From: Thermoplasmata archaeon
GTDB taxonomy: Archaea > Thermoplasmatota > Thermoplasmata > Lutacidiplasmatales > UBA184
Length of the DNA: 64,000 nucleotides
Assembly: GCA_049584655.1 (NCBI GenBank)
Contig: JBAUYF010000007.1
Span: 27,288 to 91,287 of the forward strand
Direction of reading: 5' to 3'
Shown: piece by piece, positions 1 through 64,000 of the stretch
Layout of the letters: every line of letters begins with the position of its first letter
How positions within the stretch are numbered: the stretch's first letter is position 1
Position numbers and translations under genes: made by a program
The notes under the pieces: model-generated
The model's input: only the letters and a program-made list of their open reading frames with translations
Told to the model about the DNA's origin: nothing
The model's database searches: none

Positions 1-174
1 TTCTTCCCGATGGTGCCAATAATTGATCCCAACGTTCGCCCCGAGGGCGGCCAATCGCAAGACAATCGCTCGACCAATCCCCGTCGCCCCACCCGTCACT
101 AGCCCCGACCGACCCGCGAGCGGCTCCGGCCCCACCCAATCGACGGTTCCGGTGGGCTTAGTCTTCACGGGCAT
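1..174 (-). CDS. short-chain dehydrogenase/reductase (SDR), N-terminal fragment; gene continues beyond window start
   Basis: Minus-strand ATG at 174. Translation MPVKTKPTGTVDWVGPEPLAGRSGLVTGGATGIGRAIVLRLAALGANVGINYWHHREE carries the SDR TGxxxGIG Rossmann motif. Frame stays open to position 1, so it is absent from the ORF track. Confidence 0.7.
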   Translation of the reverse strand, partial: MPVKTKPTGTVDWVGPEPLAGRSGLVTGGATGIGRAIVLRLAALGANVGINYWHHREE

Positions 175-203
175 GACTCCCGTGTTCTTCTTCTGTTCGG
201 GGT

Positions 204-210
204 AAAAAAA
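204..210 (-). terminator. oligo-T tract (T7 on minus strand) about 68 nt downstream of the 278..463 gene
   Basis: A7 run on the plus strand inside GC-rich spacer; archaeal terminators are oligo-T runs. It also lies about 30 nt upstream of the SDR ATG, so a promoter role is not excluded. Confidence 0.3.
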
Positions 211-277
211 CGCACGGCGGAGTCGCGAAGGGGCGCGCGCTCGCTCCACCGGCTGCGGGAATAACTTGCGCGGTGAA

Positions 278-463
278 CTAACTCGATCGGGTGGAGGCGA
301 GCGCGGTAACCAGGAGAATCGCCACGATCACGATCAAGAATAGGTAGAACCAGATGGACTGTAGCAAAAAGGCGACGGTCGTGTAATGGACCAAGAAGAC
401 GATCGAGATCAGTAGCGATAGGGGGAGGAAGACGACCAAGCCCACGCGAGAGGGTCGATTCAT
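278..463 (-). CDS. small two-TM membrane protein (hypothetical)
   Basis: Internal ATG of ORF 278..571. MNRPSRVGLVVFLPLSLLISIVFLVHYTTVAFLLQSIWFYLFLIVIVAILLVTALAS has two clear hydrophobic helices. Confidence 0.4.
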   Translation of the reverse strand: MNRPSRVGLVVFLPLSLLISIVFLVHYTTVAFLLQSIWFYLFLIVIVAILLVTALASTRSS

Positions 464-644
464 CCCCGATTCCTCAGATCGGTCGGTCTGATCCGCCGGT
501 GTCGTACAACCACGGGGCAGTGAAATCTTCGGACCGCGGTACTCTCGGACCCAACGACGGGCATAGACCAATGCCTCTAGCTCGGTTTGCGCGGAACAGT
601 CGTGGAAAAGACGTTAAGAATGGTCCCCAGGTCCACTCGCCCCG

Positions 645-1055
645 ATGGCACGTCCGAAAATCGAGTTCGTGTATAGTGGCATTCGCGTTCGCAATCTCGC
701 GAAGGCCGTGCGCTTTTACCGCAAGTTGGGCTTCCGTATTTACCGCCGGGGGAAGATGGAGCATGGAGGAGTCTGGGTCCATCTTCGATTCCCCGGCACC
801 GTGAGCCGACTTGAATTGAACTTCTATCCTCGCGGGAGTCGATTTTACGAAGCGATTCGCAAGGGAACGGAATTCGACCATTTCGGCTTCCGTGTATCCG
901 ATGTCGAAGCCTGGACCCGCCAATTGCGACGATGGCACTTTCCAATCGTGGCCGTAGTCCAGGAAACGCATGAGAATCTCGTGTACACACGCGACCCTGA
1001 CGGTAACTGGGTTGAATTCTTCGGCCCCGTCGCGTCGAAGAAATCCCTAAGCTAG
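645..1055 (+). CDS. VOC / glyoxalase I family protein
   Basis: 136 aa with IRVRNLAKAVRFYRKLGF...ELNFYP...DHFGFRV...DPDGNWVEF, the typical glyoxalase/bleomycin-resistance fold pattern. Paralogue of 14044..14520. Confidence 0.8.
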   Translation: MARPKIEFVYSGIRVRNLAKAVRFYRKLGFRIYRRGKMEHGGVWVHLRFPGTVSRLELNFYPRGSRFYEAIRKGTEFDHFGFRVSDVEAWTRQLRRWHFPIVAVVQETHENLVYTRDPDGNWVEFFGPVASKKSLS

Positions 1056-1259
1056 CCCCGATCCGAAGACCACGACCCCAGAGTATTCATACTCCCGGTG
1101 AATTGTGAAAACTGGCCACGGGCCAGGAGGTTTCTGGAGATGACGGCGCGCTGTGATTCATTTGATACTCCGGAAACCGACTGAGTAACCCGTTACTCGC
1201 GTCGGTTCCGGCTCGCCCTCGAGCCGAACAATCCGAGGAACCACCACACAAAACACAAC

Positions 1260-2000
1260 GTGCCGAACGACGCGTACCTTGACGCGAGTGTACACTGGAA
1301 AGTTCGATCCGGAAACGCGACCCTGCATGAACAGCGCTACTCGGAGGTCGTCGAGTCGATACTCGATACGGGACTGGCCACTTCGGTGGTGCAGCAGATC
1401 GGTTCTGGAAAGGAAGCTGGCGTCTTCGCATGTCTGAACGGGCCGCATTTGATCGCCGTCAAGGCGTATCGCTTCTACCAGTCGAGCCACCGAGGGGGTC
1501 GACCGATCAAGCAGGAATCGATGGGCCGTCTCGCGTTGGAAGAGTTGGCGCTCTTGACGCAGGCGTGGACCGGAGGCGCCCGCGTGCCCCGCCCCGGTCG
1601 TCGCGTGGAGAACATGTTCTCGATGCAGTATCTTGGGTCGGTCGAGGGGCCCGCTCCCCGGCTCAACGACGTCGCCCTCGAGGCTCCGGAGGAGTTTCTC
1701 GCCGAGTTATTGGCCAGTACGCGCAAGCTCGCCGACGCGGGCGTGGTCCACTCCGATCTGAGTCCCTTCAACATCCTCGTTCACGACGGGCTCCCCTGGT
1801 TCATCGATCTGGGCCAATGCGTACGGGTGGATCGAGTCGGTACGTCCCCGTGGATCCGGTTGACGGAGGCCGGAGACGCGCTGCGAAGCGGATTCAAGAC
1901 GTTCGACCGCTATTTCCGGAAATATGATCTCCGTGTGGATGTCGAAGCAGAGGTAGCGGCTATCGTGACGAAACTCGATCGTTTCGGCGTCCTGCGCTAA
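1260..2000 (+). CDS. RIO-type atypical serine protein kinase
   Basis: IGSGKEAGVFAC (P-loop-like), AVKAYRF, FSMQYLG, VHSDLSPFNILV and WFIDLGQ match RIO kinase catalytic and metal-binding motifs. Confidence 0.75.
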   Translation: MPNDAYLDASVHWKVRSGNATLHEQRYSEVVESILDTGLATSVVQQIGSGKEAGVFACLNGPHLIAVKAYRFYQSSHRGGRPIKQESMGRLALEELALLTQAWTGGARVPRPGRRVENMFSMQYLGSVEGPAPRLNDVALEAPEEFLAELLASTRKLADAGVVHSDLSPFNILVHDGLPWFIDLGQCVRVDRVGTSPWIRLTEAGDALRSGFKTFDRYFRKYDLRVDVEAEVAAIVTKLDRFGVLR

Positions 2001-2046
2001 TCTCGACCTTCCTTTCGTGCGGAATCCCCGGATTTCGTAGGCGAGG

Positions 2047-3429
2047 CTACCACCGAGCTCCCGGACTATCGCGACCGGAACTAACTCGGTCGTAGGACTC
2101 CACCGCACGAGCGAAGATCTCGCGTAGGCGCGGGGCCGCACGTTTGACGTGGCAGATGCGGGCCGTATGGTAGCCGGCCTCTCCCATACGTCGGGCGCGC
2201 TCCGGCTGGCTGAGGAGCGTCGCCATGCTCGTCACGAGCGCGCGTACGGAGCCCGGTCGCACGGCGTATCCGTTGAAGTCGTCATTGACGAGTTCCGCCA
2301 CCCCGGCCCCTTGGCTGACGACGACCGGGAGTCGATGCATCCATGCCTCAATGACCACGAGACCGAATCCTTCCCACGGGGCCGGATGGACGAAGAGACT
2401 TGCCCCCTCGTAGGCCGCCCGGAGGTCCTCATTCGAAACGTTCCCCGTGAGGATCACCGATTTCTCGAGCTTGAGATCTCGAATCTGCACGCGCAAGCGT
2501 TGCAGCCAGGCGTCTGACTTCGTCGGCTCGTTGATCTTCGATGCTTGCCGCGAGGAGAAACTCTCCCCCCCTACGAGTACCAAGCGATGGTCCGGAAATC
2601 GATCCCGAAGTTGGGCGAAGGCGGCGATGACCAAGTCGTGGCGTTTCACGGGATCCATGCGGCCGACGCATAGCGTGTACGGAGCGTGCCCGACCCCGCT
2701 CCGTGCTCGAAACTCCGCGATCGCCCGGTCGGAAGCGGGGCGATTCTCGTTCGGATCAATATACGGATAGACTTGGAACGCTCGTCCATGGAATCCGTGC
2801 CGGATCAATTCCTCGAGGCCCGCGCGGGTGCTCACGACGATGGCGTCAAATCCCTCCATCGACCGAAGGAAGAATCGACGCACGGGCTCCGGATAACCCC
2901 GAAATTCGAGGGGAATGTGCCAACGCATGAGCGCGGGTGAGGCCGACCCGATCATGCCGCCGACGAGGATCTGCTGAAAGTCGTTCACATAGAACAGGTC
3001 GTAGTCGTTCATGTGATGGAGCAAGTGCTGCGCGGTACGGTGGTTGTACTCCACGAAAGCCTGGTACTCTTCGGGGCGGAACGGTTCGAGTCCCCGGGGA
3101 CCATGAAAGGAACGCCAGACGGCTTCCTTGAACGAATTGTAGCGCTCGCGGAGATCGGCTTCGAGCGGAACGGTTTCAACGGTGTATCCTTCGTCGATCG
3201 TGAACTCCGTCGGAAGGTCCGGCCCTTGCTGCACGACCCACCGAGGATTGGGTGCAATCCAGTGGCCTAAGCCAGTCCGCAATAAGGATCGCATCATTGG
3301 AACCACCCCGCCCACGTTCGGAATGTAGTCGCGCCCGACCTTCCAGGGCCCCCGACGTGGCGGCGAGCGCCCACCGATTGGTTGGATCGGCGGCGTTTGC
3401 GAACTGATACAAATTCTGAGCATTCTCAC
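2047..3429 (-). CDS. GT-B glycosyltransferase (GT4-like, sucrose/trehalose-synthase-like architecture)
   Basis: C-terminal EGFGLVVIEAWMHRLPVVVS (E-x7-E GT4 motif) and LVLVGG block. N-half FYVNDFQQ...WHIPLEF resembles retaining sugar-phosphate/trehalose synthases. Substrate unknown. Confidence 0.7.
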   Translation of the reverse strand: MRMLRICISSQTPPIQPIGGRSPPRRGPWKVGRDYIPNVGGVVPMMRSLLRTGLGHWIAPNPRWVVQQGPDLPTEFTIDEGYTVETVPLEADLRERYNSFKEAVWRSFHGPRGLEPFRPEEYQAFVEYNHRTAQHLLHHMNDYDLFYVNDFQQILVGGMIGSASPALMRWHIPLEFRGYPEPVRRFFLRSMEGFDAIVVSTRAGLEELIRHGFHGRAFQVYPYIDPNENRPASDRAIAEFRARSGVGHAPYTLCVGRMDPVKRHDLVIAAFAQLRDRFPDHRLVLVGGESFSSRQASKINEPTKSDAWLQRLRVQIRDLKLEKSVILTGNVSNEDLRAAYEGASLFVHPAPWEGFGLVVIEAWMHRLPVVVSQGAGVAELVNDDFNGYAVRPGSVRALVTSMATLLSQPERARRMGEAGYHTARICHVKRAAPRLREIFARAVESYDRVSSGRDSPGARW

Positions 3430-3629
3430 CGATCCTACACCGGGCGGATCTCGTCGTTCCCTCCCCGGTACCTCCGGAGGTCTTTAGCTCATTTGGGCAC
3501 GGTACGAGCTCGGCGATCCTCACTGGCTTCAGTCGACGAATTAGATGCGGATTCGTGCTCTCGGAGAGGAAGTACACCGCGAGGATGTCGCCGGCCCACG
3601 CGCGAATCGCCGGCATTTGCCGAGCAGTC

Positions 3630-4082
3630 TCAATGGCGCGCGACCAAGCTTGCACGGTAAACGCCTAGGACGGCGATGGAGACGCCGACTCCTAGGAGTC
3701 CTACCGGTACCCAAATTTCGTGGGCCAGGGTGCCGATCGAGACGCCAATGCCGGCGGTTGTCCAGAGGAAGCCTGCGCCTGCGAGTGCGGTTGAGAGTTC
3801 GAATCGACCCGCTCCTACGGCGACGGCGGCGGCGAGAAAGAAGATGACGCCCAGCACCGCAAGAAAGGTGCCGAATCCGAGGAAGGTCATCAGGCCGGCT
3901 ACGGCGGTCAGAACGGCGAGGAGCGTGGCGGCGGTCCACCAAGCCACGGTGTCGGCGAGGTCTGGGAATTCCGAGGTTCGGTAGGATCCCGCGGTAGCGA
4001 CGCGTCCGCCGACTCGAAAGACGGGAGTGTCAGGGCGCGGTTCAGTGGTCACAGCGGTAATGCTCGGATTCCACACGCACAC
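3630..4082 (-). CDS. hypothetical multi-pass membrane protein
   Basis: 150 aa with 3-4 Ala/Gly/Leu-rich hydrophobic helices. The only protein-like frame here. Confidence 0.5.
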   Translation of the reverse strand: MCVWNPSITAVTTEPRPDTPVFRVGGRVATAGSYRTSEFPDLADTVAWWTAATLLAVLTAVAGLMTFLGFGTFLAVLGVIFFLAAAVAVGAGRFELSTALAGAGFLWTTAGIGVSIGTLAHEIWVPVGLLGVGVSIAVLGVYRASLVARH

Positions 4083-4138
4083 TTATCCTAAGCCGAACGG
4101 AGCGGAGTCCCCTAGCCTACGTGGCCGGGCGAGTCCGT

Positions 4139-4714
4139 TCAGAGAGCCAAATACAGGAAGTACGCCGCGAACGCCAGAAGGAAACCTGTCGCGACAACCA
4201 CGACGGTCGATTCGAGCTGTGGGCGCGACTGCACCCCCCGATGGACCGCCGTCGGGAAGACGACGATCCAGACTGCGATGGCAGAGAAGAGACCTACGAA
4301 CAGGACCAACCCTCCCAGAAAAGCGAAGGCGAGCCCAGCGGTGAGCCACCAAAGAATTTGAAACGGATTTCCGATGCCCAGTAACAACGCTTGCGCGTAA
4401 ACTCGGATGCTCGACGGGGTGGCTCCGGCGGGACCCCGCCTCGATCGGAGCAGCAGGATGGCGTACAGCGTCATGACGCAGGCTCCCGACAGGTAGACGA
4501 CCCGAATCTCGGCCGTCAGGCTGACGGAGGATCGGAGCAGAAAGACGACAGCTCCGAGTACGGCGTCGGCGCTCATGGCACCCGCTCCCGCTACCACGCC
4601 GTTGCGTAAGGACCGAACGGCCTGGCTCGAGATGAAGGCATTCATGGGACCCGGCGGGATCGTCAGGGAAAAGCCGAGGGCGAGCCCGAGCAGCAGGAAG
4701 TAACTCGTCTGCAA
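4139..4714 (-). CDS. LysE/RhtB family amino-acid exporter
   Basis: 191 aa. N-terminal LLLGLALGFSLTIPPGPMN and central GIGNPFQILWW are hallmark LysE-family motifs; six TM segments. Confidence 0.8.
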   Translation of the reverse strand: MQTSYFLLLGLALGFSLTIPPGPMNAFISSQAVRSLRNGVVAGAGAMSADAVLGAVVFLLRSSVSLTAEIRVVYLSGACVMTLYAILLLRSRRGPAGATPSSIRVYAQALLLGIGNPFQILWWLTAGLAFAFLGGLVLFVGLFSAIAVWIVVFPTAVHRGVQSRPQLESTVVVVATGFLLAFAAYFLYLAL

Positions 4715-4794
4715 TGGTCTCCTCCGTCGTCGGCGAGATTATTTCACCGGGAGAATTCCCGCATCGGTCGGCTGACTCGGGATGGGGATGCGGT

Positions 4795-5571
4795 TTAGGT
4801 TCCGAACGTTCGGGTGACGCGAACAGTTCCTGCCAATACGAAGGCGGGCGCCAACAACGCGAGGACCGGCGCCGCGAGCAGCAAGTATTGCGCTCCCTCG
4901 AAGGGGGTAAAAAGGAAAATGAAGGGTCCGACCAGAACCAAAAGTAGGATCGCATAGAGCGCGCCCCCGCCAGAAAGAGCCGGTTGACCGTATCGGGCGG
5001 CGCTCAGAATCAAACCCGCCACAATACCCACGGCGCCTATCCAACCCAACCAGAAACCAATGAGTGCGATCGAGGCGCCGATGGGCTGCGTAGATTTGAG
5101 ACAGGAGTAGATGTGCCCCGGTTGACCTCGTAGGCACGAAACCATGCTATTCGCCGAGCCGAGCACGATGGCGGCGACAATGACGATGAGGAGGAACCCG
5201 ATGGATCCGATCAAACAGAGTATCGAGGCAACGCGAAATCCCCCCGACACCTTTCGGAGGGCCGAAAAGGCCCGTCGATACTCGAAGAGGGATACGAGGA
5301 AAAGCAGAGCTCCGGCGAGCAGGGCGATACTGACGACATCGATGAGCGAGTTGCCGTAGGTGAAGAATCCACCCGGCTCGTACGTGCTAAGCCAGAGGAA
5401 CGTTACCGGGAGAACGAACAATGCGATCGCTGCTGCCAATCCCAGACCGGCCCCGGTCCCGAGGCGCCGAACTCCTCGTTGGTCTTCCTTCAAGATCAGG
5501 TGGCTTGCGATCATATTGTCATGCTGGAGGGAGCTCCCCGGACCAGGGCGCGGGAGAGTCAGAGAGCCCAA
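4795..5571 (-). CDS. hypothetical polytopic membrane protein
   Basis: 258 aa with about 6 TM helices. Divergent from 5817..6740. Start uncertain (internal MIASH possible). Confidence 0.6.
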   Translation of the reverse strand: MGSLTLPRPGPGSSLQHDNMIASHLILKEDQRGVRRLGTGAGLGLAAAIALFVLPVTFLWLSTYEPGGFFTYGNSLIDVVSIALLAGALLFLVSLFEYRRAFSALRKVSGGFRVASILCLIGSIGFLLIVIVAAIVLGSANSMVSCLRGQPGHIYSCLKSTQPIGASIALIGFWLGWIGAVGIVAGLILSAARYGQPALSGGGALYAILLLVLVGPFIFLFTPFEGAQYLLLAAPVLALLAPAFVLAGTVRVTRTFGT

Positions 5572-5816
5572 CTCGGTGGCAATCGGGAATCGCCGGGAGA
5601 TTATCTACCCAACGGACCGGACGAAATGATACCCATCCGGAGGCACGCCCGGTAACTTAGGTAGGGCGACCCACGTATCCTAGAAAGTCAGGGCTCGGAG
5701 TTCGACGACCGTTTACGACCGAGCCGGAGTTCGTACGTAACCCGCTTCATAAGCCAAGTGGATGCGACCGCCACCGGGGGGCTCAACCGGCCCCGCAGTG
5801 GAGCGAACGTCGCGGC

Positions 5817-6740
5817 ATGTTCAATGTGGAAGTAGTCGTCGCGCTCGCGATTCTCGCCGGGCTAATGGCCGGCGGGAACTCCTACATCTTTGTACAGTTC
5901 TTCCCCCGTCGGGGGGGGACCCCCAATTTGGGCCGGGCGATCCTCGTAGCGGGGCTGCTCGGTTCGTCCCTTTGCGTCTGGCTTGCGGTGATGTGGGCCG
6001 TCGTGGTACCCAGCTTCGGAGCTTGGCTCGCGGTCTTCCTCGGTATGAATTCCATGATGGTGGCGGTTGGCGTCTGGTTCGTCGCCATCTTCCTTCGCGC
6101 AGAAGAAAGGATGGTGCCTTCCGGGAGCTGGGGTTGGGCGGCAACGTTGTCCCTCTTGGTGATCGGGAATGAACTATTCATGGGAACATCGTTCGTCGGA
6201 GCCGTGGGAGGTCCCGGCGCTCTCTTGGCGGGATCCACTCCGACCCTGATCTCGGGATTCACGGCGTCCGTCAACTCGTTGTGGTTCTTCTGGGCGATGC
6301 TCGCAAATCTGACCTGGCTCGTCCTCTGGCTCCCCCTCGCTCGGAACGAAAAGGAGGCGTTGCTTGGTCTGAGCTCCGTAACGATCGTAGGCCCCTGGGT
6401 GCTTTGGAGCCCGTTCTGGGGACCGCTGGCCCTCCTCCTAGTGGTAGTGATGGTGGCCCTTCTCGTACTTCGATCGTACCGCGCCACGACCCAACCCACT
6501 GTCCGCTACTCCAGGATCGTGACTGGGTCGATTGCGGGGCTGGTGACCGTCGCGGGGGGCGCGACCATTGCCGGGCTGACTGCTGATTCTCCATTCGGAT
6601 CCCTCGCGTGGGCATCGGCTGCCTTCTTCGTTCTCTTCTTCCAACTCCTGTTCTTGTCTCAGTCGGCGTTGAAGCATACGACGCCGGCCGCGGCCAGCAC
6701 CTCCCTACCACTCACGGCACCTAGCGCCGCCTCCGAGTGA
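5817..6740 (+). CDS. hypothetical polytopic membrane protein
   Basis: 307 aa with 8 or more hydrophobic helices and a Trp-rich sequence. No recognisable family. Confidence 0.6.
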   Translation: MFNVEVVVALAILAGLMAGGNSYIFVQFFPRRGGTPNLGRAILVAGLLGSSLCVWLAVMWAVVVPSFGAWLAVFLGMNSMMVAVGVWFVAIFLRAEERMVPSGSWGWAATLSLLVIGNELFMGTSFVGAVGGPGALLAGSTPTLISGFTASVNSLWFFWAMLANLTWLVLWLPLARNEKEALLGLSSVTIVGPWVLWSPFWGPLALLLVVVMVALLVLRSYRATTQPTVRYSRIVTGSIAGLVTVAGGATIAGLTADSPFGSLAWASAAFFVLFFQLLFLSQSALKHTTPAAASTSLPLTAPSAASE

Positions 6741-6839
6741 AAGCGAGTCGAGGGCGTCGAGAGCTGAGTGCTCCCGTTTGGCGAACCCACCGCCGATAAC
6801 GGGATCGAGCTCCTGCCCAGGCGGATGTAATGAGGGTCG

Positions 6840-7550
6840 GTGGCTCCTACCTATGGAAGTTCAATGCCGGCCTCATGTCCCGATTGCGGTGCCCAGGTGG
6901 AGTACGTCTCCGAGCCGGCACGCCTCCTCTCCGGCACCTGCGGGTCCTGCCATCACGAATTCACGATTGTGGGGGGTCACCTCGACGTCAAGCCCGCACC
7001 GGATGCCCGGTCTCGGGCGGAGGTCGGCGCCGAGGGGCCAGCGGCTCCGCAAGGGCCGACCTGCCCAGATTGCGGCGCCCCGACCGCGTTGAGGGTGACC
7101 TCCTCGCGTTCGATTGAGTCGGTCTGCTCCGACTGCGACTCGACGCGTATGTTCGTTCTATCGGACGGAAGTCGACCACCTGCGCGCGAGCCCCGATCCG
7201 ATCGGGGTTGGCGCGATGACGGGGATCGTCGAGCGCCTTCGGCCAGTCGTCCCTGCCGGCAATGCGGCGCCCCGCTGACTTTCACCACGGGTGAAGACGG
7301 GCTGTTGACGGGAGAATGCACCCAGTGCGGGAACCGGTTTACGCTCCCCGCACGCCGTGACTCAGGGGGCCCGCGCAACGATCGCCGCGAGCGCCCGTCA
7401 TTCGGACGCAGCCGTCCCTCCGGATATTCCGGGGGTCGGAACTTCTCCCGCGGCTCGGGGCGACCTCCATCCTACGAGCGAAGGGGCCGACGGAACGATT
7501 CGTCGGACGATGCGGAGGCGCCTCGCCGTCGGCGGCCGCGGCGCGAGTAG
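6840..7550 (+). CDS. triple zinc-ribbon protein with Arg/Gly-rich C-terminal tail
   Basis: Three repeats of the module CPxCG-x17/18-CxxC: C13/C16-C34/C37, C75/C78-C96/C99 and C139/C142-C160/C163. Followed by an RG/RS-rich tail ending RRRRPRRE. Confidence 0.6.
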   Translation: MAPTYGSSMPASCPDCGAQVEYVSEPARLLSGTCGSCHHEFTIVGGHLDVKPAPDARSRAEVGAEGPAAPQGPTCPDCGAPTALRVTSSRSIESVCSDCDSTRMFVLSDGSRPPAREPRSDRGWRDDGDRRAPSASRPCRQCGAPLTFTTGEDGLLTGECTQCGNRFTLPARRDSGGPRNDRRERPSFGRSRPSGYSGGRNFSRGSGRPPSYERRGRRNDSSDDAEAPRRRRPRRE

Positions 7551-7660
7551 GGCTTCTCTGGAATTCGCGAAGGGTCGTTGCGGGATTCTTGGTCGATTGA
7601 CCCGTGCTGAAGGAGCAGGACGCTCGGAGCGGGACCTGTCTGCCGACCGGGTGGTTCGGT

Positions 7661-8566
7661 CTAAGTGAATTCTTCCCGAGCGAAGAAATAGAGACCCGCC
7701 AGCGCCGTGAGCACGAAGTACCCCGCCATGATGATTAGCCCCTCTAGGTAGGTGGGCGCGTACGTCGTGACGGTCGTCGTTCGGCCCCGCGGGCCGGTCA
7801 TGGTGGAGGTCGACACGTGCGCCGGTAGGGTGGAAAGGAAGGGATACGTGATCACCTGCTGGGCATACGTGATGATGAACCACGGTTCGATCTTCACGAG
7901 CACGGTGATTAGTTCTTCGATGATCGAGAATCCGAACAAGAACAAGACGGCGACGACGAGGACGGCGTAGAGGCTGTTCTTGAACATGGAACTAAAGAGA
8001 AAGACAGCGCCGAGCAGGGCGAGCAGGTAGAGCACCGCGATGGCGAAGGATTCGAAGAGCGCTACGGGAAACGCATTCACCCCGAGGTAGACGGCTCCGT
8101 TCGCGAGGAGGATCGCGAGATAGACTACCACGGCAACCAGGGAGGCGATCAGAGCCGCGAGGAACTTGCCCACATAGACGCTGTCGCGACGGATCGGGAG
8201 GCCCATCAGGAAGTATCCGGTCTTGTTCTGGAACTCCCCTGCGATCGCGTCCCCGCCGAAGATGATCCCGGCGAAGATGATCACGACCGTCACCCCGCCG
8301 CCCCAGAACGACCCATAGAAGGCATCGGAACTCGCGGTCAACCCCGACACCGTGGAGGAGCCATGGAAGTACGCCAGTACGAACGAAATGATGGCACCGA
8401 TCGCCGCCACGATTGCCATCATCAGCACGAACCGACGGGATCGGAGATAGTCCCTGAGTTGGTACCGAGAGAGGATCAGGGCCTGCGTCAGCGTGTCGGG
8501 AACTGAACCGATCGCCCCGTCCCCTCGAGGCGCGTTGGCGATCGCCGTAGCCGACGGAGTGCTCAT
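7661..8566 (-). CDS. ABC-2 type transporter permease
   Basis: 301 aa with 6 TM segments. Its ATG overlaps the stop of the upstream ATPase gene by 4 nt (8563-8566). Confidence 0.75.
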   Translation of the reverse strand: MSTPSATAIANAPRGDGAIGSVPDTLTQALILSRYQLRDYLRSRRFVLMMAIVAAIGAIISFVLAYFHGSSTVSGLTASSDAFYGSFWGGGVTVVIIFAGIIFGGDAIAGEFQNKTGYFLMGLPIRRDSVYVGKFLAALIASLVAVVVYLAILLANGAVYLGVNAFPVALFESFAIAVLYLLALLGAVFLFSSMFKNSLYAVLVVAVLFLFGFSIIEELITVLVKIEPWFIITYAQQVITYPFLSTLPAHVSTSTMTGPRGRTTTVTTYAPTYLEGLIIMAGYFVLTALAGLYFFAREEFT

Positions 8567-9510
8567 GCGTCCCCCACCGAGATCTCACGCAAGTAGACCT
8601 CCTCCAGCGCCGATCGCGATTCGCGGAAACTGAGAAGCCCGAGATGGAGCGCTGCGATCTTTTCGAGCAGTACGCTCTGCTCGGCCCGTCCCCCTTTGAC
8701 TTGCAACGAGATCCGTTGAGAAGCGACGCGCGTGACGCCGGCCACCTCTGGCAGCCCGGCGATCGTGCCGTTTAGGACCGCGTCGTCTATGGGGGCAGCG
8801 AACTCGGCCTCGACCGATTGGACCCCGCCGCCTAGACGTCGCGTGACGTTCTCCAGGGAGTCGGCGAAGAGTAACTTCCCATGGTCGATGAGCGCTACGT
8901 CGTCACAGACGTCGACAACTTCGCTGAGGATATGACTGCTCATGAAGATCAGACGATGACCCTTCTTGAGACCACGAACGATGTCGCGGACCTCCGCCAT
9001 TCCCCGAGGGTCGAGCCCAGTGCTCGGCTCATCGAGGATTACGACCTCGGGGTCCGAAAGGAGCGCCGCGGCGATGTTGACGCGCTGTTTCATGCCCTTG
9101 GAGAAGCGGCCCACTTTGTGGGTGGCCCATTCTGACATCTTCACTTCCTCCAAGACGATAGCCGTCCGAGAGCGGATCTCCTCCGGCCGCATCCCGCGCA
9201 GGGCGCCGCTCATCTCGAGAGCCTCCCGGGGGGAGAGCGACGGGTAGATCTCGGGGGTTTCCACCAAGTCGCCGCAGGACGCGAGGGCCCGTCGACGATC
9301 CGCTTGGACGGATACACCGTTGATGAAGGCCTCCCCTTCGGTCGGAAAAATCAGGTCCGTGAACATCTTGAGGGTGGTGGTCTTTCCCGCCCCGTTCGGC
9401 CCTAGGAATCCCATACATCGGGCTCCTTCGACCTTCAGATTGAGATGGTCTAGCGCCGTGAACGCGCCGAACCGCTTGGTCAGATCTATCGCTTGAACGC
9501 TCGGTGACAT
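8563..9510 (-). CDS. ABC transporter ATP-binding protein (ABC-2/DrrA-like)
   Basis: Walker A GPNGAGKTT, signature FSKGMKQRV, Walker B VVILDEPSTGLD and H-loop SSHIL. Start set at internal ATG 9510 (MSPSVQAIDLTKRFG). Confidence 0.9.
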   Translation of the reverse strand: MSPSVQAIDLTKRFGAFTALDHLNLKVEGARCMGFLGPNGAGKTTTLKMFTDLIFPTEGEAFINGVSVQADRRRALASCGDLVETPEIYPSLSPREALEMSGALRGMRPEEIRSRTAIVLEEVKMSEWATHKVGRFSKGMKQRVNIAAALLSDPEVVILDEPSTGLDPRGMAEVRDIVRGLKKGHRLIFMSSHILSEVVDVCDDVALIDHGKLLFADSLENVTRRLGGGVQSVEAEFAAPIDDAVLNGTIAGLPEVAGVTRVASQRISLQVKGGRAEQSVLLEKIAALHLGLLSFRESRSALEEVYLREISVGDA

Positions 9511-9774
9511 AGTAGCCCAGTCGCGGGGGTTGGGTCCCGGGAGTTGAAAAGCGTAGCTGCCTATGCGCAGCGCAACCCCGCACGAAGCGCTACTCGCGGG
9601 GCACAAATTCCTCCCGGATCACGATTCCTGGACCACCAGTCGAAATAGCCCATCGCGTCAACCGCCGCGAGCTACGGTTGGCGGTCTTGTCCGAAAAGTA
9701 GAGGATCCCGGGCCCGGTGGATCCGCGGGCGGTTACCACCGCCCAGCTCGGCCGCGCGGGAGTTTCCCGGTAAT

Positions 9775-10185
9775 CTAGCGGAAGTGGCGCGAAACCGCGA
9801 TCAGGTAAATCGCCAGGATCAACGCCACGATGAATCCGAATGTGATGAACGCTCCGGCCAATCCGTAGGACACCATCTCAAAGATCAGGAAGATGAGCGT
9901 AAGGACCAGGGCCCATAGACGCAGATGCCAGAGACCCACCGCGAGGCCGAGAATAATCAGGCCCACGATGAGCACGATCAGCCCGCCAATGACCCCCGAG
10001 AACCCGAAATGCCCGAACAGGTTCCCTCCTCCGTACTTGACCCCAATCGAGGAACCCACGGCCAGGAAGAGGCCCAGCAGGAACACGACGAACCCATAGA
10101 TCCCGATCAACACGGCGAGGATTGCCACGCCCAAAGGTCGGGAGGGCCGGGTCTCGTAGACCGCCGTGGTGGGTTCTGCCGTCAT
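9775..10185 (-). CDS. four-TM membrane protein, paralogue of 31263..31724
   Basis: 136 aa. Shares LW-x3-WAL...E...Y...YL(I/L)AV(S/R)R(H/Y)F C-terminal architecture with the 153-aa protein at 31263..31724. Confidence 0.6.
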   Translation of the reverse strand: MTAEPTTAVYETRPSRPLGVAILAVLIGIYGFVVFLLGLFLAVGSSIGVKYGGGNLFGHFGFSGVIGGLIVLIVGLIILGLAVGLWHLRLWALVLTLIFLIFEMVSYGLAGAFITFGFIVALILAIYLIAVSRHFR

Positions 10186-10350
10186 TGAGTCTTAACCTCT
10201 CGAATCGTTGGGAACCCGAGGGGGCATATGAACCCTCGTTTTGGTGTATATTTCGAAAATCTTGCCGCCGAGCGGGTAATCCGGCCTTCTCTTAGGCGAT
10301 TATGTCAGAGGTTCGGCTTCCAAACCGTCTGTTCGGAGGGATTGTATAGG

Positions 10351-11670
10351 TTATACGTCATGGGCGCGCGACGGAGAGTCAGATCTGACTTTCTGGGCCT
10401 CCGCCGGGGTCGTGATACCTCCGGATGCGGCCGCGATCGCAGCGGAGGTAACATACGAAAGGACGAAAATGGTCGCCATCACCGTAACGATCCCGAGAAG
10501 CTCTACCCCCATCTGCTGAACGGCTGAAATCCCACCCCCGAAGAAGAGGCCATTTGGTAGGTTCGGGAACCCCGACCCTTGGGCGAAAGCATGCTGCGCG
10601 AACAGGGGAATCATGAGAATGCCGAACAGTCCACCGACCAAGTGACCCGGAATCAGGCCGACGGGGTCTGAAAACCATCGGACTCGTGAGACCAGGACCT
10701 CCGCGTAAACAAAGATCGGGCCGCACACCAATCCCAGTATCAGGGCGCTCGCGGGCGATACGAAGCCCGCAAGTGGGGTGATGACGATGAGCCCCATAAG
10801 AGTTCCATTGACGGCCCAGGGGAGGTCCGCTGAGCCGCCCCGGCGGAAGAACTGGACCGCCAATACAGATACCATCCCGGCGGCCGCTGCGATGAAGGTC
10901 GTCAGAACGACTACGATCGCTTCCGAATTGAACTGTAGGACGCTCCCCGGATTGAAGCCAAACCATCCAACCCAGAGAAGAAGGATCGATAGGGCGAGCC
11001 ACCCCGGACGGATAGACAATGGCGTTTGCGGGGAGGTAGTATAGCCTCGAGCTCTCTCTTCTCGCCAGACTTGGGCGAGGATGCCCAGGCCAGCGGCGCC
11101 GGCGGCCCCATGAACGACGAGGCCACCCGCAAAATCAACCATACCGATTTTGGCGAGCCATCCCGTCGGATTCCAGATCCAGGCCGCGGGGATCGTCCAA
11201 ATGATCCCAAAGTAGACCACCGAGTAGATCGCGAACGAGGTCAGCTTGACCTTACGCAACACGACGACGCCTACGAGCGCCAGAGTTACGGATGCGAATG
11301 CCGTTTCGAAGAGGAAGTAGGTCCCCATCGCCAGCCCGGTGCCGAAGTAGGCCGGCTGCATCGACCACCAAGGCGTATCGAAAGCGTTCGAGTAGTTCGG
11401 AGAGAATCCTCCCAGGAGGAGCCCGGGACTGTACACAGGGTTTCCGATGAGCCCCGACAGGGTGGGGGCGAACCCGAGGTTGAACCCCACGATCGCCATG
11501 ACGACGAGGGCGAGCCCGCTCATCAGCAGAGTTTTGAGCAGACTTCGGTCCAAGGATTCCCCTAGCTCACCGACCTCGAGGAAGCCGACCGCAAGGGTCA
11601 TGCAGAAGACCAGGAGCGCCGCGATGAGAACCCAGAGATTGTTGTCTAGGTAGGTCGGGTCGAATAACAT
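10351..11670 (-). CDS. amt: ammonium transporter Amt
   Basis: Typical Amt sequence (DFAGGLVVHGAAGAAGL, WFGFNPGS, 11 TM). Start placed at ATG 11670 (MLFDPTYLDNNLWVLIAALLVF). No glnK/PII gene adjacent. Confidence 0.9.
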   Translation of the reverse strand: MLFDPTYLDNNLWVLIAALLVFCMTLAVGFLEVGELGESLDRSLLKTLLMSGLALVVMAIVGFNLGFAPTLSGLIGNPVYSPGLLLGGFSPNYSNAFDTPWWSMQPAYFGTGLAMGTYFLFETAFASVTLALVGVVVLRKVKLTSFAIYSVVYFGIIWTIPAAWIWNPTGWLAKIGMVDFAGGLVVHGAAGAAGLGILAQVWREERARGYTTSPQTPLSIRPGWLALSILLLWVGWFGFNPGSVLQFNSEAIVVVLTTFIAAAAGMVSVLAVQFFRRGGSADLPWAVNGTLMGLIVITPLAGFVSPASALILGLVCGPIFVYAEVLVSRVRWFSDPVGLIPGHLVGGLFGILMIPLFAQHAFAQGSGFPNLPNGLFFGGGISAVQQMGVELLGIVTVMATIFVLSYVTSAAIAAASGGITTPAEAQKVRSDSPSRAHDV

Positions 11671-11835
11671 CGTTGGATTCCTTGTTCTCGTCGGCTCGAA
11701 GACCGATCCGGGTCCAGACGCCCCGTGAAACACCGAATCGTCCCCTTTTTGAGCCCTCGCTTCGAGGCGAGGGGCCGCACTGCGGCTCTAAGGTTCCGGA
11801 CTGCGGAGCTCGCCGGGGAAAAATATCGGGCCGGC

Positions 11836-12429
11836 TCAGTCGGCCGATGCGTGGATCTGGGAACCCCAAGAGATGAGGGCGATTTCCGCGCCGATTCGCG
11901 GTGCGTCTACTTGCCGTATGCGTTGGAGGAGGTCTTTGCGCGCGGCGGGTGTGAGGACGGTGTCGAGCGTCCGATAGACCTCGTCCTCTCGTCCGTGGTC
12001 CTCCTCGATGCGATCGGCTTCCTTCCGAACCAGGTCGGCCATCTTGAGGGCGTCCGGGCCGGCGGGCGGTTTTCCTTCCTTCATCAACTGTCGGATCTGA
12101 CGCTCGAACTCCTCGGGCTTCCGCTGCTCCTTAGAGCAGCGTTCGAGAAACGCTTCCAGCTCCACTCGGCCGAGCTGGGCCAGCGCATCCTGCACCATGC
12201 GGTCGTTTACGAGGTGGGTTTCGATCAAGTAGCGATGATGTACGTCGAGCAAGCGCTCGATCCGCTTGAGGTCCATGCGCTTCGAGCGTTGAAGCACCTC
12301 GGCCGATTCTCGCAGACGGGCGGCCATCACATAGAGCAAGGTGTGCTGCCGATACATTTCGAGGATCAGGTCATCCTTTGAAAACCCCTCCGGCCCGCGG
12401 TGGGCTTGGGCGGAAGATGAGGCAGGCAC
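11836..12429 (-). CDS. hypothetical all-helical protein (possible hemerythrin-like metal-binding domain)
   Basis: 197 aa, charged and helical, with His/Glu-rich motifs (HHRYLIETH, EEDHGREDE). Family assignment is tentative. Confidence 0.5.
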   Translation of the reverse strand: MPASSSAQAHRGPEGFSKDDLILEMYRQHTLLYVMAARLRESAEVLQRSKRMDLKRIERLLDVHHRYLIETHLVNDRMVQDALAQLGRVELEAFLERCSKEQRKPEEFERQIRQLMKEGKPPAGPDALKMADLVRKEADRIEEDHGREDEVYRTLDTVLTPAARKDLLQRIRQVDAPRIGAEIALISWGSQIHASAD

Positions 12430-12494
12430 GACCGCAATAGGAAATCTGGAGTATTTGGCAAAGAGCTTCGTCGGCGAGAGGCCGGGGTCTCGAC

Positions 12495-13421
12495 CTATAG
12501 CGTGAAATGCGACGTCCGCAGCGATTCGATCTGGTCCGAGATGATGGGCCGACCGAGCCGATCGCGAATTCGCCGACGCTGCCGACGCCGCTGCGCGCGT
12601 ACTGCGGCCGTCCAGGCGGCGACGTCAGGCGCGTCCCGTTCGGGTCGAATCCATTGGATCACCTGATCCAGGTCGTGGAGCTTCCCCAAGTCCCGCTGCA
12701 GTCGGACGAGCTGCTCCTGCGCGTCTACGGGACGAGATGTAGCGAGGGCTTCGCGGAAGAGCCGCATTTCGCGGAGCTCCTTGCGCAAGTCATGCAATCG
12801 AGGGGTCGATACGCGGGCGACGGCTCGGTCGAGCGATCGGGAGACCTCGTCCACGCGTCGGAGGAACTCGGCCTCTGTTTGCAGCATCCAGGACCGCGGG
12901 TCCGAGGCTTCGTGTGCTTCGCGGACCAGACCCCGCAACGCGGCGAACGTCTGATCGTCCGTCAGCGCTTGCGCGAACTTGGCCAGCTTGCGTCGACCGG
13001 CGCGAGCCTCCTTCCTAAGTCGCCCGCGCGCGTTCTGAATGCCCTCGGGGCCGATCGATCGCGAATTTCGAGGGGCTGACGGCAGAACCGAAAGACCGAC
13101 ATCCCGATCACGCACTTGCCCGCACAGTCGAGCAAACGTGTTCACCCGCGCCTGGACCTCCTTCGCGAGCTTTCGCGATTCCGGCGAAATTGAGGCACGC
13201 CAGGGGCGGAACAAGACTGACAGGCGACGCAGGTCCCGGTGCAACACGTGGAGCGGCTCCTCGCCAATGGTGGGACGGATGGCCAATGCCGCCACGCGGG
13301 ACTCGATCGACCCGACCAACGATTCGTACCGTTGGAAGGCGCGTTCTTGATCGTCCGCAGGAATCATGGGAGTTCGCCGACCCCTTTCCCTTTCATTTAA
13401 CTTGCTCTCGAGACTTCTCAA
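12495..13421 (-). CDS. CHAD domain-containing protein
   Basis: 308 aa helical protein with repeated H-x-L/F-R-x-x-L/A-R motifs (LHVLHRDLRRLSVLFR, RLHDLRKELREMRLFREAL) typical of CHAD domains. Confidence 0.6.
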   Translation of the reverse strand: MRSLESKLNERERGRRTPMIPADDQERAFQRYESLVGSIESRVAALAIRPTIGEEPLHVLHRDLRRLSVLFRPWRASISPESRKLAKEVQARVNTFARLCGQVRDRDVGLSVLPSAPRNSRSIGPEGIQNARGRLRKEARAGRRKLAKFAQALTDDQTFAALRGLVREAHEASDPRSWMLQTEAEFLRRVDEVSRSLDRAVARVSTPRLHDLRKELREMRLFREALATSRPVDAQEQLVRLQRDLGKLHDLDQVIQWIRPERDAPDVAAWTAAVRAQRRRQRRRIRDRLGRPIISDQIESLRTSHFTL

Positions 13422-13797
13422 GGCGCAGAGCTGGTCAAATCGTGGTATAACCCCAGCAAGAGAGTTGCGGTAAACTTACCGGACCTCGACGATCGAATGG
13501 CGGATGAACCGAGACGCCGCGCCGTCGACCGATTCGACCAAATTCCTAGTAAAGGTCGCGCCAACTGACGGAAAATTAATCGTGTAGCTCACAGCGCTAC
13601 ATTTGAGGATTGATACTTGTCATGTTGTGCCGTGGCTCGGGGTTAATTGAGCCAATCCGGATTCCACTTTCCCAGTCAGCGTCTTCGCTAAATACCCCTT
13701 CGGAGCTGAACAATCGAGGCAAACCATGGACACGGAGGGAGACAATGCTGCAGATGCAGATAGCCCTGCAGAACGTAGCCATCCGGCGAGCCCATGC

Positions 13798-14055
13798 GGA
13801 CGCTCGCTTCCGCGGTCTTCAGGAGTACCATAACCTGGAGACCCCGCGCGAGGAGTCCTTGTGGCTCGTCGCGCAGGCACGAACCAACCGAACGACGGTG
13901 CCCGCACGGGAATCCGGCGAGTCCCGGTCACTCCGGACTCGGCTTGCGGAGTTCCTCCGCATCGGGGTCTGACACCGAACCTGCCCCTAGGGCACCGTCG
14001 AACCCTTTCCCCCGATTACACCGGGGGAACTACTGAAACCGGCTTAGGAGCGTCC
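13798..14055 (+). ncRNA. candidate structured RNA, possibly RNase P RNA (unconfirmed)
   Basis: Lies in a 620-nt gap with no protein-like frame. A perfect 8-bp closing helix pairs GGACGCUC (13798-13805) with GAGCGUCC (14048-14055). A 10-bp hairpin follows at 13814-13845. GAGGAGUCC resembles CR-I, and ACUGAAACCGGCUUA (14032-14046) resembles CR-V ACAGAAnnCGGCUUA. G-U pairs favour the plus strand. The P4 pairing is imperfect. Confidence 0.35.
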
Positions 14056-14520
14056 TTTCGGAGTCCTCTTTCTCTTCAGACGGGCCTTGGCGGCTCGCTC
14101 CTTACGCTTCTCAGCGGCCGTGGGCCATCGGAAGAGCTCGATCCAATTTCCGTCGGGATCTTTGACGTCCGCCACCCATCCCTGGCTCACTTTGAGGTCG
14201 ACCTCAGTAGGACGCGCCCCGTGACCAAGAAGACGGTGATATTCCGCCTCCAATCGGGCGGCCGAAACACTTCCGAGGAGGAATCCAATGTGATCGAGTC
14301 CCTCCCCTGCAGCGTACGGGGCGGCGAATTTCGACTTGCTCGGGTACCAGTTGAGTTCCAGCCGTTGGTGCGACTTGGGATCCTCTAACAGTACCCAGAT
14401 TCCAGCGCCCCACTTTCTCAAGTCGCCTCGAGTCACCTCCCGCAGTCGAAGTCCTCTCGTGTAGAATCGGAGCGATCGCGCCAGGTTCGTCACTCGGATT
14501 CCGGTGTATCGCAGCGGCAT
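14044..14520 (-). CDS. VOC / glyoxalase family protein with Lys/Arg-rich C-terminal tail
   Basis: IRVTNLARSLRFYTRGLGL-like start, LELNWYP, DHIGFLL and DPDGNWIELF. Paralogue of 645..1055. Tail is AAEKRKERAAKARLKRKRTPKGRS. Confidence 0.8.
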   Translation of the reverse strand: MPLRYTGIRVTNLARSLRFYTRGLRLREVTRGDLRKWGAGIWVLLEDPKSHQRLELNWYPSKSKFAAPYAAGEGLDHIGFLLGSVSAARLEAEYHRLLGHGARPTEVDLKVSQGWVADVKDPDGNWIELFRWPTAAEKRKERAAKARLKRKRTPKGRS

Positions 14521-14808
14521 GGAGGCTCGAACGACTCGCTCAATTCAAGGTTTCCGCCTTAGGCCTGGCGCCCAAATTGGATTCACGAGAGATCCGTGGA
14601 GTTCGCCGGACGCCGCCTGGGAGATGTGTAGGGCATACAGTTCAATTCGCAAACTCCGGGGTGAGTGGGGAATCGAGCTTATGGGAGGTTTTGGCCCATC
14701 TCAGACGACTAGAACCGTTTCTTGTCAACCAGGTCTCCGGCAGCCTCGACATCGTCGCCATTGGAGAGCTAGGTCTATCTTGGTGAAAGTTTTTGATTTT
14801 GTGGGACG

Positions 14809-15144
14809 ATGGAGTTCCAAGCGACGCGCGCCCCGATCCCCGCGGAGGGGATTATCTGCCCCGGGTGTGGGGAGTCGATTCATCGGAAAACCGTCGCCTT
14901 TCAGTTGTCTGGCTTGCCTTTGATCCTCCGCTCCACAATGGGCGAGGCACGATACCACGGCATTGAGTGCCTTCGGGTCGACGCCCGCCGACGTTACCGT
15001 GCCCAGTTCGAGTTCAAGTCGAGCAATCGATTCGGCTGGCAGGCGCATGCGGCTACGAACGATGAGCGGCTCCTCACTCTGAAGCTGCTGTCCGAGTGGG
15101 CCGAGGCGCGCCGGACCGCTGAAACGAAGTTGCCCGCGCAATAA
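14809..15144 (+). CDS. hypothetical small Cys-containing protein (possible TRASH/zinc-binding)
   Basis: 111 aa with CPGCGESIH...YHGIEC and high GC3 in this frame. Competes with antisense ORF 14725..15234. Confidence 0.3.
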   Translation: MEFQATRAPIPAEGIICPGCGESIHRKTVAFQLSGLPLILRSTMGEARYHGIECLRVDARRRYRAQFEFKSSNRFGWQAHAATNDERLLTLKLLSEWAEARRTAETKLPAQ

Positions 15145-15267
15145 CGCCCTCCTCGGATTGTGAACGACCGCCCGCTCCATCGGAGTACGGTCCGCGAGAC
15201 ATCCGCCTAGACTCAAGTAACACTGCGGTCCCACCCCGAGGAGGCGGGGAGTTCACGTTCCAGCGCT

Positions 15268-16098
15268 ATGCCGTTTGTCGATGTCCATGGAGCACGTCTG
15301 TACTACGAGGTCCGGGGCGACGTAGGCGACCCGATCGTACTGGTCCATGGTTCCTGGGTCGACCACACGACCTGGAACCTAGTCGCCCCCCGGCTCTCGG
15401 AGTCATTTCAGTTATTGCTCTACGATCGACGGGGGCATAGTCAGAGCGGGCCTACCAGCGTGCGGGGCACGATCGTCGATGATGCGCTTGATCTTGCGGC
15501 TTTGCTCGAAAGTACCGGATTGTATCCCGCGCATGTGCTTGGTAGCTCCATGGGCGGTTCGGTCGTGCTGCGACTCGCGGAACGTCGGCCCGAATTATTC
15601 CGAAGTCTACTCGTCCACGAACCTCCCGTGTATGACCTCATCCGGAACGATCCGGGTTGGGCAGCCCAAATAGCCGCCCTTCGCGTGGATTTCGAACGAA
15701 TCGCCGACCAAATTCGCCGTGGTCAGATCGAAGAGGGGGCGCGGGATTTCTGGGAGACGTTCGGGGGCCCAGTCGGCAGCTGGGAGCGCCTCAGGCCGGA
15801 GCTCAAGTCGACTTTCACCGCGAACGCTCCGAGCTGGCTCGAAGAATTCGAGGATCCGGGTGCGACCAGCGCCGATCCGGTCGCGCTCAGCGAATTTCTC
15901 ATGCCCGCGTTACTAACGACGGGAGCGAACTCGGTCGCTTGGCAGCAGGAGATTTCGAACCGCTTGGCCGCGCTGTTTCCGAACGTGACCCGTCAAACAC
16001 TACCGAATACCGGTCACTTGCCGCACCTGACCAACCCCGACCTCTTTCTCGGGGTGGTTCAGGCGTTCTGTCTCGAGAGGACGGTTCCCGTCTCGTAA
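15268..16098 (+). CDS. alpha/beta hydrolase fold protein
   Basis: VLVHGSW, YDRRGHSQS and the nucleophile elbow GSSMGG, with a C-terminal GHLPHL catalytic His region. Confidence 0.85.
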   Translation: MPFVDVHGARLYYEVRGDVGDPIVLVHGSWVDHTTWNLVAPRLSESFQLLLYDRRGHSQSGPTSVRGTIVDDALDLAALLESTGLYPAHVLGSSMGGSVVLRLAERRPELFRSLLVHEPPVYDLIRNDPGWAAQIAALRVDFERIADQIRRGQIEEGARDFWETFGGPVGSWERLRPELKSTFTANAPSWLEEFEDPGATSADPVALSEFLMPALLTTGANSVAWQQEISNRLAALFPNVTRQTLPNTGHLPHLTNPDLFLGVVQAFCLERTVPVS

Positions 16099-16131
16099 CA
16101 ACAACAGAACACGCGCGTCGATCGAGGGGGG

Positions 16132-16968
16132 CTAATTCCTGGATTCTGGCTTCGACATTCGAAACTCATCGAGCAGAGGCATGACTCCCTTGCCCAACCA
16201 CTGGCCTCCGTCGACGGCGAGTACTTGGCCGGTAATGTAACTCGCTTTGGGACTCACGAGAAAGCGGACCGCCTCGGCTACTTCATTGGGAGTTCCGAAA
16301 CGGCCCAAGGGGATTCCCGCTTCGACCGATCGAACCGTCGACTCCGAGGTCCAAAGTTGCTGGTCCGTTCCCGCCGTTCGAATCGGACCCGGCGCCACCG
16401 CATTGACCCGAATTCCGTATCGGGCCCACTCGACGGCTAATGTGCGCGTGAGCGCGAGAACTCCCGCCTTCGCGGCGGCCGAGTGAGCCGTCCCGGGTCC
16501 GGCCATCCAAGCATACGAAGCGACGATATTCACGATCGAGGCGCTAGGCGATGTTTTCAAGAGCGGAAATGCGGCCCGGGAGCACAGGAAGGTTCCGTCC
16601 AGCACGATCCCTACGACGGCCCGCCAGCCATTGGGCGTGATCGATTCTGCTGGGGCCACAAAATTTCCGGCGGCGTTGTTGATCAGTAGATCCAGACGGC
16701 CGTACTCCTGTTGGGTAGAGCGGACCATCGACTCCACTTGCTCGGCAATTCGGACGTCGGTCGGGACCTCGAGTACGCGCGCCCCCGCAGAGCGTAGCTG
16801 TCGCGCGCCGACATCAAGATGCTTCGCGGATCGGCTGGCAATGACGAGATCGTAGCCGTCCTGGATCAGCGAAGCGCCGATCGCCAACCCGAGTCCGGTA
16901 CCACCCCCGGTGATGACGGCAACGGGTCGATCTCGAAGTACGTCGGACTGAGGGGCCGGCGCTGGCAC
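16132..16968 (-). CDS. SDR family oxidoreductase (2,4-dienoyl-CoA reductase-like)
   Basis: VAVITGGGTGLGLAI Rossmann motif, NNAAG, and an S...AAKAG catalytic region. Confidence 0.9.
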   Translation of the reverse strand: MPAPAPQSDVLRDRPVAVITGGGTGLGLAIGASLIQDGYDLVIASRSAKHLDVGARQLRSAGARVLEVPTDVRIAEQVESMVRSTQQEYGRLDLLINNAAGNFVAPAESITPNGWRAVVGIVLDGTFLCSRAAFPLLKTSPSASIVNIVASYAWMAGPGTAHSAAAKAGVLALTRTLAVEWARYGIRVNAVAPGPIRTAGTDQQLWTSESTVRSVEAGIPLGRFGTPNEVAEAVRFLVSPKASYITGQVLAVDGGQWLGKGVMPLLDEFRMSKPESRN

Positions 16969-17046
16969 TTCGGTCCGAGACCCGCGACGCCTAAAAACGC
17001 TCCTGCAACGTGCGCTCTAATCCCCCGAGCCAATCACCTAGTCCCG

Positions 17047-17505
17047 ATGTCGTCCGAATCAGCCATCCCCAATCCCGATGCGCTCCGCCTGCGAGAGCGG
17101 CTAGACCTTGCCCTCGAGCGCATCTCGCACCTGCCGGCGTTCGACGGAGTCTACCTCGGTCCATGGTGGGAATTGCCCAGCCTATCTCATCAACTGGGGA
17201 TGGTCGGATGGAAGCGAGCGGTACTTCGACGTGTTGCCGGAGGAGGGGCGGAGCATTGGGGCCATTTGTTCCTGCTCTACTCAGCCGTTGGCCAAACCGC
17301 GGGGGTGGAACCGGAGTCCGATCCCCGAGTGCGATCGCCTCGATACGGCGCCGTACGGAAGGTCGGAGAAATCTCGAAGGTAGCGACGTTCCTGGTCCGA
17401 GCGAGTCACCCGGATGGTTCTCCCTTGCTCGATCTGTTTGCGGAACAGTCGCTGGAGCTTCTGCAGGGCGAAGGGAATTCCTCAACGGTCAGCGAGGTCG
17501 AATGA
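17047..17505 (+). CDS. hypothetical protein
   Basis: Internal ATG of ORF 16819..17505 (MSSESAIPNPDALRLRERL...). The upstream part overlaps the SDR gene antisense and is unlikely to be coding. Confidence 0.45.
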   Translation: MSSESAIPNPDALRLRERLDLALERISHLPAFDGVYLGPWWELPSLSHQLGMVGWKRAVLRRVAGGGAEHWGHLFLLYSAVGQTAGVEPESDPRVRSPRYGAVRKVGEISKVATFLVRASHPDGSPLLDLFAEQSLELLQGEGNSSTVSEVE

Positions 17506-17512
17506 GGAGGAC

Positions 17513-17875
17513 CTAGCGTGTCCCCTTCCCACTTTGCTCCGGGTTGACCGGGCCGGCAAACAACGCGCGAAGGGCCTCCACGTCCTCCGAGCGCAGTCCG
17601 CTCCCCAACACGCCGTCCCACCTACGAATCGGCTCCCCGTTTCGGAAAGCGACCATCGTCGGAACCACATCGATCGAAAAAAGCTCCCAGAGCGGCGAGT
17701 CCGTATCGGTCAAATCGCCGATAGCCGATTGGAAATCCTGTGAGTGTTCGAGAGCCGCGAAAGGCCTCAAAAACGCTCGACAGAACGGACACCAATCCGC
17801 TGAGAAGCAAACTCCCCAACTGCCCTCCCGTCGAAGGCGCTGGCCGTCAAAGTCCGCCGCGCTCAGTCGTTCCAC
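17513..17875 (-). CDS. thioredoxin-fold protein (WCPFC active site)
   Basis: 120 aa. FSADWCPFCRAF is a CxxC redox motif in thioredoxin context, with cis-Pro region VPTMVAF. Confidence 0.75.
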   Translation of the reverse strand: MERLSAADFDGQRLRREGSWGVCFSADWCPFCRAFLRPFAALEHSQDFQSAIGDLTDTDSPLWELFSIDVVPTMVAFRNGEPIRRWDGVLGSGLRSEDVEALRALFAGPVNPEQSGKGTR

Positions 17876-18005
17876 AGCGAGTTATCGCGAACGTCTCCAT
17901 AAGCTCGACCTGGACGCGGGACGACGACGCTCGCAGCCCTGGCCGATGTGGAAGCCACAGGGGAGCGGAGCGGGGGCTCGAGAATCAGCAGGTACTTGAG
18001 CCTCT

Positions 18006-18935
18006 TTGAATTGCATCCCACCGAGGGAATCCGAGATGACTTGGCCCGTTCCGATCGAGCGTAAGACCGAGCGAATGTTTCCGCGTCCGTTATCGGGGCG
18101 GATCGAACGTCATCCCTTTCCCAGCCGAGTCTTGCAAGACAACCCGCTTGGGGATCCGGCAGATCGCGAACTTCCGGTCTATATCCCTCCGTCCGGAAAG
18201 ACCGAGGGCCGTCCGCTTCTGGTCCTTCTCTCCGGTTACACAGGGGCGGGATGGATGCATTTCGAACGGTCCCGATGGTTAAACGAGACGCGTGTCGTCC
18301 TTTTAGACCGCTTGATCCGCGCCGGCCGGTTGGCGGAATCGGTCTTGGTCGCCCCGGACTGTTTGACGACACTCGGAGGCAGTCAGTATCTGAATTCGAC
18401 GGCGACCGGACAATACGAGGATTACCTCGTCCAAGAGATCCTTCCGTGGGTCCGCGAAAAATATCACACCGGACCAATGGGCGTCCTCGGAACTTCCAGC
18501 GGAGGATACGGCGCCTTGGTGATGGGCCTTCGCCACCCCGACCTATTTCCTGCCGTGGCGTCGAATGCCGGAGATTGCTACTTCGAGTACGGTTACTTGC
18601 CCGAGTTTCCCATTGACGCGCGCGAGATCCGACGGTCGGGGGGACCGGATAAGTTCCTCGCCCGAATCTTTGAACAACCCATCAGTGACTTCGGACCAAG
18701 AAACCCACTCGCAATCACGCTCGAGCAGGTGGCCTACGCTTCCTGCTACTCGCCGGTCGAGGCTGAGCCGGGGCGTTTCGACCTTCCGTTTGATCTCGAC
18801 TCGGGGGAGCTCGACCTTCCGGTTTGGGCGCGATGGCTGGCCTGGGATCCGGCCCGGATGATCGAGACGGATCGGTACCGAGAGGCGCTGCGCAAGTTAC
18901 GCTACGTGTACGTAGACGGCGGTACGCGAGACTAG
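18006..18935 (+). CDS. putative esterase (esterase D / enterochelin-esterase-like), terminated by in-frame TAG before the catalytic His region
   Basis: LLVLLSGY and nucleophile elbow GTSSGGYGAL. The reading frame continues in-frame after TAG 18933-18935 for 52 codons to TGA 19092-19094, encoding the expected family C-terminus (see findings). Start may be ATG 18036 or 18075. Confidence 0.75.
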   Translation: MNCIPPRESEMTWPVPIERKTERMFPRPLSGRIERHPFPSRVLQDNPLGDPADRELPVYIPPSGKTEGRPLLVLLSGYTGAGWMHFERSRWLNETRVVLLDRLIRAGRLAESVLVAPDCLTTLGGSQYLNSTATGQYEDYLVQEILPWVREKYHTGPMGVLGTSSGGYGALVMGLRHPDLFPAVASNAGDCYFEYGYLPEFPIDAREIRRSGGPDKFLARIFEQPISDFGPRNPLAITLEQVAYASCYSPVEAEPGRFDLPFDLDSGELDLPVWARWLAWDPARMIETDRYREALRKLRYVYVDGGTRD

Positions 18936-19214
18936 TATTTTCTCGATCTCGGGGCCCGGGTATTCGCAGCGCGGGCGAAACGGCAGGGAGTCACCGTCGA
19001 CCATCAAGAGTTCGACGGCGTGCACGGCGATGGCGGTCGGCGTTACGAAGCGATGTACACGGGCGTCCTCCGCGCTTTGGGCTTCCCGTCTTGAAACTCC
19101 GATCTCTCAAACCGACGCAAGACCTAAGAGCCCGAGAATCGACCGTAGGGGCGTAATGCCGTCCGATCACGGAGGTTCGACGACTTTGCCCGGCGCCGAG
19201 GGGAGGGAACGGCG

Positions 19215-19367
19215 ATGATTCAGGACGGCAAGATCGTCTGTGATGAGTGTAAGTCGGTAATCACGCGCGTCACCGTCCTGCCCCCGGAAGGATGGCCCAA
19301 ACTCCACTCTTTGTGCTCGAAATGCTATGCCGCGGCACGCGACCGCGCCGAGCCACGGCTCACGTAA
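19215..19367 (+). CDS. small zinc-ribbon protein (50 aa)
   Basis: MIQDGKIVCDECKSVITRVTVLPPEGWPKLHSLCSKCYAAARDRAEPRLT. CxxC...CxxC pattern, with GGGAGGG about 8 nt upstream of the ATG. Below the ORF-track length cutoff. Confidence 0.45.
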   Translation: MIQDGKIVCDECKSVITRVTVLPPEGWPKLHSLCSKCYAAARDRAEPRLT

Positions 19368-19382
19368 GCCGTCGCCCTGCGA

Positions 19383-19934
19383 TTATGAGGTCGCGTCGAC
19401 GACCGCCGCCCCGAGCGATGCGGCTTCGTCTTCGATCCACGCGAGCACGACGAAATACCAGCTCATGGCGAGCAGTAGCGGGAGTTCCGGATGGGTTCGA
19501 CCGAGCGGGTCAATCGACACGAGGGCCCCCACGAGCCGACCGGATTGACGAACCGGCTCGATCTCGAGTAACTTCGTCTCTTTCGAGTCGCAAAGATTCC
19601 ACGCCGGCACCAAGAGGCCCGCGCGTCGAAAGGAGTAGGATGCGCCCCCCCGGATTTCTAAGAGATGAGACCGCGAATGGACGGTCATCCGGGCGAGGTC
19701 GACGTTCTGCCCCGGTCGACGCGCGGTGAGATGTGGGTTGAGAAAGCCGGAGCGCTTGAGCGTCCACTCGTCCCCGACGGTCGCCACATGCGCGAGCGAC
19801 CCAATGTGCTTTTCCCAACTCATGACCGCGACGGTCGCGTCGCCGGCCTTTAACGCGTACTCGTGCCGGTCTTCCGTCGATCGGACCCAACGAACGGTGT
19901 TGAGGTCGGCGGCAGCGAAGGCAGTGAGTTCCAT
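19383..19934 (-). CDS. hypothetical protein
   Basis: 183 aa, beta-rich soluble N-part and a hydrophobic C-terminal segment (LPLLLAMSWYFVVLAWI). No family recognised. Confidence 0.5.
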   Translation of the reverse strand: MELTAFAAADLNTVRWVRSTEDRHEYALKAGDATVAVMSWEKHIGSLAHVATVGDEWTLKRSGFLNPHLTARRPGQNVDLARMTVHSRSHLLEIRGGASYSFRRAGLLVPAWNLCDSKETKLLEIEPVRQSGRLVGALVSIDPLGRTHPELPLLLAMSWYFVVLAWIEDEAASLGAAVVDATS

Positions 19935-20021
19935 CGGGGCGGCCCACCGTCGCGCCCGTTCTTAAGGGAACCGGCCGGGTTGCAGCCGATTCGGATTTTC
20001 CGAGCTCGCATGAGCGCGGAA

Positions 20022-20738
20022 TCACGATTTTGACGGCGAACTCCGACGAAGACCATCCAGGTCGTGCTTCAACAGATCGAGCTCATGGACCGCCACATCG
20101 CTTTCACCTTCCGAAGCGAGCGGAGTGAGGGGAATGGCCGCCCGGGCCGGAGGGGGAGGAGGCGGCGGAGGAGGCAAGAACGAAGTCGCCGGGCCGGCCA
20201 CGGATGCCGCCTTCACGGAGACCCCCCGTACGCCCCCCGGGTCCAACCTTCGAGACTTCGAAGAAATCACCGCCGGAGTACGGGGAGGGGGTGACGGAAG
20301 TGTCCGTAGGGATCCCGCGGAGGTCGATTTTCTTGGCGGGGCCGTTGGAGTTTCCTCCGGTTCATCCTCCTCGGCGAAATAGGAAATGACTCCGCCAACA
20401 CCGGCCACGATTCCGAGCACCAAGAACAAGATCCACAGATGGAAACCGCCGGCACCCACCGTCGGCTCGAGCGACCAGGTGAGAAGGGCTCCGACCAGCA
20501 GGATCCAGGATGGGAAGAGCAGCGGGAAGCAGCCCCCGATGCGGCGGAAGAAATCATTCGGGGCGCGCCGTTCTGCTGGATCCGGTCGACCATGTACATC
20601 GGGAAGGGGCCGACCGGTAACGCGGGGGGCGGGCGGGTCCGGGGAGGACGCAGGCGTCAGGGCGTCTTCGTCCCAATCGGGGGCATACATGCTGTGGGGA
20701 GCCATCGGCGCAATCTGGAATAATTCGAGGAGGGCCAA
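20022..20738 (-). CDS. proline-rich membrane protein (hypothetical)
   Basis: 238 aa with two central TM helices flanked by Pro-rich disordered arms. Includes nine consecutive Pro codons at 20148-20174. Confidence 0.5.
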   Translation of the reverse strand: MALLELFQIAPMAPHSMYAPDWDEDALTPASSPDPPAPRVTGRPLPDVHGRPDPAERRAPNDFFRRIGGCFPLLFPSWILLVGALLTWSLEPTVGAGGFHLWILFLVLGIVAGVGGVISYFAEEDEPEETPTAPPRKSTSAGSLRTLPSPPPRTPAVISSKSRRLDPGGVRGVSVKAASVAGPATSFLPPPPPPPPPARAAIPLTPLASEGESDVAVHELDLLKHDLDGLRRSSPSKS

Positions 20739-20742
20739 TTCA

Positions 20743-21111
20743 ATGTATCGCCGCTGTGGCGAGGCAGGGTGGCCCTGGTCGACTTCGACTCGTAAGGGGA
20801 CGGTCTACCGCCGAACGGGGCTGGGCTTATGCGGAACTACTTCCTATCCCGAAGCCGGAGGATTTCTGCCGCACTACACGTTGGCTCCCGCCTCGCCCAC
20901 TCGAGATCCAGAGAGGGAATTCGACCTTTGTTCTCGTTGCATGGTCGAACCCGAGATTATTCGGGTGGTCGCCGTAAAGAAATCCGGGCTTGCCTTGGGT
21001 TCCGATGCCAATCCAGCCGTTATCAAGGTCCCGCACACGTCCTACGATTTCGCGCCGCGACCAATTCCGTGCATCTCGTGTGCCCGGATACTATCCGCGG
21101 ACGACGATTGA
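20743..21111 (+). CDS. hypothetical Cys-rich protein
   Basis: Internal ATG 20743 preceded by GAGGAGGG. MYRRCGEAGW...CSRC...CISC suggests metal binding. The upstream part of ORF 20386..21111 is antisense to 20022..20738. Confidence 0.4.
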   Translation: MYRRCGEAGWPWSTSTRKGTVYRRTGLGLCGTTSYPEAGGFLPHYTLAPASPTRDPEREFDLCSRCMVEPEIIRVVAVKKSGLALGSDANPAVIKVPHTSYDFAPRPIPCISCARILSADDD

Positions 21112-21122
21112 ACTCCGGAACG

Positions 21123-21488
21123 CTACCGCTTCGCGACGAGAAACAAGATCCCGCTGATCAAGAGGCAGAGGGAGGCCAGGATCGCAAGAACGCCGGACGC
21201 AAAACCTAACGCGAGCCATCCGACGACCGCCATTACCACGAGGATGATCCCGGCCGCCAAACTCTCGTCGCCCCATCGTGACCTTCCGAGAATCGCAAAA
21301 AATCCGGCGATAAGCCCGACGACAATGAAAACGATCGACTGATCCAGGGACGAGAACGACGCCCCCGCTCGATGAGTCGCGAGGAAAAAGGCGCCCTTGA
21401 AGAAGTCAAAGATGCCGTCTAAGACCAGTAAGGCAGCCCCCAGCAAGCCAAACAGCAATCCAAGCGGGCGGTCCGAGCGGTACGTCAC
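21123..21488 (-). CDS. hypothetical four-TM membrane protein
   Basis: 121 aa with four hydrophobic helices. Confidence 0.55.
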   Translation of the reverse strand: MTYRSDRPLGLLFGLLGAALLVLDGIFDFFKGAFFLATHRAGASFSSLDQSIVFIVVGLIAGFFAILGRSRWGDESLAAGIILVVMAVVGWLALGFASGVLAILASLCLLISGILFLVAKR

Positions 21489-21765
21489 AGTCCCTCCTCA
21501 GCTACCGCGTGCGCCTCCGGCTCGGGAGGATATAAACCGTTCACGCTCGGCCCCGACGGCATGTCGCATTCTAGCTCTCCGAATGACATTCGATCCGAGC
21601 GAGTTAGTGTCTAGCCCCGGAGCAAGGAAGCCTCCCCTTGCCCAAATCGGGAATCTCGACGAACAGTCGCGCCCGAATACGCAACTGTCGTGGCCCATCC
21701 GTCGTAGGAAAGGTCGGAAATCCGAGGGCAAGGTTTTTCATCTCGGCCCGGACTCCAAACGCCGC

Positions 21766-21872
21766 GGCCGGGATGGGGTAGCTTGGCCTATCCTGGGGGA
21801 CTGTGGATCCCTCGACCCGGGTTCAAAGAGAGGCGGGAACCACCCCACCTCTGGGAACTCTCGGTCCCGGCC
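21766..21872 (+). tRNA. tRNA-His (GUG) with a 31-nt insertion (putative intron) in the T-loop
   Basis: G-1 (21766) faces C73 (21872), the tRNA-His hallmark. Acceptor stem GCCGGGA pairs with UCCCGGC. The D-arm has A14, G18G19 and A21. Anticodon stem GGGGA/UCCCU carries loop CUGUGGA, giving anticodon GUG. T-stem CCGGG pairs with CUCGG, and UUCAAA...U is interrupted by 21828-21858. The tRNA ends exactly 1 nt before the stop codon of the convergent HAD gene. No encoded CCA. Confidence 0.75.
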
Positions 21873-22775
21873 CTACCGCCGCCGCCCCGGCTTCTTCGCG
21901 CCCCTGCGGGACGATTTCTTACGGTTCGACGCCTTCGATGGACCGCGCTCAAGTTCGGCGAGTTTTTCGGGGAGCGCCGACAACGAGTAGTCCGCCCACG
22001 CGGCTCCCCAGCTTCGAAGATCTTCGGGGGTTAGTCCCCAACCGTGAAGCGACGATGCGCGCCCGATGGGAGTGACCCCTTCCACCGAAGCGGCAGCTTC
22101 CATATCGAATCGGGAGTCCCCGATCAAAAAGATCCGTGCGCCCGGATACCGCCGTCGGTACTCCTGGAGATGTTCCCGCTTCGTGCCTTGCGCCGAGCCC
22201 AAGACATCCTCGAACCAGAATCGCAATCCCTCGCGTTCGAGCAGCAAATCCGCCATCTCGGTTTCCGCTCCCGTCGAGATCACGAGGGTCCAGTGTTCTT
22301 GTGAGAGCCGTTTCAATAGCTTGGGCACCTCGGGGAACGGGCCCGCATGGGCATACGCTTCCGTTACCTTGCGGCCGTGGAACGTCCGGGCTGTGGCGGC
22401 TCGGAGCGTTGCCGGGGCATTTCCGTAGAGCTGGGACAGTTGAGCTTCGAATGGCATGCCGGTCGTGGCGAGGTAGTGAATGCGACCCTCTTCGATCGGA
22501 GTTCCAAAGGCGGTATGCATGACATCCGCGGCCACATGGCTGATGAGGGAGATATCGTCGAGAATCGTGCCATCCATGTCGAAGACGACGACTCCGCGTT
22601 CAACGTGAGTAGGAACAACTTCGCGCGGGAGGGTCGGGAGCCGGGAGATTTCGGAGAACTGGGAGGCGGCAGAGGAGACGATCGGGAGTTCGAGGCCTTC
22701 CAAGGGAGCGTCCGGAGGAGCGGGTTCCGGAGGTGGTGACGAGGAGTGAGAGGGCTTGCGGGCGCGCGGCTTCAT
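21873..22775 (-). CDS. HAD-superfamily hydrolase (phosphatase-like) with basic C-terminal tail
   Basis: HAD motif I VVFDMDGTILDD, motif II VISTG and motif IV IGDSRFDMEAA. Pro-rich N-extension and tail NRKKSSRRGAKKPGRRR. True start uncertain. Confidence 0.8.
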   Translation of the reverse strand: MKPRARKPSHSSSPPPEPAPPDAPLEGLELPIVSSAASQFSEISRLPTLPREVVPTHVERGVVVFDMDGTILDDISLISHVAADVMHTAFGTPIEEGRIHYLATTGMPFEAQLSQLYGNAPATLRAATARTFHGRKVTEAYAHAGPFPEVPKLLKRLSQEHWTLVISTGAETEMADLLLEREGLRFWFEDVLGSAQGTKREHLQEYRRRYPGARIFLIGDSRFDMEAAASVEGVTPIGRASSLHGWGLTPEDLRSWGAAWADYSLSALPEKLAELERGPSKASNRKKSSRRGAKKPGRRR

Positions 22776-22892
22776 CGGCCGGGGGAGCCCAGCCCCCTCT
22801 TAAGAGCCGCCTCGCCCTTTACCTCGACCTATCAGGACTCACGAGTTGCCTTGGGTAACTCCGTCCGGCCCTTAGCACGAGCGAGGAATACG

Positions 22893-24248
22893 ATGCATCC
22901 GAGCCGAGCGATCCGAGGTCGAACTTCGCAGCTGTTGAGCAAGCGCCGGATAATTCTCGGAATATCTGGGTCCATCGCTGCAGTCGAAGTCGTTCGAATC
23001 ATTCGAGAGCTAATCCGACACGGTGCGGATGTTCAAGCTGTCATGAGCGCCGAGGCGACTCGTATCATTACCCCGGAGGCGGTCGCGTTCGCAACGGGTC
23101 ATCCTCCCGTGACCCAGCTCTCCGGCGCGGTGGAACATGTTTCGTTCCTTGGCCCGGGGGAAGATCGGGCCGACCTATTCCTCATCGCTCCCGCCACCGC
23201 CAACACGATCTCCAAGATCGCCCACGGTATCGATGACACTCCCGTGACTTCGTTCGCCTCCGTGGCCCTGGGCGGGGGCGTACCGATCCTGATCGCTCCG
23301 GCGATGCACGCGCACATGGGACGCAACCCGGCGGTTCAGGAAAGTCTCGACCGCCTACGCGGCTGGGGTGTCGGAGTTATTGCCTCCCAAGCCGCGGAAG
23401 GAGAGGAGAAGCTCGCGACGCCCGAAGAGGTTGCGGCGGCCGTACTCCATCGACTCGCACGCGGACCTTGGGTCGGTGGAAGCGTGATCGTTATCGGAGG
23501 TGCCTCACGGGAGTCGATAGATGAGGTCCGATCGATCACGAATGAGAGCAGCGGGACGTTCGCCGTCGCGCTTGCCACCCAAGCGCACTATCGGGGCGCC
23601 GATGTTCAGTTTTGGGCGGGCGCGTTGCAAGTGCCCGTTCCCACCTTCTTGTCTCGACAGTCTTGGCGAGGAGTCACCGACCTGATCGAGTTGGCTCGAT
23701 CGCATGCCTTGGAGCTCTCGGCCGCCCGAGCCGTGATCGTACCGGCGGCATTGTCTGACTTTTCAGTCTCCAGCCTCCCCGGGAAAATATCTTCCCGAGA
23801 ACATCCGACGCTCTCGTTGAAGCTGGATCGTGCGCCGAAGGTACTCCCCGAACTCCGGCGATTAGCTCCCCCGCCGGTACGATTGGTGGGATTCAAGCTT
23901 GAAGCGGACACCGCCCCCGCCGCACTCGAGCGGGAGGGTCGTGCGATGTTGGAGGAGGCGCACCTCGACTGGGTGATTGCCAATGACGCGAAGACGCTCG
24001 GAAATCTCAATGTCAACGCCTACGTGCTCAAGCGATCCGGGGGTGGCCACTGGATTCAAGGGCCCAAGGCAGAAGTTGCCGGGAAGATTTGGGACGACCT
24101 TGGGCGCGAAATCGCCGACATCCCATCAACGACGGCGGTGGCATCCGTGTCCGCTTCGGCGAGAACGGCTGACTCGCAAGGATCGCGTCACGGGTCGCTG
24201 CGACGCCGTGCGGCGCGGGGTGGACGGCGCCGGGCCCGTCGGTCTTAA
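22893..24248 (+). CDS. coaBC: bifunctional phosphopantothenoylcysteine decarboxylase / phosphopantothenate-cysteine ligase
   Basis: N-terminal flavoprotein domain (ILGISGSIAAVE, IAPATANTISKIAHGIDD) followed by a DFP ligase domain (ITNESSG, KLD). Start at ATG 22893. Confidence 0.9.
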   Translation: MHPSRAIRGRTSQLLSKRRIILGISGSIAAVEVVRIIRELIRHGADVQAVMSAEATRIITPEAVAFATGHPPVTQLSGAVEHVSFLGPGEDRADLFLIAPATANTISKIAHGIDDTPVTSFASVALGGGVPILIAPAMHAHMGRNPAVQESLDRLRGWGVGVIASQAAEGEEKLATPEEVAAAVLHRLARGPWVGGSVIVIGGASRESIDEVRSITNESSGTFAVALATQAHYRGADVQFWAGALQVPVPTFLSRQSWRGVTDLIELARSHALELSAARAVIVPAALSDFSVSSLPGKISSREHPTLSLKLDRAPKVLPELRRLAPPPVRLVGFKLEADTAPAALEREGRAMLEEAHLDWVIANDAKTLGNLNVNAYVLKRSGGGHWIQGPKAEVAGKIWDDLGREIADIPSTTAVASVSASARTADSQGSRHGSLRRRAARGGRRRARRS

Positions 24249-24280
24249 TAGCCGCGGCACCTGCGCGGCCGAGGTTTCGC

Positions 24281-25420
24281 ATGGTGAAACTGGCCGAATG
24301 GCGAGGCAAAGAGATTCTGCGCCGGTACGCCATTCCGCTTCCTCGGGGGCAGGTAGCCCGAACCCCCCAGGAAGCTGCGGAAGTCATCCGAGCCGGGCGC
24401 GTACCGCTCCCCGCCGTCATCAAGGCTCAAGTCCTGGCCGGAGGCCGGGGGAAGGGCGGGTTCGTCCGTTTCGGGAACACCGCCGAGGAAGTCAGTCTGG
24501 CGGCGGCCGGAATCCTCGGACTTGAATTCAAGGGCGAGAAAGTCAAAGAGGTTCTGATCGAAGAGAAGCTCTCGATCGGACGAGAGCTCTATGTTTCGCT
24601 AACTCTCGATCGGAGCCTCCGACTGCCGGTCCTTCTGACGAGCGCCCAAGGAGGAGTGGAGATCGAATCCGTCCCGGACGACCAGTTGGTCCGACAGTCG
24701 ATCCACCCGTTCACGGGGTTGGTCACTTACGAGAAGAGACGGGCGGGCCAATCGCTCGGCCTCTCCGGTGGTCCAGCCAAAGCGTTGAATCCCCTCCTCG
24801 ACGCTCTGTGGCAGATCTTCGAGAAGGAAGATGCCGAACTGGTCGAGATCAATCCGCTCGCCATTGTAGGTGATGGCTTGGTCGCCCTCGACGCGAAAGT
24901 AATTATCGAGGACGATGCCGGATTCCGCCACCCCGACTACGCGACAATACTCGATGATCGAACTCCGCTCGAAGAGATCGCGCGCGAGAAAGAGATTGCC
25001 TTTGTCCAATTGGATGGGAACATTGGCGTCATCGCGAATGGCGCGGGATTGACCATGGCCACGTTGGACGTGCTCAAGGAGTTCGGCGGTGACCCCGGCG
25101 TTTTCCTCGACCTCGGAGGGACCGACGACCCGGCGAAGGTCACCGAGGCGTTTCTCCTCATGGCCAAAGCAAAGCCGAAGGTCGTCTTCCTCAACATCTT
25201 CGGCGGGGTCACCCGCTGCGATACGGTCGCGCGGGGCTTAGTCGAGGCGATGAAGCAAGTTGTCCCCGCCGAGCGATTCCCACTCGTCGCTCGAATTCGC
25301 GGTAACAACGAGAACGAGGGCCGCGCAATCCTCAAGGAAGCAGGAATAACCTCCCTCTCCAATCTGAAAGAGTCCGCCCAGGCCGTGGTCGCGCTCGCCC
25401 ACCCGGGAGTTTCGTCATGA
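24281..25420 (+). CDS. sucC: succinate-CoA ligase (ADP-forming) beta subunit
   Basis: ATP-grasp N-domain (EWRGKEILRRYAIP, VIKAQVLAGGRGKGG) and C-domain (GNIGVIANGAGLTMAT). 4-nt overlap with the alpha subunit gene. Confidence 0.9.
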   Translation: MVKLAEWRGKEILRRYAIPLPRGQVARTPQEAAEVIRAGRVPLPAVIKAQVLAGGRGKGGFVRFGNTAEEVSLAAAGILGLEFKGEKVKEVLIEEKLSIGRELYVSLTLDRSLRLPVLLTSAQGGVEIESVPDDQLVRQSIHPFTGLVTYEKRRAGQSLGLSGGPAKALNPLLDALWQIFEKEDAELVEINPLAIVGDGLVALDAKVIIEDDAGFRHPDYATILDDRTPLEEIAREKEIAFVQLDGNIGVIANGAGLTMATLDVLKEFGGDPGVFLDLGGTDDPAKVTEAFLLMAKAKPKVVFLNIFGGVTRCDTVARGLVEAMKQVVPAERFPLVARIRGNNENEGRAILKEAGITSLSNLKESAQAVVALAHPGVSS

Positions 25421-26301
25421 GCGTTCTCGTCGACGAATCGACCCGCGTCGTAGTCCAAGGGATCACCGGTCACCAGGGGACGGTCCACACGCGACAGATG
25501 CGGGCCTTCGGCACCAAGGTCGTCGCCGGCGTCACTCCCGGAAAGGGGGGTTCCACGGTCGAAGACGTTCCGGTGTTCGATACGGTCCGCGAGGCGGTCG
25601 ACCGAACCGAGGCGAACGCGGCTTGCATTTTCGTCCCCGCACCTTACACAAAGGACGCACTCATCGAGTCGGTAGACGCCGGCCTCCGACTGGCCGTCAT
25701 CGTCACGGAGCACATTCCGTTCCACGATATGCTTGTGATGTACCACTACGCCCGCGCCGAAGGCGCTCGGATCATTGGCCCAAACTGCCCCGGCATCGCC
25801 GCGCCTGGGAAAGCCAAGGTCGGGATTATTCCAAATGTCGTGTTCCAACCCGGACGGATCGGGGTGATTTCGCGCAGCGGGACCTTGACCTATGAGATCG
25901 TGAACGGGATCAAGGAACACGGACTCGGCCAGAGCACCTGTATCGGACTGGGAGGGGATCCCGTCGTCGGAACTTCTTTTGTGGACGCGCTCCCGTTCTT
26001 CGAGAAGGACCCGGAGACCGACCTCCTCGTGCTCGTCGGCGAGATCGGCGGAACAGCCGAGGAGGACGCCGCCGAGTACATCCGAGATCACTTCACCAAG
26101 CCGGTCGTCGCCTACGTCGCCGGCCGCTCGGCTCCCCCAGGAAAGCGAATGGGCCATGCGGGTGCGATCATCGCACGAGGCAAGGGAACCGCGGAGAGCA
26201 AGCTCAAAGCTTTGCAGGCAGCCGGCGCCGTCGTGGCACGATTTCCCTACGAGATCCCCGACCTCGTAGCGCAGCGTTGGAAGGTATCGAATCGCCGATG
26301 A
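25417..26301 (+). CDS. sucD: succinate-CoA ligase alpha subunit
   Basis: [23 protein letters not shown], and the phosphohistidine loop GHAGAII. Confidence 0.9.
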
Positions 26302-26525
26302 CCCCTGGGGATGGACGCCCGGCATCGGTCGAGGAAGCAGGCGAGATGTGCGCCGTTCCCGGCTGCGGGGGCGAATCGGTCCGCCACCTTTCGTTGGCGG
26401 AAGCTCGAAAAGTGTTCACCTCGCTCCCCGAAAGGGGCCGACGAGCGCCGTTATGTCGAGACCATTACAAAGAATGGAAAAAGCGGACCAAGGAAGCCCG
26501 CAAGCTCGACCGACTGACGTGGTAA
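26298..26525 (+). CDS. small zinc-finger protein translationally coupled to sucD
   Basis: ATG 26298 overlaps the sucD TGA (ATGA). Sequence reads CAVPGCGGESVRH...LCRDHYKEWKK, a C-x2-C...C-x2-H pattern. Confidence 0.5.
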   Translation: MTPGDGRPASVEEAGEMCAVPGCGGESVRHLSLAEARKVFTSLPERGRRAPLCRDHYKEWKKRTKEARKLDRLTW

Positions 26526-26595
26526 GGCGTCTCGAACGAGTTCTCCGATTCGCCAGGAACGGGTTTTGGGGACCCGAACCTCTCAGGTCCCCTAC

Positions 26596-26703
26596 TTACT
26601 GTTTCCGCATCTTTTGCGCCCGCATGCGTCGGCGCATCCGCTTCTTGCGCCATTTCCACCGCATGTGGCCGCGTTTCTTCCAAACGCGCGAGCTACGTTT
26701 CAT
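26596..26703 (-). CDS. rpl41e: ribosomal protein eL41 (L41e), 35 aa
   Basis: MKRSSRVWKKRGHMRWKWRKKRMRRRMRAQKMRKQ. The core WKWRKKRMRR...KMR matches the eL41 consensus KWRKKRMRRLKRKRRKMR. A TTAATAAG TATA-like box lies about 44 nt upstream. Too short for the ORF track. Confidence 0.6.
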   Translation of the reverse strand: MKRSSRVWKKRGHMRWKWRKKRMRRRMRAQKMRKQ

Positions 26704-26848
26704 TCAGTTCTCGTCCAGAGCGGCGCGGGTTACTTTCGTCCGCTTATTAAGGTGCCCGAGGGACGCCCCGTCTGTCCGAGGTGAAACTCGTGCCTCGCCC
26801 GCCGCGGGCGCCCCGGCCCTTATGTAGGAGCCGCCACTCGGCTCGATT

Positions 26849-27265
26849 GTGCTGGACACGGCCGACCTCGAGGTGAATATTCTCGAATTCCACGGCAAGA
26901 ACTTCGCCTTCGATCGTTTGGCCTCCCTCGCCGAGGAGGAATTTGCGATCTTCCTGCGGACCGAGACCGAAAGCGAGAGCAAGTTGCGCCCGAAGCTCGT
27001 TCGCCTACGCGTCGTCGTGCCGCGCGAGTGGGTCCTCTTCGATTTGGCGGCCGACCTTTTGGTCTTGGGGCGTGACGGAAAAACGCCGGGCGCTCGCTCG
27101 ACCGAAGCGGCGATCGAGGCGGCGGCGGAAAAGGCTGAGTTCAAAGAACAAGGGATCACCTGGCGCCGCGCCAAGCTGGCGGACGGAGGGTTCGCGTACG
27201 TCCCCGAGGAGCTGGCCTCTCAGCTGCTCGAATCCGGCGGCCTCGCGTCGCTCGGCGTCCAGTGA
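26849..27265 (+). CDS. hypothetical acidic protein
   Basis: 138 aa with a GTG start, protein-like composition and good GC3. No family recognised. Confidence 0.5.
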   Translation: MLDTADLEVNILEFHGKNFAFDRLASLAEEEFAIFLRTETESESKLRPKLVRLRVVVPREWVLFDLAADLLVLGRDGKTPGARSTEAAIEAAAEKAEFKEQGITWRRAKLADGGFAYVPEELASQLLESGGLASLGVQ

Positions 27266-27277
27266 CGCGACTCCAAG

Positions 27278-28438
27278 TCAGAGCACGCCCATCGCCGTCA
27301 GTTTCTCCGGCAAATAGTGCTCCGTCACGTAGTTGAGTCCGTACTTGGCCAGCGACTGCTGCTCCGCCTTCTTGCCATTTCGCAACATCAGCTCGATCTC
27401 GGAACGCCAGTCCGCGGTTGCAAAGCGCGGGTCGGTCAGTTCGGCTTGGAGGGCGCGCACGTCCTGCTCGGACAGCTTGTCGTGCGGGAGCGCGTAATTC
27501 TCGATATCGGACGCGGTGACCCCGAGGAACTCAGCGGCGGGCGTGGCGAGGTAGTGCGAGATGTGCGCCGTCTTGATCGCTCCGTAGGCGACGGAGGCGA
27601 AGATACGAAACGACCAGGGATCGCCATCCGTGAAGACGACGACGGGGAGATGCAGCTCTTCGTTCATTCGTTTGAGGAAGCGACGGGTCGATCGAGCCGG
27701 TTGTCCCTTCAAGTGAAGTAAAATCGCGTGGTAATCCTCATCGAAATTATTCTCGGCCAGTCGATCTACCATTCCTCCGCATTCGATCGCGATCACGAAC
27801 TTGGCATTCGTCGATAAGAATCGGATCTTTTCCTTCTCGACGTTGAACGGCAGCGCGTAGCCTCCATCGCCGACGTCGTCCTTGCAGTTAATCTTCTTGA
27901 CCGCCCCCTTGCGGTTCGTCTCCCGGATGGTCAGGTCGCCGAGCACCGAGGCGCCATTCTCCTCGGGATGAAGTCGGAAATCTTCCCGAAGGCGCTCGCA
28001 CAAGACTTCCAGATCCTCGATGAGTAGATTCGATTCATCCTCGCTGTGGAACTTCGACTCCTCCCATCCTTCCGAGATATAGTACAGCTCCCGCAACGTC
28101 GACGTCTTGTGGTCGCGGGCCATCTCGTTGATGAAATCTACGAGATAGAACGTGCGCAGCAGCATCAAGGCTCCATCGAGTTTCCGCGCGCTTCGAGTTC
28201 CGAGCGCTCGTCCGAGTCGCCACACACCCTCGCGCATCTGGAACTGGATATTCTGTTTCGTACGAAGCGGAAGGCGCATCCGGGGAATTTCTCCATCCGC
28301 GAGCTGCTGGTAGATTTGGGCGGCGAGTGCCTGGGTCGGCTGTAACGCGTCCGAGCGGATCGCCCGGTCGTCTTCCTCACTCGTCTTCTTCGACTTCGGC
28401 GCTGCTTTCCGCGGCATCGTAGTCCACCTCCTCCCCAT
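27278..28438 (-). CDS. top6A: DNA topoisomerase VI subunit A (Spo11-like)
   Basis: Winged-helix region with catalytic Tyr (LRELYYISE) and Toprim domain ([18 protein letters not shown]). Start is 28438 or ATG 28417, and either overlaps the top6B 3' end. Confidence 0.9.
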
Positions 28439-30392
28439 CCGGCGCAGGAAGGGTTTCGCCTCCGGCTTGGGCCGCCTCTATCACCGCACGCGGGAGCCGC
28501 ACGTCCCAATCCCCGGGGAGTGGCTCTCCGCCGAGCAAGTGTCCCTCATCGACGCCCGCCACGTACCACGAAAGGTCGTTCTCCTCCACCTCCGTCCGAG
28601 CCGGAAACGTGAGCGCGACTCGAGTACGATCGCTTGGGGCCAGCTTGGGGAGCGTCCACCAGGCCCTTCCGAGCTCGGGGTCTGTTCCTGCGGGCTCGGG
28701 TTCCCATCGCGCGATAGAGAAAACTTCGGGAGGTACTTCCGCGAAAAGCTCCAATACGCGCGCGCGCGGCGTGTAGTTCGTGATTTCCGTATCGAACCGG
28801 ATTCCTCCCGTGATTTCCGGAGTTGACGTCTCTAGATTCACAACATCCATGATCCGCGTGATGACCGGCGTGAGGTCCGGGACTGGCTTTCCCACCAAGT
28901 GGCTGGTCTTCTCGGCCAATTTCGGAAGGATCTTGAGGATGATCGCAAATTTCTCCGTGGCAAACTCTCGACGAGTCTTACGGGAGAGATGGGTGCGCAA
29001 GTGCCGGGCGGCGGCCTGGAGTCCGAGCAACAATTCCTTGTCGATCTCGGGGTCCTCTGCGACGGCCTCCTTGGCTTCGCTGGTGAAGGGGATTTTCGTG
29101 GAGGCGATGTGAACGAGCAGAAGACACGGCCCACTCGGGAGGCCACTGCCGCCTTTCTGGTCGAGGCCGTAGCGTCGCCAGTCCATGTTCTGGACCGCGT
29201 TCGTGATCGCACACGCCCCTTGTTGGAATAGCAGGGGAACGCGGTTGGCGAAACGAAGCAGCTGGATAGGTTGGTCGCCCGGCAGTCCGCCCCCGTACAC
29301 GAGGCCGACCTCGACGAGAAACGGAAACCCCCCACGGATCTTCGGAGCCCGGCTGACGGGCGGTGCAAAGAACTCCGGCCGTACATCGCCGAGAACATTG
29401 CGAAGCCCCCGTTTGATCAAGAGCGGCCCGATCGGAGACAAGGAGTCGACACTTGGCGCGACGAGGGGAGCAGCATGCAAGGCGGCTAGAAGTCGCTCCT
29501 GCATTTCTCCTAGGATCGAACCCGGCGCGGCCCGACCCGAGATGCCCGAACTAGTGAGCACCTCGCGGAGCGCCCGGGGCCCAACCCCAGCGAGGTCCTT
29601 CGTGAGCATTTCCGCACAGGTGCCCCGCTTCGAGTTCTTCAGAAGGTATCCGAGCTCTCCCAACTCCAGCCCATAGGGGTGAGGAGGAGTTTCCTTGGGA
29701 ACCGCCGGGAGTTCGGTTGTCGCTCGATTCCACGTGACGCGAGTTCCGTCGGGCTCCACGAGTACTATTTGCGCGTGGGGATTGACGATCGCCGTACCCC
29801 GTAGGTACTCAAATGGGGCTTGGCGTCCGCGCACGTACTTCGCTCGGATCAGGAGCTCGATCCGCGTTCCATGCGGTCGGTCCCAAAGGGCCACATCTTC
29901 CGACACGATACGAGGAAGATTCTTCTGGGTGTCGATCAGCAACTCCAGCACGTGCGCGGCTTCTTCTTCCTCGACTTTGGAGGTGATTCGAGCCGGACGC
30001 GCGGTCGTGAGGGCGGCGTAGAGGATGGCCGCCGAAATCCCGATCCCTTGCTGCCCTCGTGACTGACGATTCGCGTGGAAACGGGATCCGTAGAGAAGTC
30101 GACCGAACACATTGGGAATCTCGCGCCGGAGGATTCCAGGTCCGTTATCCTCGACGGCGACGCGAAGGCGGTCATTGCCTTCCTTCGTGATCTCGACCTG
30201 AATGTCGGGAAGGAACTGTGCGTCAGCGGCAGCATCCATGGCGTTATCCACGGCTTCCTTGACGGTCGTCAAGAGCGCTCGCTGCGGATTGTCGAAGCCC
30301 AAGATCTGGCGATTCCGCTCGAAGAATTCCGCGACGGAAATCTCACGCTGCTGGGAGGCGAGGCGTTCCGCGATCGTTCGAGACGGCGGCAC
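28377..30392 (-). CDS. top6B: DNA topoisomerase VI subunit B (GHKL ATPase)
   Basis: Bergerat fold motifs ([21 protein letters not shown]), then H2TH and transducer regions. 671 aa. Confidence 0.9.
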
Positions 30393-30447
30393 GGGCTTCC
30401 CAGCTTGAAGGCAGGTCTATAAGCCCGACGTTAGAATGGTGGGTGAA

Positions 30448-31263
30448 CTACGGCGGCGCGGACGTCGGGGGTCGTGCATCGACGTCGCGCAGCACCGGCC
30501 GGAACGGCCTCCAATGCGCCGCATCGACGAGATCGATCTCCACCCGGAACAGCCGTTGCTCGGGCGAGGCTCCCTCGAACGGGATCGCTTCCATCGCGAT
30601 GGGCTCCCCCCGCGCGTCCCACGCGTTCGTGCCGCCTCCAAACACTACGCCGTCCTCGACGCCCACGCGATTGACGTAGATCATCGGGGTCGCGTTCTCG
30701 ACCGCCCGCGCGGGCAAGACTTTCTCGAACAATCGCCGTGAAGTTACGGGGGAAGCCGAGACGTTGATCAACAGGTCAGCCCCGGCGAGTGAGAGTCCGC
30801 GTGTGACTTCCGGAAAGAAAGCGTCGTAGCAAATCTCGACGCCGAGTCGGTGGGCTCCCAAAGGAAGCGGGGTGCTGCGATCCGTCGGCGTGAAGAAGCT
30901 GCCTTCCTCGAATGGTCCGTACGTAGGCAGGTAGCGCTTGACTTGCGCGAAGACCGACCCGGAAGGTAAAAAGAGAAGGGCTACGTTTTCGACCTCGCCC
31001 GCCCGGGTGGGTCGCCGGCGAGGGGCGCCAACCAAGATCGCCGTTCGGGAACGACTCGCAAGCTCGACCAGTCGCCGCCATTCCGAAGAGGACTCGAACA
31101 ACGCGAGCGCGTGGATTTGGTCACCCACCCGGTACCCGCTTAGAAACAGTTCGGGAAAGATGGCGAGGTCGGCGGGGGCGGCGGTGATGGACCGCTCTAT
31201 GCGGTCGATGTTCGCGGCGACCTGATGCGGAACCGGCGTCAGCTGGCCTAGGGTGAGGCGCAT
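30448..31263 (-). CDS. carbon-nitrogen hydrolase (nitrilase superfamily)
   Basis: Catalytic E (FPELFLSGY) and C (VEICYDAFFPE) motifs. The ATG at 31263 overlaps the upstream membrane-protein stop (TGATG). The long N-extension of ORF 30448..31767 is rejected. Confidence 0.85.
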   Translation of the reverse strand: MRLTLGQLTPVPHQVAANIDRIERSITAAPADLAIFPELFLSGYRVGDQIHALALFESSSEWRRLVELASRSRTAILVGAPRRRPTRAGEVENVALLFLPSGSVFAQVKRYLPTYGPFEEGSFFTPTDRSTPLPLGAHRLGVEICYDAFFPEVTRGLSLAGADLLINVSASPVTSRRLFEKVLPARAVENATPMIYVNRVGVEDGVVFGGGTNAWDARGEPIAMEAIPFEGASPEQRLFRVEIDLVDAAHWRPFRPVLRDVDARPPTSAPP

Positions 31264-31724
31264 CAGTAGAAGTACCGTCGCACGGCCAAAAGGTAGACGA
31301 ACAGCACGAGGAACAAGACGAACAAGACCGAGATCGATCCGATGAAGAACAGGTACGCCTCCGAGAGGAAGACCAACACGATCAATGTCCAGAGCGCCCA
31401 CGTCTCCTGGCGCCAGAGCGCCGTGGCGACGACCAGGAGCGTGATGCCCAGCGCCGAGAGTATGAGCGCCCCGAGGGTCGTTATGGAGTGCACGATGTTG
31501 AGCGAAACGGGGACGAGCGCCGGAAAACTCTCCGACATGAGAAAGAGGAGGCCCGCGAGGATAAGGAGCACCCCGGCGATGGCGATCAGGATGCTGAGAA
31601 TCCCGATGCCAATCGGGAGGCGCGGTCGGATCGGCTCGGGCTCCCAGCGCGGAGGCAGGTGGTCGATCTCGACTGCCGTCGAGGGGTCCGCAGACGCGGT
31701 AGCCGTGGAGCTCGCGGGGGCCAT
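31263..31724 (-). CDS. four-TM membrane protein, paralogue of 9775..10185
   Basis: 153 aa. Shares the C-terminal motif with 9775..10185. Its stop overlaps the nitrilase start by 1 nt. Confidence 0.6.
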   Translation of the reverse strand: MAPASSTATASADPSTAVEIDHLPPRWEPEPIRPRLPIGIGILSILIAIAGVLLILAGLLFLMSESFPALVPVSLNIVHSITTLGALILSALGITLLVVATALWRQETWALWTLIVLVFLSEAYLFFIGSISVLFVLFLVLFVYLLAVRRYFY

Positions 31725-31791
31725 CGTTCGATGTTCCGGGGATACATCGAGCCGTCGTACGGGACAAGTAGCTTTCGTTCGACGGGTCTGC

Positions 31792-32847
31792 TCAGAATCG
31801 ACGGGCGGCGGCGCCGCGCGCCAGTCGGTCGAGTAGCGTGTGATACGGCGAGGGTCGGATCGGCTCGAGGGCCTGGACAGCGCGCTCCGCCCACCGCGAA
31901 GCTTCTTCCGCCACTACCGTAGCGGCTCCCGTTGACTCGGTCAATTCATGCAAGCGCAGGAGATCCTTGGCGTGTTTGCGGCGGAGCCGGAACAGCCGGT
32001 CAAATTCTTCCTTCTGGCTCGACCCCAGTCGCTGATAAGCCTCGAGAGAGACGAGCGTGGGATTCCCCTCACGAAGGTCCGTGTAGAGCGGCTTCCCTAA
32101 CAGATCTGCATCGCCGAAGACATCGAGCAGGTCGTCGCGGATCTGGAACGCAATCCCCAGGGCGCGTCCGTACGTCGCACAGGCGTCAATGACATCCGAG
32201 GGGGCACCGGAGATCTCGGCCACTGAAGCGAGCGCAGCCGCGACGATCGCGGCCGTCTTGCGCTCCACGACCCGGAAATAGTGTTCCCGTCCTGAGGTCA
32301 GGTCGAACCGACTCGATTCCTGCAAGACTTCCCCTTCGACGAGGTCCGCGCATGCCTCGCCGCATCGCAAGATCACGGTCTTTGGATACTCCGCTGCAAG
32401 TTCGAAAGCCCGGACGAATAGGAAGTCCCCGGAGACAATAGCCATCGGAACGCCGAACGCACGGGGCATCGAGGGACGTCCTCGACGTAGCTCGGCGTGG
32501 TCGATCACGTCATCGTGGACGAGCGTGGCGGTATGGATCAACTGGAATGCGGCGGCCAAGGAGTGGATCGGGCGCGTTTCCTCGTGACCGAGGGCCCGGT
32601 ACAGTACTGCCATGAGGAGGGGACGGACTCGCTTGCCACCGGTGCTGCACGCGTAGGTAGCTGATTCGGTCAGCTGCGGATAGGTGGATCGGAGCACTTG
32701 GTGAAGTCGCCAATCGATATCGGAAAGGTCGTGGACCAGCGCCGGAAGAAGTTCGGAGATATGCTCGAGCGCCTCGACCCCCAGCGTTTCCGTAACGAGA
32801 ACTTCAAGAGGAGGCTCGGCTGGCTCGGCGGGGACCGGGGACGTCAC
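31792..32847 (-). CDS. trans-polyprenyl diphosphate synthase (GGPP synthase family)
   Basis: FARM LVHDDVIDHAELRRG and SARM FQIRDDLLD. GTG start at 32847 overlaps the upstream TGA (GTGA). The longer ORF 31792..33348 is rejected. Confidence 0.85.
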   Translation of the reverse strand: MTSPVPAEPAEPPLEVLVTETLGVEALEHISELLPALVHDLSDIDWRLHQVLRSTYPQLTESATYACSTGGKRVRPLLMAVLYRALGHEETRPIHSLAAAFQLIHTATLVHDDVIDHAELRRGRPSMPRAFGVPMAIVSGDFLFVRAFELAAEYPKTVILRCGEACADLVEGEVLQESSRFDLTSGREHYFRVVERKTAAIVAAALASVAEISGAPSDVIDACATYGRALGIAFQIRDDLLDVFGDADLLGKPLYTDLREGNPTLVSLEAYQRLGSSQKEEFDRLFRLRRKHAKDLLRLHELTESTGAATVVAEEASRWAERAVQALEPIRPSPYHTLLDRLARGAAARRF

Positions 32848-33944
32848 GCGGCGCTCCCGAGCCGAGTCGGTCGACGCAGGCGCATCATCGTGTCGAGACC
32901 GGAAGCCCCGATATAGCGCATGCCTAGCGCGAGTAACGGATTGTAGTGGACAATCGTGTCCCCCAAGAGCTTTATCCGATGCGCATTCGCGAGCGGCCCC
33001 GCCAGATGGGCGCGGAGGAGTGTGTCGTATTCCGCAAGGCTCGTTCCCTCCCGAACACTCTTGGCTGCGACGACCCCCGCATCTCGTCCGGAGATCATGG
33101 CGGTCGGGATACCCCCACCGTTGGTCGCCATCACCAGATTGGCCGCGTCGCCGACGAACAGGGCGCGACCCCGCACCGCGCTCGCCGGGGGTGGCCCGAT
33201 CGGAACCCACCAGCGCGTGAGGTCGAATGGTTCGTTCAACCCGAAACGCTGGCGGAAGTGCTCGAGCAGTCGACTTAGCGTTTGGCCGCGGGGGAGCCGC
33301 GCGACCCCTAACCCCACGTTGGCGTCGCTCTCCTTCGGAATGACCCACGCGTAGCCGCCCGGAGCCACCCGCCCGAAGTAGAGGGCGATCTCGTCCGCGA
33401 AGTGGCCCTCTACGGTCGCCGTGATCATCCGAAACATCTCACGAGGAATCGCGAACCCCGTTCCTCGCGCGACGGTCGAGATCGGACCGTCCGCGCCGAT
33501 GATCACCTCCGCGCGGACCGTCGTGCCGCCGGAGAAGGAGATCTCCGAGTCCTGCACACGCGTTACGCCGCACGGAAATCGCAGCTCTGCGCCCGCGCCT
33601 TCCGCTTGATACGCGAGGGCCTTATCGAACGCTCGGCGAGATACCGAGTAACCGTCCAGCGGGAACCGATAGCGACGCCCGTAGGGCGAAACGCAGACCA
33701 TCCAGTGCGTCGCGCGCAGGATCGTTTCGCTCGGTATATCGAACGAATCATCGATAACCTCGGGGCAATCGAACAGATCCTTGAGTTCGGTCGGTGTGGG
33801 GAGGAACTCCCCACACTGTACGGGATGGCCCAGTTCTGGGCGCTGATCGACGAGGAGCGTCTTAGCGCCGTTCCGCGCGGCAAATTTCGCCGCCAAGCTC
33901 CCGCCCGGGCCGGCTCCCACGACCACGACGTCGAAATGCTCCAC
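32844..33944 (-). CDS. geranylgeranyl reductase family flavoprotein
   Basis: FDVVVVGAGPGGSLAA FAD-binding motif, GEFLP, and GDAANLVMATNGGGI. GTG start lies 6 nt after the nuoN stop. Confidence 0.85.
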   Translation of the reverse strand: MEHFDVVVVGAGPGGSLAAKFAARNGAKTLLVDQRPELGHPVQCGEFLPTPTELKDLFDCPEVIDDSFDIPSETILRATHWMVCVSPYGRRYRFPLDGYSVSRRAFDKALAYQAEGAGAELRFPCGVTRVQDSEISFSGGTTVRAEVIIGADGPISTVARGTGFAIPREMFRMITATVEGHFADEIALYFGRVAPGGYAWVIPKESDANVGLGVARLPRGQTLSRLLEHFRQRFGLNEPFDLTRWWVPIGPPPASAVRGRALFVGDAANLVMATNGGGIPTAMISGRDAGVVAAKSVREGTSLAEYDTLLRAHLAGPLANAHRIKLLGDTIVHYNPLLALGMRYIGASGLDTMMRLRRPTRLGSAA

Positions 33945-33950
33945 GGCCCT

Positions 33951-35549
33951 TCACGCCCCGACCGCCACGAAATGCTGTGCGGCGGAAGAGATCGCGGCAA
34001 GGACCGGCTGCGGGTAAATGCCCAGCGCCACGATCGCAAAGGTCGCGAGGCCGATCGCCATCGCGCGACCGTACCCGATTCCTCCGAGCGGTAAAGGATC
34101 GGCACCGGACGCGCCCTGAATACCTGCGGTATGCGGAGAACCCGCGATGGCACGGTCGGGTTGGTCCATGTACATCACCTTGAGGACGCGTGCGTAGTAG
34201 AAGACGGATAGGGCGCTATTGAGCAGCCCCGCGATCGCAAGATAGACGAAGAACCCTTGCGCCTGGATCGCGGACGAGAAGAGAATGAATTTCGACACGA
34301 AGCCGATCGTGAGGGGAACGCCGGCGAGCGAGAGTAGCATCAGCGCGAACGACGTACCCAGCAACGGTCGTCGAACCCCGAATCCCTTCCAGTCTTCGAT
34401 GAGGGGGCCGACGCCGAGCGATGCCGCCGCCGCCACGACGAGAAACGCGCCGGCTTTCATGAAGACATGGGCGAAGATCTGGAGGGTAGCACCCGTGATC
34501 GCCGGGGCGGTTCCGATCGTGATCCCGATCAGCATGTAGCCTGCTTGCGAGATCGACGAATAGGCGAGCATTCGCTTCATCGAGCGCTGCATCAAGGCCA
34601 AGACATTCCCCACGGTCATCGTCAGCACGGCCATCGCGCCGAGCGTGATCTGTAGTATCGGCCCGAGGTCCGTGGGGGTCGACCCATTTCCGATCGGACT
34701 TGTCGCGGAGCTTACAAAGAGGACCGGACCCAAGAAGACGAGGAAGAAGGCGAAAAGGCCGATTTTCTTTGTCCCACCGGCGAGGAACGCCGAGACATCA
34801 TTCGGCGCGCCGTCGTAGACATCGACCGCCCATGCGTGGAAGGGAACGGCCGTTACCTTGAACGCCAAGCCGGCGATCAGAAACCCATAGCCGACGAGTA
34901 CGAGGTTCGGCAAGCCGACGGAGCCGCCTTCGGCTCGGATCGCGAAGAGATTCGTCGTTCCATAGGCTCCGAAGATCAGTGACGCTCCGTAGAACGAGAG
35001 CACCGTCGAGAGCGCGCCGATAATGTAGAACTTCATCGCGGCTTCCATGCCACGCGGATCCTTCCGCAGGTAGCCGACCATCAGATACGTGGAGATCCCC
35101 GTGATCTCGATCGCGATCAGCAGAAAGATCAGGTCGGCTGCCACCGCGACCAAGAGCATTCCAAGGGTCGCGATCAAAAGAAGCCCGAAGAACGTCGCCG
35201 CTCCGGGGTCGCGCGAGGGGCGCGAGAGCGACGCGAGTGCTACGAGTAAGGCGCTGACGAGAAAGATCCCTTGGAAGATCAGACCCAACGAGCTGAACGT
35301 AAAGAGGGCAGTCAGTGAAGGATGGAGAGGATCGATCTGCGACGCGGGGATCGTCGCCATCCCGGAGAGCGGCGAAAAGCGTAGGTCCGCCACGACCAAC
35401 AGTAACGCAGCCAGTGTACCCACGACCGCGACCCCGCCGAGCACTTCGAGCCGCCGGACCCCGACGACCTCGAGGAGAAAGACGAGAAGCGCGGCCGCGA
35501 GGAGGATGAGCTCGGGCAGCCATGGAAGGGCGAACGAGGCGAGATTCAT
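33951..35549 (-). CDS. nuoN: NADH-quinone oxidoreductase subunit N
   Basis: 532 aa, 14-TM antiporter-like subunit. Last gene of the contiguous nuo gene string. Confidence 0.85.
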   Translation of the reverse strand: MNLASFALPWLPELILLAAALLVFLLEVVGVRRLEVLGGVAVVGTLAALLLVVADLRFSPLSGMATIPASQIDPLHPSLTALFTFSSLGLIFQGIFLVSALLVALASLSRPSRDPGAATFFGLLLIATLGMLLVAVAADLIFLLIAIEITGISTYLMVGYLRKDPRGMEAAMKFYIIGALSTVLSFYGASLIFGAYGTTNLFAIRAEGGSVGLPNLVLVGYGFLIAGLAFKVTAVPFHAWAVDVYDGAPNDVSAFLAGGTKKIGLFAFFLVFLGPVLFVSSATSPIGNGSTPTDLGPILQITLGAMAVLTMTVGNVLALMQRSMKRMLAYSSISQAGYMLIGITIGTAPAITGATLQIFAHVFMKAGAFLVVAAAASLGVGPLIEDWKGFGVRRPLLGTSFALMLLSLAGVPLTIGFVSKFILFSSAIQAQGFFVYLAIAGLLNSALSVFYYARVLKVMYMDQPDRAIAGSPHTAGIQGASGADPLPLGGIGYGRAMAIGLATFAIVALGIYPQPVLAAISSAAQHFVAVGA

Positions 35550-35559
35550 GGCCTCCGCC

Positions 35560-37044
35560 TCATGGGAACCCGTACACCGGAGAGTTCGAGATCACGTTCA
35601 CCAAGAGCCCAGGTAAGATCCCGTAAAGCACGATCAGAGCCACGAGGATCGCCATGCCGGCGATCTCGTACCACGGGAGGTCATGGACCCGTTCGGAGAA
35701 TCCCTTCGGCGGACCGAAGAGCGTCCGCTGCATCATCCAGATGTAAAACGCCGCCGTTACCACCAGAATGATGAGGGGCAATAGGACCCAGTAGCCGATC
35801 GCATCCCAGGTGGCGAGGAAAGCGGAGAACTCTGCTGGGAAACTCACCAGCGCGGGAAGCCCTAAGGACGCGAGTGACCCGATCATGATCATCGTAGCTA
35901 AGGTAGGGCTCGCCGGCGTGATGCCGCCGAGCGTGGGGATATCGCGGGTCCCGAAGGTGTGATGGACGCTCCCCGAGGCCATGAAAAGAAGCGCGCTCAC
36001 GACTCCGTGGGCAAACATCAGAAGGACGGCCGCGAGCAGGCCGAGCGACGAGTAGACGGCGATCGCGAGCAGCACGATCCCCATGTGATTGATCGAGGAG
36101 TACGCGACCATTCGCTTCAGGTCCCGCTGCGCGAGCGAGACGAGCGAACCCCAGATGATCGAGGCAAACGCAACGACGTAGAGGAGCGGCGTCAAATGGG
36201 ACATGCCCTGCGGAAGGACCTCCACCGCCCACCGGATCAGCCCGTAGCCCCCGAGCTTGAGGAGGAGGCCCGCAAGAAGAACGGATCCGCCGGTCGGCGC
36301 TTCCACGTGGGCATCCGGCAGCCACGTGTGGAAGGGGACGATCGGGAACTTGACGCCAAAGCCGAAGAAGAGGGCGAGGAATATGAACGATTGGACGACG
36401 GCCGAGAGCCCTTGTGCGGCCGAGAAGATACTCCCAAAGTCGAAGGACGAGGCGCCCGAATAGAACGCCAAGACGAGCAGCCCGGTGAGCATGACGATGC
36501 TCGCAACGTGGGTGTAAATGAAGAACTTGATCGCCGCGTAGCGCCGGTTCGGCCCGCCCCAATAGCCGATGATGAAGAACATCGGGACGAGGACCGCTTC
36601 CCAAAAGAGGAAAAAGAGGAGAATATCGAGGGCGATGAACACCCCGAATGAGCCGAGACATGTCAGGAGAACAAGTCCGAACCAGGCACTCGGCCGCTTG
36701 GACTCGTTCCAGCTGTAGACTACGGTGGCGATCTGAAGGAATCCCGTGAGCAGGATCAGGATGAGACTGATCCCGTCGATCCCGACAGTGTAGTTGATGT
36801 GGAGCCAGTAGAGCGAGATCCATGCGTACGATTCCGTGTAATTGTAGAGCGGAACTCCCGTCGCACTCCGCCCGGCCCAGGAGCCGAATCCGAGGAACAT
36901 TGCGGCGATCTCGATCAGGAAGAGGATCGAGGTGCCGAGCGCCACGTACCGGGCCGATCGCCCCGAGGCGAAGGTCAGGACCGTCCCCAGGACCAGGGTA
37001 GCCAGCGTGAACGAGAGGATCGGGAACACGTCAGCCGCCCCCAA
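35560..37044 (-). CDS. nuoM: NADH-quinone oxidoreductase subunit M
   Basis: 494 aa antiporter-like subunit (WLPDAHVEAPTGGSVLLAG). The TTG start overlaps the nuoL end; an alternative GTG sits at 37029. Confidence 0.85.
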   Translation of the reverse strand: MGAADVFPILSFTLATLVLGTVLTFASGRSARYVALGTSILFLIEIAAMFLGFGSWAGRSATGVPLYNYTESYAWISLYWLHINYTVGIDGISLILILLTGFLQIATVVYSWNESKRPSAWFGLVLLTCLGSFGVFIALDILLFFLFWEAVLVPMFFIIGYWGGPNRRYAAIKFFIYTHVASIVMLTGLLVLAFYSGASSFDFGSIFSAAQGLSAVVQSFIFLALFFGFGVKFPIVPFHTWLPDAHVEAPTGGSVLLAGLLLKLGGYGLIRWAVEVLPQGMSHLTPLLYVVAFASIIWGSLVSLAQRDLKRMVAYSSINHMGIVLLAIAVYSSLGLLAAVLLMFAHGVVSALLFMASGSVHHTFGTRDIPTLGGITPASPTLATMIMIGSLASLGLPALVSFPAEFSAFLATWDAIGYWVLLPLIILVVTAAFYIWMMQRTLFGPPKGFSERVHDLPWYEIAGMAILVALIVLYGILPGLLVNVISNSPVYGFP

Positions 37045-38920
37045 TTTTCGATACGAGCCAGGGCGCGACGTAAAGCAGGATCAGGACGAAGGCGACGAGG
37101 CCCGTGACGACATAGGCGGCGTAGTCCGAGACAACTCCACTCTGCAGTGTCCTCGCCTGCCGCGAGAGAGCCGCGAACATCCGTTCGAACCCGCGAATGG
37201 TGCCGTCGATTACGTAGCGGTCCACGAAATCGGCGAGTCGCGCGAGGGCGTAGACCCCCTTCTCACCGATCGCGTCGTACGCGTCCTTCACGTAATACCG
37301 ATTGAGGAGCAACCGCCGAATCGACTGCGCAGGCGAACCCTCGGGTAGCACGTAGACCCGTCCATTGCCCCAGAGCACGAACGCCGTGAGTATACCCGCG
37401 AGTCCGAGCACGACTGATCCTACGGAGAGCAGGATCTCCGTTGTACCGTATCCCGGAGGAATACCGGCCCCCGTGAGGAGCGATGCGAATCCAGGAGAGA
37501 AGATCAAGAGACCCGCTACGACGGCGAGTGCCGAGAGGATGAGCATGGGGATCCGCATCGCCCAGGGCGCCTCGTGAGCCTCCGGAAGAGTTGGATCCCG
37601 CGGGGAATCCCCGCTGAACGTCAGGAACCATACCCGGAAAATGTAGTACGCCGTGAGAAAAACGGACGCGAAAGCGAGGAGGAAGAATGGCCAGTAGAGG
37701 GGGTGGCTCCCGAGCTGGAGATAGACCGAAGCCAGCACGTCATCTTTGCTCCAGAACCCGGCGAACGGAGGGATCCCGGCGAGCGCCAAGCCACCGATCG
37801 CAAACGCGGCCGCGGTGAATTTCATCGGCTTGCGGAGCCCGCCCATCTTGAACAGGTCCTGCGTGCCGATGGCGTGAATGACGGCGCCCGCGGAGAGGAA
37901 AAGAAGAGCCTTGAAGAACGCATGGGTGAAGAGATGGAACATCCCGACCATCGCAAAGCCGGCGCCGACGGCCATCACCATGTAGCCGAGTTGGGAGATC
38001 GTCGAGTACGCGATGACCCGCTTGATGTCGGGATGCACGACCGCCATCGAGGCGGCGTAGAACGTGGTGAAACCGCCGATCGCGACGATCGCGAGCGAAT
38101 CGATCGACGTGAAACCGATGAAGAGCGACGTGACGGCCAGCAGGTAGACGCCCGCCGCCACCATCGTCGCCGCGTGAATGAGCGCCGAAACGGTGGTCGG
38201 CCCTTCCATGGCGTCGGGCAGCCAAACATCGAGGGGGAACTGGGCGGACTTACCGGCAGCGCCGGCGAGGATCATCAGGCCGGCGAGCGTGATGAGTGGG
38301 GCTGTGCTGGTGGCGCCGACGAGGAAGGATTGCCCCCCACTCACGAAAATAAATCCATTCGCGGCCCAACCGCCATTCGGGCCGGAGAGGGCGTAGACCT
38401 GGAAGTAGATGAAAATCCCGAGCAGAAACAACACATCGCCGATCCGCGTGACGAGGAACGCCTCCTTGGCCGCACTTGCCGCGCTGGGCCGGGAATAGTA
38501 GAATCCAATGAGGAAGTACGAGCAGACGCCGACCAACTCCCAAAAGACAAAGAACTGGAGGAGGTTATCCGCCAGGACCAGTCCGGTCATAGCTGCGAGG
38601 AACAGCGAGAGCTCCGCGTAGTAGCGGGGGAGACCCTCCTCGTGATGCATGTAGCCGATCGAATACAGCATGACGAGGAATCCGACCACCGTCACGACGA
38701 TGAGCATCAGGGCCGAGACCGGGTCGACTAGGATCCCCATCACGAGGGAGAATCCGTTCGGGAACGTGCCGGGAGACCCGGCGAGGTGGATCCACGTGTA
38801 GCTTTGTTGGAAGTAATGGCCGGGACTCAGGATCTCGGCGACCGCGACGAGCACGCCGATGACCATCGAAACGCCGGACGCGCCCACGGCGATCCATCCG
38901 CCCCACTCGAGGCGGCGCAT
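37031..38920 (-). CDS. nuoL: NADH-quinone oxidoreductase subunit L (true start probably upstream, near 39016)
   Basis: 629 aa from ATG 38920 (WLPDAMEGPTTVSALIHAATMV, plus the long C-terminal lateral helix region). The in-frame upstream sequence encodes the conserved first TM helix but has no ATG/GTG/TTG (see findings). Confidence 0.85.
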   Translation of the reverse strand: MRRLEWGGWIAVGASGVSMVIGVLVAVAEILSPGHYFQQSYTWIHLAGSPGTFPNGFSLVMGILVDPVSALMLIVVTVVGFLVMLYSIGYMHHEEGLPRYYAELSLFLAAMTGLVLADNLLQFFVFWELVGVCSYFLIGFYYSRPSAASAAKEAFLVTRIGDVLFLLGIFIYFQVYALSGPNGGWAANGFIFVSGGQSFLVGATSTAPLITLAGLMILAGAAGKSAQFPLDVWLPDAMEGPTTVSALIHAATMVAAGVYLLAVTSLFIGFTSIDSLAIVAIGGFTTFYAASMAVVHPDIKRVIAYSTISQLGYMVMAVGAGFAMVGMFHLFTHAFFKALLFLSAGAVIHAIGTQDLFKMGGLRKPMKFTAAAFAIGGLALAGIPPFAGFWSKDDVLASVYLQLGSHPLYWPFFLLAFASVFLTAYYIFRVWFLTFSGDSPRDPTLPEAHEAPWAMRIPMLILSALAVVAGLLIFSPGFASLLTGAGIPPGYGTTEILLSVGSVVLGLAGILTAFVLWGNGRVYVLPEGSPAQSIRRLLLNRYYVKDAYDAIGEKGVYALARLADFVDRYVIDGTIRGFERMFAALSRQARTLQSGVVSDYAAYVVTGLVAFVLILLYVAPWLVSKIGGG

Positions 38921-39029
38921 CTTGGTGCCGAGCAGTCCGATGAGGACGAAGGCGAGGGCCGGGAGGAGCGGGACGAGGAAAGCGCCTCCGAATACCCAAT
39001 CGAGCGACCCGTTCGTTGTTCGATCCCTC

Positions 39030-39347
39030 CTATAGTTTGAGTTGCGTCGCTTCGCCGACGTTGATCGAACCGCGGAGCCGGTTGAGGGCGAGCACGATCG
39101 CGAGACCTACGGCAACCTCGGTGGCGGCGAGGCCGATCAGTACTACGGCGATCGATTGACCGTTCAAGCCGGACGGCGCGGGGAGAAAAGCCGCAAAGTA
39201 CACGAAATTGAGGATCGTGGCATTCATGCCGATCTCGATGGCGATCAGGAGAAGAATGAAGTTCCGGCGCGTCAGGATCCCGAAGATTCCCACGCCGAGC
39301 AAGGACGCGGAAAGCGCCAGAAATCCCGCCAACGGAAGGGTCGTCAT
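39030..39347 (-). CDS. nuoK: NADH-quinone oxidoreductase subunit K
   Basis: 105 aa, 3 TM (IAIEIGMNA..., ATEVAVGLAIVLAL). ATG 39347 overlaps the nuoJ stop (ATGA). Confidence 0.85.
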   Translation of the reverse strand: MTTLPLAGFLALSASLLGVGIFGILTRRNFILLLIAIEIGMNATILNFVYFAAFLPAPSGLNGQSIAVVLIGLAATEVAVGLAIVLALNRLRGSINVGEATQLKL

Positions 39348-39832
39348 TCGCGGCCCTCCCGAACAAGGTACAGCGCGCCGCTCAAGGCCGCGAGCATGAC
39401 CAGGCCCAGCAGGATGAGCCACGCGCCATTCGCATTGAACAGGTTGGCGGAGAGAAGGGTGGGGTCGTAGGTCTGGATCGACGTCGAGGATTGCGGAAGC
39501 TCGCTCAGTACCGAGCCGACCATGATGACCACGAGCACGGCGAGCGCGACGGGGATCGGGCCGATGCCCGTCGCCGCATCGCGGGAGAAGATCCGTTTAC
39601 GCGTGACCATCACCCCGAAGAGAAGGAGAATCGTGACGGCGCCCGCGTAGACGCCAAGTTGGAGTACTCCGAGGAAAGGCGCCTCGAGGAGGAAGTAGAT
39701 CGCCGAGAGATCGATGAAGAAGAGCGCGACCCAGAGGATGGTGTGCACAAGCTCGCGGACGAGCAGCGCCAAGATGGCCGTGACGACGGCGACGACGCCG
39801 AGCGCGGCGAATGCCACCAGCTCCAGGTTCAC
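39344..39832 (-). CDS. nuoJ: NADH-quinone oxidoreductase subunit J
   Basis: Hydrophobic 5-TM protein. GTG 39832 overlaps the nuoI TGA (GTGA); the ORF-track start at 39889 would overlap nuoI by 61 nt. Confidence 0.8.
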   Translation of the reverse strand: MNLELVAFAALGVVAVVTAILALLVRELVHTILWVALFFIDLSAIYFLLEAPFLGVLQLGVYAGAVTILLLFGVMVTRKRIFSRDAATGIGPIPVALAVLVVIMVGSVLSELPQSSTSIQTYDPTLLSANLFNANGAWLILLGLVMLAALSGALYLVREGRE

Positions 39833-40608
39833 GAGTGAGTCCCCCAGAAGAGACACTCCTTGGGGCAGACCGAAATGCACGTACCGCATCGGACGCAGTC
39901 GGAGTCGTTGATGACCGGCTCCTTCCAGATTCGCTTCGTTTGCTTTTCACCGGGCTTCGGCTCCGGCTTCGGGATGTCGAGCATCGTGATGCACTGTGTC
40001 GGGCAGTCCCGCGAGCACGCGTTGCAGCCGATGCAGAGGGGGGGGTCGAGCAGGATGGCGTCCTCGTTGGCCGGACGCTCCAAGCGGATCGGGTTCATGG
40101 GCAGCTTGCGCTCGAAGATCTCGAACATCTTTTGCGGCGTGTAGACCATCTCCGAGCGCCGCGTCACGGAGAGTTCGTACTTCGTGGTCATCGTGAGGCA
40201 GCCCTCGGGGCACGCGTCGGAGCAGAACCCGCAGTAGCTGCATTTTCCGTAGTCGATCTGCGGGCACTTTTTCGGGTGCTTGGGGTCGCCGCCCGGGACC
40301 GAGACCATCTCGATGCAAATGTCCGGACAACTGAAGGCACAGAGGTTGCACGAGATGCAGGTGTTGATGTTCAGGGCGTGCACCCCGCGATAATTGTCCC
40401 ACACCTGCCCGACGCCGAACGGCTTCCCCGAGGCAACGCGCAATTCGTCCCGGAATTTCGGATCTTCGAGCCGCTCGAACGGATAGACGATCGTCGACGG
40501 GCGGATGAGGCTCTTCGCAAACTGCCGGGCGGCGGTGGCCAGCGGTTTGACAACGTAGAGGATCGGGTTGTCGTCGCTCGCCGTTTTCTGGGTGCTGTTG
40601 GTTGCCAT
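39829..40608 (-). CDS. nuoI: NADH-quinone oxidoreductase subunit I with additional 2x[4Fe-4S] C-terminal ferredoxin module
   Basis: Four CxxCxxCxxxCP motifs: CISCNLCAFSCP, CSYCGFCSDACP, CIGCNACSRDCP and CVRCGTCISVCP. ATG 40608 preceded by GGAACGGAG; an alternative TTG sits at 40632. Confidence 0.85.
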   Translation of the reverse strand: MATNSTQKTASDDNPILYVVKPLATAARQFAKSLIRPSTIVYPFERLEDPKFRDELRVASGKPFGVGQVWDNYRGVHALNINTCISCNLCAFSCPDICIEMVSVPGGDPKHPKKCPQIDYGKCSYCGFCSDACPEGCLTMTTKYELSVTRRSEMVYTPQKMFEIFERKLPMNPIRLERPANEDAILLDPPLCIGCNACSRDCPTQCITMLDIPKPEPKPGEKQTKRIWKEPVINDSDCVRCGTCISVCPKECLFWGTHS

Positions 40609-40621
40609 GTGCTCCGTTCCT

Positions 40622-41752
40622 TTAGCCACCAATGCTCGGGACGCAACCGAATACGGGTAGGCATTTCACGAGGACTACGACGGCCGCGAGAACGACGCTG
40701 AGGAGGGCCAGTGGGATCATTCGGTTCCACCCCACGCGCAAGAGCTGGTCGGTGCGCACGCGCGGCAACGAGGCCCGGATCCAGACGAAGACGCCAAACA
40801 CGGCGTAGGTTTTGATCATGAACCAGAAGATGCCCGCGAGGGGAAAGTTGGTGAGCGCGCTCGGGACGTACGACGGGAGCGTCCATCCGCCGAGAAACAA
40901 CAGGACGACGAGGATGCTCCCGACGAGGGCGCGGAGGTAATCCGCGAGCATGAAGAACGCGAAGAGCATGCCCCCGTACTCGGTGTTCCAGCCCTCGACA
41001 AGCTCAGCTTCGGCCTCCGGTAGGTCGAAGGGAATGCGTTCCATCTCGGCGAGCATTCCGGCGACGAAGACGATCAGGGCGATGAAGAGGGGTCCCCAGA
41101 ACCAGTAATTCTGTTGTTCGAGCACGATCGTGTTCAGATCGAAGCTCCCGGCAAGCACGATCACGGCGACGACGGCCAGAAGCAGCGGCACCTCGTAGGC
41201 GATCATCTGCGCCGCCGAGCGCATGCCGCCCATGAGCGAGTACTTGTTGTTGCTCGACCACGCACTGATGAAAATGAAGAGGGGAGCGAACGAGAAGATC
41301 GCCAACGCGAGGAGCAAGCTCAGCGGGAGCGCCCCACTGTTCCATCCGGTCGAAATCGGGAGGACGCCAAAGATCACGAGCGACGTGACCATGTAGGCCG
41401 TGGGTCCCGAGAAGAAACCGAGAGCGTCGGCCTCGCGCGGCTTGAACGTCTGCTTATGGAACAACTTGAGCCCGTCCGCAAAATTCTGCAACAGGCCGGC
41501 GTAGCCGACATGCATCGCGCCCCGCCGGTCCATGAAGCGGCCCAAGAGCTTGCGTTCCCACCAGATGAGCAGGATCGTGTTGAGCATGCTGGCGGCGAGC
41601 AGGATCGCGGCAAAGATCAGGACCGCGATCGTGAGAATCAAACCGCTGTTCGTGATCCAGTCGCTGAGTGGGGCCGGGAGCACGGAGCCGAGGGCATGGA
41701 AGAGGGTGTTCGAGAGGAAGAACGCCACCGAAAACAACGAATCAGAGGTCAT
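40622..41752 (-). CDS. nuoH: NADH-quinone oxidoreductase subunit H
   Basis: 376 aa, 8 TM. ERKLLGRFMDRRG and PFDLPEAEAELVEG are NuoH signatures. Confidence 0.9.
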   Translation of the reverse strand: MTSDSLFSVAFFLSNTLFHALGSVLPAPLSDWITNSGLILTIAVLIFAAILLAASMLNTILLIWWERKLLGRFMDRRGAMHVGYAGLLQNFADGLKLFHKQTFKPREADALGFFSGPTAYMVTSLVIFGVLPISTGWNSGALPLSLLLALAIFSFAPLFIFISAWSSNNKYSLMGGMRSAAQMIAYEVPLLLAVVAVIVLAGSFDLNTIVLEQQNYWFWGPLFIALIVFVAGMLAEMERIPFDLPEAEAELVEGWNTEYGGMLFAFFMLADYLRALVGSILVVLLFLGGWTLPSYVPSALTNFPLAGIFWFMIKTYAVFGVFVWIRASLPRVRTDQLLRVGWNRMIPLALLSVVLAAVVVLVKCLPVFGCVPSIGG

Positions 41753-41768
41753 CGCGCCGGCTCCCTCC

Positions 41769-42914
41769 CTAGCGGTCGGACTCCCCGACGCAGACGTCCA
41801 CGCTGCCCATGATCGGCGGAATGTCCGCGACGCGATAGCCGATCATATACTGCTTGGAGGCGCTCAAGTTCGCAAAGACGGGGGACCGGAATTTCACGCG
41901 ATACGGATGTTCCGCCCCTTCGTTGACCACGTACGCCTGCGCTTCCCCATGCGGCTCTTCGACCGACGAAAAACCGATGCCCTTGGGGTAATTCCTCTTG
42001 AGCAGGTAGCCCTCCTTACCGACGGGGGCGTAGGGGGCACCGAGCCAGCGGGGCAACGGAGACGCCAGTACGGGACCGGGATGTTTCTCGAGCCAAGTTA
42101 GGATCTGGCGAATGATGTTGACGGACTGTCGAAGTTCCTCCATCCGGACAAGGTAGCGGCCCGTCACATCCGCGCTATCGGCCTGGGCGACTTCGAAATT
42201 AACCTGCCCGTAGGCGGAATACGGCCGATCGCGGCGCAGGTCACGGGCGACGCCGGCCGAGCGGAGCATCGGTCCGGTGACTCCGTGCGCGACACAGTCA
42301 TTGGCCTTGAGCACACCGAGACCATCGCACCGCCGGCGAAAGATCGTCGATCCCATGCACAGGCGGTCGTATTCGACGAACCGGTCGTCCAACCAGTCGA
42401 GAACCTTCCGCGCCTGGTCGATGAATCCGTTGGGGAGGTCGTTGCGAACGCCGCCCACGCGCATGTATTCGTAGGTCAATCGACCGCCGGTGTAGCTCTG
42501 GAATAGGTCGAGAACCAAGTCGCGGTCTCGCATCCCATAGAGGAACGGGCTCATCAGCCCCAGGTCCTGCACGAACGCCGCGTACCACATCAGATGCGAC
42601 GCGATGCGTTGGAATTCATCGGACATCGTCCGAATGAACTCGGCCCGTTCCGGCGGATCGATATGGAGCGACTTTTCGGCCGCCAGAATATAGAGATGCT
42701 CCCAGGCCATGCCGGCAACGTAGCAGCAACGGTCCATCAGCGTGATGACCTCGTTATAATGGCGGTCCTCGCTGATCTTTTCGATCCCGCGATGCAAGTA
42801 GCCCATTTCCGGGTCCACGTCGAGAATGATCTCGCCATCGATCTTGACCCGAAGGTTCCAGAGACCATGGGTCATGGGGTGCTGAGGCCCCATATTGATC
42901 CACATTTCAGACAT
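41769..42914 (-). CDS. nuoD: NADH-quinone oxidoreductase subunit D
   Basis: MSEMWINMGPQHPMTHG start and the C-terminal DIPPIMGSVDVCVGESDR, both typical of NuoD/49-kDa. ATG 42914 overlaps the nuoC end by 8 nt. Confidence 0.9.
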   Translation of the reverse strand: MSEMWINMGPQHPMTHGLWNLRVKIDGEIILDVDPEMGYLHRGIEKISEDRHYNEVITLMDRCCYVAGMAWEHLYILAAEKSLHIDPPERAEFIRTMSDEFQRIASHLMWYAAFVQDLGLMSPFLYGMRDRDLVLDLFQSYTGGRLTYEYMRVGGVRNDLPNGFIDQARKVLDWLDDRFVEYDRLCMGSTIFRRRCDGLGVLKANDCVAHGVTGPMLRSAGVARDLRRDRPYSAYGQVNFEVAQADSADVTGRYLVRMEELRQSVNIIRQILTWLEKHPGPVLASPLPRWLGAPYAPVGKEGYLLKRNYPKGIGFSSVEEPHGEAQAYVVNEGAEHPYRVKFRSPVFANLSASKQYMIGYRVADIPPIMGSVDVCVGESDR

Positions 42915-43383
42915 GGCGCGTCTTGACCTCCAACTCCTCGGGCTCGTGAAGTTTAAACGACCGAAGCAGCGGATGGAATTGGTATCCATCCGGCATCAGT
43001 AAATGGCGGAGGTCGGGGTGATGGTCGAAGGTGATGTCGACCATTTCCCAGGCCTCCCGCTCATGCCAATTGGCGGACGGCCAGACCGGCGTCGCGCTTT
43101 CGATGTGGGGGTTGTCGGCCGGGAGATCAGAGGAGAGAAGCAGGTATTGCTTTTCCACGTCGGACCACAGAACGTAGAACGCCTCGCGGTGGTCGACCCA
43201 GTCGATTCCACCGACCATCGACAAATGGCGGAAGCCGAGCTGATCGCGTAAGGCGCGGAACACGTCGAGCGCACCTTCCCTGCGAAATCGAACGCGCCCA
43301 ACAAATCCTTCGAACGGCTCGACCCCGAGGAGGCGGTCTCCCACGATGGGAGTCAACCGTCCCGCCACGTCGTCTGGCTGCAT
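42907..43383 (-). CDS. nuoC: NADH-quinone oxidoreductase subunit C
   Basis: 158 aa. NWHEREAWEM and HPLL motifs of the 30-kDa subunit. Confidence 0.85.
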   Translation of the reverse strand: MQPDDVAGRLTPIVGDRLLGVEPFEGFVGRVRFRREGALDVFRALRDQLGFRHLSMVGGIDWVDHREAFYVLWSDVEKQYLLLSSDLPADNPHIESATPVWPSANWHEREAWEMVDITFDHHPDLRHLLMPDGYQFHPLLRSFKLHEPEELEVKTRHV

Positions 43384-43421
43384 CTCTCGCTTCCTGGTGT
43401 CTTCGGTTCAGCGCGGAGGGG

Positions 43422-44039
43422 TTACTCCTTCCGTTCGCGGATGAGTTCTTCGAGCACCAAGATCCCGTCCAGCATTGCCTCCGGACGGGGCGGGCAACCC
43501 GCAATGTAAACGTCGACGGGAATCAGTTTGTCTACGCCCGGAACCACCGAATAGGCGGTGCGGAACGGTCCGCCGCCGGTCGCGCAGTTCCCCATCGCGA
43601 TGGCCCACTTCGGCTCCGGCATCTGTTCGTACAGCGTGATCAGCTTGTGGGCGACCTTCCACGTCACGGTGCCGTTAACGATGAGCAGGTCGCACTGTCG
43701 CGGCGAGGAGCGGGGCACCACCCCGAACCGCTCTGCGTCCCATCGCGCCCCGAACGCCGAGGCGAATTCGATCGCGCAGCACGCGAGTCCCCAGTGCAAG
43801 GGGAAGAGGGAATTCCGCCCGGCCCAATTGAATACCGGCCGTACGACCTTGTCATGGGCTTGCTCGGCCAGCAAGGAGGTCAAGGCTTCCTTCGCCGCCG
43901 GGACGAACTCTCGGGCGCGGAGCGTTTCGATCTCCACGAAAGGAACGGCGGGCGCACTCGCCATGGGAAGTTCGTCCGAAGGGGCGGGAGGAGTCGCTAA
44001 CTTGGAGGCAGGGGAAGGAGCTGGGTTGCTGCTGCTCAT
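43422..44039 (-). CDS. nuoB: NADH-quinone oxidoreductase subunit B
   Basis: N2-cluster ligands [19 protein letters not shown] and [10 protein letters not shown] 44039 overlaps the nuoA stop (ATGA). Has a Pro/Ala-rich N-extension. Confidence 0.9.
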
Positions 44040-44401
44040 ACCACCCACCGCTTTTCCCCGGACAGCGCGTAGTAGATTCCCGCGATGACGAGCGCCGCGA
44101 ACGCGAAGGCGATGAAGACCGGGTACCAACTGCTGTTGATGCCGCGGAAGGTGAGACCCCAGAGGGCGAGGATGAATCCGATCACATCGACGGCGACAAA
44201 CACGATCGCGAACGTATAGTGCTGCGTGGGGAAATCGATCTGCGCCTCTCCCTCGGCCTCCTCCCCGCACTCATAGGTCGTCAGTTGCAGGTACGACTTA
44301 CGACCCCGCGCGCTCAGTAGGTGGTTCGCCGTGATCGACCCCACGCCGAAAATCGCGGCGACTAATGCGAATACCAGGAACGTGGTGACCCCGGCGTCCA
44401 T
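44036..44401 (-). CDS. nuoA: NADH-quinone oxidoreductase subunit A
   Basis: 121 aa, 3 TM (YECGE motif). GGAGGA lies 7 nt upstream of the ATG. Confidence 0.85.
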
Positions 44402-44449
44402 CCTATTCCTCCTTCCGGTAGCTCAGACGATATTCTGACCCTTTGAGCG

Positions 44450-44456
44450 TATTTAA
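44450..44456 (-). promoter_or_regulatory. TATA-like box (TTAAATA) upstream of nuoA
   Basis: Minus strand reads CTTAAATAC about 50 nt upstream of the nuoA ATG, leaving room for a ~25-nt leader containing the GGAGGA Shine-Dalgarno. Confidence 0.4.
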
Positions 44457-44674
44457 GCGATGCCCGCAGTCGGCGGAGAACGACTCGAACTTCGAGGACT
44501 CCATGGGCTCAATTGCCCGGCCGTCGGTCTGGATAGCTCACGTTGAACCTGCTACGTGGCGGGCCAGTTGACTCTCGGAATTCGCGGTGAACCGCTCCTC
44601 GGGAGCGGCGCCCTGAGACTCAATACCTCGGATTGGGAATGTTGCGCGGCCGCTGAAAGGCCCCGACGCCGCCG

Positions 44675-45463
44675 CTAAGGATGGAAGTTCGGTTTTCGTT
44701 TCTCTTGGAACGCGCGAATGCCTTCCGGAAGCTCTCGACCCTGGGCCGCCTCCACCATCCCGCGGCGCTCCAGCATCATCTGAGATTCCAGGCTCTCGGA
44801 AAAAGCGGAGACCATCAGTCGCTTCATCCACCCCCAAGCGAACGTCGGTCCATCGGCGAGCTCTTGCGCCCGTTCCAGCGCCCGGGACGCCAATCGCTCG
44901 GCTGATACTATCTCATGGATCAACCCAAGCTCCCGCGCTCGCTCAGCCGAAATTCGTCCGTTAGAGAACAGGATCTCCTGGGCCAATCCGATCCCGAGGT
45001 AGTGGGGCAGGAAATAGGTCAATCCCCCGTCCGGCACGGCTCCTAGTCCGGGGAATGCGGGTACCATGACGGTCGACTCCGTCCCGATTCTCCAGTCCGC
45101 CGCGAGTGCCAGGGAGAGACCGCCTCCGGCGGCCACTCCAGGGAGCGCGGCCAGGACAGGCTTGTGCATTCCCACGATCTCTCGAATCGCGAGCTCTTGC
45201 TCGCCCGTGAGCTCGTGGAACAGCTCGGCCAGGCGACCCTGGCCCAAGTGCTCGTGCATTGTGGCGACGTCTCCCCCGGCACAAAATGCCTTCCCGGCCC
45301 CGGTCAAGAGGACAGCTCGAGCGGTGGAATCCATCGAGGCTCGCTGGAGCGCTTGGCGAAGTTCCCTCATCGAGGGTACGTCCAGCGCATTCAATCGTTC
45401 AGGCCGGTTGATGCAGATCCGAAGGACAGCGCCCCGATGCTCGACTTCGACCGAACCGTTCAT
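44675..45463 (-). CDS. enoyl-CoA hydratase/isomerase (crotonase) family protein
   Basis: RPERLNAL, GAGKAFCAGGD, and the oxyanion-hole region AALPGVAAGGG. Confidence 0.85.
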   Translation of the reverse strand: MNGSVEVEHRGAVLRICINRPERLNALDVPSMRELRQALQRASMDSTARAVLLTGAGKAFCAGGDVATMHEHLGQGRLAELFHELTGEQELAIREIVGMHKPVLAALPGVAAGGGLSLALAADWRIGTESTVMVPAFPGLGAVPDGGLTYFLPHYLGIGLAQEILFSNGRISAERARELGLIHEIVSAERLASRALERAQELADGPTFAWGWMKRLMVSAFSESLESQMMLERRGMVEAAQGRELPEGIRAFQEKRKPNFHP

Positions 45464-45509
45464 GGCGCGTCTCTAAGCTCGAACTTCGATAGAGCTCGAT
45501 AGGTTCCGC

Positions 45510-46763
45510 CTACCCAGTCGAACCGGAAGTCGGTGGGGGTTTCTTGCGGGGGTCCTGGCTTCCGGGCGCCGGAGAACTTACGATTGGGTTGCGGGTGACG
45601 CCCACCGTTCCTTCCGGCGGGGGCGCGAACTCATCCGGGTTGGGAAGCTGAGGCCCGGGAGATGCCGCTTTGGCCCCGCGTCCGGCCGTTCCGTAGGGGG
45701 ATACGATCGAGGCGGACTCGGCCGACTCGGCTTTGATCTCGTCCTCGATGCTCTTGATCTCGGTGAGCAGTTCCTCTTGCTGCGGGATCGGGCCAAGAAC
45801 GTTGTCCATCGAACCGATCTGCCTCTCCAGGTCCTCGAGGGAGTTCAGCGGCCGATCCGGTACCGTGCGCGAGGTTCCCAGGTACTCGGAGGCGCCTTCC
45901 ATCAAGCGTGAAAACTCGAAGGGGAAGAGAATCTTCGTGGCCTGTCCGTTCCCTACGGCGGTAACGGTGTCCAGCGAAAGCACTGTCAAGGCCTTGGCGT
46001 CCAACGTGCTCGCGCCGAGTGCGAGGATTCGGAGGCGCTGGGCTTCTCCTTGCGCCTGAAGGATCGTGGCAACCCGAGCCCCCTCGGCTTCCAGGATCTG
46101 AGACTGTCGAACTCCTTCGGCTTGCAGGATTCGGGACCGCTTCTGCCCTTCGGACACGAGAATCGCGCTTCGCTTCTCTCCGTCCGCTCGGAGCACGGCG
46201 GCGCGACGTTGACGTTCGGCGGAGGTTTGCTCCTCCATCGCCGTCTTGACCGGTCCAACGGGATCCACTTCCTTGATCTCGACCGCTTCGACGCGAACGC
46301 CCCAGCGGTCCGTGGCTTCATCCAGAATATCGCGGAGTCGGGTGTTGATCCTCTCGCGGTTGTACAGAATCTCGTCCAGTTCCATATCGCCGATGATCGA
46401 CCGCAGCGTCGTTTGGGCGAGGGCTACCGTGGCGACGTGGAAGTCCTGGACCTGGAAGATCGCTTTCGGTGCATCGACGACTTTGATGTAAATGATCGCG
46501 TCGACATTCGTGGGAGAGTTGTCCTTGGTGATGACCTCTTGGCGAGGAACTTCCAGCACCTGCGTACGTAGATCGATCTTGAGTACGACCGACAGCGGAC
46601 TGACGATATTGAACCCCGGGTTGATCATCCGCTTGTACGACCCCAAGAGGGTGACAATCCCCTGCTGGTAGGGGTTGATCGTGTAAATCATCCGGCTCAG
46701 GAGCACGAGGATGACAATCACCACGACGATCGCGATGAAGATGATAGTCGTGTAATCGGCCAC
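45510..46763 (-). CDS. SPFH/Band 7 (stomatin-like) protein
   Basis: N-terminal TM, SPFH core (TKDNSPTNVDAIIYIKV, WGVRVEAVEIKEV), a coiled-coil AEGxxQ repeat region and a long disordered tail. Confidence 0.85.
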   Translation of the reverse strand: MADYTTIIFIAIVVVIVILVLLSRMIYTINPYQQGIVTLLGSYKRMINPGFNIVSPLSVVLKIDLRTQVLEVPRQEVITKDNSPTNVDAIIYIKVVDAPKAIFQVQDFHVATVALAQTTLRSIIGDMELDEILYNRERINTRLRDILDEATDRWGVRVEAVEIKEVDPVGPVKTAMEEQTSAERQRRAAVLRADGEKRSAILVSEGQKRSRILQAEGVRQSQILEAEGARVATILQAQGEAQRLRILALGASTLDAKALTVLSLDTVTAVGNGQATKILFPFEFSRLMEGASEYLGTSRTVPDRPLNSLEDLERQIGSMDNVLGPIPQQEELLTEIKSIEDEIKAESAESASIVSPYGTAGRGAKAASPGPQLPNPDEFAPPPEGTVGVTRNPIVSSPAPGSQDPRKKPPPTSGSTG

Positions 46764-46840
46764 GTCCGCCTCGTCCTAAGTTAGGTTCCCTGGAAGACCG
46801 AAAGGGGTGTAACCTTTCCCCCTGTGCGCACCCATTGAAA

Positions 46841-47311
46841 TCATGGGGGAGTCGGAGGAGCCTCGATCGGGGTTACCGTCAGGGAAACTCCTTCTCCCTT
46901 GACAACGCGCACATGGGTCCCCACCGGAATAGGAAAGTTCGCCCGCGCAGACCAGATTTCCGAGTTGACCCGTACTTTTCCGCGCAGCGTATCTGGGACG
47001 ATCGGGACAATCACGATGGCCTCCTGGCCGGCCAATCCTGCGGAAGTCGTGCTGATCGGCCAGTGGGTGGGGGCAACGTAGCGGTAGTACGGGATCTCGC
47101 AGAGCGCGGCCACTAAGGCGGCCACGATGACCACGACTGGCCCGCCATAGCTATCTAACAAAAAGCTCGGCACGAAAATGTAGAGAAGACCGGCAGCCAG
47201 GAGCACAGAAGCAGGGATGAACAGAAGCGCGCCCGGATGCACCAGTTCAAACAAGAAGAGGGCGGCCCCGGCAGCGACCAACGCGATCCCGATGGTTTCG
47301 TAGATTGCCAT
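46841..47311 (-). CDS. NfeD family membrane protein (stomatin operon partner)
   Basis: Three N-terminal TM helices plus a C-terminal OB-fold (GKVRVNSEIWSARA...VRVVKGEGVSLTV). Immediately upstream of the stomatin gene. Confidence 0.8.
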   Translation of the reverse strand: MAIYETIGIALVAAGAALFLFELVHPGALLFIPASVLLAAGLLYIFVPSFLLDSYGGPVVVIVAALVAALCEIPYYRYVAPTHWPISTTSAGLAGQEAIVIVPIVPDTLRGKVRVNSEIWSARANFPIPVGTHVRVVKGEGVSLTVTPIEAPPTPP

Positions 47312-47411
47312 ATCGGTGCCCGGGGAGAGGGATGGTGTCCTTAAGGGCTTGACTCCGCGACCTTCCTATCTTCCGAACTCGACCCGATGGGTCGTCGCGC
47401 GCGAGGCGTTC

Positions 47412-48089
47412 TCAACGGATGTACGTGGAAGTGGTGGCCAGGTCGAAGTTGGTCACGACTTTGAGCCGGCGTCCATCGCCGCCCGCGGAGTACTGCAAGA
47501 AGGGGTACATGCGCCAGAGATCGCCTTCCGCCATTCGGGTGGCGGGATGATCGGCGCCAAAGGCGGAGCGGGTCACATGCGCGGTCACGCGTCGCACCCC
47601 GGCTTCGTCCAGATAACCAAGAGAGTGTAGATACTCATGGGCCAGAATCACATAGACGAACGAATTGAACTCGAGAGGCGAGGTGGCGTGCTCGCGCATC
47701 GCCTGGACCAATCCTTCATTCATCACGATCAAATTCCCCGTGATCTGCCAATACGCTCCGAGGCCCGGAGGCAGGTTCGACAGCCCAAGTCCGAGGCCTG
47801 GCCGCTCGCGCCCCAGTACGTGTTGGACGGCGGCCCGGACGACCTTGAACACGCCGTTGTAGTCCGCCTGCCCGTCCAATCCGTGAAGCATTCGAAATGG
47901 ACGCTCGGCGGCCGCTGGCGGAGGCGGGGCGACGGTCGAGGGTCGGTCCCGGCCCCGGGGACCCTCCGAAAGTGAAAACGGAATCCTCGTCATCATGTGT
48001 ACACCGGCATTCCCCCACTTATAGGGGACCTTACGGACAAGAAACCTAGGTACTCCATCGGTCGCTGGCTCGGTGCGGTCCGACATCAT
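47412..48089 (-). CDS. putative zinc metallopeptidase (HExxH motif)
   Basis: 225 aa. VILAHEYLHSLG contains HExxH in a helix-like context. No other family features recognised. Confidence 0.5.
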   Translation of the reverse strand: MMSDRTEPATDGVPRFLVRKVPYKWGNAGVHMMTRIPFSLSEGPRGRDRPSTVAPPPPAAAERPFRMLHGLDGQADYNGVFKVVRAAVQHVLGRERPGLGLGLSNLPPGLGAYWQITGNLIVMNEGLVQAMREHATSPLEFNSFVYVILAHEYLHSLGYLDEAGVRRVTAHVTRSAFGADHPATRMAEGDLWRMYPFLQYSAGGDGRRLKVVTNFDLATTSTYIR

Positions 48090-48138
48090 TCGGACGCCTC
48101 CGGCAACCTATTTGCTTGGGGACGGTCGGTCCGGTGCA

Positions 48139-48927
48139 ATGCCCCGGCCGGAAGAGATACTGTATCCGACTACGAAGGAGCGTTTTGAAGACCGGCGCAA
48201 TGAGGGAGAGCAGCGGCGACTTCGAGGCGAGTTCTTCGACCACTCGACCCTCCTCGCCGTCTCGCGGCTCGTAACACAAGGTCAGTTCGATGCGCTGGAC
48301 TATCCGATCGCTACGGGCAAGGAGGGGGGGGTCTTCCGCGCCACCAGCGGAGAGACGTTCCGGGCAGTGAAGGTGTATCGGATCGGGAACTCGATCTTTC
48401 GACGTTTGCCCCCGTATGCGATCGAAGAGCTCCGCAAGGAAGCCAGCGACCGCAATTTCGCCGGCTTAGTGTTCGCATGGACTCGGCGGGAGCACACCAT
48501 TTTGCGAAGACTATACGCGGCCGGAGTCCGGGTGCCTCAGCCGTATGGGTACCGTCGAAACGTCCTCGTGATGGATTTCATCGGGACCGAAGGAATCGCG
48601 GCGCCTCGGCTGAAGGAATCCGTGGTCTCGGATCCAGCCCAGCTGTATGAAGACCTCGTCACCCAGGTCCGCCGAATGGTCGTCGACGCACATCTCGTCC
48701 ATGGCGACCTGTCACCGTACAACATTCTTCTGGCGCAGGATCTTCCCGTCTTGATCGACGTGGCACAGTCCATCTCGAGCCTGCACCCGCAAGCGAAGAC
48801 CTTGCTGGCGCGCGACATTGCCAATTTCGCGAAGTACTTCCGACGGTTGGGCTTGAAGTCGGACGCGCGGGAGATGTTCCAGTCGGTGGGGGGAGATACG
48901 GTGTCCCTCCCGCGAGGTACGACCTGA
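48139..48927 (+). CDS. rio1: RIO1-type serine protein kinase
   Basis: IATGKEGGVFRA, AVKVYRI, LVMDFIG, VHGDLSPYNILL and LIDVAQS. Start placed at ATG 48139. Followed by the KH-domain gene, the typical archaeal arrangement. Confidence 0.85.
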   Translation: MPRPEEILYPTTKERFEDRRNEGEQRRLRGEFFDHSTLLAVSRLVTQGQFDALDYPIATGKEGGVFRATSGETFRAVKVYRIGNSIFRRLPPYAIEELRKEASDRNFAGLVFAWTRREHTILRRLYAAGVRVPQPYGYRRNVLVMDFIGTEGIAAPRLKESVVSDPAQLYEDLVTQVRRMVVDAHLVHGDLSPYNILLAQDLPVLIDVAQSISSLHPQAKTLLARDIANFAKYFRRLGLKSDAREMFQSVGGDTVSLPRGTT

Positions 48928-48929
48928 CG

Positions 48930-49499
48930 ATGCCCGTCCTCCATGTTCGGGTGCCGGAAGACCGGATCGCTGTTCTCATCGGGACCGGAGGGAAGACCAA
49001 GCAGGAGATTGCGGCCAAGACGCACACCGAACTGCAGATCGATCCCGAAGACGGCCAGGTACAGGTCTCCTCGCCCGATACGGATCCCATCGCCGCGCTC
49101 ACCGCGCGGGATATCGTCCTCGCGGTAGGCCGAGGATTCTCGCCGGAGCGGGCGATGCGGCTGTTGAAGGACGACACGTACCTGGGCGTGATCGATATCA
49201 AGCAGGTGACGGGCAAGCACGAAAAGGACGCGCTTCGCCGCATCCGCAGCCGTGTGATTGGAGTCCGGGGCCGTGCGCGCACCCGCATCGAAGAGCTTTC
49301 GGGCTGCTCGGTCAGCGTCTATGGTACCACTGTCGCCCTGATCGGCCAAGAGCGCCAGCTCGAACGAGGATCGCACGCAGTCGAACTGCTGATCCGGGGA
49401 AGCGAGCACTCTACCGTCTTCCACATGCTCGCGCGCAATCGCCGAGACGACGCGCTCGAGACGGCGACTCTACCGGCCGAACTGGACGACGTGGAGTGA
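48930..49499 (+). CDS. KH-domain RNA-binding protein (Dim2/Pno1-like)
   Basis: Two KH modules (IAVLIGTGGKTKQEI and VIGVRGRARTRIEELSG). Located 3 nt after the rio1 stop. Confidence 0.85.
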   Translation: MPVLHVRVPEDRIAVLIGTGGKTKQEIAAKTHTELQIDPEDGQVQVSSPDTDPIAALTARDIVLAVGRGFSPERAMRLLKDDTYLGVIDIKQVTGKHEKDALRRIRSRVIGVRGRARTRIEELSGCSVSVYGTTVALIGQERQLERGSHAVELLIRGSEHSTVFHMLARNRRDDALETATLPAELDDVE

Positions 49500-49503
49500 G
49501 TCC

Positions 49504-50778
49504 GTGGCCAAGACGGTCCCGCTTGACGCCCGGACTCTTCAGTGGGCTCGCCGGCTATTTGCTCGGTACTATCGCTCCGCCCCGATCTCTCCTCCAGCCC
49601 GGTTGGCGCGGCGGGAATTCGCCGCCTTTCCGTTCGCCGAACAGACGCTCATGCGTCGCCACGCATCCCTCCGTTCCGCGGAGGAGTTCCACGCCTTCCT
49701 CAGTCGGGAGAGCCCGCGTCACGTCTACTACTCGTCGGCGTACTACCGGCACCCGGCCGACCCCAAGATGGCGGACAAGGACTGGTTGGGTGCGGACCTC
49801 ATCTTCGACCTCGATTCGGACCACCTCCGCGGAGCCGGCGAACTGGATTACCCGGGCCAGCTACGTCTCGTGAAGGAGCGGCTGAAACAGCTGTTGGACG
49901 ACTTCCTTTTCGGCGATTTCGGAGTCGATCCCGCCCAAACCTCGCTCGTGTTCTCCGGGGGACGTGGATACCACGTCCACGTGCACGATCCGCCTTTTCA
50001 GAGCCTGACCAGCCCCGAGCGACGGGAGATCGTTGAGTACGTGCTAGGGATGGGGTACGACCCCCTTTCCGCCGTCGAAGAAGTACGCGAGGGGGACGGG
50101 GGAGTAGGAGATGCCGACGGGTCGGCGGTCTCAGAAGTATTGGCGAATGCCTCCGGCCGTCGCACGCGAGCGCGGTCGTTTAAACGGCTACCCGCCCCCG
50201 ACGCGCCGGGATGGAAGGGTCGAACGACGCGCGCCGTGATCCGCCTGCTCGAGCATTGGGATGCGATCGGAGCGGAAGGCGCGACACAGGAGTTGTTGCG
50301 TATGAACGTCGAGCCGGTGCGCGCTCGCCGATGGGCCAAGTGGTTGGTGACGGACGGGGGCGGTCGGAGGATCCGGGAAACTCGGTCGCTCGAAGTCTTC
50401 CCCAAGGAGGTTCCGAAAGACTTCCTGGATGTTGTGCTTCCGCAAGCCGCGATCGAGCTGCAGGGAGAAACCGATGCGCCGGTCACCACAGACATCCATC
50501 GCTTGATTCGGCTACCCGACTCGATTCACGGAGGAACCGGGTTCCGTGCCAAAGCGATCGAGCGTGCGTCCCTGGACGAATTCGATCCGTGGCGCGACGC
50601 CCTCTTTCCCGCCGCCAGGGAGGAGCGTTTCTCGGTACAGCTGACGGAATCGATCCGATATCCGTTTCAGCCGGATGCCATCGTCGGCCGCTCGGGCGAT
50701 ACCGTGGACGTCGTCACGCCGGCGGCGCTGTTTCTGGTGCTGCGGGGCGAAGCGGTGCTTCCGCCCGAACCGGCATGA
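49504..50778 (+). CDS. priS: DNA primase small (catalytic) subunit PriS
   Basis: YYSSAYY, catalytic DLIFDLDSDH, and FSGGRGYHVHV. Confidence 0.9.
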   Translation: MAKTVPLDARTLQWARRLFARYYRSAPISPPARLARREFAAFPFAEQTLMRRHASLRSAEEFHAFLSRESPRHVYYSSAYYRHPADPKMADKDWLGADLIFDLDSDHLRGAGELDYPGQLRLVKERLKQLLDDFLFGDFGVDPAQTSLVFSGGRGYHVHVHDPPFQSLTSPERREIVEYVLGMGYDPLSAVEEVREGDGGVGDADGSAVSEVLANASGRRTRARSFKRLPAPDAPGWKGRTTRAVIRLLEHWDAIGAEGATQELLRMNVEPVRARRWAKWLVTDGGGRRIRETRSLEVFPKEVPKDFLDVVLPQAAIELQGETDAPVTTDIHRLIRLPDSIHGGTGFRAKAIERASLDEFDPWRDALFPAAREERFSVQLTESIRYPFQPDAIVGRSGDTVDVVTPAALFLVLRGEAVLPPEPA

Positions 50779-51718
50779 CCAAGCGCCCGATCTTTTCGAT
50801 CGACGCTTCGATCTGATCGCCGGATTTGAGCTTCCGGCTCTCGTTACCAAATTCGTAGCCCGGAACGCCGCCAAGGCTGCCGAGCGAGATCACATCCCCC
50901 GGCTCGAGCGTGATGCCGCGCGTGATATGTTCGAGGATCTGCGGGATCCGGAAAATGTAGTCGGAGGTATCGCCCTGTTGCCGAATGACGCCGCCTACCT
51001 TGAGTTCCATTCGGAGCGGATACGGGTCGCCGACCTCTTCCTTCGGCACGATCCACGGACCGACCGCCATCGAGGCATCGAATCCTTTTCCCATGACCCA
51101 GTCGGGCGGCGAGTCGGGCGGATACTGAAGGTCCCGATATCCCATGTCCAGCGCGATCGTGTAGCCGGCAATGTAATCGAACGCCTGGGCGGCGGCGATG
51201 TGCTTGCCCTGCTTTCCGATCACGGCGGCGAGCTCGAGCTCCACGTCGGGAAAGGTCCCCGCGCTGTGGAGCACGAGAGGTTCGCTCGGGCCGACGAGGC
51301 TGTTGAAGAAGCGGGTGAAGAGGTACGGCTGCTTCGGCATGGGCGCGTGCTTCTCGGCGACGTGACTCTTGGAGTTCGAAGCGAGAAGGTAGATCTTGGA
51401 ACCGTTGATCACGGGTGCCAGGAGGCGTATCCCTTCCTCGGCCTTGAATAAGTAGCGCGCCCCCGTCGCGGCGCGAGGGGTCCAGCCCATCTTGCGACGG
51501 CGGTCGATGTACTCTTGGATCTTGCGAGTGATCTCGACGGATTCGGCTCCCCCGGAAAAGAAGACCCGCATGTCGCGGAATCGACTCGGGTCCGCGCCCT
51601 TGATGGGATTTACTCCGAAATAGTCGCGGCAGGCCGTATCCAGATCGATGAATTCGTTCGCGTCGGTGATCATTCCGAAGTGGAATTGATCGCCGAGCAG
51701 GAAGTGAACGAGCTTCAC
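50714..51718 (-). CDS. fumarylacetoacetate hydrolase (FAH) family protein
   Basis: C-terminal FAH domain (ELELAAVIGK, GYTIALDMGYRD, GDVISLGSLGG). 3' end converges on and overlaps priS by 65 nt. Confidence 0.85.
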   Translation of the reverse strand: MKLVHFLLGDQFHFGMITDANEFIDLDTACRDYFGVNPIKGADPSRFRDMRVFFSGGAESVEITRKIQEYIDRRRKMGWTPRAATGARYLFKAEEGIRLLAPVINGSKIYLLASNSKSHVAEKHAPMPKQPYLFTRFFNSLVGPSEPLVLHSAGTFPDVELELAAVIGKQGKHIAAAQAFDYIAGYTIALDMGYRDLQYPPDSPPDWVMGKGFDASMAVGPWIVPKEEVGDPYPLRMELKVGGVIRQQGDTSDYIFRIPQILEHITRGITLEPGDVISLGSLGGVPGYEFGNESRKLKSGDQIEASIEKIGRLVMPVRAEAPLRPAAPETAPPA

Positions 51719-51751
51719 GCGTCGCTACCCGGAGGTCCGGGAGCGTGAGGG

Positions 51752-52471
51752 TTAGATAACGGTGGGGGGGGCGGAATTCGTCCCCGGCCCCGAAGGCTCT
51801 CGTCGAGGGGCGTAGGATAGCAGGTGACCGTCCCCTAACCGTTCGAGAGCTAAGAGAGTGAGCGCAACGGTCTTCTCCGGATCCGGGCATTCGGGGCCCG
51901 TCATCAGGGGCGGAGCCGATGAGCCCCCGATGAGGATCGGGGCTACGTAGACAGTGAATCGGTCGAACGAACCGCTGCGCAGAACGCTCGCGAGCACGCG
52001 CGACCCGCCCTCGACCATCAGGCGTCGGACTCCGCGGGCATGGAGAAGGCTCCAGAGCCGCGGGATCTCCACGGTGTCTCGCCCCGCCACCACGGTTTCT
52101 ATCCCTGCGGGGAATTTCCGGGTAGAGCGCTCGCTCACCGCCACGAGTGTGGGAAGCGCGCCGTCGAGAACGCGAGCTTTCTCCGGCACTCGGCCCCGAG
52201 AGTCCAAGACGATGCGCAGCGGCGGTGGGTGGGGTGGCTCATTGACCAGTTCCCAGTGGACCCGCAAGGAGGGATCATCGAGAATAACCGTCCCCACGCC
52301 GACGACGATCCCGTCCGATTCGGCTCGAAGTCGCTGGACTCGCGCAAGATCCTCCGGTCCAGACAAATAGGCGCGTCGACCGTTCGCGTACGCTAAGCGT
52401 CCATCGGCCGAAACGGCACAATTGACCCATACCGCCGGCCGAGCCTCCGCCGCCGACTGCGACGATTCCAT
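51752..52471 (-). CDS. 2,5-diamino-6-ribosylamino-4(3H)-pyrimidinone 5'-phosphate reductase (RibD C-terminal domain family)
   Basis: Start at ATG 52471. NCAVSADGRLA, VGVGTVILDDPSLRV and MVEGGSRVLASVL match DHFR-like RibD_C reductases. Confidence 0.8.
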   Translation of the reverse strand: MESSQSAAEARPAVWVNCAVSADGRLAYANGRRAYLSGPEDLARVQRLRAESDGIVVGVGTVILDDPSLRVHWELVNEPPHPPPLRIVLDSRGRVPEKARVLDGALPTLVAVSERSTRKFPAGIETVVAGRDTVEIPRLWSLLHARGVRRLMVEGGSRVLASVLRSGSFDRFTVYVAPILIGGSSAPPLMTGPECPDPEKTVALTLLALERLGDGHLLSYAPRREPSGPGTNSAPPTVI

Positions 52472-52479
52472 GATGGAAG

Positions 52480-53967
52480 TCACGGTCCCGCAGCGCGCAG
52501 GCGAACGATCTCTGCTTCGACATCGCCGACCGGTTCGTGGGCCGCTCGGAGGTCTTCGAGATTTATTCCCACATTGGCCAGCGCGCCCTCGCTGGTGGCC
52601 CGAAGTAGTGCGAGGGACGTCACGAGGTCGCTTTCCAATGCCGCCTTTACTCGACTCCGCATATTCCCGAGGGTATCGCTGAGGTGACGTGCGAGCCGAG
52701 CCGTCTCGAGCGGAACTTCCGCTGCCTTGCGAAGGCTTACCACCCAAACCTTCTGGACCACGGAGTCGTGCGGGCGTTCTTTGAGGTCCCGTCGCGCCGA
52801 ACGCACGGATTCGTACGCCGCCGAATCTTCCCCGACGAGCTCCAAGAAACGAGCACGGGCGGCTCGGGCGGAGCTCAAGGCCGGTTCGAGCACTGGGTCT
52901 TCTCCGCCTTTGGGGATCGAGTAGGCTAGCGCCATCTCTCCGAGAGCGGCCCCCATCGCCCCGGCCGCCGCCGCCGCACTCCCTCCGCCCGGAGTAGGAG
53001 TACGGGCGGCGATCCGCTCGACGAACTCTCGGAACGGTTCGGCGGCCATGCCGCTGGTTCCGGACGTTCCAACCGAGCGGACTTTCCGTTCTAAAACTGC
53101 GGATCGGTCGAACCGATTGAGCTGGAGATAGTACTCCGCTGCGTCGAACAGAGCGTCTTCGGGGATGAGGCCCACGACTTCGGACTCCTCGATCGTCACG
53201 CCGAAACGTGCGGCTTCTCGTCGCACGAACTCGAGTGCCCGGGGGACGGACGTCCGACGGTAGTCGGTCAGATTCATCGAGACTTGGGCTCGTTGACGTT
53301 CCTTGATCTCGAAGCCGAGTGCTTTGACCTCCACCAACCCGCCGTCACGGGCGCGAATGGCCTTCGCAATCTTCTTGGCGATCGCCACGTCCGGGGTCGA
53401 CAGATAGGCGTTGTAGGCGATCAGTACAGGTCGCGCGCCGATAGCTACCGCACCGGCAGTCGGGTGGATTCGAGGTTCTCCGAAGTCCGGTGTGCGTGCC
53501 GGATCGGATGCGATCGCGTCCCGGATTCCCTCGAATTGACCTTCGCGCACGCGTGCGAGGTCGGCGCGCTCCGGTCGCTGGGCGGCCAATCCGTAGAGGT
53601 AGACCGGTATCTTGAGCTCTCGAGCGACCCGCTCGCTCAATTGGCGCGCGAGCCCCACCGCATCTTCCATCGAGGACTCCCCTAGTGGCACAAAGGGGAC
53701 GACATCCGTTGCGCCCATCCGGGGATGCTCTCCGTGGTGATGCGTAAGATCGATCAGTTCGGTCGCGACGCGCATCATTCGAATGACTGCCTCGACGAGA
53801 TCGTTGCCCTCGCCGGCGAGCGAAATGACGCATCGGTGATGGTCGGCGTTGCTCTCGATGTCGAGGACTGTGACGTGCGGAACCGCGCGGGCGGCATCTG
53901 CGATCCGAGTGATGATCGCGGCATCGCGTCCCTCGGAAAAGTTGGGGACGCACTCGAACATGGTCAT
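52480..53967 (-). CDS. glutamate formimidoyltransferase / formimidoyltetrahydrofolate cyclodeaminase (bifunctional FTCD-like)
   Basis: N-domain FECVPNFSEGRD...HHRCVISLAG. C-terminal cyclodeaminase domain TPTPGGGSAAAAAGAMGAALGEMA. Confidence 0.85.
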   Translation of the reverse strand: MTMFECVPNFSEGRDAAIITRIADAARAVPHVTVLDIESNADHHRCVISLAGEGNDLVEAVIRMMRVATELIDLTHHHGEHPRMGATDVVPFVPLGESSMEDAVGLARQLSERVARELKIPVYLYGLAAQRPERADLARVREGQFEGIRDAIASDPARTPDFGEPRIHPTAGAVAIGARPVLIAYNAYLSTPDVAIAKKIAKAIRARDGGLVEVKALGFEIKERQRAQVSMNLTDYRRTSVPRALEFVRREAARFGVTIEESEVVGLIPEDALFDAAEYYLQLNRFDRSAVLERKVRSVGTSGTSGMAAEPFREFVERIAARTPTPGGGSAAAAAGAMGAALGEMALAYSIPKGGEDPVLEPALSSARAARARFLELVGEDSAAYESVRSARRDLKERPHDSVVQKVWVVSLRKAAEVPLETARLARHLSDTLGNMRSRVKAALESDLVTSLALLRATSEGALANVGINLEDLRAAHEPVGDVEAEIVRLRAAGP

Positions 53968-54998
53968 GGATCCGGCCCGCCGTACGTTTCAAGCAGCGTT
54001 TGACGCGCGCGCGCGTCCGCCGGCGAACTCGTCACCACCGGCCGTTTCCGAGCTCGTGCCACGGCCGCCTTGACACGATCCGGAGAAAATCCGTGTCCCT
54101 CCACGAGAATCCGCTCTACCGCGGCCTCGTCCACCGGTCCAAAATAAGGCGCGGCGGTTGCCTCCACTGCGGGATGGCGGAACAGTTCCGCAACGGGCTC
54201 CACCTCTTTGGGATCGAGGCCGGCCTTCATCAGCGTTGCCTCCCAGCCCAGATGTTCTTGCACCAACTTCAGCGCCCGTTTCGGCCCTATCCCTTTGGCT
54301 CCGTCGTTGAAATCCGTTCCCACGAGAATCCCGATCAGAATTAGCTCATCTCCGCTCACTCCAAGCTGACTCAGCAAGTCGTCCCGGTTCACGAGCTGGG
54401 CGCCCGGGCTCTGACCGGCCCGCCCCCGCGCAGCGAGGCCCCGCACGAGCCGAGGAGCGCCAAAGAGGAGCGAATCATAATCTTCGGAGGCGGCTGCCCA
54501 AACGGATCCGCGCGCTGCCATTGTCGCCGCCTGGGCTTCGCCTTCCGACGGCGCTTGCACGGAAGGTACTCCCAACGCAGTCAGCAACTCCCGAACTTCC
54601 TCGACCATGGATCGCGTGAGCCGGGAAGTCTGCGCGGCCTTCTTGCGCGCAGTTTCGAGATCCCCGGCGGCGAGTGCTTCACTCCACTGCGCCTCGGCGC
54701 GCTCTTTGGCGAGTATCCTCGACCGGATCGTTCCGGCCTTAAGATCCGGCGGGCGACCGTCGAAGACCCATACCGGAAGGACGCCTTGGCTCAGGAGCGA
54801 TGAGGTGCGATAGAAAACCCCAATCAGATGGCTGGTGGGGTGGCCCTCCGGATCCGTGAACGGCATCCCATCGCGCTGGCGAATCGTCGCGAGGAATTGG
54901 TAAATGGCGTTGTAGCCGTCGACAGCCAAGGAGCGCCCGGAGAGGGCGTCCCAAGGAAGCTCCTGCGGGCTGACCAACTCCCGAAACGGAAGGCCCAC
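53964..54998 (-). CDS. fen: flap endonuclease 1
   Basis: GTG start at 54998 (VGLPFRELV...). LAVDGYNAIYQF, THLIGVFYR, VFDG, SEGEAQAA and GTDFN are XPG-N/I motifs. 344 aa. The upstream part of ORF 53964..55175 is rejected. Confidence 0.9.
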   Translation of the reverse strand: MGLPFRELVSPQELPWDALSGRSLAVDGYNAIYQFLATIRQRDGMPFTDPEGHPTSHLIGVFYRTSSLLSQGVLPVWVFDGRPPDLKAGTIRSRILAKERAEAQWSEALAAGDLETARKKAAQTSRLTRSMVEEVRELLTALGVPSVQAPSEGEAQAATMAARGSVWAAASEDYDSLLFGAPRLVRGLAARGRAGQSPGAQLVNRDDLLSQLGVSGDELILIGILVGTDFNDGAKGIGPKRALKLVQEHLGWEATLMKAGLDPKEVEPVAELFRHPAVEATAAPYFGPVDEAAVERILVEGHGFSPDRVKAAVARARKRPVVTSSPADARARQTLLETYGGPDP

Positions 54999-55116
54999 GA
55001 TCGAAGCGAAGCGGCGCGGAGTACTTGTGGTTGCCGTCGGAAAGTTTTGGTGGCGGTGCTGGAACGTGCGCGAAGGGTGAAGTACCGGAGGCCGTACTGC
55101 CGGCGCGAGGAAGGCG

Positions 55117-55902
55117 ATGGAGATCAAGTGGCAGGATGAGGCAGGATCCTCCGGGCTCGAACCAGGCGCCGTCATTGTGTCGAGCTTCCCGAGCGCGGGA
55201 CTCGCCGCGACCGTTGCGGCGCATTACATGGTCCAAGCCCTCAAACTCCCCCGCATCGGAATCTTCGACGGGCCGGACATGGCGCCCATCGCCGTCGTAC
55301 AGGACGGCGTGGTGAATCCTCCGATCCGAGTCTACGGGCAGAAGGATTTTGCCGCGATCCTCTCGGAGTTTCCTCCGACTCCCGCCTTGGCGTCCGCGCT
55401 GGCGACGACGATCTTGAACGGCGCAATCCAGCGCAAGGCGCGGATGATTGTGTGTTTTGAGGGGGTGGTCCCGCACCCGTTGGAGGAGGGTCAGGATCCG
55501 GCCGCGGAGGCCCCCGATGAAAAGGTCTGGGTTGCTTTTGCCCGCAAGGACCCGGCTATCACCAAGACGTTCGAGCCCACCCAGGCAGGACTGCTGGAGG
55601 ATGGGGTACTCGGCGGAGTCTCCGGAGCGCTGCTCGTCCAGGGTATCAACCGCTCGATTCCCGTCGCCGTGTTACTCGTCAGCGCACGGGCGGTCGAAGG
55701 GCTTCCCGATCATCGGGCGGGCGCGGCGTTGATCGAAACGTTCGATCGGTTGCTCCCGGAGCTCAAGATCGATACGGGGCCTCTAAGAGTCGAAGCGGAG
55801 CGCATCGAACGAGCGCTACGCGCCGCGATGAAAACGCACGGAAAATCGGAAGCGGCGGGAAAGGCTATCGTCGAGCCGGCAAGCGCGGACATGTACCGGT
55901 AA
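55117..55902 (+). CDS. PAC2-family proteasome assembly chaperone-like protein
   Basis: 261 aa. VSSFPSAGLAATVAAHYMV near the N-terminus and the overall pattern resemble archaeal PAC2/PbaA-type proteins. Confidence 0.65.
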   Translation: MEIKWQDEAGSSGLEPGAVIVSSFPSAGLAATVAAHYMVQALKLPRIGIFDGPDMAPIAVVQDGVVNPPIRVYGQKDFAAILSEFPPTPALASALATTILNGAIQRKARMIVCFEGVVPHPLEEGQDPAAEAPDEKVWVAFARKDPAITKTFEPTQAGLLEDGVLGGVSGALLVQGINRSIPVAVLLVSARAVEGLPDHRAGAALIETFDRLLPELKIDTGPLRVEAERIERALRAAMKTHGKSEAAGKAIVEPASADMYR

Positions 55903-55928
55903 GGGTCCCCCGCGGCCGACGCCCCCGG

Positions 55929-56093
55929 CTAATAGGCGTCGGTATAGGTCAACAGGTAGAGGACGCCCCCGACCATCACGGTGAGGAGGATCAGGATCGA
56001 GATCGGATTGGAGGAAAAGACCGCGACCGTCAACCCGATCAACACAGCGGGGAGGAGGATCGCCAGGAGGAATGTCCAGAGCTTTCCGTCCAT
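55929..56093 (-). CDS. 54-aa two-TM membrane protein downstream of the FtsZ-like gene
   Basis: MDGKLWTFLLAILLPAVLIGLTVAVFSSNPISILILLTVMVGGVLYLLTYTDAY. ATG 56093, TAG 55929-55931. Same strand, 87 nt after the FtsZ-like stop. Below the ORF-track cutoff. Confidence 0.5.
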   Translation of the reverse strand: MDGKLWTFLLAILLPAVLIGLTVAVFSSNPISILILLTVMVGGVLYLLTYTDAY

Positions 56094-56180
56094 CGCAACC
56101 GCGAGGAGCCCGAGCTCCTCTTAACGATTCTAGCTCGAGGCGAGAGCGCCCCGACCGTCGATGACTCGGTTACCCACTCC

Positions 56181-57104
56181 TCAGTGGAGCGCCTCGGGGG
56201 GACGCGGAGGAGATTCGATCTCGAACGTCAACTCGGCCTCGTGGAACGACGGGCTGGCGGCAGGGGTAGGGGCGTAGGGGCCTAGTCGGGCGGGGCTCTC
56301 GGGCGGAAGCGAAACTTCGATCGTCAGGGGAGCCGACTCGGGGGGCTCGTTCATCGCCCGCCGCGCTCCGAGGGGCCGGGCCGCGGCCGCCGCTACGAGT
56401 GCTTCTGTGGGAATGAGATAGGCTTTCTCGATGTGACTCGCGATCGTTTCCGCCCAGTGTTGGTCCAGCTGGTTGAAAGGAAGCTTGCGCTGCCGCGCCG
56501 CCAGGTACTCGTTGTCGAGGACCTGGAGATTCGCACACCCACGTTGTTGCTTCGCGACGAACTCCTCCACGAAATGCAGGCGCGCCAGCCCACGATCCGC
56601 AACGGACCGGCGGTCCCCTTCCGCGAGGAAGGGCTTGATCACAAAGGCGGAGAGGATTTCGCACTGCCGTGCGGCGGCGCCAAGTACGTAAGGGAACGCT
56701 CCCGTTCCACTGCCGCCCCCCAGACTGCCGACGACGGTGACGAATGTGGCGCCCTCAAAGATTCGGTCCAGCGCCGGCTGCGCGGCGTGCGCCAGCATAC
56801 CGCCGACCACCGTGGAGCCACCGGTATCGGTCTCGACACCCGAATCGGGACCCAAGTAAACGCGTCGATCGAACTCCTCGAAACCCTGGACGCGGGGATC
56901 GCAGTTGATGGCTACGGTCTCGAGATAGCGAAGATGTCGGCGGGCGATGGCCCGGCCGACTTGGATAGCTCCGCCGCCGACAGCGGCCAAAACGAAACGG
57001 ACGTCGTGACCGAGCCGCAAGTCCTCCAACCCTTCGACCGCCGGGTCGGACGGCTCTTCCAGGTTGATCTCTCGGTTGGGTCCATCTCGTGCGGCCTCGT
57101 ACAT
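56181..57104 (-). CDS. FtsZ/tubulin-superfamily GTPase, N-terminal GTPase domain only, with Pro-rich repeat tail
   Basis: Start at ATG 57104 (GGGGAG 6 nt upstream). AVGGGA (T1), VAINCD, SLGGGSGTGAFP (tubulin signature), KPFLAEGDRR and VLDNEYL are collinear with the FtsZ N-domain. No T7-loop/C-domain. The tail carries LTIEVSLPP and LTFEIESPP repeats. Confidence 0.75.
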   Translation of the reverse strand: MYEAARDGPNREINLEEPSDPAVEGLEDLRLGHDVRFVLAAVGGGAIQVGRAIARRHLRYLETVAINCDPRVQGFEEFDRRVYLGPDSGVETDTGGSTVVGGMLAHAAQPALDRIFEGATFVTVVGSLGGGSGTGAFPYVLGAAARQCEILSAFVIKPFLAEGDRRSVADRGLARLHFVEEFVAKQQRGCANLQVLDNEYLAARQRKLPFNQLDQHWAETIASHIEKAYLIPTEALVAAAAARPLGARRAMNEPPESAPLTIEVSLPPESPARLGPYAPTPAASPSFHEAELTFEIESPPRPPEALH

Positions 57105-57141
57105 TGCAACTCCCCTGCGTCGTGTCTTCCCTTGCCGCTCC

Positions 57142-57669
57142 CTATCGACCGACGACCCCCTTTCGCTCCAAATCGCGGGCACTCTCTTGGAGGGCACCGA
57201 CTTGAGCCCGCTGTTCGGCGGCTTGCTGGACCGACGTGCGCGCGCGTTGGACGAGTTCGACGACCTTGAGTTCGAGCTCGGCTCGACGCACGAACTCGGC
57301 GAGGACATCGCCGATCGGGCGGTCGTTTCCGACAAGTCGAGCGTAGGCGCCCAGGGTTTCGATCTCATCGCTTCGCAGTCGAACGGGAACTTCGACGATT
57401 CCCGTAGGGTCCAAGCGGGCCGGGGGTGTGGCCGACAGCGCCCGAGCACGCAAGAAGCTGCGCAGCGCCTCTCGCATCAACTCCGAGCGGCTGGCAAACT
57501 CTCCGTTCGAGACGAACGAATCCAGCAGCTGGAGCTCTTTGCGGTTGCACCGTAGGGCGATGCGCTCATCCTCGCGACCCGCCAGGCGGTCTGCCGATTC
57601 TTTCGAACCTTCAGATGCCTTGTTGGGAGCGTTGTCGAACACGACTGGGCGCTGGTATGCAGAATGCAA
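57142..57669 (-). CDS. tandem ribbon-helix-helix (CopG/Arc-like) protein with C-terminal coiled coil
   Basis: RHH1 is RIALRCNRKELQLLDSFV...SRSELMREALRSFL. RHH2 is VEVPVRLRSDEIETLGAYARL...IGDVLAEFVRRAEL. A heptad-like tail follows. The listed TTG start abuts the TATA box, so GTG 57642 is a more likely start. Confidence 0.7.
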   Translation of the reverse strand: MHSAYQRPVVFDNAPNKASEGSKESADRLAGREDERIALRCNRKELQLLDSFVSNGEFASRSELMREALRSFLRARALSATPPARLDPTGIVEVPVRLRSDEIETLGAYARLVGNDRPIGDVLAEFVRRAELELKVVELVQRARTSVQQAAEQRAQVGALQESARDLERKGVVGR

Positions 57670-57670
57670 C

Positions 57671-57678
57671 TATTTAAA
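57671..57678 (-). promoter_or_regulatory. TATA box (TTTAAATA) for the RHH / FtsZ-like operon
   Basis: Perfect archaeal TATA consensus TTTAWATA on the minus strand in a locally AT-rich spacer. About 33 nt upstream of in-frame GTG 57642. Confidence 0.5.
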
Positions 57679-57814
57679 GAGATGCCATGGGCTGCGCCGA
57701 GCATTGCACCGGTACGTCCTAGCAGGAGTTCTATGACGTGTCGAACAAATTTTGATAGGCCGGAACTAGCGTCGATCGTGAAAATCTCACTGTATAACCG
57801 CTCCAAATTTTCGC

Positions 57815-57822
57815 AAAAAAAA
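57815..57822 (-). terminator. oligo-T terminator (T8 on minus strand) after pilin-like gene 57888..58739
   Basis: A8 on the plus strand, 66 nt downstream of the stop, in AT-rich spacer. Confidence 0.4.
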
Positions 57823-57887
57823 CACGCGCGAAGGTGCGACGTTGGAACGAACTACATTCAATCGCGCGCAGGATCGCGGTCGACTCT

Positions 57888-58739
57888 CTAATCGACTCCC
57901 GCGATGCCGTAGATCTGGATCGCGGCGAGAATGGTCGACGGGTATCCTTCGTAGGTCAGGTAGATCTCACACGCCCCCGGCACCACGAAGCACCAACCAG
58001 GAGCGCCGTGGAAGTCGTCCCCGTCGACGCAGGGGTTGCCGGAGTAACCCGGGGCGCAGTCCCCGCTGTAGTCGAGCGGGGTTCCCGGGGTGTGCGTGTA
58101 CAGGATGAACGTATCCCCATTGTTGACCACGCCGGAATAGTTCAGGAGCGGTACGAAAATCCCGAGCCGATTGTACAGTGTGCTATAGGACCCCGAGGGG
58201 ATGAACGTCCCGCACTCCCCGAGGTGGGGCGCGTTAGGGGCGGGTCCCGTGGAACTTCCCGGGAACCAGGTCATGGCCGCCAATGATCCTTGTACCAAGT
58301 AGGTCGTGTAGTTCTGCCCCAGAGCATTGGTCGCTCGGCAGACGAACGAGAACTGGATCTCATCCAGCGAGATATCATCGGGTGTGTGTTGGGTAAAAAC
58401 GATCTGCGTGGAATTCATCTGGGAGTAATTCCCGGTCGCCGTAGTATCACACTGATACGTGATCGCGTTTCCCAACGTCCAGGTGTGCGGGAGCACGTTG
58501 TTGACCCAGGGAAAGTGATACGAATCGAATGTACAGTCGGTCGGATCTCCCCAGACGGGATTCGAAGTGCCCGATCGAACCAGGTAGGAAAGCGTGGGAG
58601 CGGGAGTGGGAAGGTTGAGGTGGAACTCCCACAAGATCGAGCCGACGGCCACCGTCAGGCCGACCAGGAGGACCATCGAAATGATGGTGCTCACGGCCCG
58701 CAACGGCCCAACGCGCCGACGGGACCACTTTCGGACCAT
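57888..58739 (-). CDS. archaeal type IV pilin-like protein (class III signal peptide)
   Basis: N-terminus MVRKWSRRRVGPLRAVSTIISMVLLVGLTVAVGSIL has a basic leader, a small residue, then a hydrophobic helix (pilin_N/DUF1628-like). Four N-x-S/T sequons. Confidence 0.7.
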   Translation of the reverse strand: MVRKWSRRRVGPLRAVSTIISMVLLVGLTVAVGSILWEFHLNLPTPAPTLSYLVRSGTSNPVWGDPTDCTFDSYHFPWVNNVLPHTWTLGNAITYQCDTTATGNYSQMNSTQIVFTQHTPDDISLDEIQFSFVCRATNALGQNYTTYLVQGSLAAMTWFPGSSTGPAPNAPHLGECGTFIPSGSYSTLYNRLGIFVPLLNYSGVVNNGDTFILYTHTPGTPLDYSGDCAPGYSGNPCVDGDDFHGAPGWCFVVPGACEIYLTYEGYPSTILAAIQIYGIAGVD

Positions 58740-58962
58740 CGGCGTAAATACTTGGACTCGAGGGATATCTACTTTGCCTTGGCCGGGCTTTCCTCTCGAG
58801 AGCGAGATTCGCCCTCGTCGCGGATCCGGCGTCTATCGAGTGAGGAAGGGCGAGGAAGAAGAGCGGCCTCTCCCCGAGTGAGTGTGTGTCAATACGCATT
58901 GATATGCAGGCCGACTATTGACGATTTGTAAGTCGTTATTTGTCGTTTCCACTCGGCTATGC

Positions 58963-58971
58963 TTTTAAATA
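58963..58971 (+). promoter_or_regulatory. TATA box (TTTTAAATA) upstream of pilin gene 59030..59623
   Basis: Matches archaeal TATA consensus. About 60 nt upstream of the ATG, with GGAGG 10 nt before the ATG. Confidence 0.5.
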
Positions 58972-59029
58972 GGGGAGGCTTTCCATACGCATACCTGCGG
59001 GTCGAAGGACCCTCGGAGGAAAAAGGCGA

Positions 59030-59623
59030 ATGCACGTATTTGGACGGAAAGCGAGAAGTTGGAGAAAGGGGCGCAAGCGGGGAGTATCCCCGATCATCGC
59101 TACGATTTTGCTCGTGGCGATTACCGTGGTACTGGCTGCCGTGCTCTATATCCTCATCTCGGGATTGACGAAGGGACCCGGCAACACGCCGCTTAGCACG
59201 GCGTTTGGATTCGGAACAGCGACCCAAGTGAACCCGACAGCCACTACGGCTGGCGAGTGCACAGCAGCTCACTTCTGCTATGAGATCGCGATTAGCGAAG
59301 CGAGCGGCGGGCTCACGGCGAACGATATCCAGCTGAAGCTGACCACGAATACGGGCACGATCATTGCGGTGAACGACTTCTATGTCGATGCCGCGAACTT
59401 GGCCGTGAACGGTTATCTCGCGTCCGCCGTCAACCCCTCCGGGGCATGGGCGTCGACCGCGGGAACGGGTGGAGCAGCCGTCGAAATTACGGGCACGACC
59501 GTCATGACCGGCGCGATGGTCATGTGGATCGATATTACCGCGTCCGTATACGGCACCGGCGCCATCTTGACCGCGTTCGGACAGGGGTCGTTCTCGTCTT
59601 CGGTCTCGACCACCCTCCCGTAA
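59030..59623 (+). CDS. archaeal type IV pilin (class III signal peptide, pilin_N domain)
   Basis: KGRKRGVSPIIATILLVAITVVLAAVLY is the canonical archaeal prepilin N-terminus (cleavage expected after RG). Thr/Ala/Gly-rich beta domain. Confidence 0.8.
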   Translation: MHVFGRKARSWRKGRKRGVSPIIATILLVAITVVLAAVLYILISGLTKGPGNTPLSTAFGFGTATQVNPTATTAGECTAAHFCYEIAISEASGGLTANDIQLKLTTNTGTIIAVNDFYVDAANLAVNGYLASAVNPSGAWASTAGTGGAAVEITGTTVMTGAMVMWIDITASVYGTGAILTAFGQGSFSSSVSTTLP

Positions 59624-59753
59624 GTCAGTCGCAGCACGTCTAGACCAACCCTTTCCAATTCCCATTTTTCAACCGCCATTGCGGCGACCTTAGCGCCCGC
59701 GCGTCGGCGATCCAAACGCTTGCGCTGGGAACGTCTAAATAGGCCCCCTTGGA

Positions 59754-60980
59754 ATGATTTACCGAGAGGTCGTTGTGAGAAGGGCCAGTCGACGTGTTGC
59801 GCTTCGAACTCAGAATTTCCGACGCTCTCGGCGGTCCTTCCGCCGGAACGGCCGCGGGGTATCGGAGGTCGTCGCGACGATCCTGCTGCTCGGTCTCACC
59901 GTAACGTTGTTCTCCTCTATCTTTTTCTTCGTCAACACGTTTCCCCGACCTCCTTCCCAATCTGCCAGCCAGTTCCAGGGGTCGCTGCTCTTTACGCCGA
60001 ACGGTGGCTACATCACGAACGTCCTGATCTTGCACCTCTCCGGTCAAGTGCTGAGCTCGCCCGTGACGACGATCTACATGCGATCCTCGGCGAACCCGGG
60101 CTTCTACAGCGCCCAATACACGGTCGCGCAGGGGCTCAATGGCTCCAACTACTGGGCGCTCGGTCAGACCTGGAACATCTCGCTCACCTCCACGGGACCG
60201 CAGCCCGGGCCCTCTCCCAACGGCGACCCCGTCCCGGACAACATGACCGTCTACATCCTGTCGGGAACGCAGTTGATTTTCACTGTCACGCTCCCCGGTC
60301 AAGTGCCGGCGCTGGCCCCTTACTTTACGAATTTCGGAACCAAGCCGTCTCCCCCCGTGGTGGCGCAGGCCTTCAATATAACGATCTTCGTCTCAAGCAC
60401 CGATCTGAACACGCACTCGGTCTACGTGAACATCTCGCAGCTTCCGGGAGTGTCGGGCGCCTTGCTAAACGCCCAGAAGATGACGAAGGGCAGCTTACCG
60501 GGGGAATACTACTACAACGTCCCCGCCGGGGTGACTTCGAATACGGGGACCTACTACGTGGTGTTCAACGCTACCGATGCCATGACAGGCCTTCGGGGGG
60601 CGCAGGGCTTCGCCTTGACGATCCAGACGCCCAGCAGCCCATCCACGCTGCTCACCGTGGGGGCCGTCAACTTGACGGCTGTCTATCACGGAGGCACGAA
60701 ACCGGCGTACTTCTCCGCGATAGTTTCGGACCTGGCCGTCTCCGGGGGTACGGCGAACGTCACGGTTTGGTTCAACATCACGATCAACGGAGGCGCGTCC
60801 ACTACGATCGGCACGGCCGTCACCGGAACGGTGGGCCCGGGCGGGACCATCACCTTGAATTCCGCAGCGTTCAAGACGGCCGCGACGAGCGCCGCGGGTC
60901 AGAAATGGGTCCTGCTGGTCACGGCGACCGCAACCAGCTTGGGGACCGCCACGGGAACGATCTCGGGCGTCCTCAGTTAG
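59754..60980 (+). CDS. large archaeal pilin-like surface glycoprotein (class III signal peptide)
   Basis: RRNGRGVSEVVATILLLGLTVTLFSSIFFF prepilin-like N-terminus after an Arg-rich leader (alternative GTG start at codon 8). About 9 N-x-S/T sequons. Confidence 0.7.
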   Translation: MIYREVVVRRASRRVALRTQNFRRSRRSFRRNGRGVSEVVATILLLGLTVTLFSSIFFFVNTFPRPPSQSASQFQGSLLFTPNGGYITNVLILHLSGQVLSSPVTTIYMRSSANPGFYSAQYTVAQGLNGSNYWALGQTWNISLTSTGPQPGPSPNGDPVPDNMTVYILSGTQLIFTVTLPGQVPALAPYFTNFGTKPSPPVVAQAFNITIFVSSTDLNTHSVYVNISQLPGVSGALLNAQKMTKGSLPGEYYYNVPAGVTSNTGTYYVVFNATDAMTGLRGAQGFALTIQTPSSPSTLLTVGAVNLTAVYHGGTKPAYFSAIVSDLAVSGGTANVTVWFNITINGGASTTIGTAVTGTVGPGGTITLNSAAFKTAATSAAGQKWVLLVTATATSLGTATGTISGVLS

Positions 60981-62089
60981 CCCTGCGGACCCTTGTTTGC
61001 GGAGCGTAGCGGAGCTGACTCCGCACTATTCGGAAGCGAAACTCCGCACTTCCAGCATGACGTCTCGTTCGGATAGACGACGGCTTGGCAGTTTGGACAA
61101 CGGCGCTCGTCGACCGTCGAAGCGATGCTGGACCCCGCCGCGGTCCCCGGCGGCGCTGCGAGATTAGTCGGGCCCGATCCAGGATTCGCCGGCGGGGCCT
61201 GGGCGTTTGATTCCGCTCGGGCCGCTTCTTCCTTCCGGTTCGCTTCTCGCCGCTTGAACCAGATGTAGACGACCAGCGCGAAGAAGAAGACCCCGCCCAC
61301 GTAGAGGAAGACCTCGACGTAGAGACCCAGAATGACGCCCTCGAGGGTGGTGAAAAAGTCGCCCGTTACGGGACCCTCGATCCCTCCGCTGTAGCCGTTA
61401 TTCTCGTTCAGGAAGATCCAGTAGTTCGGCGTGGACTTGTTGGTGGACGCGTTGATGTTCCGGACCGCCAACCCCATCTGGAACCACCAGACGTTATTCC
61501 CGTTGAGCGCCAGGGGGATTTCGACCAGAGTCGTCCCGTTCGTATTCGGGGGGAACGTGTAATTGCCTACCACCAACGGGTAGGGGGTTCCGCAATTGGA
61601 CGAAGGGGGAGGAGAGGAGCCCGTGGCGCCCGGACAAGTGCTAACCCAGACGTTCAGCCATTGAGGGGTCCCATTTCCCGGGGGGATGTACTGGGGGTAG
61701 ACGGAGACGCTGAAATTGTAGGTCCCCCCGCTGTTGCCGAGGAAAGGTGATACCTGGGCATTCTGGAGCACGGAATTGCCGTTGCCGTTCGGCAAACTGG
61801 GATCCGAGCTACCCGGAGACGACGGAGTTCGCAATTCCTGCGCGTAAAAAACGGTGAAAGCGGGAGTTGCGATCAGGAGGGCGACGATCCCCAAGGTCGC
61901 GAGGTACCGGGGTCGCTTCATTCCGCCCAAGATGGGGACCGCGAGGCCGAAGATCAGGAACGCGGGGATCGCGATGAGAACGCCTAGGTAGGCGAGTGAC
62001 GCAAATAGGACGAGCGTGGCGAGGGCAATGAGAGCGATTCTTCCCCACCGAGTTGCGACGAAAGCCCTAAAGCCGCCCTTCCGCTCCAC
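60977..62089 (-). CDS. polytopic membrane protein with glycosylated extracellular domain and cytosolic C-terminal zinc ribbon
   Basis: Three N-terminal TM helices, a ~200-aa Asn/Gly/Pro-rich domain with 6 sequons, a further TM region, then RRCPNCQAVVYPNETSCWKCG. 4-nt convergent overlap with 59754..60980. Confidence 0.65.
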   Translation of the reverse strand: MERKGGFRAFVATRWGRIALIALATLVLFASLAYLGVLIAIPAFLIFGLAVPILGGMKRPRYLATLGIVALLIATPAFTVFYAQELRTPSSPGSSDPSLPNGNGNSVLQNAQVSPFLGNSGGTYNFSVSVYPQYIPPGNGTPQWLNVWVSTCPGATGSSPPPSSNCGTPYPLVVGNYTFPPNTNGTTLVEIPLALNGNNVWWFQMGLAVRNINASTNKSTPNYWIFLNENNGYSGGIEGPVTGDFFTTLEGVILGLYVEVFLYVGGVFFFALVVYIWFKRREANRKEEAARAESNAQAPPANPGSGPTNLAAPPGTAAGSSIASTVDERRCPNCQAVVYPNETSCWKCGVSLPNSAESAPLRSANKGPQG

Positions 62090-62302
62090 AGACGAGCGGA
62101 GGCGAGTCGGCCTTCCTAATTAAGCAGTGGGGGGCGGACCATCGTCGAGACAGCCGGAACTGACCCTCGACTCGCGCTGATCATCCTCGACGGCCTCGGA
62201 GATCTGCCCCATCCCGACACGGGCGGGCTTTCTCCGGTCGTAGCGGCTCGGACGCCGAATCTCGACCATTTACTCACGCTCGGGCAGTCCGGACAAGTCG
62301 TT

Positions 62303-63460
62303 GTGATCGGCCCTGGTGTGGCGCCCGAATCGGACGCAGGCGTCCTGGCGCTTCTCGGGTACGACCCCGTGCGCGACTCTCCGGGACGCGGCGTGCTCGA
62401 AGCCGAGGGGGTTGGAATATCCTTGGGCTCGGGAGATGTGGCACTCCGGCTAAACTTCGCCACGATCGATGGCGACGGCCAGGTCCTCGACTCGCGGGTC
62501 GGTCGATCCCTCGGGACCGCCGAAGCTGCCGAACTGGCCCGGTCTCTGACCGAAGCCGATACCCTCGGCCCGGAAGGGATTCGCGCCGAGGTCCGAGCCA
62601 CGGTTGGACATCGCGGCGTCCTTTGGCTCCACCCAGTGTCCGGCGATAGGCTCTCGGAGCAAGTGTCGAATTCAGACCCCTTCTACGAAAAGGTCGGAGG
62701 GATGGGACAGGCGCGAACCGCTCTCCAGCCGCGTCTCCTAGTTGTGCAGCCACTAGACCAATCGCCGGAGGCCGCACGGACCGCCCATGCGATCAACGAG
62801 TTTACTATGCGGGCCGGGAAAATTCTTGCCGGACATCGCGTGAACGCCCGCCGTGCGCTGGCGGGCAAACTGATTGCCAACGGCATTCTGCTTCGCAACG
62901 CCGGGCGACGGATCCCCGGAGTGCCCGCGCTCTTCACGCAAAAATACGGTATCGAAGGCGCCGCGGTGACCGAGATGCCCGTCGAACGCGGAATCGCTCG
63001 ATTGCTCGGGCTTGCCGACCTCTATGTGGGTCCAATGGGACCAGATCGAGCCGCCGGCTTCCGAGAGCGAGCGCTAGCCACGCGGCAAGCACTCGAGAAG
63101 TACCCGTTCGTCTACGTCCACCTCAAAGGCCCCGACGAGCCGGGGCATGACGGCAACGCTCGGCTCAAGCAAGAGATCGTGGAAGCGATTGATGCGTCAT
63201 TCTTCGGCCCTTTCATGAGCGGCCTCGATTGGAGCCGCACTCGTATCGCAATCACGGCCGACCACGCCACGCCGTGCATTCGAAAGGGGCATTCCGACGA
63301 CCCGGTGCCCCTCTTGATGGTCGGAGAGAGAGTCCCTCCTCCTAGCGCATCGGCCGCCCTGAAATTTGGGGACTCCACGTCCGCGCACGGGGATCTCGGC
63401 ACGCGACGCGGGAACGAGCTCATGGGGCTCTTACGTAGTCCCCGAAAAGAGACCCAGTGA
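62303..63460 (+). CDS. apgM: archaeal-type cofactor-independent phosphoglycerate mutase (true start probably upstream, near 62141)
   Basis: GYDPVRDSPGRGVLEAEGVGI, ALRLNFATID, YVHLKGPDEPGHDG and ITADHATP match ApgM. The conserved N-terminal LALIILDGLGD lies in-frame upstream of the first canonical start (see findings). Confidence 0.85.
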   Translation: MIGPGVAPESDAGVLALLGYDPVRDSPGRGVLEAEGVGISLGSGDVALRLNFATIDGDGQVLDSRVGRSLGTAEAAELARSLTEADTLGPEGIRAEVRATVGHRGVLWLHPVSGDRLSEQVSNSDPFYEKVGGMGQARTALQPRLLVVQPLDQSPEAARTAHAINEFTMRAGKILAGHRVNARRALAGKLIANGILLRNAGRRIPGVPALFTQKYGIEGAAVTEMPVERGIARLLGLADLYVGPMGPDRAAGFRERALATRQALEKYPFVYVHLKGPDEPGHDGNARLKQEIVEAIDASFFGPFMSGLDWSRTRIAITADHATPCIRKGHSDDPVPLLMVGERVPPPSASAALKFGDSTSAHGDLGTRRGNELMGLLRSPRKETQ

Positions 63461-64000
63461 CGCATAGCGCGGCACTCCGAGTCGATCGTAGGCGTGGGGA
63501 AGAGATTCGCGAACGATTGGCTGCGAGCGGCGCGTTACGAACTGACCTTGAGATCCGGCGAGAGGGCGACTATCTCGTGCTTCCGGTCTTGGAATCGACG
63601 ACTCGAGATCCCGCTTGGGGAGAGTGGGTCGAAGCCGAATTCGAGGCGCTTCCTCATTCTTCCGTCCGATCATATCGGGATCTGCTCTCGTGGACGGAGG
63701 CGGACGCGCAGCTCCTTCCTCGATCCTTCGACGTCGTGGGGGACATCGTCCTGATTCGTGTTCCGGAGGAGTTGCGCGGCCGCTCTACCGAGATCGGCGA
63801 CGCTCTGCGCCGATTTGTCCCAGGTACGCGATTGGTGGGAGCCGATTTTGGCGTGCATGGCGAGGCGCGACGCCGTCGCTTGGTCGCGATCGCCGGGACC
63901 GGGCCTTGGCGGACGCGGCATCGAGAAAACGGGATTGAAATGGAGGTCGACGTCGACCGTGCGTACTTCTCCCCCCGCTTGGCTCGCGAACACGAACTCG
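63457..64000 (+). CDS. trm5: tRNA (guanine37-N1)-methyltransferase Trm5/Taw22 family, N-terminal part (runs off window end)
   Basis: GTG 63457 overlaps the apgM TGA (GTGA). SFDVVGDIVLIRVPEEL and YFSPRLAREHE are Trm5 (Met-10+) motifs. No stop before 64000. Confidence 0.75.
   Translation, partial: MTHSAALRVDRRRGEEIRERLAASGALRTDLEIRREGDYLVLPVLESTTRDPAWGEWVEAEFEALPHSSVRSYRDLLSWTEADAQLLPRSFDVVGDIVLIRVPEELRGRSTEIGDALRRFVPGTRLVGADFGVHGEARRRRLVAIAGTGPWRTRHRENGIEMEVDVDRAYFSPRLAREHEL

What the first reader, a model, noticed from the sequence alone, without database searches (positions are those of the whole stretch)
13441..14055. 620-nt non-coding gap containing a helix-rich RNA candidate with RNase P-like CR-I/CR-V motifs
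**Setting.** No frame between the CHAD gene (start 13421) and the VOC gene (stop 14044) looks protein-like. The 5' half of the gap is locally AT-richer.

**Structure of the 3' half (13798-14055), plus strand, in order.**
- a perfect 8-bp closing helix, GGACGCUC pairing with GAGCGUCC
- a 10-bp hairpin, GGUCUUCAGG-loop-CCUGGAGACC, containing a U-G pair
- GAGGAGUCC, compare RNase P CR-I GAGGAAAGUCC
- several perfect hairpins: GUCGU/ACGAC, GGUGCCC/GGGCACC enclosing about 90 nt, GCGGAG/CUCCGC and CCCCCG/CGGGGG
- ACUGAAACCGGCUUA at 14032-14046, compare CR-V ACAGAAnnCGGCUUA, followed 1 nt later by the closing strand

This is the order expected for RNase P P2-P3-CR-I ... P18-CR-V-P2'. The G-U pairs would become A-C mismatches on the opposite strand, which supports the plus strand.

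**Weak points.**
- The P4 pairing between the CR-I-like and CR-V-like elements is poor, about 4-5 bp.
- I could not recognise the specificity-domain motifs.

It may therefore be a different or novel structured RNA.
Basis: partly seen in the sequence, partly recalled or inferred. Interest (0 to 1): 0.5.

Follow-up and report, generated by a model that had tools for sequence, protein, structure and literature searches.

The report
Small archaeal gene with structured mRNA
The supposed RNase P-like RNA is really a small, lineage-restricted 75-codon gene of soil Thermoplasmata archaea whose messenger RNA is unusually well folded and conserved even at silent codon positions, so the RNA itself probably matters as well as the protein.

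Summary
Rfam finds no RNase P or other family. The closing helix and the CR-V-like motif are absent from relatives. The CR-I-like GAGGAGUCC is the codons Glu-Glu-Ser.

The gap is not non-coding. An ORF at 13745-13972 (+), 75 aa, has an invariant GGAGGG Shine-Dalgarno and a TATA-like box with fixed spacing. Nine further homologues turned up, all from Thermoplasmata MAGs or soil metagenomes.

Coding is supported:
- dN/dS is lowest in this frame.
- Substitutions are conservative.
- The stop position is kept as TGA, TAA or TAG.
- Only a 3-nt indel occurs inside the ORF.

Silent sites are also strongly constrained: pS is 0.03-0.30 in codons 1-46, against 0.56-0.78 in three flanking genes. The consensus fold is plus-strand specific (alignment z -6.1 against -1.9). 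The 3' domain covaries; its hairpin holds the stop codon in the loop.

Best reading: a small protein gene whose mRNA is a conserved structured RNA, possibly dual-function. Protein and RNA roles are unknown.

The parts
13582..13601 (.). Conserved palindrome GTGTAGC-N7-GCTACA about 100 nt upstream of the TATA-like box. The arms are nearly invariant and the spacer is variable. Its role is unknown; it could be a protein-binding site.
   Evidence: The alignments show it in all relatives that have this region, except L018. It is unique in the window. Changes in the arms are not compensated.
13686..13694 (+). Putative archaeal BRE/TATA element, CGCTAAATA.
   Evidence: It is invariant in 8 of 8 aligned relatives and also present in the distant L018. 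In the window and L018 the 21-nt spacer to the conserved GAGGC is the same length but not conserved in sequence. That it acts as a promoter is inferred.
13716..13744 (+). Inferred 5' UTR, with the transcription start inferred at about 13716-13720. It holds an invariant Shine-Dalgarno GGAGGG at 13734-13739 and an invariant out-of-frame upstream AUG at 13726.
   Evidence: Mean pairwise identity is 0.87, and the stretch GGAGGGAGAC is invariant. Most neighbouring genes have their TATA-like box about 30 nt from the ATG and no Shine-Dalgarno.
13745..13972 (+). 75-codon ORF with stop TGA at 13970-13972. It encodes a basic, predicted three-helix protein with no known family.
   Evidence: Gene callers call it. 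Eight sequence clusters turned up among 5.8 billion proteins, plus one distant 96-aa relative. Frame-specific dN/dS is 0.41-0.52 (codons 1-46) and 0.70-0.72 (codons 47-76), against about 1.0-1.4 in the other plus-strand frames. Column-permutation tests give P = 0.014, 0.005 and 0.005. The stop position is kept as TGA, TAA or TAG. The only indel inside the ORF is 3 nt. AlphaFold2 gives pLDDT 66. There is no Pfam, NCBIfam, PADLOC or PDB match.
13774..13881 (+). Long imperfect hairpin (5' domain) inside codons 10-46.
   Evidence: RNAalifold predicts it. The structure conservation index is 0.99. Alignment-shuffle z is -5.66 on the plus strand and -0.65 on the minus strand. Single-sequence z is -3.2 to -6.2 in all 8 relatives. 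Covariation is not significant here, apart from two compensatory pairs in L018. Third codon positions are 82-88% identical.
13894..13999 (+). 3' domain. The closing helix is 13894-13902 / 13991-13999. Hairpin A is 13918-13941. Hairpin B is 13946-13960 and is not universal. Hairpin C is 13962-13978 and carries the stop codon in its loop.
   Evidence: Independent MFE folds of 8 relatives give a closing helix enclosing hairpins A and C; hairpin B is missing in L010 and L013 and L014 departs. z is -4.0 to -6.6 in seven of them and -1.9 in L014. On the CM-realigned alignment, 9 pairs changed on both sides against 4.3 +/- 1.5 in shuffles (0 of 500) and 0-3 in slid controls. The closing helix is 94% paired with 4 of 9 pairs covarying.
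14001..14014 (+). Conserved 3' UTR motif AACCNUUUC followed by a pyrimidine tract that is complementary to the Shine-Dalgarno region.
   Evidence: A286, A287, C288, C289, T291-T293 and C294 are invariant in A2. RNAalifold pairs GGGAGA with UUUCCC. The Shine-Dalgarno region is predicted mostly paired in all relatives, but its partner varies.
14009..14055 (+). It overlaps the VOC stop codon at 14044-14046 and the last VOC codons.
   Evidence: The stretch cannot be aligned between relatives. The helices are 42% and 53% paired, which is background level. Relatives carry T4-T6 runs 60-90 nt after the stop, probably terminators.

Best explanation
The region is an independent plus-strand transcription unit, divergent from the CHAD gene and (in most relatives) convergent with the VOC gene.

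- **Promoter and leader.** A TATA/BRE-like box (CGCTAAATA, 13686-13694) should start transcription near 13716-13720. This gives a 29-nt leader with a canonical Shine-Dalgarno, GGAGGG.
- **Product.** The 75-codon ORF (13745-13972) is translated into a basic, helical protein that belongs to no known family.
- **RNA.** The mRNA itself is under selection. A 108-nt hairpin lies within codons 10-46. A multi-branched 3' domain spans codons 50-75, the stop codon and the first 30 nt or so of the 3' UTR. Both are conserved, and silent sites are frozen.
- **Proposed mechanism.** The fold most likely gates translation or stability of this mRNA. The Shine-Dalgarno would be masked by the conserved pyrimidine tract after AACCNUUUC or by an internal CCCUGC. 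The invariant hairpin loop would be recognised by a protein or RNA partner. Alternatively the RNA has a second, regulatory role as a dual-function RNA.

**Shown:** the ORF and its conservation, the coding signature, the constraint on silent sites, the plus-strand consensus fold and the covariation in the 3' domain.
**Inferred:** the promoter and transcription start, the terminator, Shine-Dalgarno masking, and any partner or function.
For: **Coding**
- Pooled dN/dS is 0.41 (codons 1-46) and 0.70 (codons 47-76) in this frame, against 1.0-1.3 in the other plus-strand frames.
- Column-permutation tests: synonymous fraction 0.394 against 0.306 (P = 0.014); BLOSUM score of differing codons 1.46 against 0.63 (P = 0.005); zero stops (P = 0.005).
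- Start ATG, or TTG in L018, and the GGAGGG Shine-Dalgarno are kept.
- The stop is kept as TGA, TAA or TAG. Only a 3-nt indel occurs inside the ORF, while 1-2-nt indels begin right after it.

**RNA-level constraint**
- pS is 0.03-0.30 in codons 1-46, against 0.56-0.78 in VOC, CHAD and p197 for the same genome pairs.
- Third codon positions are 0.82-0.88 identical.

**Structure**
- Single-sequence z for 13798-14055 is -6.0, beyond all 298 control windows.
- Alignment-shuffle z for the whole transcript region is -6.14 on the plus strand and -1.85 on the minus strand. For the 5' hairpin it is -5.66 and -0.65.
- The 3' domain shares a closing helix and hairpins A and C in the 8 relatives.
- Nine covarying pairs against 4.3 +/- 1.5 in shuffles, 0 of 500.

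**Context**
- The element is single copy and syntenic, in genomes whose flanking proteins are 46-90% identical.
Against: - No expression, transcription-start or proteomic data exist; everything is computational and rests on 9-10 sequences from one clade.
- The protein-level signal is moderate. dN/dS is 0.6-1.05 against the distant L018. AlphaFold2 gives only pLDDT 66.
- The 5' hairpin has no significant covariation, because it hardly varies.
- The Shine-Dalgarno/3'-tract helix is invariant, so it cannot be tested by covariation, and its predicted partner differs between relatives.
- The alignment used for the best covariation count (A8) was fitted to the structure, which biases the count towards it.
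Confidence: 0.6

Rival explanations
1. It is a purely non-coding structured RNA of about 300-345 nt. On this reading the ORF, the 'Shine-Dalgarno' and the start codon are by-products of a purine-rich strand of a terminal helix in GC-rich sequence.
For: - Nucleotide conservation is blocky and covers all three codon positions and the 5' UTR.
- dN/dS against L018 is about 0.6-1.05.
- The 5' and 3' ends are predicted to pair, as in stable non-coding RNAs.
- Compensatory changes in L018 alter amino acids: GL to EI and TP to FR.
- The protein model has low confidence.
Against: - The coding signature is specific to this frame.
- Replacements in the variable C-terminus are conservative: L/I, R/K, F/Y.
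- The stop position is kept with three different stop codons. The only indel in the ORF is 3 nt, while 1-2-nt indels start right after the stop.
- ATG changes to TTG, which keeps a valid start.
- No Rfam family matches.
Confidence: 0.17
2. It is an ordinary small hypothetical gene. The helices would be incidental to GC-rich coding sequence. The low silent-site divergence would have another cause, such as the overlapping 35-codon upstream ORF in the +1 frame, codon bias, or recent gene conversion.
For: - A gene is called here in every relative's contig that covers the locus.
- An out-of-frame upstream AUG at 13726 and a UAA at 13831-13833 are kept in all 9 sequences.
- The 5' hairpin shows no significant covariation.
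- Some other windows of the 64 kb also fold well, with z down to -4.2 to -5.4.
Against: - The upstream-ORF frame has dN/dS 1.37, so it cannot explain the constraint. The constraint also continues through codons 31-46, beyond the upstream ORF.
- The open antisense frame shows no coding signal, and the mirrored antisense frame has stops.
- The conserved block ends sharply at codon 46 while synteny is old, which argues against recent transfer.
- Fold significance at the alignment level is plus-strand specific.
- The 3' domain covaries.
Confidence: 0.18
3. It is an RNase P RNA, or a reduced relative of one.
For: Only a resemblance from memory in the window sequence: GAGGAGUCC to CR-I, ACUGAAACCGGCUUA to CR-V, and an 8-bp closing helix.
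Against: - No RNase P covariance-model hit even at E <= 10.
- The CR-V-like motif and the closing helix are not conserved.
- The CR-I-like motif is three codons and varies at wobble positions.
- The element was found only in a narrow clade, whereas RNase P RNA is near-universal.
Confidence: 0.01

Closest known systems
Dual-function RNAs and small-protein-encoding sRNAs. Bacterial examples include SgrS/SgrT, RNAIII/hld, SR1/SR1P and AzuCR; archaeal examples are the spRNAs of Methanosarcina mazei. References are taken from the titles and abstracts listed (PMC12612679, PMC8915982, PMC11456600, bioRxiv 10.1101/2025.10.28.685009).
   Same: It is a short stand-alone transcript that carries a small ORF and also shows selection at the RNA level. 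The evidence is structure and silent-site constraint beyond what coding requires.
   Different: No base-pairing target or RNA-level function has been identified. The ORF (75 aa) fills most of the transcript and is longer than most such peptides. There is no sequence or Rfam relationship to any described example.
Type I toxin mRNAs of the hok/sok type, in which a 5'-3' fold-back masks the ribosome-binding site (from my own knowledge).
   Same: The mRNA is highly structured and conserved at the nucleotide level. Long-range pairing is predicted between the Shine-Dalgarno region and a 3' pyrimidine tract.
   Different: The protein is hydrophilic and Arg-rich with no transmembrane segment. No antisense RNA or promoter was seen. 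The fold-back helix is invariant and so untestable. Type I systems are not established in archaea.
Archaeal RNase P RNA (Rfam RF00373 and related models).
   Same: Similar overall size, high GC content, many helices, and short strings that resemble CR-I and CR-V in this one genome.
   Different: No covariance-model match, no conserved P4, CR-V or closing helix, and no specificity domain. The element overlaps a conserved ORF and is confined to a narrow clade.

Membership tests
RNase P RNA (archaeal types A, M and T) | Match to the Rfam covariance model at or near the gathering score. | tested here: not met
   There are 0 hits at gathering score in the window and in 8 related loci. No RNase P model appears at E <= 10 on 13300-14200 or 13700-14070.
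RNase P RNA (archaeal types A, M and T) | Conserved CR-I and CR-V strands that form the P4 helix. | tested here: not met
   The CR-I-like GAGGAGUCC is the codons E-E-S and varies at wobble positions. The CR-V-like 14032-14046 has no counterpart in any relative and overlaps the VOC stop codon.
RNase P RNA (archaeal types A, M and T) | Conserved terminal or closing helices (P1/P2). | tested here: not met
RNase P RNA (archaeal types A, M and T) | Near-universal presence, with one copy per genome. | tested here: inconclusive
   The element was found only in about 10 sequences from Thermoplasmata MAGs and soil metagenomes. I could not scan the rest of the source genome for a canonical RNase P RNA.
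Protein-coding small gene | An open frame with start, ribosome-binding site and stop kept across relatives, and frame-specific purifying selection. | tested here: met
   dN/dS is 0.41-0.52 (codons 1-46) and 0.70-0.72 (47-76), against about 1.0-1.4 in the other plus-strand frames. Permutation tests give P = 0.005-0.014. The stop is kept as TGA, TAA or TAG. The in-ORF indel is in frame.
Protein-coding small gene | Evidence of translation from Ribo-seq or mass spectrometry. | not testable with these tools
   No expression data are available for these MAGs.
Dual-function RNA or structured regulatory mRNA | Selection on the RNA beyond what coding requires. | tested here: met
   pS is 0.03-0.30, against 0.56-0.78 in three flanking genes. 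Plus-strand alignment z is -6.14. The 3' domain covaries.
Dual-function RNA or structured regulatory mRNA | A demonstrated RNA-level activity, such as a base-pairing target or a protein partner. | not testable with these tools
   No target search or experiment was possible.
Type I toxin-antitoxin (hok/sok-like) | A small hydrophobic membrane toxin. | tested here: not met
   The sequence is hydrophilic with 12 Arg and no hydrophobic stretch long enough for a transmembrane helix. The model shows three amphipathic helices.
Type I toxin-antitoxin (hok/sok-like) | An overlapping antisense RNA gene. | tested here: inconclusive
   No conserved AT-rich, promoter-like element was seen on the minus strand. 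Minus-strand folding is not significant. There are no expression data.

The most novel reading that the evidence does not exclude
This would be a previously undescribed archaeal dual-function RNA. The transcript is about 300-345 nt, is restricted to a soil Thermoplasmata clade, and encodes a 75-aa basic protein. On this reading it also acts as a structured RNA in its own right. Candidate RNA-level features are a frozen 108-nt hairpin with an invariant loop, a covarying 3' domain that presents the stop codon in a hairpin loop, and a hok-like 5'-3' fold-back that masks the Shine-Dalgarno.
Probability: 0.3. Interest if true: 0.55.

Novelty: new member of a known kind. Interest (0 to 1): 0.35.

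Why it matters
Correcting the annotation matters: this is not RNase P RNA and not an empty gap, so it should not be propagated as such.

What remains is a small orphan gene whose silent sites are several-fold more conserved than those of its neighbours. Its mRNA fold is conserved, specific to the plus strand and partly covarying. Few such cases have been described in archaea, where dual-function RNAs and mRNA-structure control of small-protein synthesis are poorly documented. If confirmed, it would give a compact natural example for studying how coding and RNA-structure constraints coexist. It would also be a new RNA motif for Rfam.

The clade is narrow, the sample is small and the function is unknown. 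That keeps the value moderate.

Tried and rejected
**No match found**
- Rfam at gathering score on the window and on 8 loci, and in E-value mode on two sub-regions: only chance hits with E > 2.
- tRNA and tmRNA scan of the window: none.
- Sigma-70 promoter and intrinsic terminator scan: uninformative for an archaeon.
- Pfam, NCBIfam, PADLOC and PDB sequence searches for the 75-aa protein: nothing.
- AlphaFold2 with 9 sequences: pLDDT 66. That is too low for a fold search, so none was run.

**Attempts to enlarge the family**
- Two profile searches of 5.8 billion proteins and a search with the distant P0009 gave no new members.
- The representative-library search of 1.84 billion proteins gave one distant relative, P0009.
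- The genome-contig scan added one locus, L016.
- Two metagenome scans and one viral-contig scan found nothing.

**Readings rejected**
- An antisense gene: the open antisense frame has dN/dS of at least 0.9, and the mirrored frame has stops.
- The 35-codon upstream ORF as a coding gene: dN/dS is 1.37.
- A leader or riboswitch for a downstream gene: the next gene is convergent in most relatives.
- A repeated or mobile element: it is single copy in the window and in every locus that carries it.

**Inconclusive**
- Covariation in the 5' hairpin: too little variation to test.

Full report
**1. The observation.**
One exception is 'GUCGU/ACGAC', which is only a 4-bp GUCG/CGAC. The 5' half of the gap is AT-richer, with GC 0.52-0.54 against 0.62-0.67.

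The segment 13798-14055 folds to -131.9 kcal/mol on the plus strand, z = -6.03 against 200 dinucleotide shuffles. The minus strand gives z = -4.1 to -4.6. I folded 298 control windows of the same length from the same 64 kb. Their mean z is -0.2, sd 1.14, and the most negative is -4.24. The 'helix-rich' observation is therefore real and beyond the local background.

**2. It is not RNase P RNA.**
- No Rfam family reaches its gathering score anywhere in the window or in eight related loci.
- With permissive filters and E <= 10, on 13300-14200 and on 13700-14070, only chance hits appear (CRISPR repeats, a miRNA, Alpha_RBS, Y RNA; all E > 2). No RNase P model is among them.
Partner-slid controls give 42-48%.
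- The 3' strand of the closing helix and the CR-V-like ACUGAAACCGGCUUA lie in DNA that does not align between relatives. They also overlap the stop codon and last codons of the VOC gene.
- The CR-I-like GAGGAGUCC is in frame as Glu-Glu-Ser. It appears as GAAGAGTCC, GAGGAGTTC and GAGGAGCCC in relatives.

**3. The gap is not non-coding.**
An ORF at 13745-13972 (+) encodes 75 aa. GGAGGG lies 6 nt upstream of the ATG. Public gene callers call exactly this gene in six contigs that carry this locus's VOC protein exactly. One is a 338-kb contig of a Thermoplasmata archaeon MAG, GCA_049584295.1.

A search of 5.8 billion proteins finds eight clusters, the window's own and seven at 61-86% identity, each 72-76 aa. 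A scan of 1.84 billion cluster representatives adds one distant 96-aa relative, P0009. A genome scan adds one more locus. Those that carry a source name are Thermoplasmata archaeon MAGs; the others are metagenome contigs, several from soil or forest samples.

Synteny (CHAD gene divergent, small ORF, VOC gene convergent) holds in most. L014 and L015 have a different downstream gene.

**4. Is the ORF coding?**
- Pooled Nei-Gojobori pN/pS in the ORF frame is 0.41 for codons 1-46 and 0.70 for codons 47-76. The other two plus-strand frames give 1.0-1.3 (with L018 added).
- A column-permutation test on codons 2-75 gives three results. The synonymous fraction is 0.394 against 0.306 +/- 0.038 (P = 0.014). 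The BLOSUM62 score of differing codons is 1.46 against 0.63 +/- 0.28 (P = 0.005). There are zero stops (P = 0.005).
- The stop codon keeps its position but appears as TGA, TAA or TAG. The only indel inside the ORF is 3 nt, in L014. Indels of 1-2 nt begin immediately after the stop.
- In L018 the start is TTG at the same position.
- Among antisense frames, the mirrored frame is closed by stops and the open one has a ratio of at least 0.9.

I conclude the ORF is probably translated, at about 80-85%.

The protein has no Pfam, NCBIfam, PADLOC or PDB relative. AlphaFold2 gives three helices at a mean pLDDT of only 66.

**5. Constraint beyond coding.**
Between the same genome pairs, the three flanking genes (VOC, CHAD and the 197-aa protein) have saturated silent sites, with pS 0.56-0.78. 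The small ORF has pS 0.13-0.38 overall and 0.03-0.30 in codons 1-46.

Mean pairwise identity at third codon positions is 0.82-0.88 in codons 1-46. The 29-nt leader is 0.87 identical. Identity falls to 0.65 in codons 47-75.

The element is single copy and absent from viral contigs. A 35-codon out-of-frame upstream ORF (AUG 13726 to UAA 13831-13833) is kept in all nine sequences. It has pN/pS of 1.37 and ends before the constrained block does, so it does not explain the constraint.

**6. Conserved structure.**
RNAalifold on eight sequences (A2) gives three main elements:
- a 3' domain closed by GACGGUGCC/GGCACCGUC (13894-13902 / 13991-13999);
- a helix between the Shine-Dalgarno GGGAGA and UUUCCC downstream of the stop.

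Column-shuffled alignments give the following z values:

| Region | Plus strand | Minus strand |
|---|---|---|
| Whole region | -6.14 | -1.85 |
| 5' hairpin (SCI 0.99) | -5.66 | -0.65 |

The 5' hairpin varies too little for covariation: 2 double changes, not significant. In the distant L018, however, GGUCUUCAGG/CCUGGAGACC becomes GAAAUCCAGG/CCUGGAGUUC. That is two compensatory pairs, and they change amino acids.

The 3' domain diverges. Folded independently, each relative forms a closing helix around the last third of the ORF and the stop. Seven have z -4.0 to -6.6 and L014 has -1.9. Each of these folds shows a closing helix, hairpin A, and hairpin C at the stop codon, which lies in or beside its loop. 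The closing helix exists as GACGGUGUC/GACACCGUC in L010 and GGUGACGUCC/GGACGUCGCC in L015.

On a CM-realigned alignment, which leans towards the structure, 9 pairs changed on both sides. Shuffles give 4.3 +/- 1.5 (0 of 500) and slid controls give 0-3. The closing helix is 94% paired, with 4 of 9 pairs covarying. The unfitted MAFFT alignment gives the same direction more weakly.

**7. Transcription unit (inferred).**
CGCTAAATA (13686-13694) is invariant in all eight aligned relatives and is also present in L018. In the window and L018 the spacer to the conserved GAGGC at 13716 is 21 nt, and its sequence is not conserved. Most neighbouring genes carry a TATA-like box about 30 nt from their ATG and have no Shine-Dalgarno, so they look leaderless. 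This gene has a leader and a perfect Shine-Dalgarno.

Relatives have T4-T6 runs 60-90 nt after the stop, which are likely terminators. The window's run is weak.

The Shine-Dalgarno region is predicted mostly paired in every relative, with P(unpaired) 0.03-0.43. Its partner is usually the 3' pyrimidine tract or an internal segment. The AUG stays open. This pairing is a hypothesis only, because the strands are invariant.

**8. Verdict.**
The RNase P interpretation is refuted and the gap contains a gene. The structured RNA is the mRNA of an orphan 75-aa protein, and it shows selection at the RNA level on top of coding.

The closest known concept is a dual-function or structurally gated small-protein mRNA (context from the titles and abstracts: PMC12612679, PMC11456600). 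Membership in any specific family is not established. The functions of protein and RNA are unknown.

The evidence is purely comparative, from about 10 sequences of one clade. I score interest as moderate to low (0.35) and novelty as 'new member of a known kind'.

Noticed in passing
window 13582-13601: A palindrome, GTGTAGC-N7-GCTACA, sits about 100 nt upstream of the small gene's TATA-like box. It is conserved in all relatives that have this region except L018. The arms are nearly invariant, the spacer is variable and arm changes are not compensated. It is unique in the window. It may be a transcription-factor site shared by the divergent CHAD operon and the small gene.
   Followed up: partly
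window 13636-13650 and 13667-13685: Two further conserved intergenic patches were seen: GCTCGGGGTTAAT-like, which is AT-rich at its end and might be a second TATA-like box on either strand, and TTTCC..GTCAGCG just upstream of CGCTAAATA. Neither is explained.
   Followed up: no
window 13726-13833 (+1 frame relative to the 75-aa ORF): An out-of-frame 35-codon upstream ORF overlaps the main ORF. Its AUG lies about 8 nt from the inferred transcription start, which is leaderless-like spacing from the TATA box. Its UAA lies in the loop of the conserved hairpin. Both are kept in all 9 sequences. There is no protein-level constraint (pN/pS 1.37), but it could act as a regulatory upstream ORF.
   Followed up: partly
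window 12495-13421 (-): The CHAD gene start is probably ATG 13367 (290 aa, as public callers have it) and not TTG 13421. A TATA-like GTTAAATGA lies about 37 nt upstream of 13367. CHAD, a 197-aa protein of unknown function and an ammonium transporter (10351-11733) lie head to tail on the minus strand and may form an operon divergent from the small gene.
   Followed up: partly
window about 33640-33900 (+), 34930-35190 (+) and 26521-26690 (+): These are other windows with unusually stable predicted folds in the background scan, with z -4.2, -3.8 to -5.4 and -5.0. The 33640 and 34930 windows lie under long ORFs; 26521 was not looked at. There is no Rfam hit.
   Followed up: no
window 4000-24000 (upstream regions of about 20 called genes): Most genes have a TATA-like box (CTTAAGA, TTGAATT, TTAAATG, CAAATAC) about 30 nt before the start codon and no Shine-Dalgarno. 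This suggests mostly leaderless mRNAs in this organism. Only a few genes, including the 75-aa gene and a 50-aa gene, have a GGAGG-type Shine-Dalgarno.
   Followed up: partly
L014 566-712 and L015 2578-2916: In the two more divergent relatives the gene downstream of the small ORF is a plus-strand ORF (112 aa in L015), not the convergent VOC gene. The 3' domain and the AACCNUUUCC motif are still present, so they belong to the small gene and not to VOC.
   Followed up: no

Follow-up and report, generated by a model that had tools for sequence, protein, structure and literature searches.

A probably naturally segregating in-frame TAG codon truncates a putative esterase gene in an uncultured Thermoplasmata archaeon

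The analyzed DNA (referred to below as the window) is a 64-kb stretch with a GC content of 62% which, judging from its sequence, belongs to an uncultured Thermoplasmata archaeon. Its forward strand carries a gene of the alpha/beta-hydrolase type that is interrupted by a TAG codon (...GGC GGT ACG CGA GAC TAG TAT TTT CTC GAT...). In the list of open reading frames (ORFs) the interrupted gene appears as 18006..18935 (+), with a TTG start and a predicted product of 309 aa. Translation of the segment 18006-19094 gives a protein that reaches ...YVYVDGGTRD at the TAG and then continues in the same frame for 52 codons, encoding YFLDLGARVFAARAKRQGVTVDHQEFDGVHGDGGRRYEAMYTGVLRALGFPS, before a TGA codon (19092-19094) is encountered. 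The ORF, its TAG and the 52-codon continuation to the TGA had been noted in a preliminary description of the locus and were reproduced exactly by translation. The product lengths given there (309 and 362 aa) are valid for the mechanically defined ORF; the likely start of the esterase gene is the ATG at position 18036, the close homologues and the NCBI entry all beginning with MTWPVPIERK, and the lengths are therefore 299 aa for the truncated protein and 352 aa for the intact one. The exact 299-aa product is already deposited at NCBI under the name "alpha/beta hydrolase-fold protein" (MGA8511528.1; P0121), and a second 299-aa variant is present in the protein collection derived from Logan single-run assemblies. 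The features of the locus are listed in Table 1.

Table 1. Features of the interrupted esterase gene and of two polymorphic sites within it (positions refer to the window)
Feature	Position	Strand	Evidence
Esterase codons 1-299, the part translated in this strain	18036..18932	+	PF00756 (E 8.6e-15); start of homologues; deposited protein MGA8511528.1
Ser154 codon, predicted nucleophile within the elbow G-T-S-S-G-G	18495..18497	+	G152, T153, S154, S155 and G156 invariant (127/127); located after strand 148-153 (AF2)
A/C SNP, Asp194 (window, L005) or Ala194 (L001-L004)	18616	+	All four allele combinations with codon 300
Asp299 codon, predicted catalytic acid, last residue before the stop	18930..18932	+	Invariant (127/127); loop after strand 290-296
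Premature TAG, codon 300, formerly GAG (Glu), G-to-T at 18933	18933..18935	+	T/G across loci; outgroups L006-L010 GAG; Glu in 125/125
Orphaned 52-codon tail and original TGA	18936..19094	+	Identical to P0125 residues 301-352; E 5e-24 vs. P0004; GC2 0.46, GC3 0.71
Synonymous G/T SNP, Gly306	18953	+	G in 3/3 TAG sequences, T in 3/3 GAG sequences; outgroups G
His330 codon, predicted catalytic histidine, downstream of the stop	19023..19025	+	Invariant in 125/125 full-length homologues; follows last core strand 322-326

The Pfam family PF00756 ("Putative esterase") is matched by the N-terminal part of the protein (residues 43-183; score 55.6 bits, with a cutoff of 22). When the sequence was fused across the stop and compared with the esterase profile, a check recommended in the preliminary description, the score was 58.9 bits (cutoff 22) and the match reached residue 330, covering profile positions 7-235 of 251. 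The 52-aa tail by itself produced no Pfam match, because it is too short for a profile; the evidence for its homology comes from pairwise and family alignments. It aligns without gaps to the C-terminus (residues 301-352) of P0004, an intact orthologue with 69% identity, and all of its 52 residues are identical to those of P0125, the intact sister allele. The nucleotide composition of the tail (Table 1) follows a coding-like pattern. Similarity of this extent is far beyond chance, which indicates that the frame downstream of the TAG is no fortuitous open frame, and the earlier assignment of this segment to the C-terminus of the family holds.

With the fused sequence as query, 3,754 significant database matches were obtained, the best of which are proteins of 352-362 aa; those that are named come from metagenome-assembled genomes (MAGs) of Thermoplasmata archaeon, one of them assigned to Ca. 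Lutacidiplasmatales. The label "esterase-D/enterochelin-esterase-like", previously proposed for the product, is justified at the level of the Pfam family only, since the scores obtained with the models of S-formylglutathione hydrolase (FghA/FrmB, TIGR02821) and enterochelin esterase (Fes, NF007758) are 36.4 and 29.2 bits, below the equivalog cutoffs of 281.7 and 222, respectively. With other PF00756 members (alpha/beta hydrolases of the esterase D, feruloyl esterase and antigen 85 type) the intact protein shares a G-x-S-x-G elbow, an invariant Asp and an invariant His, arranged in the canonical order. It differs from them in forming part of its own Thermoplasmata-rich subfamily of proteins of approximately 352-360 aa, and the gene of this particular strain differs in being truncated before the His.

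The intact allele was modeled with AF2 using an alignment of 46 sequences (pLDDT 90.4, pTM 0.90). The predicted alpha/beta-hydrolase fold is most similar, according to Foldseek, to PDB 8z91 (E 6e-20, TM 0.79, 24-26% identity), a soil-metagenome-derived esterase that is also the nearest solved structure in sequence (E 4e-27); feruloyl esterases, S-formylglutathione hydrolases and antigen 85 come next. No paper on 8z91, or on the assembly and run accessions considered here, was found in the literature. In canonical alpha/beta-hydrolases the catalytic acid is located behind strand 7 and the histidine behind strand 8. We infer that Ser154, Asp299 and His330 constitute the catalytic triad, an assignment that fits this topology, the model and the invariance of the three residues in the family alignment (Table 1).

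According to the model, strand 290-296 and the loop containing Asp299 directly precede the stop, and the truncation removes (i) helix 300-316, (ii) the last core strand (322-326), (iii) the loop carrying His330 and (iv) helix 335-347. A full Ser-acid-His triad within one polypeptide, present in the intact proteins P0001 and P0125, is absent from the product of the TAG allele. Since both the invariant His330 and a core strand are lost, the 299-aa protein should be inactive, as judged from conservation and predicted structure, and it is probably also unstable. An enzyme consisting of two parts, in which separate translation of the downstream segment supplies what the 299-aa fragment lacks, would be consistent with the open and intact frame of the tail, and is nevertheless so improbable as to be negligible. 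Downstream of the TAG, the frame contains no ATG, GTG or TTG codon before the GTG of Val329 (19020-19022), and translation from this GTG would give a peptide of 24 residues devoid of helix 300-316 and strand 322-326, which makes a separate complementing fragment implausible. Moreover, a split arrangement was found in none of the 125 homologues, and the intact and split states differ by a single nucleotide.

The origin of the stop was traced in a family alignment composed of the window sequence and 127 members (125 full-length proteins and 2 truncated entries). The column corresponding to the stop contains Glu in each of the full-length homologues, and its only two gaps are those of the two truncated entries. 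At the DNA level, codon 300 is GAG in three near-identical loci (L001, L002 and L005) as well as in five outgroup loci (L006-L010), which represent two lineages whose genes are 83 and 77% identical in nucleotide sequence to that of the window. As Glu is invariant and GAG occurs in sisters and outgroups alike, the stop was made by one G-to-T transversion at position 18933. This is the very change that had been guessed from the window sequence, and the comparison of orthologues at this codon, which had been suggested as a check, bears it out.

To establish the status of the base itself, the window was compared with five loci of the same population, showing 99.80-99.99% nucleotide identity to it: L001 (GCA_049584295.1), L002 (SRR28061326), L003 (SRR28061317), L004 (SRR28012030) and L005 (GCA_049280115.1). 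Position 18933 is occupied by T in the window, in L003 (a Logan assembly; 1 mismatch in 8,858 bp) and in L004 (a Logan assembly; 4 mismatches in 2,022 bp), and by G in L001, L002 and L005. The MAG containing the window and L003 may share a sample; at least L004 represents a distinct run and a distinct haplotype, with 4 other sites at which it differs from the window. Across the six sequences, 18933 is perfectly linked to the synonymous SNP located 20 bp downstream (18953), at which the TAG haplotypes retain the ancestral G found in the outgroups. On the strength of its occurrence in two further assemblies from other runs and of this linkage, the T allele is regarded as a real base.

A sequencing or assembly error, with G as the true base and an intact gene, was one of the options previously listed. 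It would agree with the single-base nature of the difference from contigs that are otherwise 99.8-99.9% identical and read GAG, and it draws on the facts that the consensus sequence of a MAG can hold errors and that the allele is known here from assemblies rather than from reads. This option is, however, effectively refuted and retains hardly any probability: the same T was recovered in two Logan single-run assemblies of different runs, one of which (L004) represents another haplotype. Nor would a random error generate the observed haplotype structure, in which three sequences combine T at 18933 with G at 18953 and the other three combine G with T. In addition, 26 substitutions and two 1-bp indels separate the window from L001 over 21 kb. 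The substitution at 18933 is the only one that creates a stop, the remaining 25 adding none, and neither indel falls within a gene called in L001; the assembly is therefore not generally noisy. An exact scan with a 35-mer covering both alleles (K at position 18933) gave 0 matches in JGI metagenome contigs and 0 matches in the GTDB species-representative genomes. The GTDB species representative evidently differs from the scanned 35-mer sequence or is without it.

The use of TAG in the window was assessed on a gene set obtained by a simple GC3-guided selection. TGA is the commonest of the 67 stop codons (30), followed by TAG (19) and TAA (18), and TAG terminates 18 of the 66 other predicted genes (approximately 27%), so the earlier argument that neighboring genes use it as an ordinary stop is correct. 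Two neighbors of the esterase gene, encoding an SDR protein and a thioredoxin-like protein, have a TAG stop in all three lineages, and each protein ends where expected. The 121-aa gene 21123..21488 ends with TAG in the window and in L006, and with TAA at the same position in L010.

These observations bear on the possibility, also raised in the preliminary description, that the TAG within the esterase gene is decoded (by pyrrolysine incorporation, a suppressor tRNA or leaky termination) and that the full-length 352-aa enzyme is made. The host belongs to Thermoplasmata, a class that includes the pyrrolysine (Pyl)-using Methanomassiliicoccales (PMC3941956), the tail is perfectly preserved, the TAG allele is apparently common, and the search for pyl and suppressor genes covered the 64-kb window of the genome. 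The case thus resembles Pyl (UAG) recoding in Methanomassiliicoccales and Methanosarcinaceae in that an in-frame TAG precedes a conserved stretch of reading frame and that the host is one of the Thermoplasmata. It differs in that the gene encodes an esterase and not a methylamine methyltransferase, in that the homologues carry Glu, and in that TAG is a frequent ordinary stop here, with no pyl component detected in the window.

Several lines of evidence make recoding or readthrough very unlikely. The proportion of TAG among the stops of the window exceeds the maximum of 11% amber stops recorded in Pyl-using Methanomassiliicoccales (PMC3941956), and TAG and TAA alternate at the orthologous stop of the 121-aa gene. 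The codon replaces an invariant Glu adjacent to the predicted catalytic Asp, no Pyl-containing members occur among the 125 homologues, and sister strains carry GAG. Within the 64-kb window, no tRNA was identified (ARAGORN) and none of the Rfam families scored up to its gathering threshold, and the RNA downstream of the stop folds no better than shuffled sequences (z = 0.33). Absence of pylBCDS has been reported for twelve MAGs of non-methanogenic Thermoplasmata belonging to clades basal to Methanomassiliicoccales (bioRxiv 10.1101/2020.03.09.984617). As for the preserved tail, a young lesion predicts it equally well.

All predicted genes of the window were also scanned for coding-like extensions beyond their stops, and the esterase gene is the only one in which the extension resembles a lost C-terminus. 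A 368-codon "extension" following 33951..35549 (-) was rejected, as it corresponds to the next gene in the same frame and not to readthrough. In this region (32844-35549, -), the TGA at 33951-33953 is followed by the 368 open codons of gene 32844..33944 (-), whose product begins with ...DVVVVGAGPGG, like an FAD-dependent reductase, and the two ORFs look like separate genes sharing a frame.

Taken together, the TAG is very probably a real, naturally segregating nonsense allele that truncates the esterase and turns the gene into a nascent pseudogene. A recent nonsense mutation had been among the options listed for the locus, and it is the one favored by the GAG codons of the sister contigs (99.8-99.9% identity) and the outgroups, by the invariance of Glu and by the undamaged tail. 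As in nonsense pseudogenes generally, the stop is one mutation away from the sense codon of the orthologues and the frame downstream of it is homologous to the missing C-terminus. The proposed course of events is as follows: (i) a G-to-T transversion at 18933 would have changed the GAG codon of the invariant Glu300 to TAG in some members of an environmental population belonging to a single Thermoplasmata species; (ii) translation would now end right after the putative catalytic acid Asp299, with the loss of the last 53 residues, including His330; (iii) the lesion would be young relative to the divergence of the species, yet old or common enough to be found on several backgrounds; and (iv) the esterase may be dispensable in that habitat, or its loss tolerated, and selection would be weak.

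The age of the lesion can be judged from the tail. In comparisons of the two outgroup lineages with the window, its codons show 21 synonymous and 4 non-synonymous differences in one case and 23 and 9 in the other, and this synonymous excess argues for purifying selection on the tail when the gene is intact. In the TAG haplotypes the orphaned tail has acquired no non-synonymous change; as it is without further damage, the lesion is regarded as young.

Three of the six available sequences contain the TAG, which suggests that this allele is not rare. It occurs on more than one haplotype background, and this spread, together with its presence in half of the assemblies, argues that the organism can do without the esterase, or tolerates losing it, in the habitat concerned. 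The TAG allele is combined with Asp194 as well as with Ala194, and the same is true of the GAG allele (Table 1). Position 194 (codon 18615-18617) is Ala in 90% or more of the family, and Asp194, found in the window and in L005, constitutes a second unusual substitution in the gene. Furthermore, L004 shares 17948A, 17971A and 18269A with the GAG contig L005. Such mosaic haplotypes suggest recombination within the population or, alternatively, a partly chimeric consensus assembly of mixed strains.

There is a slim chance that the gene is not dead and that the allele persists at intermediate frequency because an unrecognized suppressor or Pyl-like system of this non-methanogenic lineage decodes part of the UAG codons, allowing some full-length enzyme to be produced, or, in a milder form of the same idea, that the loss is adaptive and maintained by balancing or habitat-specific selection. 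The simplest reading remains that the population tolerates a loss-of-function polymorphism in an accessory hydrolase with which it can dispense. With segregating nonsense pseudogenes of natural prokaryotic populations this polymorphism shares a single-nucleotide change, the coexistence of both alleles at an identity of at least approximately 99.8% and the lack of secondary decay; nothing essential sets it apart from them, its frequency (3/6) and its several backgrounds being slightly notable.

An event of this kind is known and ordinary, and public databases already contain the truncated protein. The entry MGA8511528.1 would be better annotated as a truncated allele or pseudogene of the 352-aa esterase, which matters little beyond annotation. 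For population genomics, the locus offers a clean, small case of ongoing gene loss in an uncultured archaeon, and both alleles are recoverable from public runs, so that their frequencies can be tracked across samples. It is also a warning that the use of pyrrolysine should not be deduced from an in-frame TAG alone when the sequence is that of a Thermoplasmata MAG.

Some further variation was observed in the vicinity of the gene. Half (13 of 26) of the substitutions between the window and L001 are concentrated within 1.55 kb (17400-18953), seven of them in the 1,059-bp esterase gene, and this SNP cluster suggests that the region around the esterase either is a recombination tract or has come under relaxed constraint. 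An extra T at position 20770, which appears to be intergenic, is present in the window and L003 and absent from L001, L002 and L005. An extra G at 26568 of the window, a position compared with L001 only, likewise appears intergenic. The predicted product of the ORF 20022-20738 (-) is of low complexity and rich in proline (ten prolines follow each other at one point), and its middle segment is hydrophobic; the sister MAGs call it as a 227-aa gene, which gave no Pfam match.

Follow-up and report, generated by a model that had tools for sequence, protein, structure and literature searches.

The window analysed here, by which we mean the whole 64-kb stretch of DNA, very probably carries on its forward strand a real tRNA-His(GUG) gene (21766-21872) that is interrupted at tRNA position 59/60, inside the T loop, by an intron of the BHB type. 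The interrupted gene goes far beyond what chance could produce: namely, an insertion of 28-32 nt is found at the same place of the T loop in at least 38 species-representative genomes, among the matches listed, and the intron-bearing allele is found in at least 120 metagenome contigs. The features to which the text refers are the following, all coordinates being those of the window.

21766-21872, forward strand: interrupted tRNA-His(GUG) gene, read from the sequence and called by ARAGORN in its intron-deleted form
21766-21827, forward strand: 5' exon, from G-1 through T-loop positions 54-59, with a variable region of 4 nt
21828-21858, forward strand: putative intron of 31 nt at tRNA position 59/60; its deletion restores the tRNA, and relatives carry 28-32 nt at this place
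21859-21872, forward strand: 3' exon (T60, T-stem strand CTCGG, acceptor strand TCCCGGC, discriminator C73), invariant in relatives
21822-21825, forward strand: 5' strand of the central BHB helix (T54, T55, C56, A57), pairing with 21853-21856
21826-21828, forward strand: 5' bulge (A58, A59, intron base 1), following the BHB geometry of PMC4090602, with a predicted cut at 21827/21828
21829-21852, forward strand: intron hairpin h' (AGAGG-C-GGG, loop AACCAC, CCC-A-CCTCT), from covariation and RNAalifold
21853-21856, forward strand: 3' strand of the central BHB helix (intron bases -6 to -3, GGGA)
21857-21859, forward strand: 3' bulge (intron A and C, exon T60), with a predicted cut at 21858/21859
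21728-21739, forward strand: promoter-like element GCAAGGTTTTTC, resembling an archaeal BRE/TATA element, 27-38 nt upstream of G-1
21873-22775, reverse strand: convergent gene for a HAD-family hydrolase (Pfam HAD_2/Hydrolase), a syntenic neighbour outside the tRNA

An earlier note on this DNA had drawn a complete tRNA-His(GUG) cloverleaf across the locus, and all of its arms could be located. In particular, the acceptor stem is GCCGGGA/TCCCGGC (7 bp), the D arm is GGGT/TCCT around a loop AGCTTGGCCTA with A14, G18G19 and A21, G26 is present, the anticodon arm reads GGGGA-CTGTGGA-TCCCT with the GTG anticodon at 21803-21805, the variable region is CGAC (4 nt), and the T stem is CCGGG/CTCGG, with 5 bp including one G·U. 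The histidine identity element that had been claimed, G-1 opposite C73, is borne out by the bases at 21766 and 21872 and by a G:C pair in 37 of 37 relatives. The encoded 3' exon lacks CCA, the genome reading CTA after C73. The T loop TTCAAA/T is split by the 31 nt GAGAGGCGGGAACCACCCCACCTCTGGGAAC at 21828-21858, just as had been described, and the interruption is common to the relatives. When 31 nt are deleted at offsets from -5 to +3 around 21828, ARAGORN calls tRNA-His(gtg) each time; offset 0 yields the loop TTCAAAT and offsets -1 to -3 yield TTCAACT, which reproduces the two loops foreseen in the earlier note, UUCAAAU for an exact cut and UUCAACU for one placed 1-3 nt earlier.

The native gene, on the other hand, goes unrecognized. 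ARAGORN, which the earlier note had proposed as a check and which finds tRNA-His(gtg) on the deleted form, calls no tRNA anywhere in the native 64-kb window, and its intron options (-i, -i0,100 and -ps) return nothing on the native sequence. A very relaxed threshold gave only calls of tRNA-Ala and tRNA-Tyr whose introns exceeded 100 nt; we set these aside as spurious. Rfam has no match to the native locus at the gathering score, and none at E<=10 in the local 451 bases; as a control, an intronless relative, L006, reaches 54.4 bits with its tRNA model, which matches none of three intron-bearing relative loci. The reason is likely the location of the interruption, since an intron in the T loop rather than in the anticodon loop is not modelled by standard tRNA finders. 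Long open reading frames cross the tRNA gene on the forward strand (21397-21990, 21783-22034 and 21803-22075), and on one Logan contig (L002, 2757-3164) a 135-aa 'gene' has been called over the tRNA locus. These are probably spurious calls, made across the locus because no tRNA is recognized there. A custom scan for introns of the same type in other tRNAs, covering 1.67 Mb made up of the window and related loci, returned tRNA-His genes and four spurious matches only.

The relatives come from a scan in which each GTDB species was represented by a single genome; the search pattern, which extended from the anticodon loop to C56, matched at least 120 loci. Intron-bearing species loci comprise 37 full-length distinct sequences and one more (L080) that is cut at its 5' end. 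When the 37 are aligned, the mean column identity is 91%, and almost all of the variation lies inside the insertion; the exons, including the columns of the 5' exon, are invariant or nearly so. What is more, compensatory double changes occur at 9 of the 10 pairs of the intron hairpin, a degree of covariation that none of 500 shuffles equalled and that slid-partner controls fell far below. Without guidance, RNAalifold predicts the T stem and the intron hairpin, and it does not predict the 4-bp central helix. The AGAGG/CCUCU helix that had been seen within the insertion is thereby supported both by compensatory changes in relatives and by the consensus fold. The top of the same hairpin, CGGGG...CCCCG (21834-21837 and 21844-21847; A1 columns 69-73 and 79-83), is nearly invariant in sequence across the clade, which could reflect GC-rich stability alone or an extra constraint on the intron RNA.

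How, then, would such an intron be recognized? The BHB motif consists of a 4-bp helix between two 3-nt bulges, and in canonical pre-tRNAs the first two anticodon bases sit inside its helix (PMC4090602), so that the helix takes up loop bases 32-35, and the 5' bulge is made of 36, 37 and intron base i1. The T arm of the window can be drawn in the same manner. Its outer helix h is the T stem (49-53/61-65, 5 bp), the central helix consists of T-A, T·G and C-G followed by an A57·G mismatch, both 3-nt bulges are present, and the inner helix h' is AGAGG/CCTCT plus GGG/CCC, so that h and h' both have at least 2 bp; the first base of the intron hairpin is i2, and on the 3' strand nothing separates the hairpin from the central helix. 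If each bulge is cut behind its second base, as the motif implies, the product has the T loop TTCAAAT on a 5-bp T stem. Consequently, the BHB register places the predicted junction at 59/60 and gives UUCAAAU as the mature loop, which is the first of the two junctions offered in the earlier note. In structural terms, 59/60 is to the T loop what 37/38 is to the anticodon loop, since both lie between the sixth and seventh bases of a 7-nt loop on a 5-bp stem.

The window is only one instance of this arrangement. Throughout 130 distinct introns from genomes and metagenomes, U54, U55 and C56 pair with intron bases -3, -4 and -5 without exception (130/130). A57 is paired in 87 of them, the fourth central pair being missing in the other 43, window included. 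A strict hBHBh' motif is formed by 65 introns; 41 are of the window type, with the A57 mismatch and a contiguous h', and 22 combine a 4-bp central helix with a mismatched first pair of h'. The earlier note had been unable to fit a helix-bulge-helix-bulge-helix motif by eye, and had named the lack of any BHB-like motif as grounds for giving up the intron. Such a motif can be fitted, slightly relaxed in the window by the A57·G mismatch and strict in half of the introns.

Thermodynamic folding taken alone was set aside, as it did not recover the 4-bp central helix, and comparative evidence was used instead; indeed, it is the comparative evidence that carries the BHB argument, because nearest-neighbour models penalise bulges. 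For the window, the single-sequence minimum free energy (MFE) structure favours a slipped GGGUUC/GAACUC helix, and the BHB conformer lies 4.5 kcal/mol above the MFE of the T arm. Among those relatives whose hairpin the MAFFT alignment keeps in register, the BHB conformer lies 0.3-7.7 kcal/mol above the MFE. A BHB motif in the slipped register, with a GUUC/GAAC central helix, was worked through by hand and rejected, for its cuts leave the T arm 2 nt short.

These same observations bear on a reading in which the intron is real and the A57·G variants require either an endonuclease of broadened specificity or a cut in a shifted register that yields UUCAACU. The fourth central pair is indeed absent in 43 of the 130 variants, the window among them, the MFE structure of the window does use the slipped helix, and narrow EndAs have been reported to need a canonical BHB (PMC4033280, PMC5829648). 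That said, cuts in the slipped register would remove 2 nt too many from the tRNA, and no variant has lost any of the three invariant central pairs or either 3-nt bulge. Moreover, some close syntenic relatives have the fourth pair and others, scattered among them, do not, which suggests that one enzyme probably handles both types. We therefore regard a broadened enzyme or a shifted cut as improbable, and take efficient cleavage of the A57·G variant by EndA as an assumption of the preferred reading, a BHB intron excised at 59/60.

One could also imagine that the 31 nt are never removed, and that the mature tRNA-His keeps an extra hairpin arm growing out of its T loop. In favour of such an arm, the upper hairpin CGGGG...CCCCG is rather conserved in sequence. 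Against it stand the conserved geometry of a 3-nt bulge, a 4-bp helix (its fourth pair present in 87 of 130) and a second 3-nt bulge, all in register with a 7-nt loop after excision, and an insert that ranges from 28 to 32 nt and whose hairpin loop is free to vary. Contacts between the T loop and the D loop, G18-U55 and G19-C56, are implied by the conserved G18G19 and UUC. With U54-A57 paired to the insert, these contacts could not form. For these reasons, we give retention of the arm a very slim chance, and continue with the BHB intron.

The distribution of the gene among other organisms speaks to its age. By record title, nearly all intron bearers are 'Thermoplasmata archaeon', with one Methanomassiliicoccales and one 'bacterium', and the loci with an uninterrupted T loop, among the matches listed, are titled Thermoplasmatales, Methanomicrobiales, Methanococcales and some DPANN groups. 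The same sequence as in the window is present in the metagenome-assembled genome (MAG) GCA_049280115.1, whose contig JBAPPM010000037.1 encodes an identical HAD protein, as do two Logan contigs. Four loci of more distant genomes, namely L068 and L080 (both Methanomassiliicoccales-like) and L108 and L123 (both with AT-rich flanks), likewise have an intron of 28-32 nt at 59/60 of tRNA-His, and they are without the HAD/CoaBC synteny described below and differ in their promoter regions. The existence of such distant carriers means that the intron either predates the syntenic clade or was acquired on separate occasions. Taken together, the sequences indicate that the T-loop intron is old and fixed in the clade.

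Could the locus instead be a tRNA-His pseudogene, inactivated by the 31-nt insertion, with a separate intact gene doing the work? The native sequence is, after all, missed by both ARAGORN and Rfam, and our view is confined to 64 kb of the genome, so that a second gene could lie elsewhere. Decay, however, would be expected in the exons, and no relaxation of exon constraint is seen: in the 37 distinct species-level sequences it is the exons that are invariant or nearly so, and the insertion that diverges, with compensatory changes. The promoter-like box is conserved as well. The earlier note had called for a search for an uninterrupted tRNA-His. Of 241 million metagenome records, 0 match the exact allele without the intron, against at least 120 for the interrupted one, and among the matches listed no assembly has both an interrupted and an uninterrupted tRNA-His match. 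On this evidence, a pseudogene is hardly tenable, and the functional, intron-bearing gene remains our reading. A self-splicing group I or group II intron was rejected outright, given that 31 nt stand against a catalytic core of a hundred nt or more and that Rfam gives no match at E<=10 either.

The surroundings of the gene are informative in their own right. A box matching the promoter-like element, with a consensus of about GCAAACCTTTTC and a resemblance to AAACCTTTTC, is conserved at a constant distance of ~26-38 nt upstream of G-1 in most intron-bearing relatives. This is the place expected of an archaeal BRE/TATA element, and we infer that the box is likely the promoter of the tRNA-His gene. 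At the other end, the earlier note had the gene ending 1 nt before the stop codon of the convergent HAD gene; in fact, the HAD stop TAG (CTA on the forward strand, 21873-21875) directly abuts C73 at 21872 with zero spacer. At 110 of 148 loci the arrangement is the same: a convergent open reading frame, 150 codons or longer, has its TAG at offset 0 from C73. The lack of a spacer makes antisense overlap of the tRNA 3' trailer with the 3' end of the HAD mRNA unavoidable. Downstream of the tRNA in the window, both the HAD hydrolase and a CoaBC-type flavoprotein are encoded. The interrupted tRNA has a HAD homologue beside it in 34 species loci, at a protein identity of 53-91%, and CoaBC in 25, at 59-83%, and synteny at such identities suggests that the arrangement has been inherited vertically over deep divergence. 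Encoded divergently upstream is a 121-aa protein with no Pfam match, homologues of which stand beside 12 relatives. More generally, the window has 62% G+C and encodes topoisomerase VI subunit B and a Nuo-type complex, among other genes, which mark it as archaeal DNA; we take its host to be an uncultured, GC-rich member of the Thermoplasmata. A further reading frame on the reverse strand (20022-20738, 238 aa) has no Pfam match, a ten-proline run and predicted hydrophobic stretches.

The pathway that we propose for this gene is as follows. Transcription would start from the conserved BRE/TATA-like box ~30 nt upstream, and the T arm of the precursor would fold like an intron-bearing anticodon arm, a fold for which the comparative data argue. 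Namely, the T stem would continue into a helix of U54-A57 with intron bases -6 to -3, flanked by the bulges A58 A59 i1 and i-2 i-1 U60, with the remainder of the intron folded into a GC-rich hairpin. EndA would then cut after the second bulge base on either side (21827/21828 and 21858/21859), and an RtcB-type ligase would join the exons into a mature T loop UUCAAAU, the predicted spliced junction being GGGTTCAAA/TCTCGG, i.e. GGGTTCAAA/TCTCGGTCCCGGCC(CCA). The encoded G-1 would be retained by RNase P, and CCA would be added post-transcriptionally, as it is not encoded. As for the enzyme, the EndA of Thermoplasma acidophilum is of the alpha'2 type with 'narrow' specificity (PMC6379350). Narrow EndAs recognise a strict BHB at any location, for example in rRNA precursors (PMC5829648, PMC6379350), and consequently a strict BHB in the T loop makes a plausible substrate; as already mentioned, these enzymes are reported to require canonical BHB motifs (PMC4033280, PMC5829648).

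The closest comparison is with the canonical intron at 37/38. Both have a 5-bp stem, the first four bases of the loop set against the 3' end of the intron in a central helix (in the window the fourth, A57, is mismatched), 3-nt bulges that hold the splice sites, an intron hairpin and a junction between the sixth and seventh bases of a 7-nt loop, and for both EndA and an RtcB-type ligase are expected; the present intron differs in residing in the T loop, at 59/60. Non-canonical positions are known in other archaea, and the unusual position claimed in the earlier note is indeed among them: 59/60 is listed as a non-canonical site, and such sites have been documented mainly in Crenarchaeota and Nanoarchaeota (PMC4090602). 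Non-canonical BHB introns have been described in Crenarchaeota, Thaumarchaeota, Nanoarchaeota and Korarchaeota (Marck & Grosjean 2003 and Sugahara 2008, as relayed in PMC4090602), and there, too, excision depends on the BHB motif and not on its position. Those lineages, however, have (alpha-beta)2 or loop-bearing endonucleases of broad specificity, many introns, and often relaxed hBH or HBh' motifs, whereas the present intron has a Thermoplasmata host and a strict or nearly strict motif, and is single and vertically conserved across a deep clade.

For Euryarchaeota, reviews describe a single intron at the canonical position only, name Korarchaeum as the sole archaeon that combines an alpha2 enzyme with non-canonical introns, and tie non-canonical introns to broad-specificity endonucleases (PMC4090602, PMC4033280). 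Mentioned as euryarchaeal exceptions are M. kandleri and M. thermautotrophicus (PMC4033280). The D-loop intron of the Methanopyrus kandleri pre-tRNA-Glu (PMC5829648) is likewise euryarchaeal and outside the anticodon loop, but it has a relaxed HBh' motif, accompanies a canonical intron and is cut poorly by an (alpha-beta)2 EndA; the present one stands alone in its tRNA, lies in the T loop and has a BHB that is strict or nearly so. The introns of nucleomorphs and of Cyanidioschyzon merolae (PMC4090602) also lie in the T arm of tRNA genes, but they are eukaryotic, often only 3-24 nt long and handled by different splicing machinery. A literature search, with most subscription journals outside it, found no report of a T-loop intron in Thermoplasmata, in Methanomassiliicoccales or in tRNA-His. 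The 59/60 site is already known, and what sets the present intron apart is the Thermoplasmata host, the depth of conservation and the invisibility to ARAGORN and Rfam.

A different insertion in tRNA-His was observed along the way. Three loci, L009 (~2960-3060, forward strand), L025 (reverse strand) and L067 (~6500-6600, forward strand), have a normal T loop and an insertion of ~28 nt in the D loop; the carriers are AT-richer Thermoplasmata or Thermoplasmatota MAGs, and two close relatives (L082 and L115) are without it. Its layout is GTAG, a 3-nt bulge, a hairpin with a 5-bp stem, CTAC and a bulge AAT, and the three hairpin stems (TCCGT/ACGGA, TCTCG/CGAGA and TTCGA/TCGAA, respectively) are compensatory among the loci. 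The native genes escape ARAGORN, which calls tRNA-His once the insertion is deleted. The sequences suggest that tRNA-His has acquired another non-canonical BHB intron, independent of the first, within the class Thermoplasmata.

What does the T-loop intron mean for these organisms and for those who annotate them? Since ARAGORN and Rfam miss the gene, as tested on the window and on three relatives, tRNA-His may be recorded as lacking in a clade whose members abound in peat and soil metagenomes, and a missed tRNA-His would distort tRNA counts and genome-quality calls. From the viewpoint of splicing, the intron sits at a non-canonical position, its BHB is strict or nearly so, and it has stayed fixed in Thermoplasmata across a deep divergence. 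The case agrees with the idea that position is immaterial provided the motif is strict. A T arm is able to mimic an intron-bearing anticodon arm exactly. What is more, natural variants that have or lack the fourth central pair are a ready series for studying EndA specificity.

A bolder proposal, which we consider doubtful and offer as speculation, is that the T-loop intron is no tolerated passenger, and is a selectively maintained feature of an order-level Thermoplasmata clade whose EndA is presumed to be of the narrow alpha'2 type. If this were true, the intron could hide the 3' half of tRNA-His from integration, control modification of the T loop, or yield a stable, GC-rich circular RNA. The relaxed central helix found in about one third of the lineages, including the window, may then require a broadening of EndA that has gone unrecognised. 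Finally, together with the D-loop intron of other Thermoplasmata, it would overturn the textbook rule that euryarchaeal tRNA introns occur at 37/38 only.

Follow-up and report, generated by a model that had tools for sequence, protein, structure and literature searches.

An FtsZ paralogue consisting of the nucleotide-binding half alone, encoded behind a ribbon-helix-helix gene in Thermoplasmata

We report an operon, apparently undescribed so far, whose best reading is a vertically inherited, chromosomal unit of Thermoplasmata. It encodes a ribbon-helix-helix (RHH) protein and an FtsZ-family protein that truly is without the polymerisation-activating half, joined in the branch analysed here by a small membrane protein. 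We give a probability of roughly 40% to the functional reading, which we infer, of an autoregulated operon whose GTPase is a GTP-binding, one-faced FtsZ subunit serving as a modulator or capper or as a tethered GTP switch. What defines FtsZ and tubulin is a subunit of two domains, with the active site of each subunit being completed by its neighbour; a class-wide family that keeps the nucleotide-binding half alone is a natural experiment on the abilities of that half. The earlier note had placed three open reading frames on the minus strand of the window (the whole 64-kb stretch of DNA analysed). Their coordinates were borne out, as were the gaps read from the sequence, 37 nt between the RHH and FtsZ-like genes and 87 nt between the FtsZ-like gene and the 54-aa frame. 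The coding features are as follows.

57142..57642, minus strand: RHH-domain DNA-binding protein gene, 166 aa (Pfam, NCBIfam, alignment, structure model)
56181..57104, minus strand: FtsZ paralogue gene, 307 aa (profiles, alignment, AlphaFold2, Foldseek)
56217..56234, minus strand: C-terminal peptide ELTFEI of the FtsZ paralogue, residues 291-296, candidate docking motif
55929..56093, minus strand: two-transmembrane protein gene, 54 aa, third gene of the module in the window branch

All FtsZ motifs read earlier in the GTPase are present, namely AVGGGA, AINCD, SLGGGSGTGAFP, KPFLAEGDRR and VLDNEYL followed by a long H7, and SLGGGSGTG corresponds to the tubulin/FtsZ signature GGGTG[ST]G. The Pfam profile Tubulin (PF00091) matched at 40.8 bits, above its gathering score of 33, and this profile, the signature and the fold place the protein in the tubulin/FtsZ superfamily. 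AlphaFold2 predicted a structure with pLDDT >85 over residues ~30-245. The model spans S1 to H7, with H7 at residues 210-242 and disorder at 249-293; the nucleotide-binding domain plus H7 occupy residues ~36-242 of 307, and the GTPase has neither a coiled coil nor an extra domain. When searched against the PDB with Foldseek, the model returned FtsZ for all top matches (E about 1e-11, ~195-200 aligned columns). The nucleotide-binding domain is strongly diverged: the window-family profile matched FtsZ at 57 bits, confined to positions 41-178, and TIGR00065 scored 59.9 bits, below its equivalog cut-off of 295.2, with residues 42-177 alone matching. Motifs T1-T6 are invariant in the alignment of the window family (A1). 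The residues lining the composite active site, N67 and D69 in T2 and R165 and R166 in H5, are kept, and D69, R165 and R166 are invariant across the family; the guanine-contacting Asp of H7 was not evident in the alignment.

The second FtsZ domain is missing by every measure applied. FtsZ_C (PF12327) gave no Pfam match even at E<=1, the C-domain is absent from the structure model, and the T7 synergy loop NxDFAD is absent from A1 and from the alignment of a sister family (A3). The earlier claim that the C-domain and T7 loop had been lost proved genuine: both are missing in every orthologue, which excludes a frameshift. Truncation by frameshift or assembly error was rejected, since homologues share the same length (284-324 aa in 120 of 120 among the matches listed). 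The reading frame could be extended upstream to 57449, where it would overlap the RHH gene, and homologues do not use this extension.

After H7 comes a disordered, Pro/Ala-rich linker and then the C-terminal peptide. Residues E291, F294 and E295 are invariant in A1, with L292 and T293 nearly so; the pattern E[LV]T[FL]E[VI] is shared by 77 of the 80 species loci, and distant members retain [DE]-V-E-[LI]-x-[FL]-E. Of the two tail motif copies described earlier, ELTFE[IV] is conserved and PLTIEVSL is confined to the closest relatives. The GID motif, nearly invariant in archaeal FtsZ, is absent from the tail, whose pattern of hydrophobic, small, I/F and acidic residues resembles it. Canonical archaeal FtsZ-like matches end in peptides of the G-I-[DE]/N-I-D type (GIEII, NIDFV, GIDKIL), and the C-terminal peptide of archaeal FtsZ is extended when bound to SepF (PMC8178401). 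Given these peptides and this precedent, the likening of the tail to the FtsZ tethering peptide was reasonable.

We found relatives of the window protein in at least 106 GTDB species-level Thermoplasmata genomes (UBA184, Lutacidiplasma-type soil MAGs), and 457 homologues of ~305 aa in total. A less diverged short FtsZ is abundant in Methanomassiliicoccales, an order with cultured members, again with an RHH gene upstream and with other neighbours around the pair. The two families matched each other with 99.7% probability in hhalign (A1 vs A3), and both keep the linker and a conserved terminal peptide; a neighbour-joining tree of the nucleotide-binding domain recovered a common origin of the two branches in no more than 29 of 100 bootstraps. 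Among solved structures, the sister family matched M. jannaschii FtsZ1 best, and no FtsZ2-labelled chain was among its matches. The best-scoring canonical FtsZ match (P0279) has no RHH gene upstream, so its gene context is uninformative on whether it is an FtsZ2. No cultured source was among the names retrieved for the sister family; experiments may be feasible in Methanomassiliicoccales if cultured strains carry it.

The locus is chromosomal and single-copy, set among housekeeping genes, with PAC2 and FEN-1 genes as the neighbours of the module in the window; its synteny is kept in 78 of 80 genomes. The triad of RHH gene, short FtsZ gene and small reading frame also occurs in a different neighbourhood (loci L006/L007). 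The A1 profile found no viral relatives, the A3 profile found two distant viral matches only (22-28% identity), and fold matches in BFVD were ordinary phage tubulins, weaker than FtsZ; an origin from a mobile element was therefore rejected. Canonical FtsZ1, FtsZ2 and SepF are not encoded within the window, and a search for a same-lineage canonical FtsZ among the profile matches, by composition and source names, gave only a Natronoplasma FtsZ and those of unrelated archaea.

The upstream gene had been described as encoding 175 aa with two RHH units in one chain. Its start is most likely GTG 57642, giving 166 aa as in most homologues; the listed TTG start at 57669 lies just 2 nt from the TATA box. 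Unit 1 (residues ~25-65) is probably RHH, by profile. The window protein scored 19.6 bits to RHH_1 (PF01402), 0.9 bits short of the gathering score of 20.5, and the upstream proteins of two Methanomassiliicoccales-type loci, L009 and L011, scored above it (23.5 and 22.2 bits). These two candidate orthologues matched the window RHH alignment (A2) in hhalign with probabilities of 89% and 75%, respectively. Unit 2 has a strand-helix-helix topology in the structure model. A second RHH unit was nevertheless rejected: hhalign between the two halves gave a probability of 0.6%, Pfam had no match for unit 2, and Foldseek with the protein model found nothing significant, its weak matches being the antitoxins ParD and PrpA. 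The single-chain RHH pseudo-dimer of the earlier note is thus unproven. The protein ends in a ~50-residue helix with a conserved GVVGR terminus (model and alignment). Conservation of the RHH neighbour held up: wherever a locus had room for it, in 79 of 79 cases, the FtsZ-like gene was directly preceded by a homologue, and the pairing extends to unrelated neighbourhoods (L006, L009, L011, L016).

The region upstream of the RHH gene contains four features.

57671..57678, minus strand: TATA box TTTAAATA of the operon promoter, read from sequence
57739..57747, minus strand: TGTTCGACA, operator-like site 1, located 5' of the TATA box and about 104 nt before the RHH start
57633..57641, minus strand: TGTTCGACA, operator-like site 2, sharing bases with the start codon (GTG TTC GAC AAC = V/M-F-D-N)
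57791..57799, minus strand: conserved element GGTTATACA, about 150 nt before the RHH start

The TATA-type box noted before the gene set is there, running from 57678 to 57671; it reads TTTAA[AG]TAG in orthologous loci and lies 29 nt upstream of GTG 57642. The GGTTATACA element, possibly a second TATA-like box, is invariant across four aligned loci whose proteins share just 55-60% identity. The operator-like sequence TGTTCGACA occurs twice in the 64 kb against 0.4 copies expected, and both copies are at the operon promoter, 106 bp or about 10 helical turns apart. At least two copies of GT[TC]CGAC were found in all 75 of 75 orthologous loci, at fixed positions of about -125, -104 and +2, with a copy at -103/-104 in nearly all of the loci and one at +2 in 74. 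Other lineages have repeats of their own at the equivalent place: TGTCCGACAAAA twice in L006, TATGAC five times within 90 nt in L009 (around the TATA box, at intervals of about 10-13 nt) and four times in L016, and GGACAAAA twice in L011. The phased operator-like sites are a new observation and, with the lineage-specific repeats at the same place, point to autoregulation of the operon by its RHH protein through these candidate operators; a different regulator could also be the binder.

The 54-aa reading frame is a real gene by coding signature and conservation: among 77 ungapped orthologues the non-consensus fractions are 0.245, 0.148 and 0.335 for the first, second and third codon position. 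Downstream of the FtsZ-like gene, 79 of 80 loci have a homologue, and so does the non-syntenic locus L006. The protein has two transmembrane helices, with a conserved SxNP turn and a conserved YL..Y C-terminus. The expected conservation of this small membrane neighbour holds within the window branch and fails beside the Methanomassiliicoccales-type genes. Almost no soluble surface is available on the protein for peptide docking, and it would be a branch-specific membrane accessory.

In line with the earlier note, the module could not be assigned to any described system; membership of FtsZl1, FtsZl2, CetZ, TubZ and the CdrS equivalog failed in each case. The open-access literature searched gave no description of an archaeal FtsZ without the C-domain or of such an operon. 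One match on a missing C-terminal domain concerned a pilus ATPase, and the CdpC membrane anchor of a preprint is unrelated to the module. A close likeness in arrangement is cdrS-ftsZ2, where a small RHH gene likewise directly precedes an FtsZ paralogue in the same orientation (PMC7439475). CdrL binds the cdrS-ftsZ2 promoter only, and the pairing is widespread in Euryarchaeota (PMC7439475). CdrS was the best NCBIfam match of the RHH unit (E 5e-5), but it scored 23.1 bits against the NF058555 equivalog cut-off of 100, so that the gene arrangement alone is shared. CdrS has ~60 aa (profile length 61), whereas the window RHH protein, at 166 aa, has in addition a strand-helix-helix unit and a long helix; CdrL, unlike it, has a double zinc ribbon, and FtsZ2 has both domains where the window GTPase has the nucleotide-binding domain only. 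An RHH regulator binds the promoter there, as is proposed for the window locus. The RHH gene and the phased operator-like sites would extend this theme of RHH plus FtsZ paralogue (CdrS/CdrL) to Thermoplasmatota.

Other FtsZ relatives differ more. The window GTPase resembles canonical FtsZ in the nucleotide-binding fold, T1-T6 and H7, and in ending with a short conserved peptide behind a disordered linker, but it has no C-domain, T7 NxDFAD or H8, and its peptide is LTFE[IV] rather than GID. FtsZl1 is likewise a divergent FtsZ-superfamily protein whose canonical C-domain is not recognisable. Its type member, Huta_2051, has 1051 aa with a long coiled coil and a helical C-domain, its operons include vWA, distinct GTPase and OmpA-family genes, and it has no recognisable T6-H7, T7 or C-domain; Makarova and Koonin suggested that it assembles in novel ways (PMC2875224). 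At 307 aa, without a coiled coil and with RHH, small-TM, PAC2 and FEN-1 neighbours, the window protein was rejected as a member. FtsZl2 is proteobacterial and keeps T7, with ~300 aa of extra C-terminal alpha/beta region (PMC2875224); the window protein is archaeal, without T7 and with a disordered tail, and was rejected here too. Neither FtsZl1 nor FtsZl2 has an RHH partner. CetZ (reference structures 4B45, 4B46 and 3ZID) was rejected because A3 scored 42-69 bits to CetZ chains against 157-215 bits to FtsZ chains, and no CetZ chain was among the window-protein matches (E <= 0.01) or the A1-profile matches (E <= 1e-12).

As T1-T6 and the composite-site residues are kept, the half-FtsZ should be able to bind GTP and its top face should be intact; as the T7 loop, H8 and C-domain are absent, it cannot activate hydrolysis in a neighbour or extend from a bottom face, and it cannot build a canonical filament. 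Incoming FtsZ monomers join the T7-exposing growing end through their GTP-bound top surface, and bottom-interface mutations of FtsZ are toxic (PMC8936486). The half-FtsZ would most likely modulate canonical FtsZ assemblies by joining this end and capping or shortening filaments, or may alternatively be a GTP-dependent switch; its diverged top face may no longer fit FtsZ. Known end-cappers (MciZ, MipZ and toxic bottom-face FtsZ mutants) similarly occupy the growing end and shorten filaments sub-stoichiometrically (PMC8936486, PMC9897490), but they are unrelated small proteins or laboratory mutants, whereas the candidate capper here would be a naturally evolved FtsZ half. In both roles, a partner such as SepF or some other docking protein would anchor the half-FtsZ through the linker and terminal peptide. 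Judging from the operator architecture, the phased GT[TC]CGAC sites are most likely where the RHH protein binds to set operon transcription, an autoregulation that would follow the logic demonstrated in haloarchaea for CdrL and CdrS at cdrS-ftsZ2. The half-FtsZ is a candidate to be the first regulator of FtsZ derived from FtsZ itself.

The earlier note had proposed a cytoskeletal or segregation module. Segregation of the TubZRC/ParMRC type, with the upstream repeats as centromere, the RHH protein as adaptor and the GTPase as a motor captured by its tail, appears quite unlikely to us. TubZRC systems are plasmid- or phage-borne and run from tubC repeats through tubR, a winged-helix protein, to tubZ, a two-domain filament-forming GTPase with a flexible C-terminal tail. 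The window locus resembles this order in its repeated DNA sites, DNA-binding gene and tubulin-family GTPase with a tail; the five TATGAC copies of L009 are iteron-like, and RHH adaptors are used in ParR and ParG systems. However, the GTPase has neither the T7 loop nor the bottom interface that a cytomotive filament requires, and the C-domain is gone; A3 scored 34-36 bits to TubZ/RepX against 215 to FtsZ; the locus is chromosomal and syntenic, with no relatives on viral contigs. TubZRC membership was rejected, and a self-sufficient cytoskeletal or segregation machine is unsupported. With 2-3 phased operators in the window lineage rather than a large iteron array, the RHH protein looks like an autoregulator and not the centromere adaptor suggested earlier.

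An autonomous assembly or membrane-remodelling GTPase, independent of canonical FtsZ and associating with itself through a new interface (for example the exposed H7 face) or through the long RHH helix, and acting at the membrane together with the 54-aa protein, is unlikely though conceivable. Loss of the C-domain exposes one side of an unusually long H7 and the sheet, the RHH partner offers its ~50-residue helix, the membrane protein is co-conserved in two non-syntenic lineages, and the assembly modes proposed for FtsZl1 give a precedent (PMC2875224). Against this, the membrane partner is missing from Methanomassiliicoccales-type loci, the GTPase has no coiled coil or extra domain, and D69, R165 and R166, which are relevant only in a T7-completed site, stay invariant, which would make more sense with a T7 donor present. 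A decaying ftsZ remnant, truncated like a pseudogene or by assembly error, with neighbours syntenic by chance, is very hard to credit: likeness to FtsZ does end at about residue 180 in single-protein searches, yet the ~305-aa length and the motifs are constant in hundreds of homologues from 106 species genomes, the fold is predicted confidently, the terminal peptide is conserved and the partner gene is retained in unrelated neighbourhoods.

Modulation of canonical FtsZ could also take the form of a domesticated antitoxin-like division circuit, in which the half-FtsZ caps filaments and the RHH protein represses the operon and neutralises or releases the capper via its long helix; we consider this elaboration improbable. 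RHH antitoxin operons of the ParD, PrpA and CopG type likewise combine an N-terminal RHH with a C-terminal partner-binding helix, place the RHH gene first and have operator repeats overlapping the promoter; unlike them, the window locus has no known toxin family downstream and no link to mobile elements, and is strictly vertical and single-copy across an order. To our knowledge, few division regulators are known in archaea; if such a circuit were true, Thermoplasmata, including the gut methanogen order Methanomassiliicoccales, would own a division checkpoint made from FtsZ. Genes of this kind are at present annotated as "hypothetical protein" or plain "cell division protein FtsZ", so that surveys of FtsZ copy number may misclassify them.

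The module consists of three minus-strand ORFs arranged head to tail, with intergenic gaps of 37 nt and 87 nt as read from the sequence.

Features of the module and its upstream region
55929..56093, minus strand: two-TM small ORF, 54 aa
56181..57104, minus strand: ORF of the FtsZ-like gene, 307 aa
57142..57669, minus strand: ORF of the ribbon-helix-helix (RHH) gene as listed, 175 aa
57678..57671, minus strand: TATA box TTTAAATA, by sequence reading
57791..57799, minus strand: GGTTATACA element, ~150 nt upstream of the RHH start, invariant in four loci with proteins 55–60% identical
57888..58739 (-), 59030..59623 (+), 59754..60980 (+): archaeal type IV pilin-like gene cluster, adjoining the module

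The FtsZ-like reading frame is open to 57449, the extra stretch overlapping the RHH gene, and all homologues begin at the equivalent of ATG 57104. GTG 57642 is the most likely start of the RHH gene, giving a 166-aa product; most homologues are 165–168 aa long. Just 2 nt separate the listed TTG from the TATA box. The GTG lies 29 nt downstream of that box, a distance that fits a near-leaderless archaeal transcript. A perfect hairpin (GGAGC-TCGG-GCTCC) at 56105..56118 (minus), between the FtsZ-like stop and the start of the 54-aa ORF, overlaps a GAGGAG sequence.

In Pfam searches, the FtsZ-like protein scored 40.8 against Tubulin (PF00091), above the gathering score of 33, and gave no match to FtsZ_C even at E<=1. 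The NCBI FtsZ equivalog TIGR00065 matched residues 42–177 only (59.9 bits against a cut-off of 295), and residues ~40–177 aligned to solved FtsZ structures at E ~1e-12. An AlphaFold2 model with 38 homologues as input was confident over residues ~30–245 and contained the elements S1-H1 to S6-H6-H7, with H7 at 210–242; residues 249–293 were disordered, and there was no additional domain. When Foldseek was run against the PDB, FtsZ alone appeared among the 50 matches listed, over ~195–200 aligned columns that correspond in the model to the nucleotide-binding domain and H7. The family alignment held invariant GGG (T1), N67-C68-D69 (T2), DTGGS (T3), GGGxGxG (T4), PFxxEGxRR (T5/H5) and LDN (T6), and the T7 motif NxDFAD was absent from it. 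Domain searches, model, fold matches and motifs thus confirm the description in the earlier note of an FtsZ GTPase domain lacking both the C-domain and T7.

A search of 5.8 billion proteins returned 457 relatives, the best 120 of which were also short (284–324 aa, 54–96% identity) and came from Thermoplasmata MAGs. The half-protein is neither an artefact nor rare. Scanning one genome per GTDB species, we found relatives in 106 genomes, the closest at 96% identity; the best 80 were Thermoplasmata MAGs except two labelled otherwise, many from soil or peat surveys, and included UBA184, UBA61 and Candidatus Lutacidiplasma silvani. When 1.84 billion cluster representatives were searched by profile, a sharp family boundary emerged, with ~20 representatives below E 1e-30 and, beyond it, canonical FtsZ at 60–79 bits matched at positions ~38–180 alone. 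Between both sets lay short proteins of 260–303 aa (P0272, P0277, P0282, P0286 and others) that aligned through H7. The profile made from these recovered more than 100 clusters of 257–310 aa, annotated as "hypothetical protein" or automatically as "cell division protein FtsZ"; those with a source name were from Methanomassiliicoccales MAGs, plus one Euryarchaeota archaeon. By hhalign (probability 99.7%, E 2.7e-25), this Methanomassiliicoccales-type family and the window family are clearly homologous through H7. The M. jannaschii FtsZ1 match scored 215 bits for the former and the FtsZ match of the window family 57 bits, which places the Methanomassiliicoccales-type family far nearer canonical FtsZ. 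NxDFAD was absent from its profile too, and a neighbor-joining tree leaves the sisterhood of the two short-FtsZ branches without resolution.

Among 80 GTDB loci, an RHH homologue lay directly upstream of the FtsZ-like gene in all 79 with room for it, a homologue of the 54-aa ORF lay downstream in 79, and PAC2 was present in 78; because the PAC2 count indicates broadly syntenic gene order, the 80 loci are not independent evidence. Two other sets of loci, with different flanking genes, supply independent evidence for the association. In L006/L007, from a distant family member, NDK, Sua5 and M24 peptidase genes lie on one side and AsnC and RNA polymerase genes on the other, and the triad encodes a 160-aa RHH protein, a 314-aa half-FtsZ and a 56-aa TM protein that retains SxNP and LYLxSY. 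Neighbors differ again in the Methanomassiliicoccales-type loci L009, L011 and L016, where a 120–148 aa RHH-plus-second-unit protein precedes the short FtsZ; the upstream proteins of this type aligned to the window RHH family with hhalign probabilities of 89% and 75%. L009, L011 and L016 lack the small TM ORF. In 77 ungapped orthologues with ATG or GTG starts, variation in the small ORF was highest at third codon positions (0.335), followed by first (0.245) and second (0.148), a coding signature that marks it as a real gene. In four species (L074, L085, L086, L092), the 54-aa ORF lies 300–700 nt downstream of the FtsZ-like gene rather than the usual ~90 nt, which suggests an insertion between both genes. 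A 66-aa two-TM ORF lies downstream of the distant short FtsZ in L011 (4897..5097, minus strand of the locus), on the opposite strand and convergent.

The earlier note had also read two RHH units in one chain. Unit 1 is probably RHH: the window protein scored 19.6 bits, just below the cut-off of 20.5, and its candidate orthologues 23.5 and 22.2; the best NCBIfam match of the protein was CdrS (E 5e-5), far under the CdrS cut-off. In the structure model, unit 2 (VEVPVRLR...) folds as strand-helix-helix, and a ~50-residue helix makes up the C-terminus. Sequence, profile and fold comparisons gave no statistical support for unit 2 as RHH, so the "tandem RHH pseudo-dimer" is a hypothesis rather than an observation.

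In an alignment of the DNA upstream of four loci with proteins just 55–60% identical, we found TGTTCGACAC invariant ~100 nt upstream and GTGTTCGACAAC invariant at the start codon. TGTTCGACA occurs twice in the whole 64-kb window (0.4 expected), both copies at these sites, 106 nt apart. All 75 analysable GTDB upstream regions carried at least two copies of GT[TC]CGAC, located at +2 in 74, at -103/-104 in nearly all and at -124/-125 in ~50; the 21- and 106-bp spacings correspond to whole numbers of helical turns. At the corresponding place in other lineages the repeat differs: TGTCCGACAAAA twice between TATA and ATG in L006, TATGAC five times within 90 nt flanking the TATA box in L009 and four times in L016, one including the start codon (ATGTATGAC), and GGACAAAA twice in L011. 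Repeats that vary by lineage at a constant position are expected of operators co-evolving with their own regulator, from which we infer that the RHH protein autoregulates the operon through these candidate operators. Such an arrangement matches CdrL, which binds the cdrS-ftsZ2 promoter only (PMC7439475). Selection on the DNA site may account for the near-invariant F-D-N at the RHH N-terminus as much as selection on the protein does. The GGTTATACA element may be a second TATA-like box or other regulatory site. The run GTGTTTTTTTTGCGAAAATTT at 57805..57824 (minus), which follows the end of the upstream gene 57888..58739 by ~65 nt, resembles an oligo-T terminator of archaeal type and would part that gene from the RHH operon. 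A third copy of the L006 operator-like motif (TGTCCGACA; 5193..5201 on the minus strand of that locus) falls within the FtsZ-like gene, close to its 3′ end.

Of the two tail motif copies described earlier, the C-terminal one is the conserved copy: 77 of 80 loci keep E[LV]T[FL]E[VI], in which E291, F294 and E295 never vary and L292 and T293 hardly do. PLTIEVSL was limited to the nearest relatives. Distant family members retain [DE]-V-E-[LI]-x-[FL]-E, and the Methanomassiliicoccales-type proteins have their own conserved terminal peptides (e.g., HADLDPMFNGFGPSMFG). In canonical archaeal FtsZ, a C-terminal peptide centred on GID binds SepF in an extended conformation (PMC8178401), and the canonical FtsZ matches terminate in GIEII, NIDFV or GIDKIL. 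The short proteins thus retain the FtsZ arrangement of a linker followed by a candidate docking peptide, although their motif is not GID.

The FtsZ-like protein retains the whole nucleotide pocket and top face but lacks the T7 loop, H8 and the C-domain. In FtsZ, the active site of the lower subunit is completed by the T7 loop of the upper one, monomers join the T7-exposing growing end via their GTP-bound top face, and bottom-interface mutants are toxic (PMC8936486). Together, this anatomy and mechanism imply that a half-FtsZ can neither activate a neighbor nor be extended. It could still receive a T7 loop from canonical FtsZ, an idea that fits the invariant D69, R165 and R166, important mainly in the composite active site. 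Our best, though tentative, reading, with a probability of about 0.4, is an autoregulated operon that would yield a one-faced FtsZ subunit, which modulates or caps FtsZ assemblies or serves as a tethered GTP switch; confidence in the anatomy and autoregulation parts is higher than in the whole.

Among rival readings, an autonomous, non-canonical assembly is unlikely, and a TubZRC-like segregation module slightly more so. The window is ordinary chromosome, with genes for RIO kinases, topoisomerase VI A and B, succinyl-CoA ligase, a complex I operon, Band 7, NfeD, primase small subunit, FTCD, FEN-1, PAC2 and archaeal pilins. A decaying remnant is scarcely credible for a truncated protein with so many relatives of the same length. 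Concerning canonical partners for a one-faced subunit, the 64-kb window contained no second tubulin signature, and no SepF, CdvB or MinD family member was found among the ~55 window proteins scanned; according to published surveys, most archaea have FtsZ1 and FtsZ2, and Thermoplasmatota count among the FtsZ-bearing phyla. Full-text searches of open-access papers turned up no account of a Thermoplasmatota FtsZ that lacks the C-domain, nor of its RHH partner; one may exist elsewhere.

Two of the three pilin-like genes adjoining the module had Pilin_N matches in Pfam, and the third had a pilin-like hydrophobic N-terminus and no Pfam match. Pilin_N genes flank the module in L001 and L003 too, and members of the CetZ family are reported in the vicinity of pilus loci (PMC4858521); the link may be plain synteny. 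About 50 kb from the module, a 236-aa protein (6840..7550, +) matched the double zinc ribbon (DZR; E 9e-7); the haloarchaeal regulator CdrL is reportedly often annotated by its C-terminal DZR domain alone (PMC7439475). The FEN-1 ORF as listed (53964..55175, -) carries ~60 surplus N-terminal residues, with the TIGR03674 match beginning at residue 61, and runs into the first part of the divergently oriented PAC2 gene (55117..55902, +); its true start is probably near 54995.
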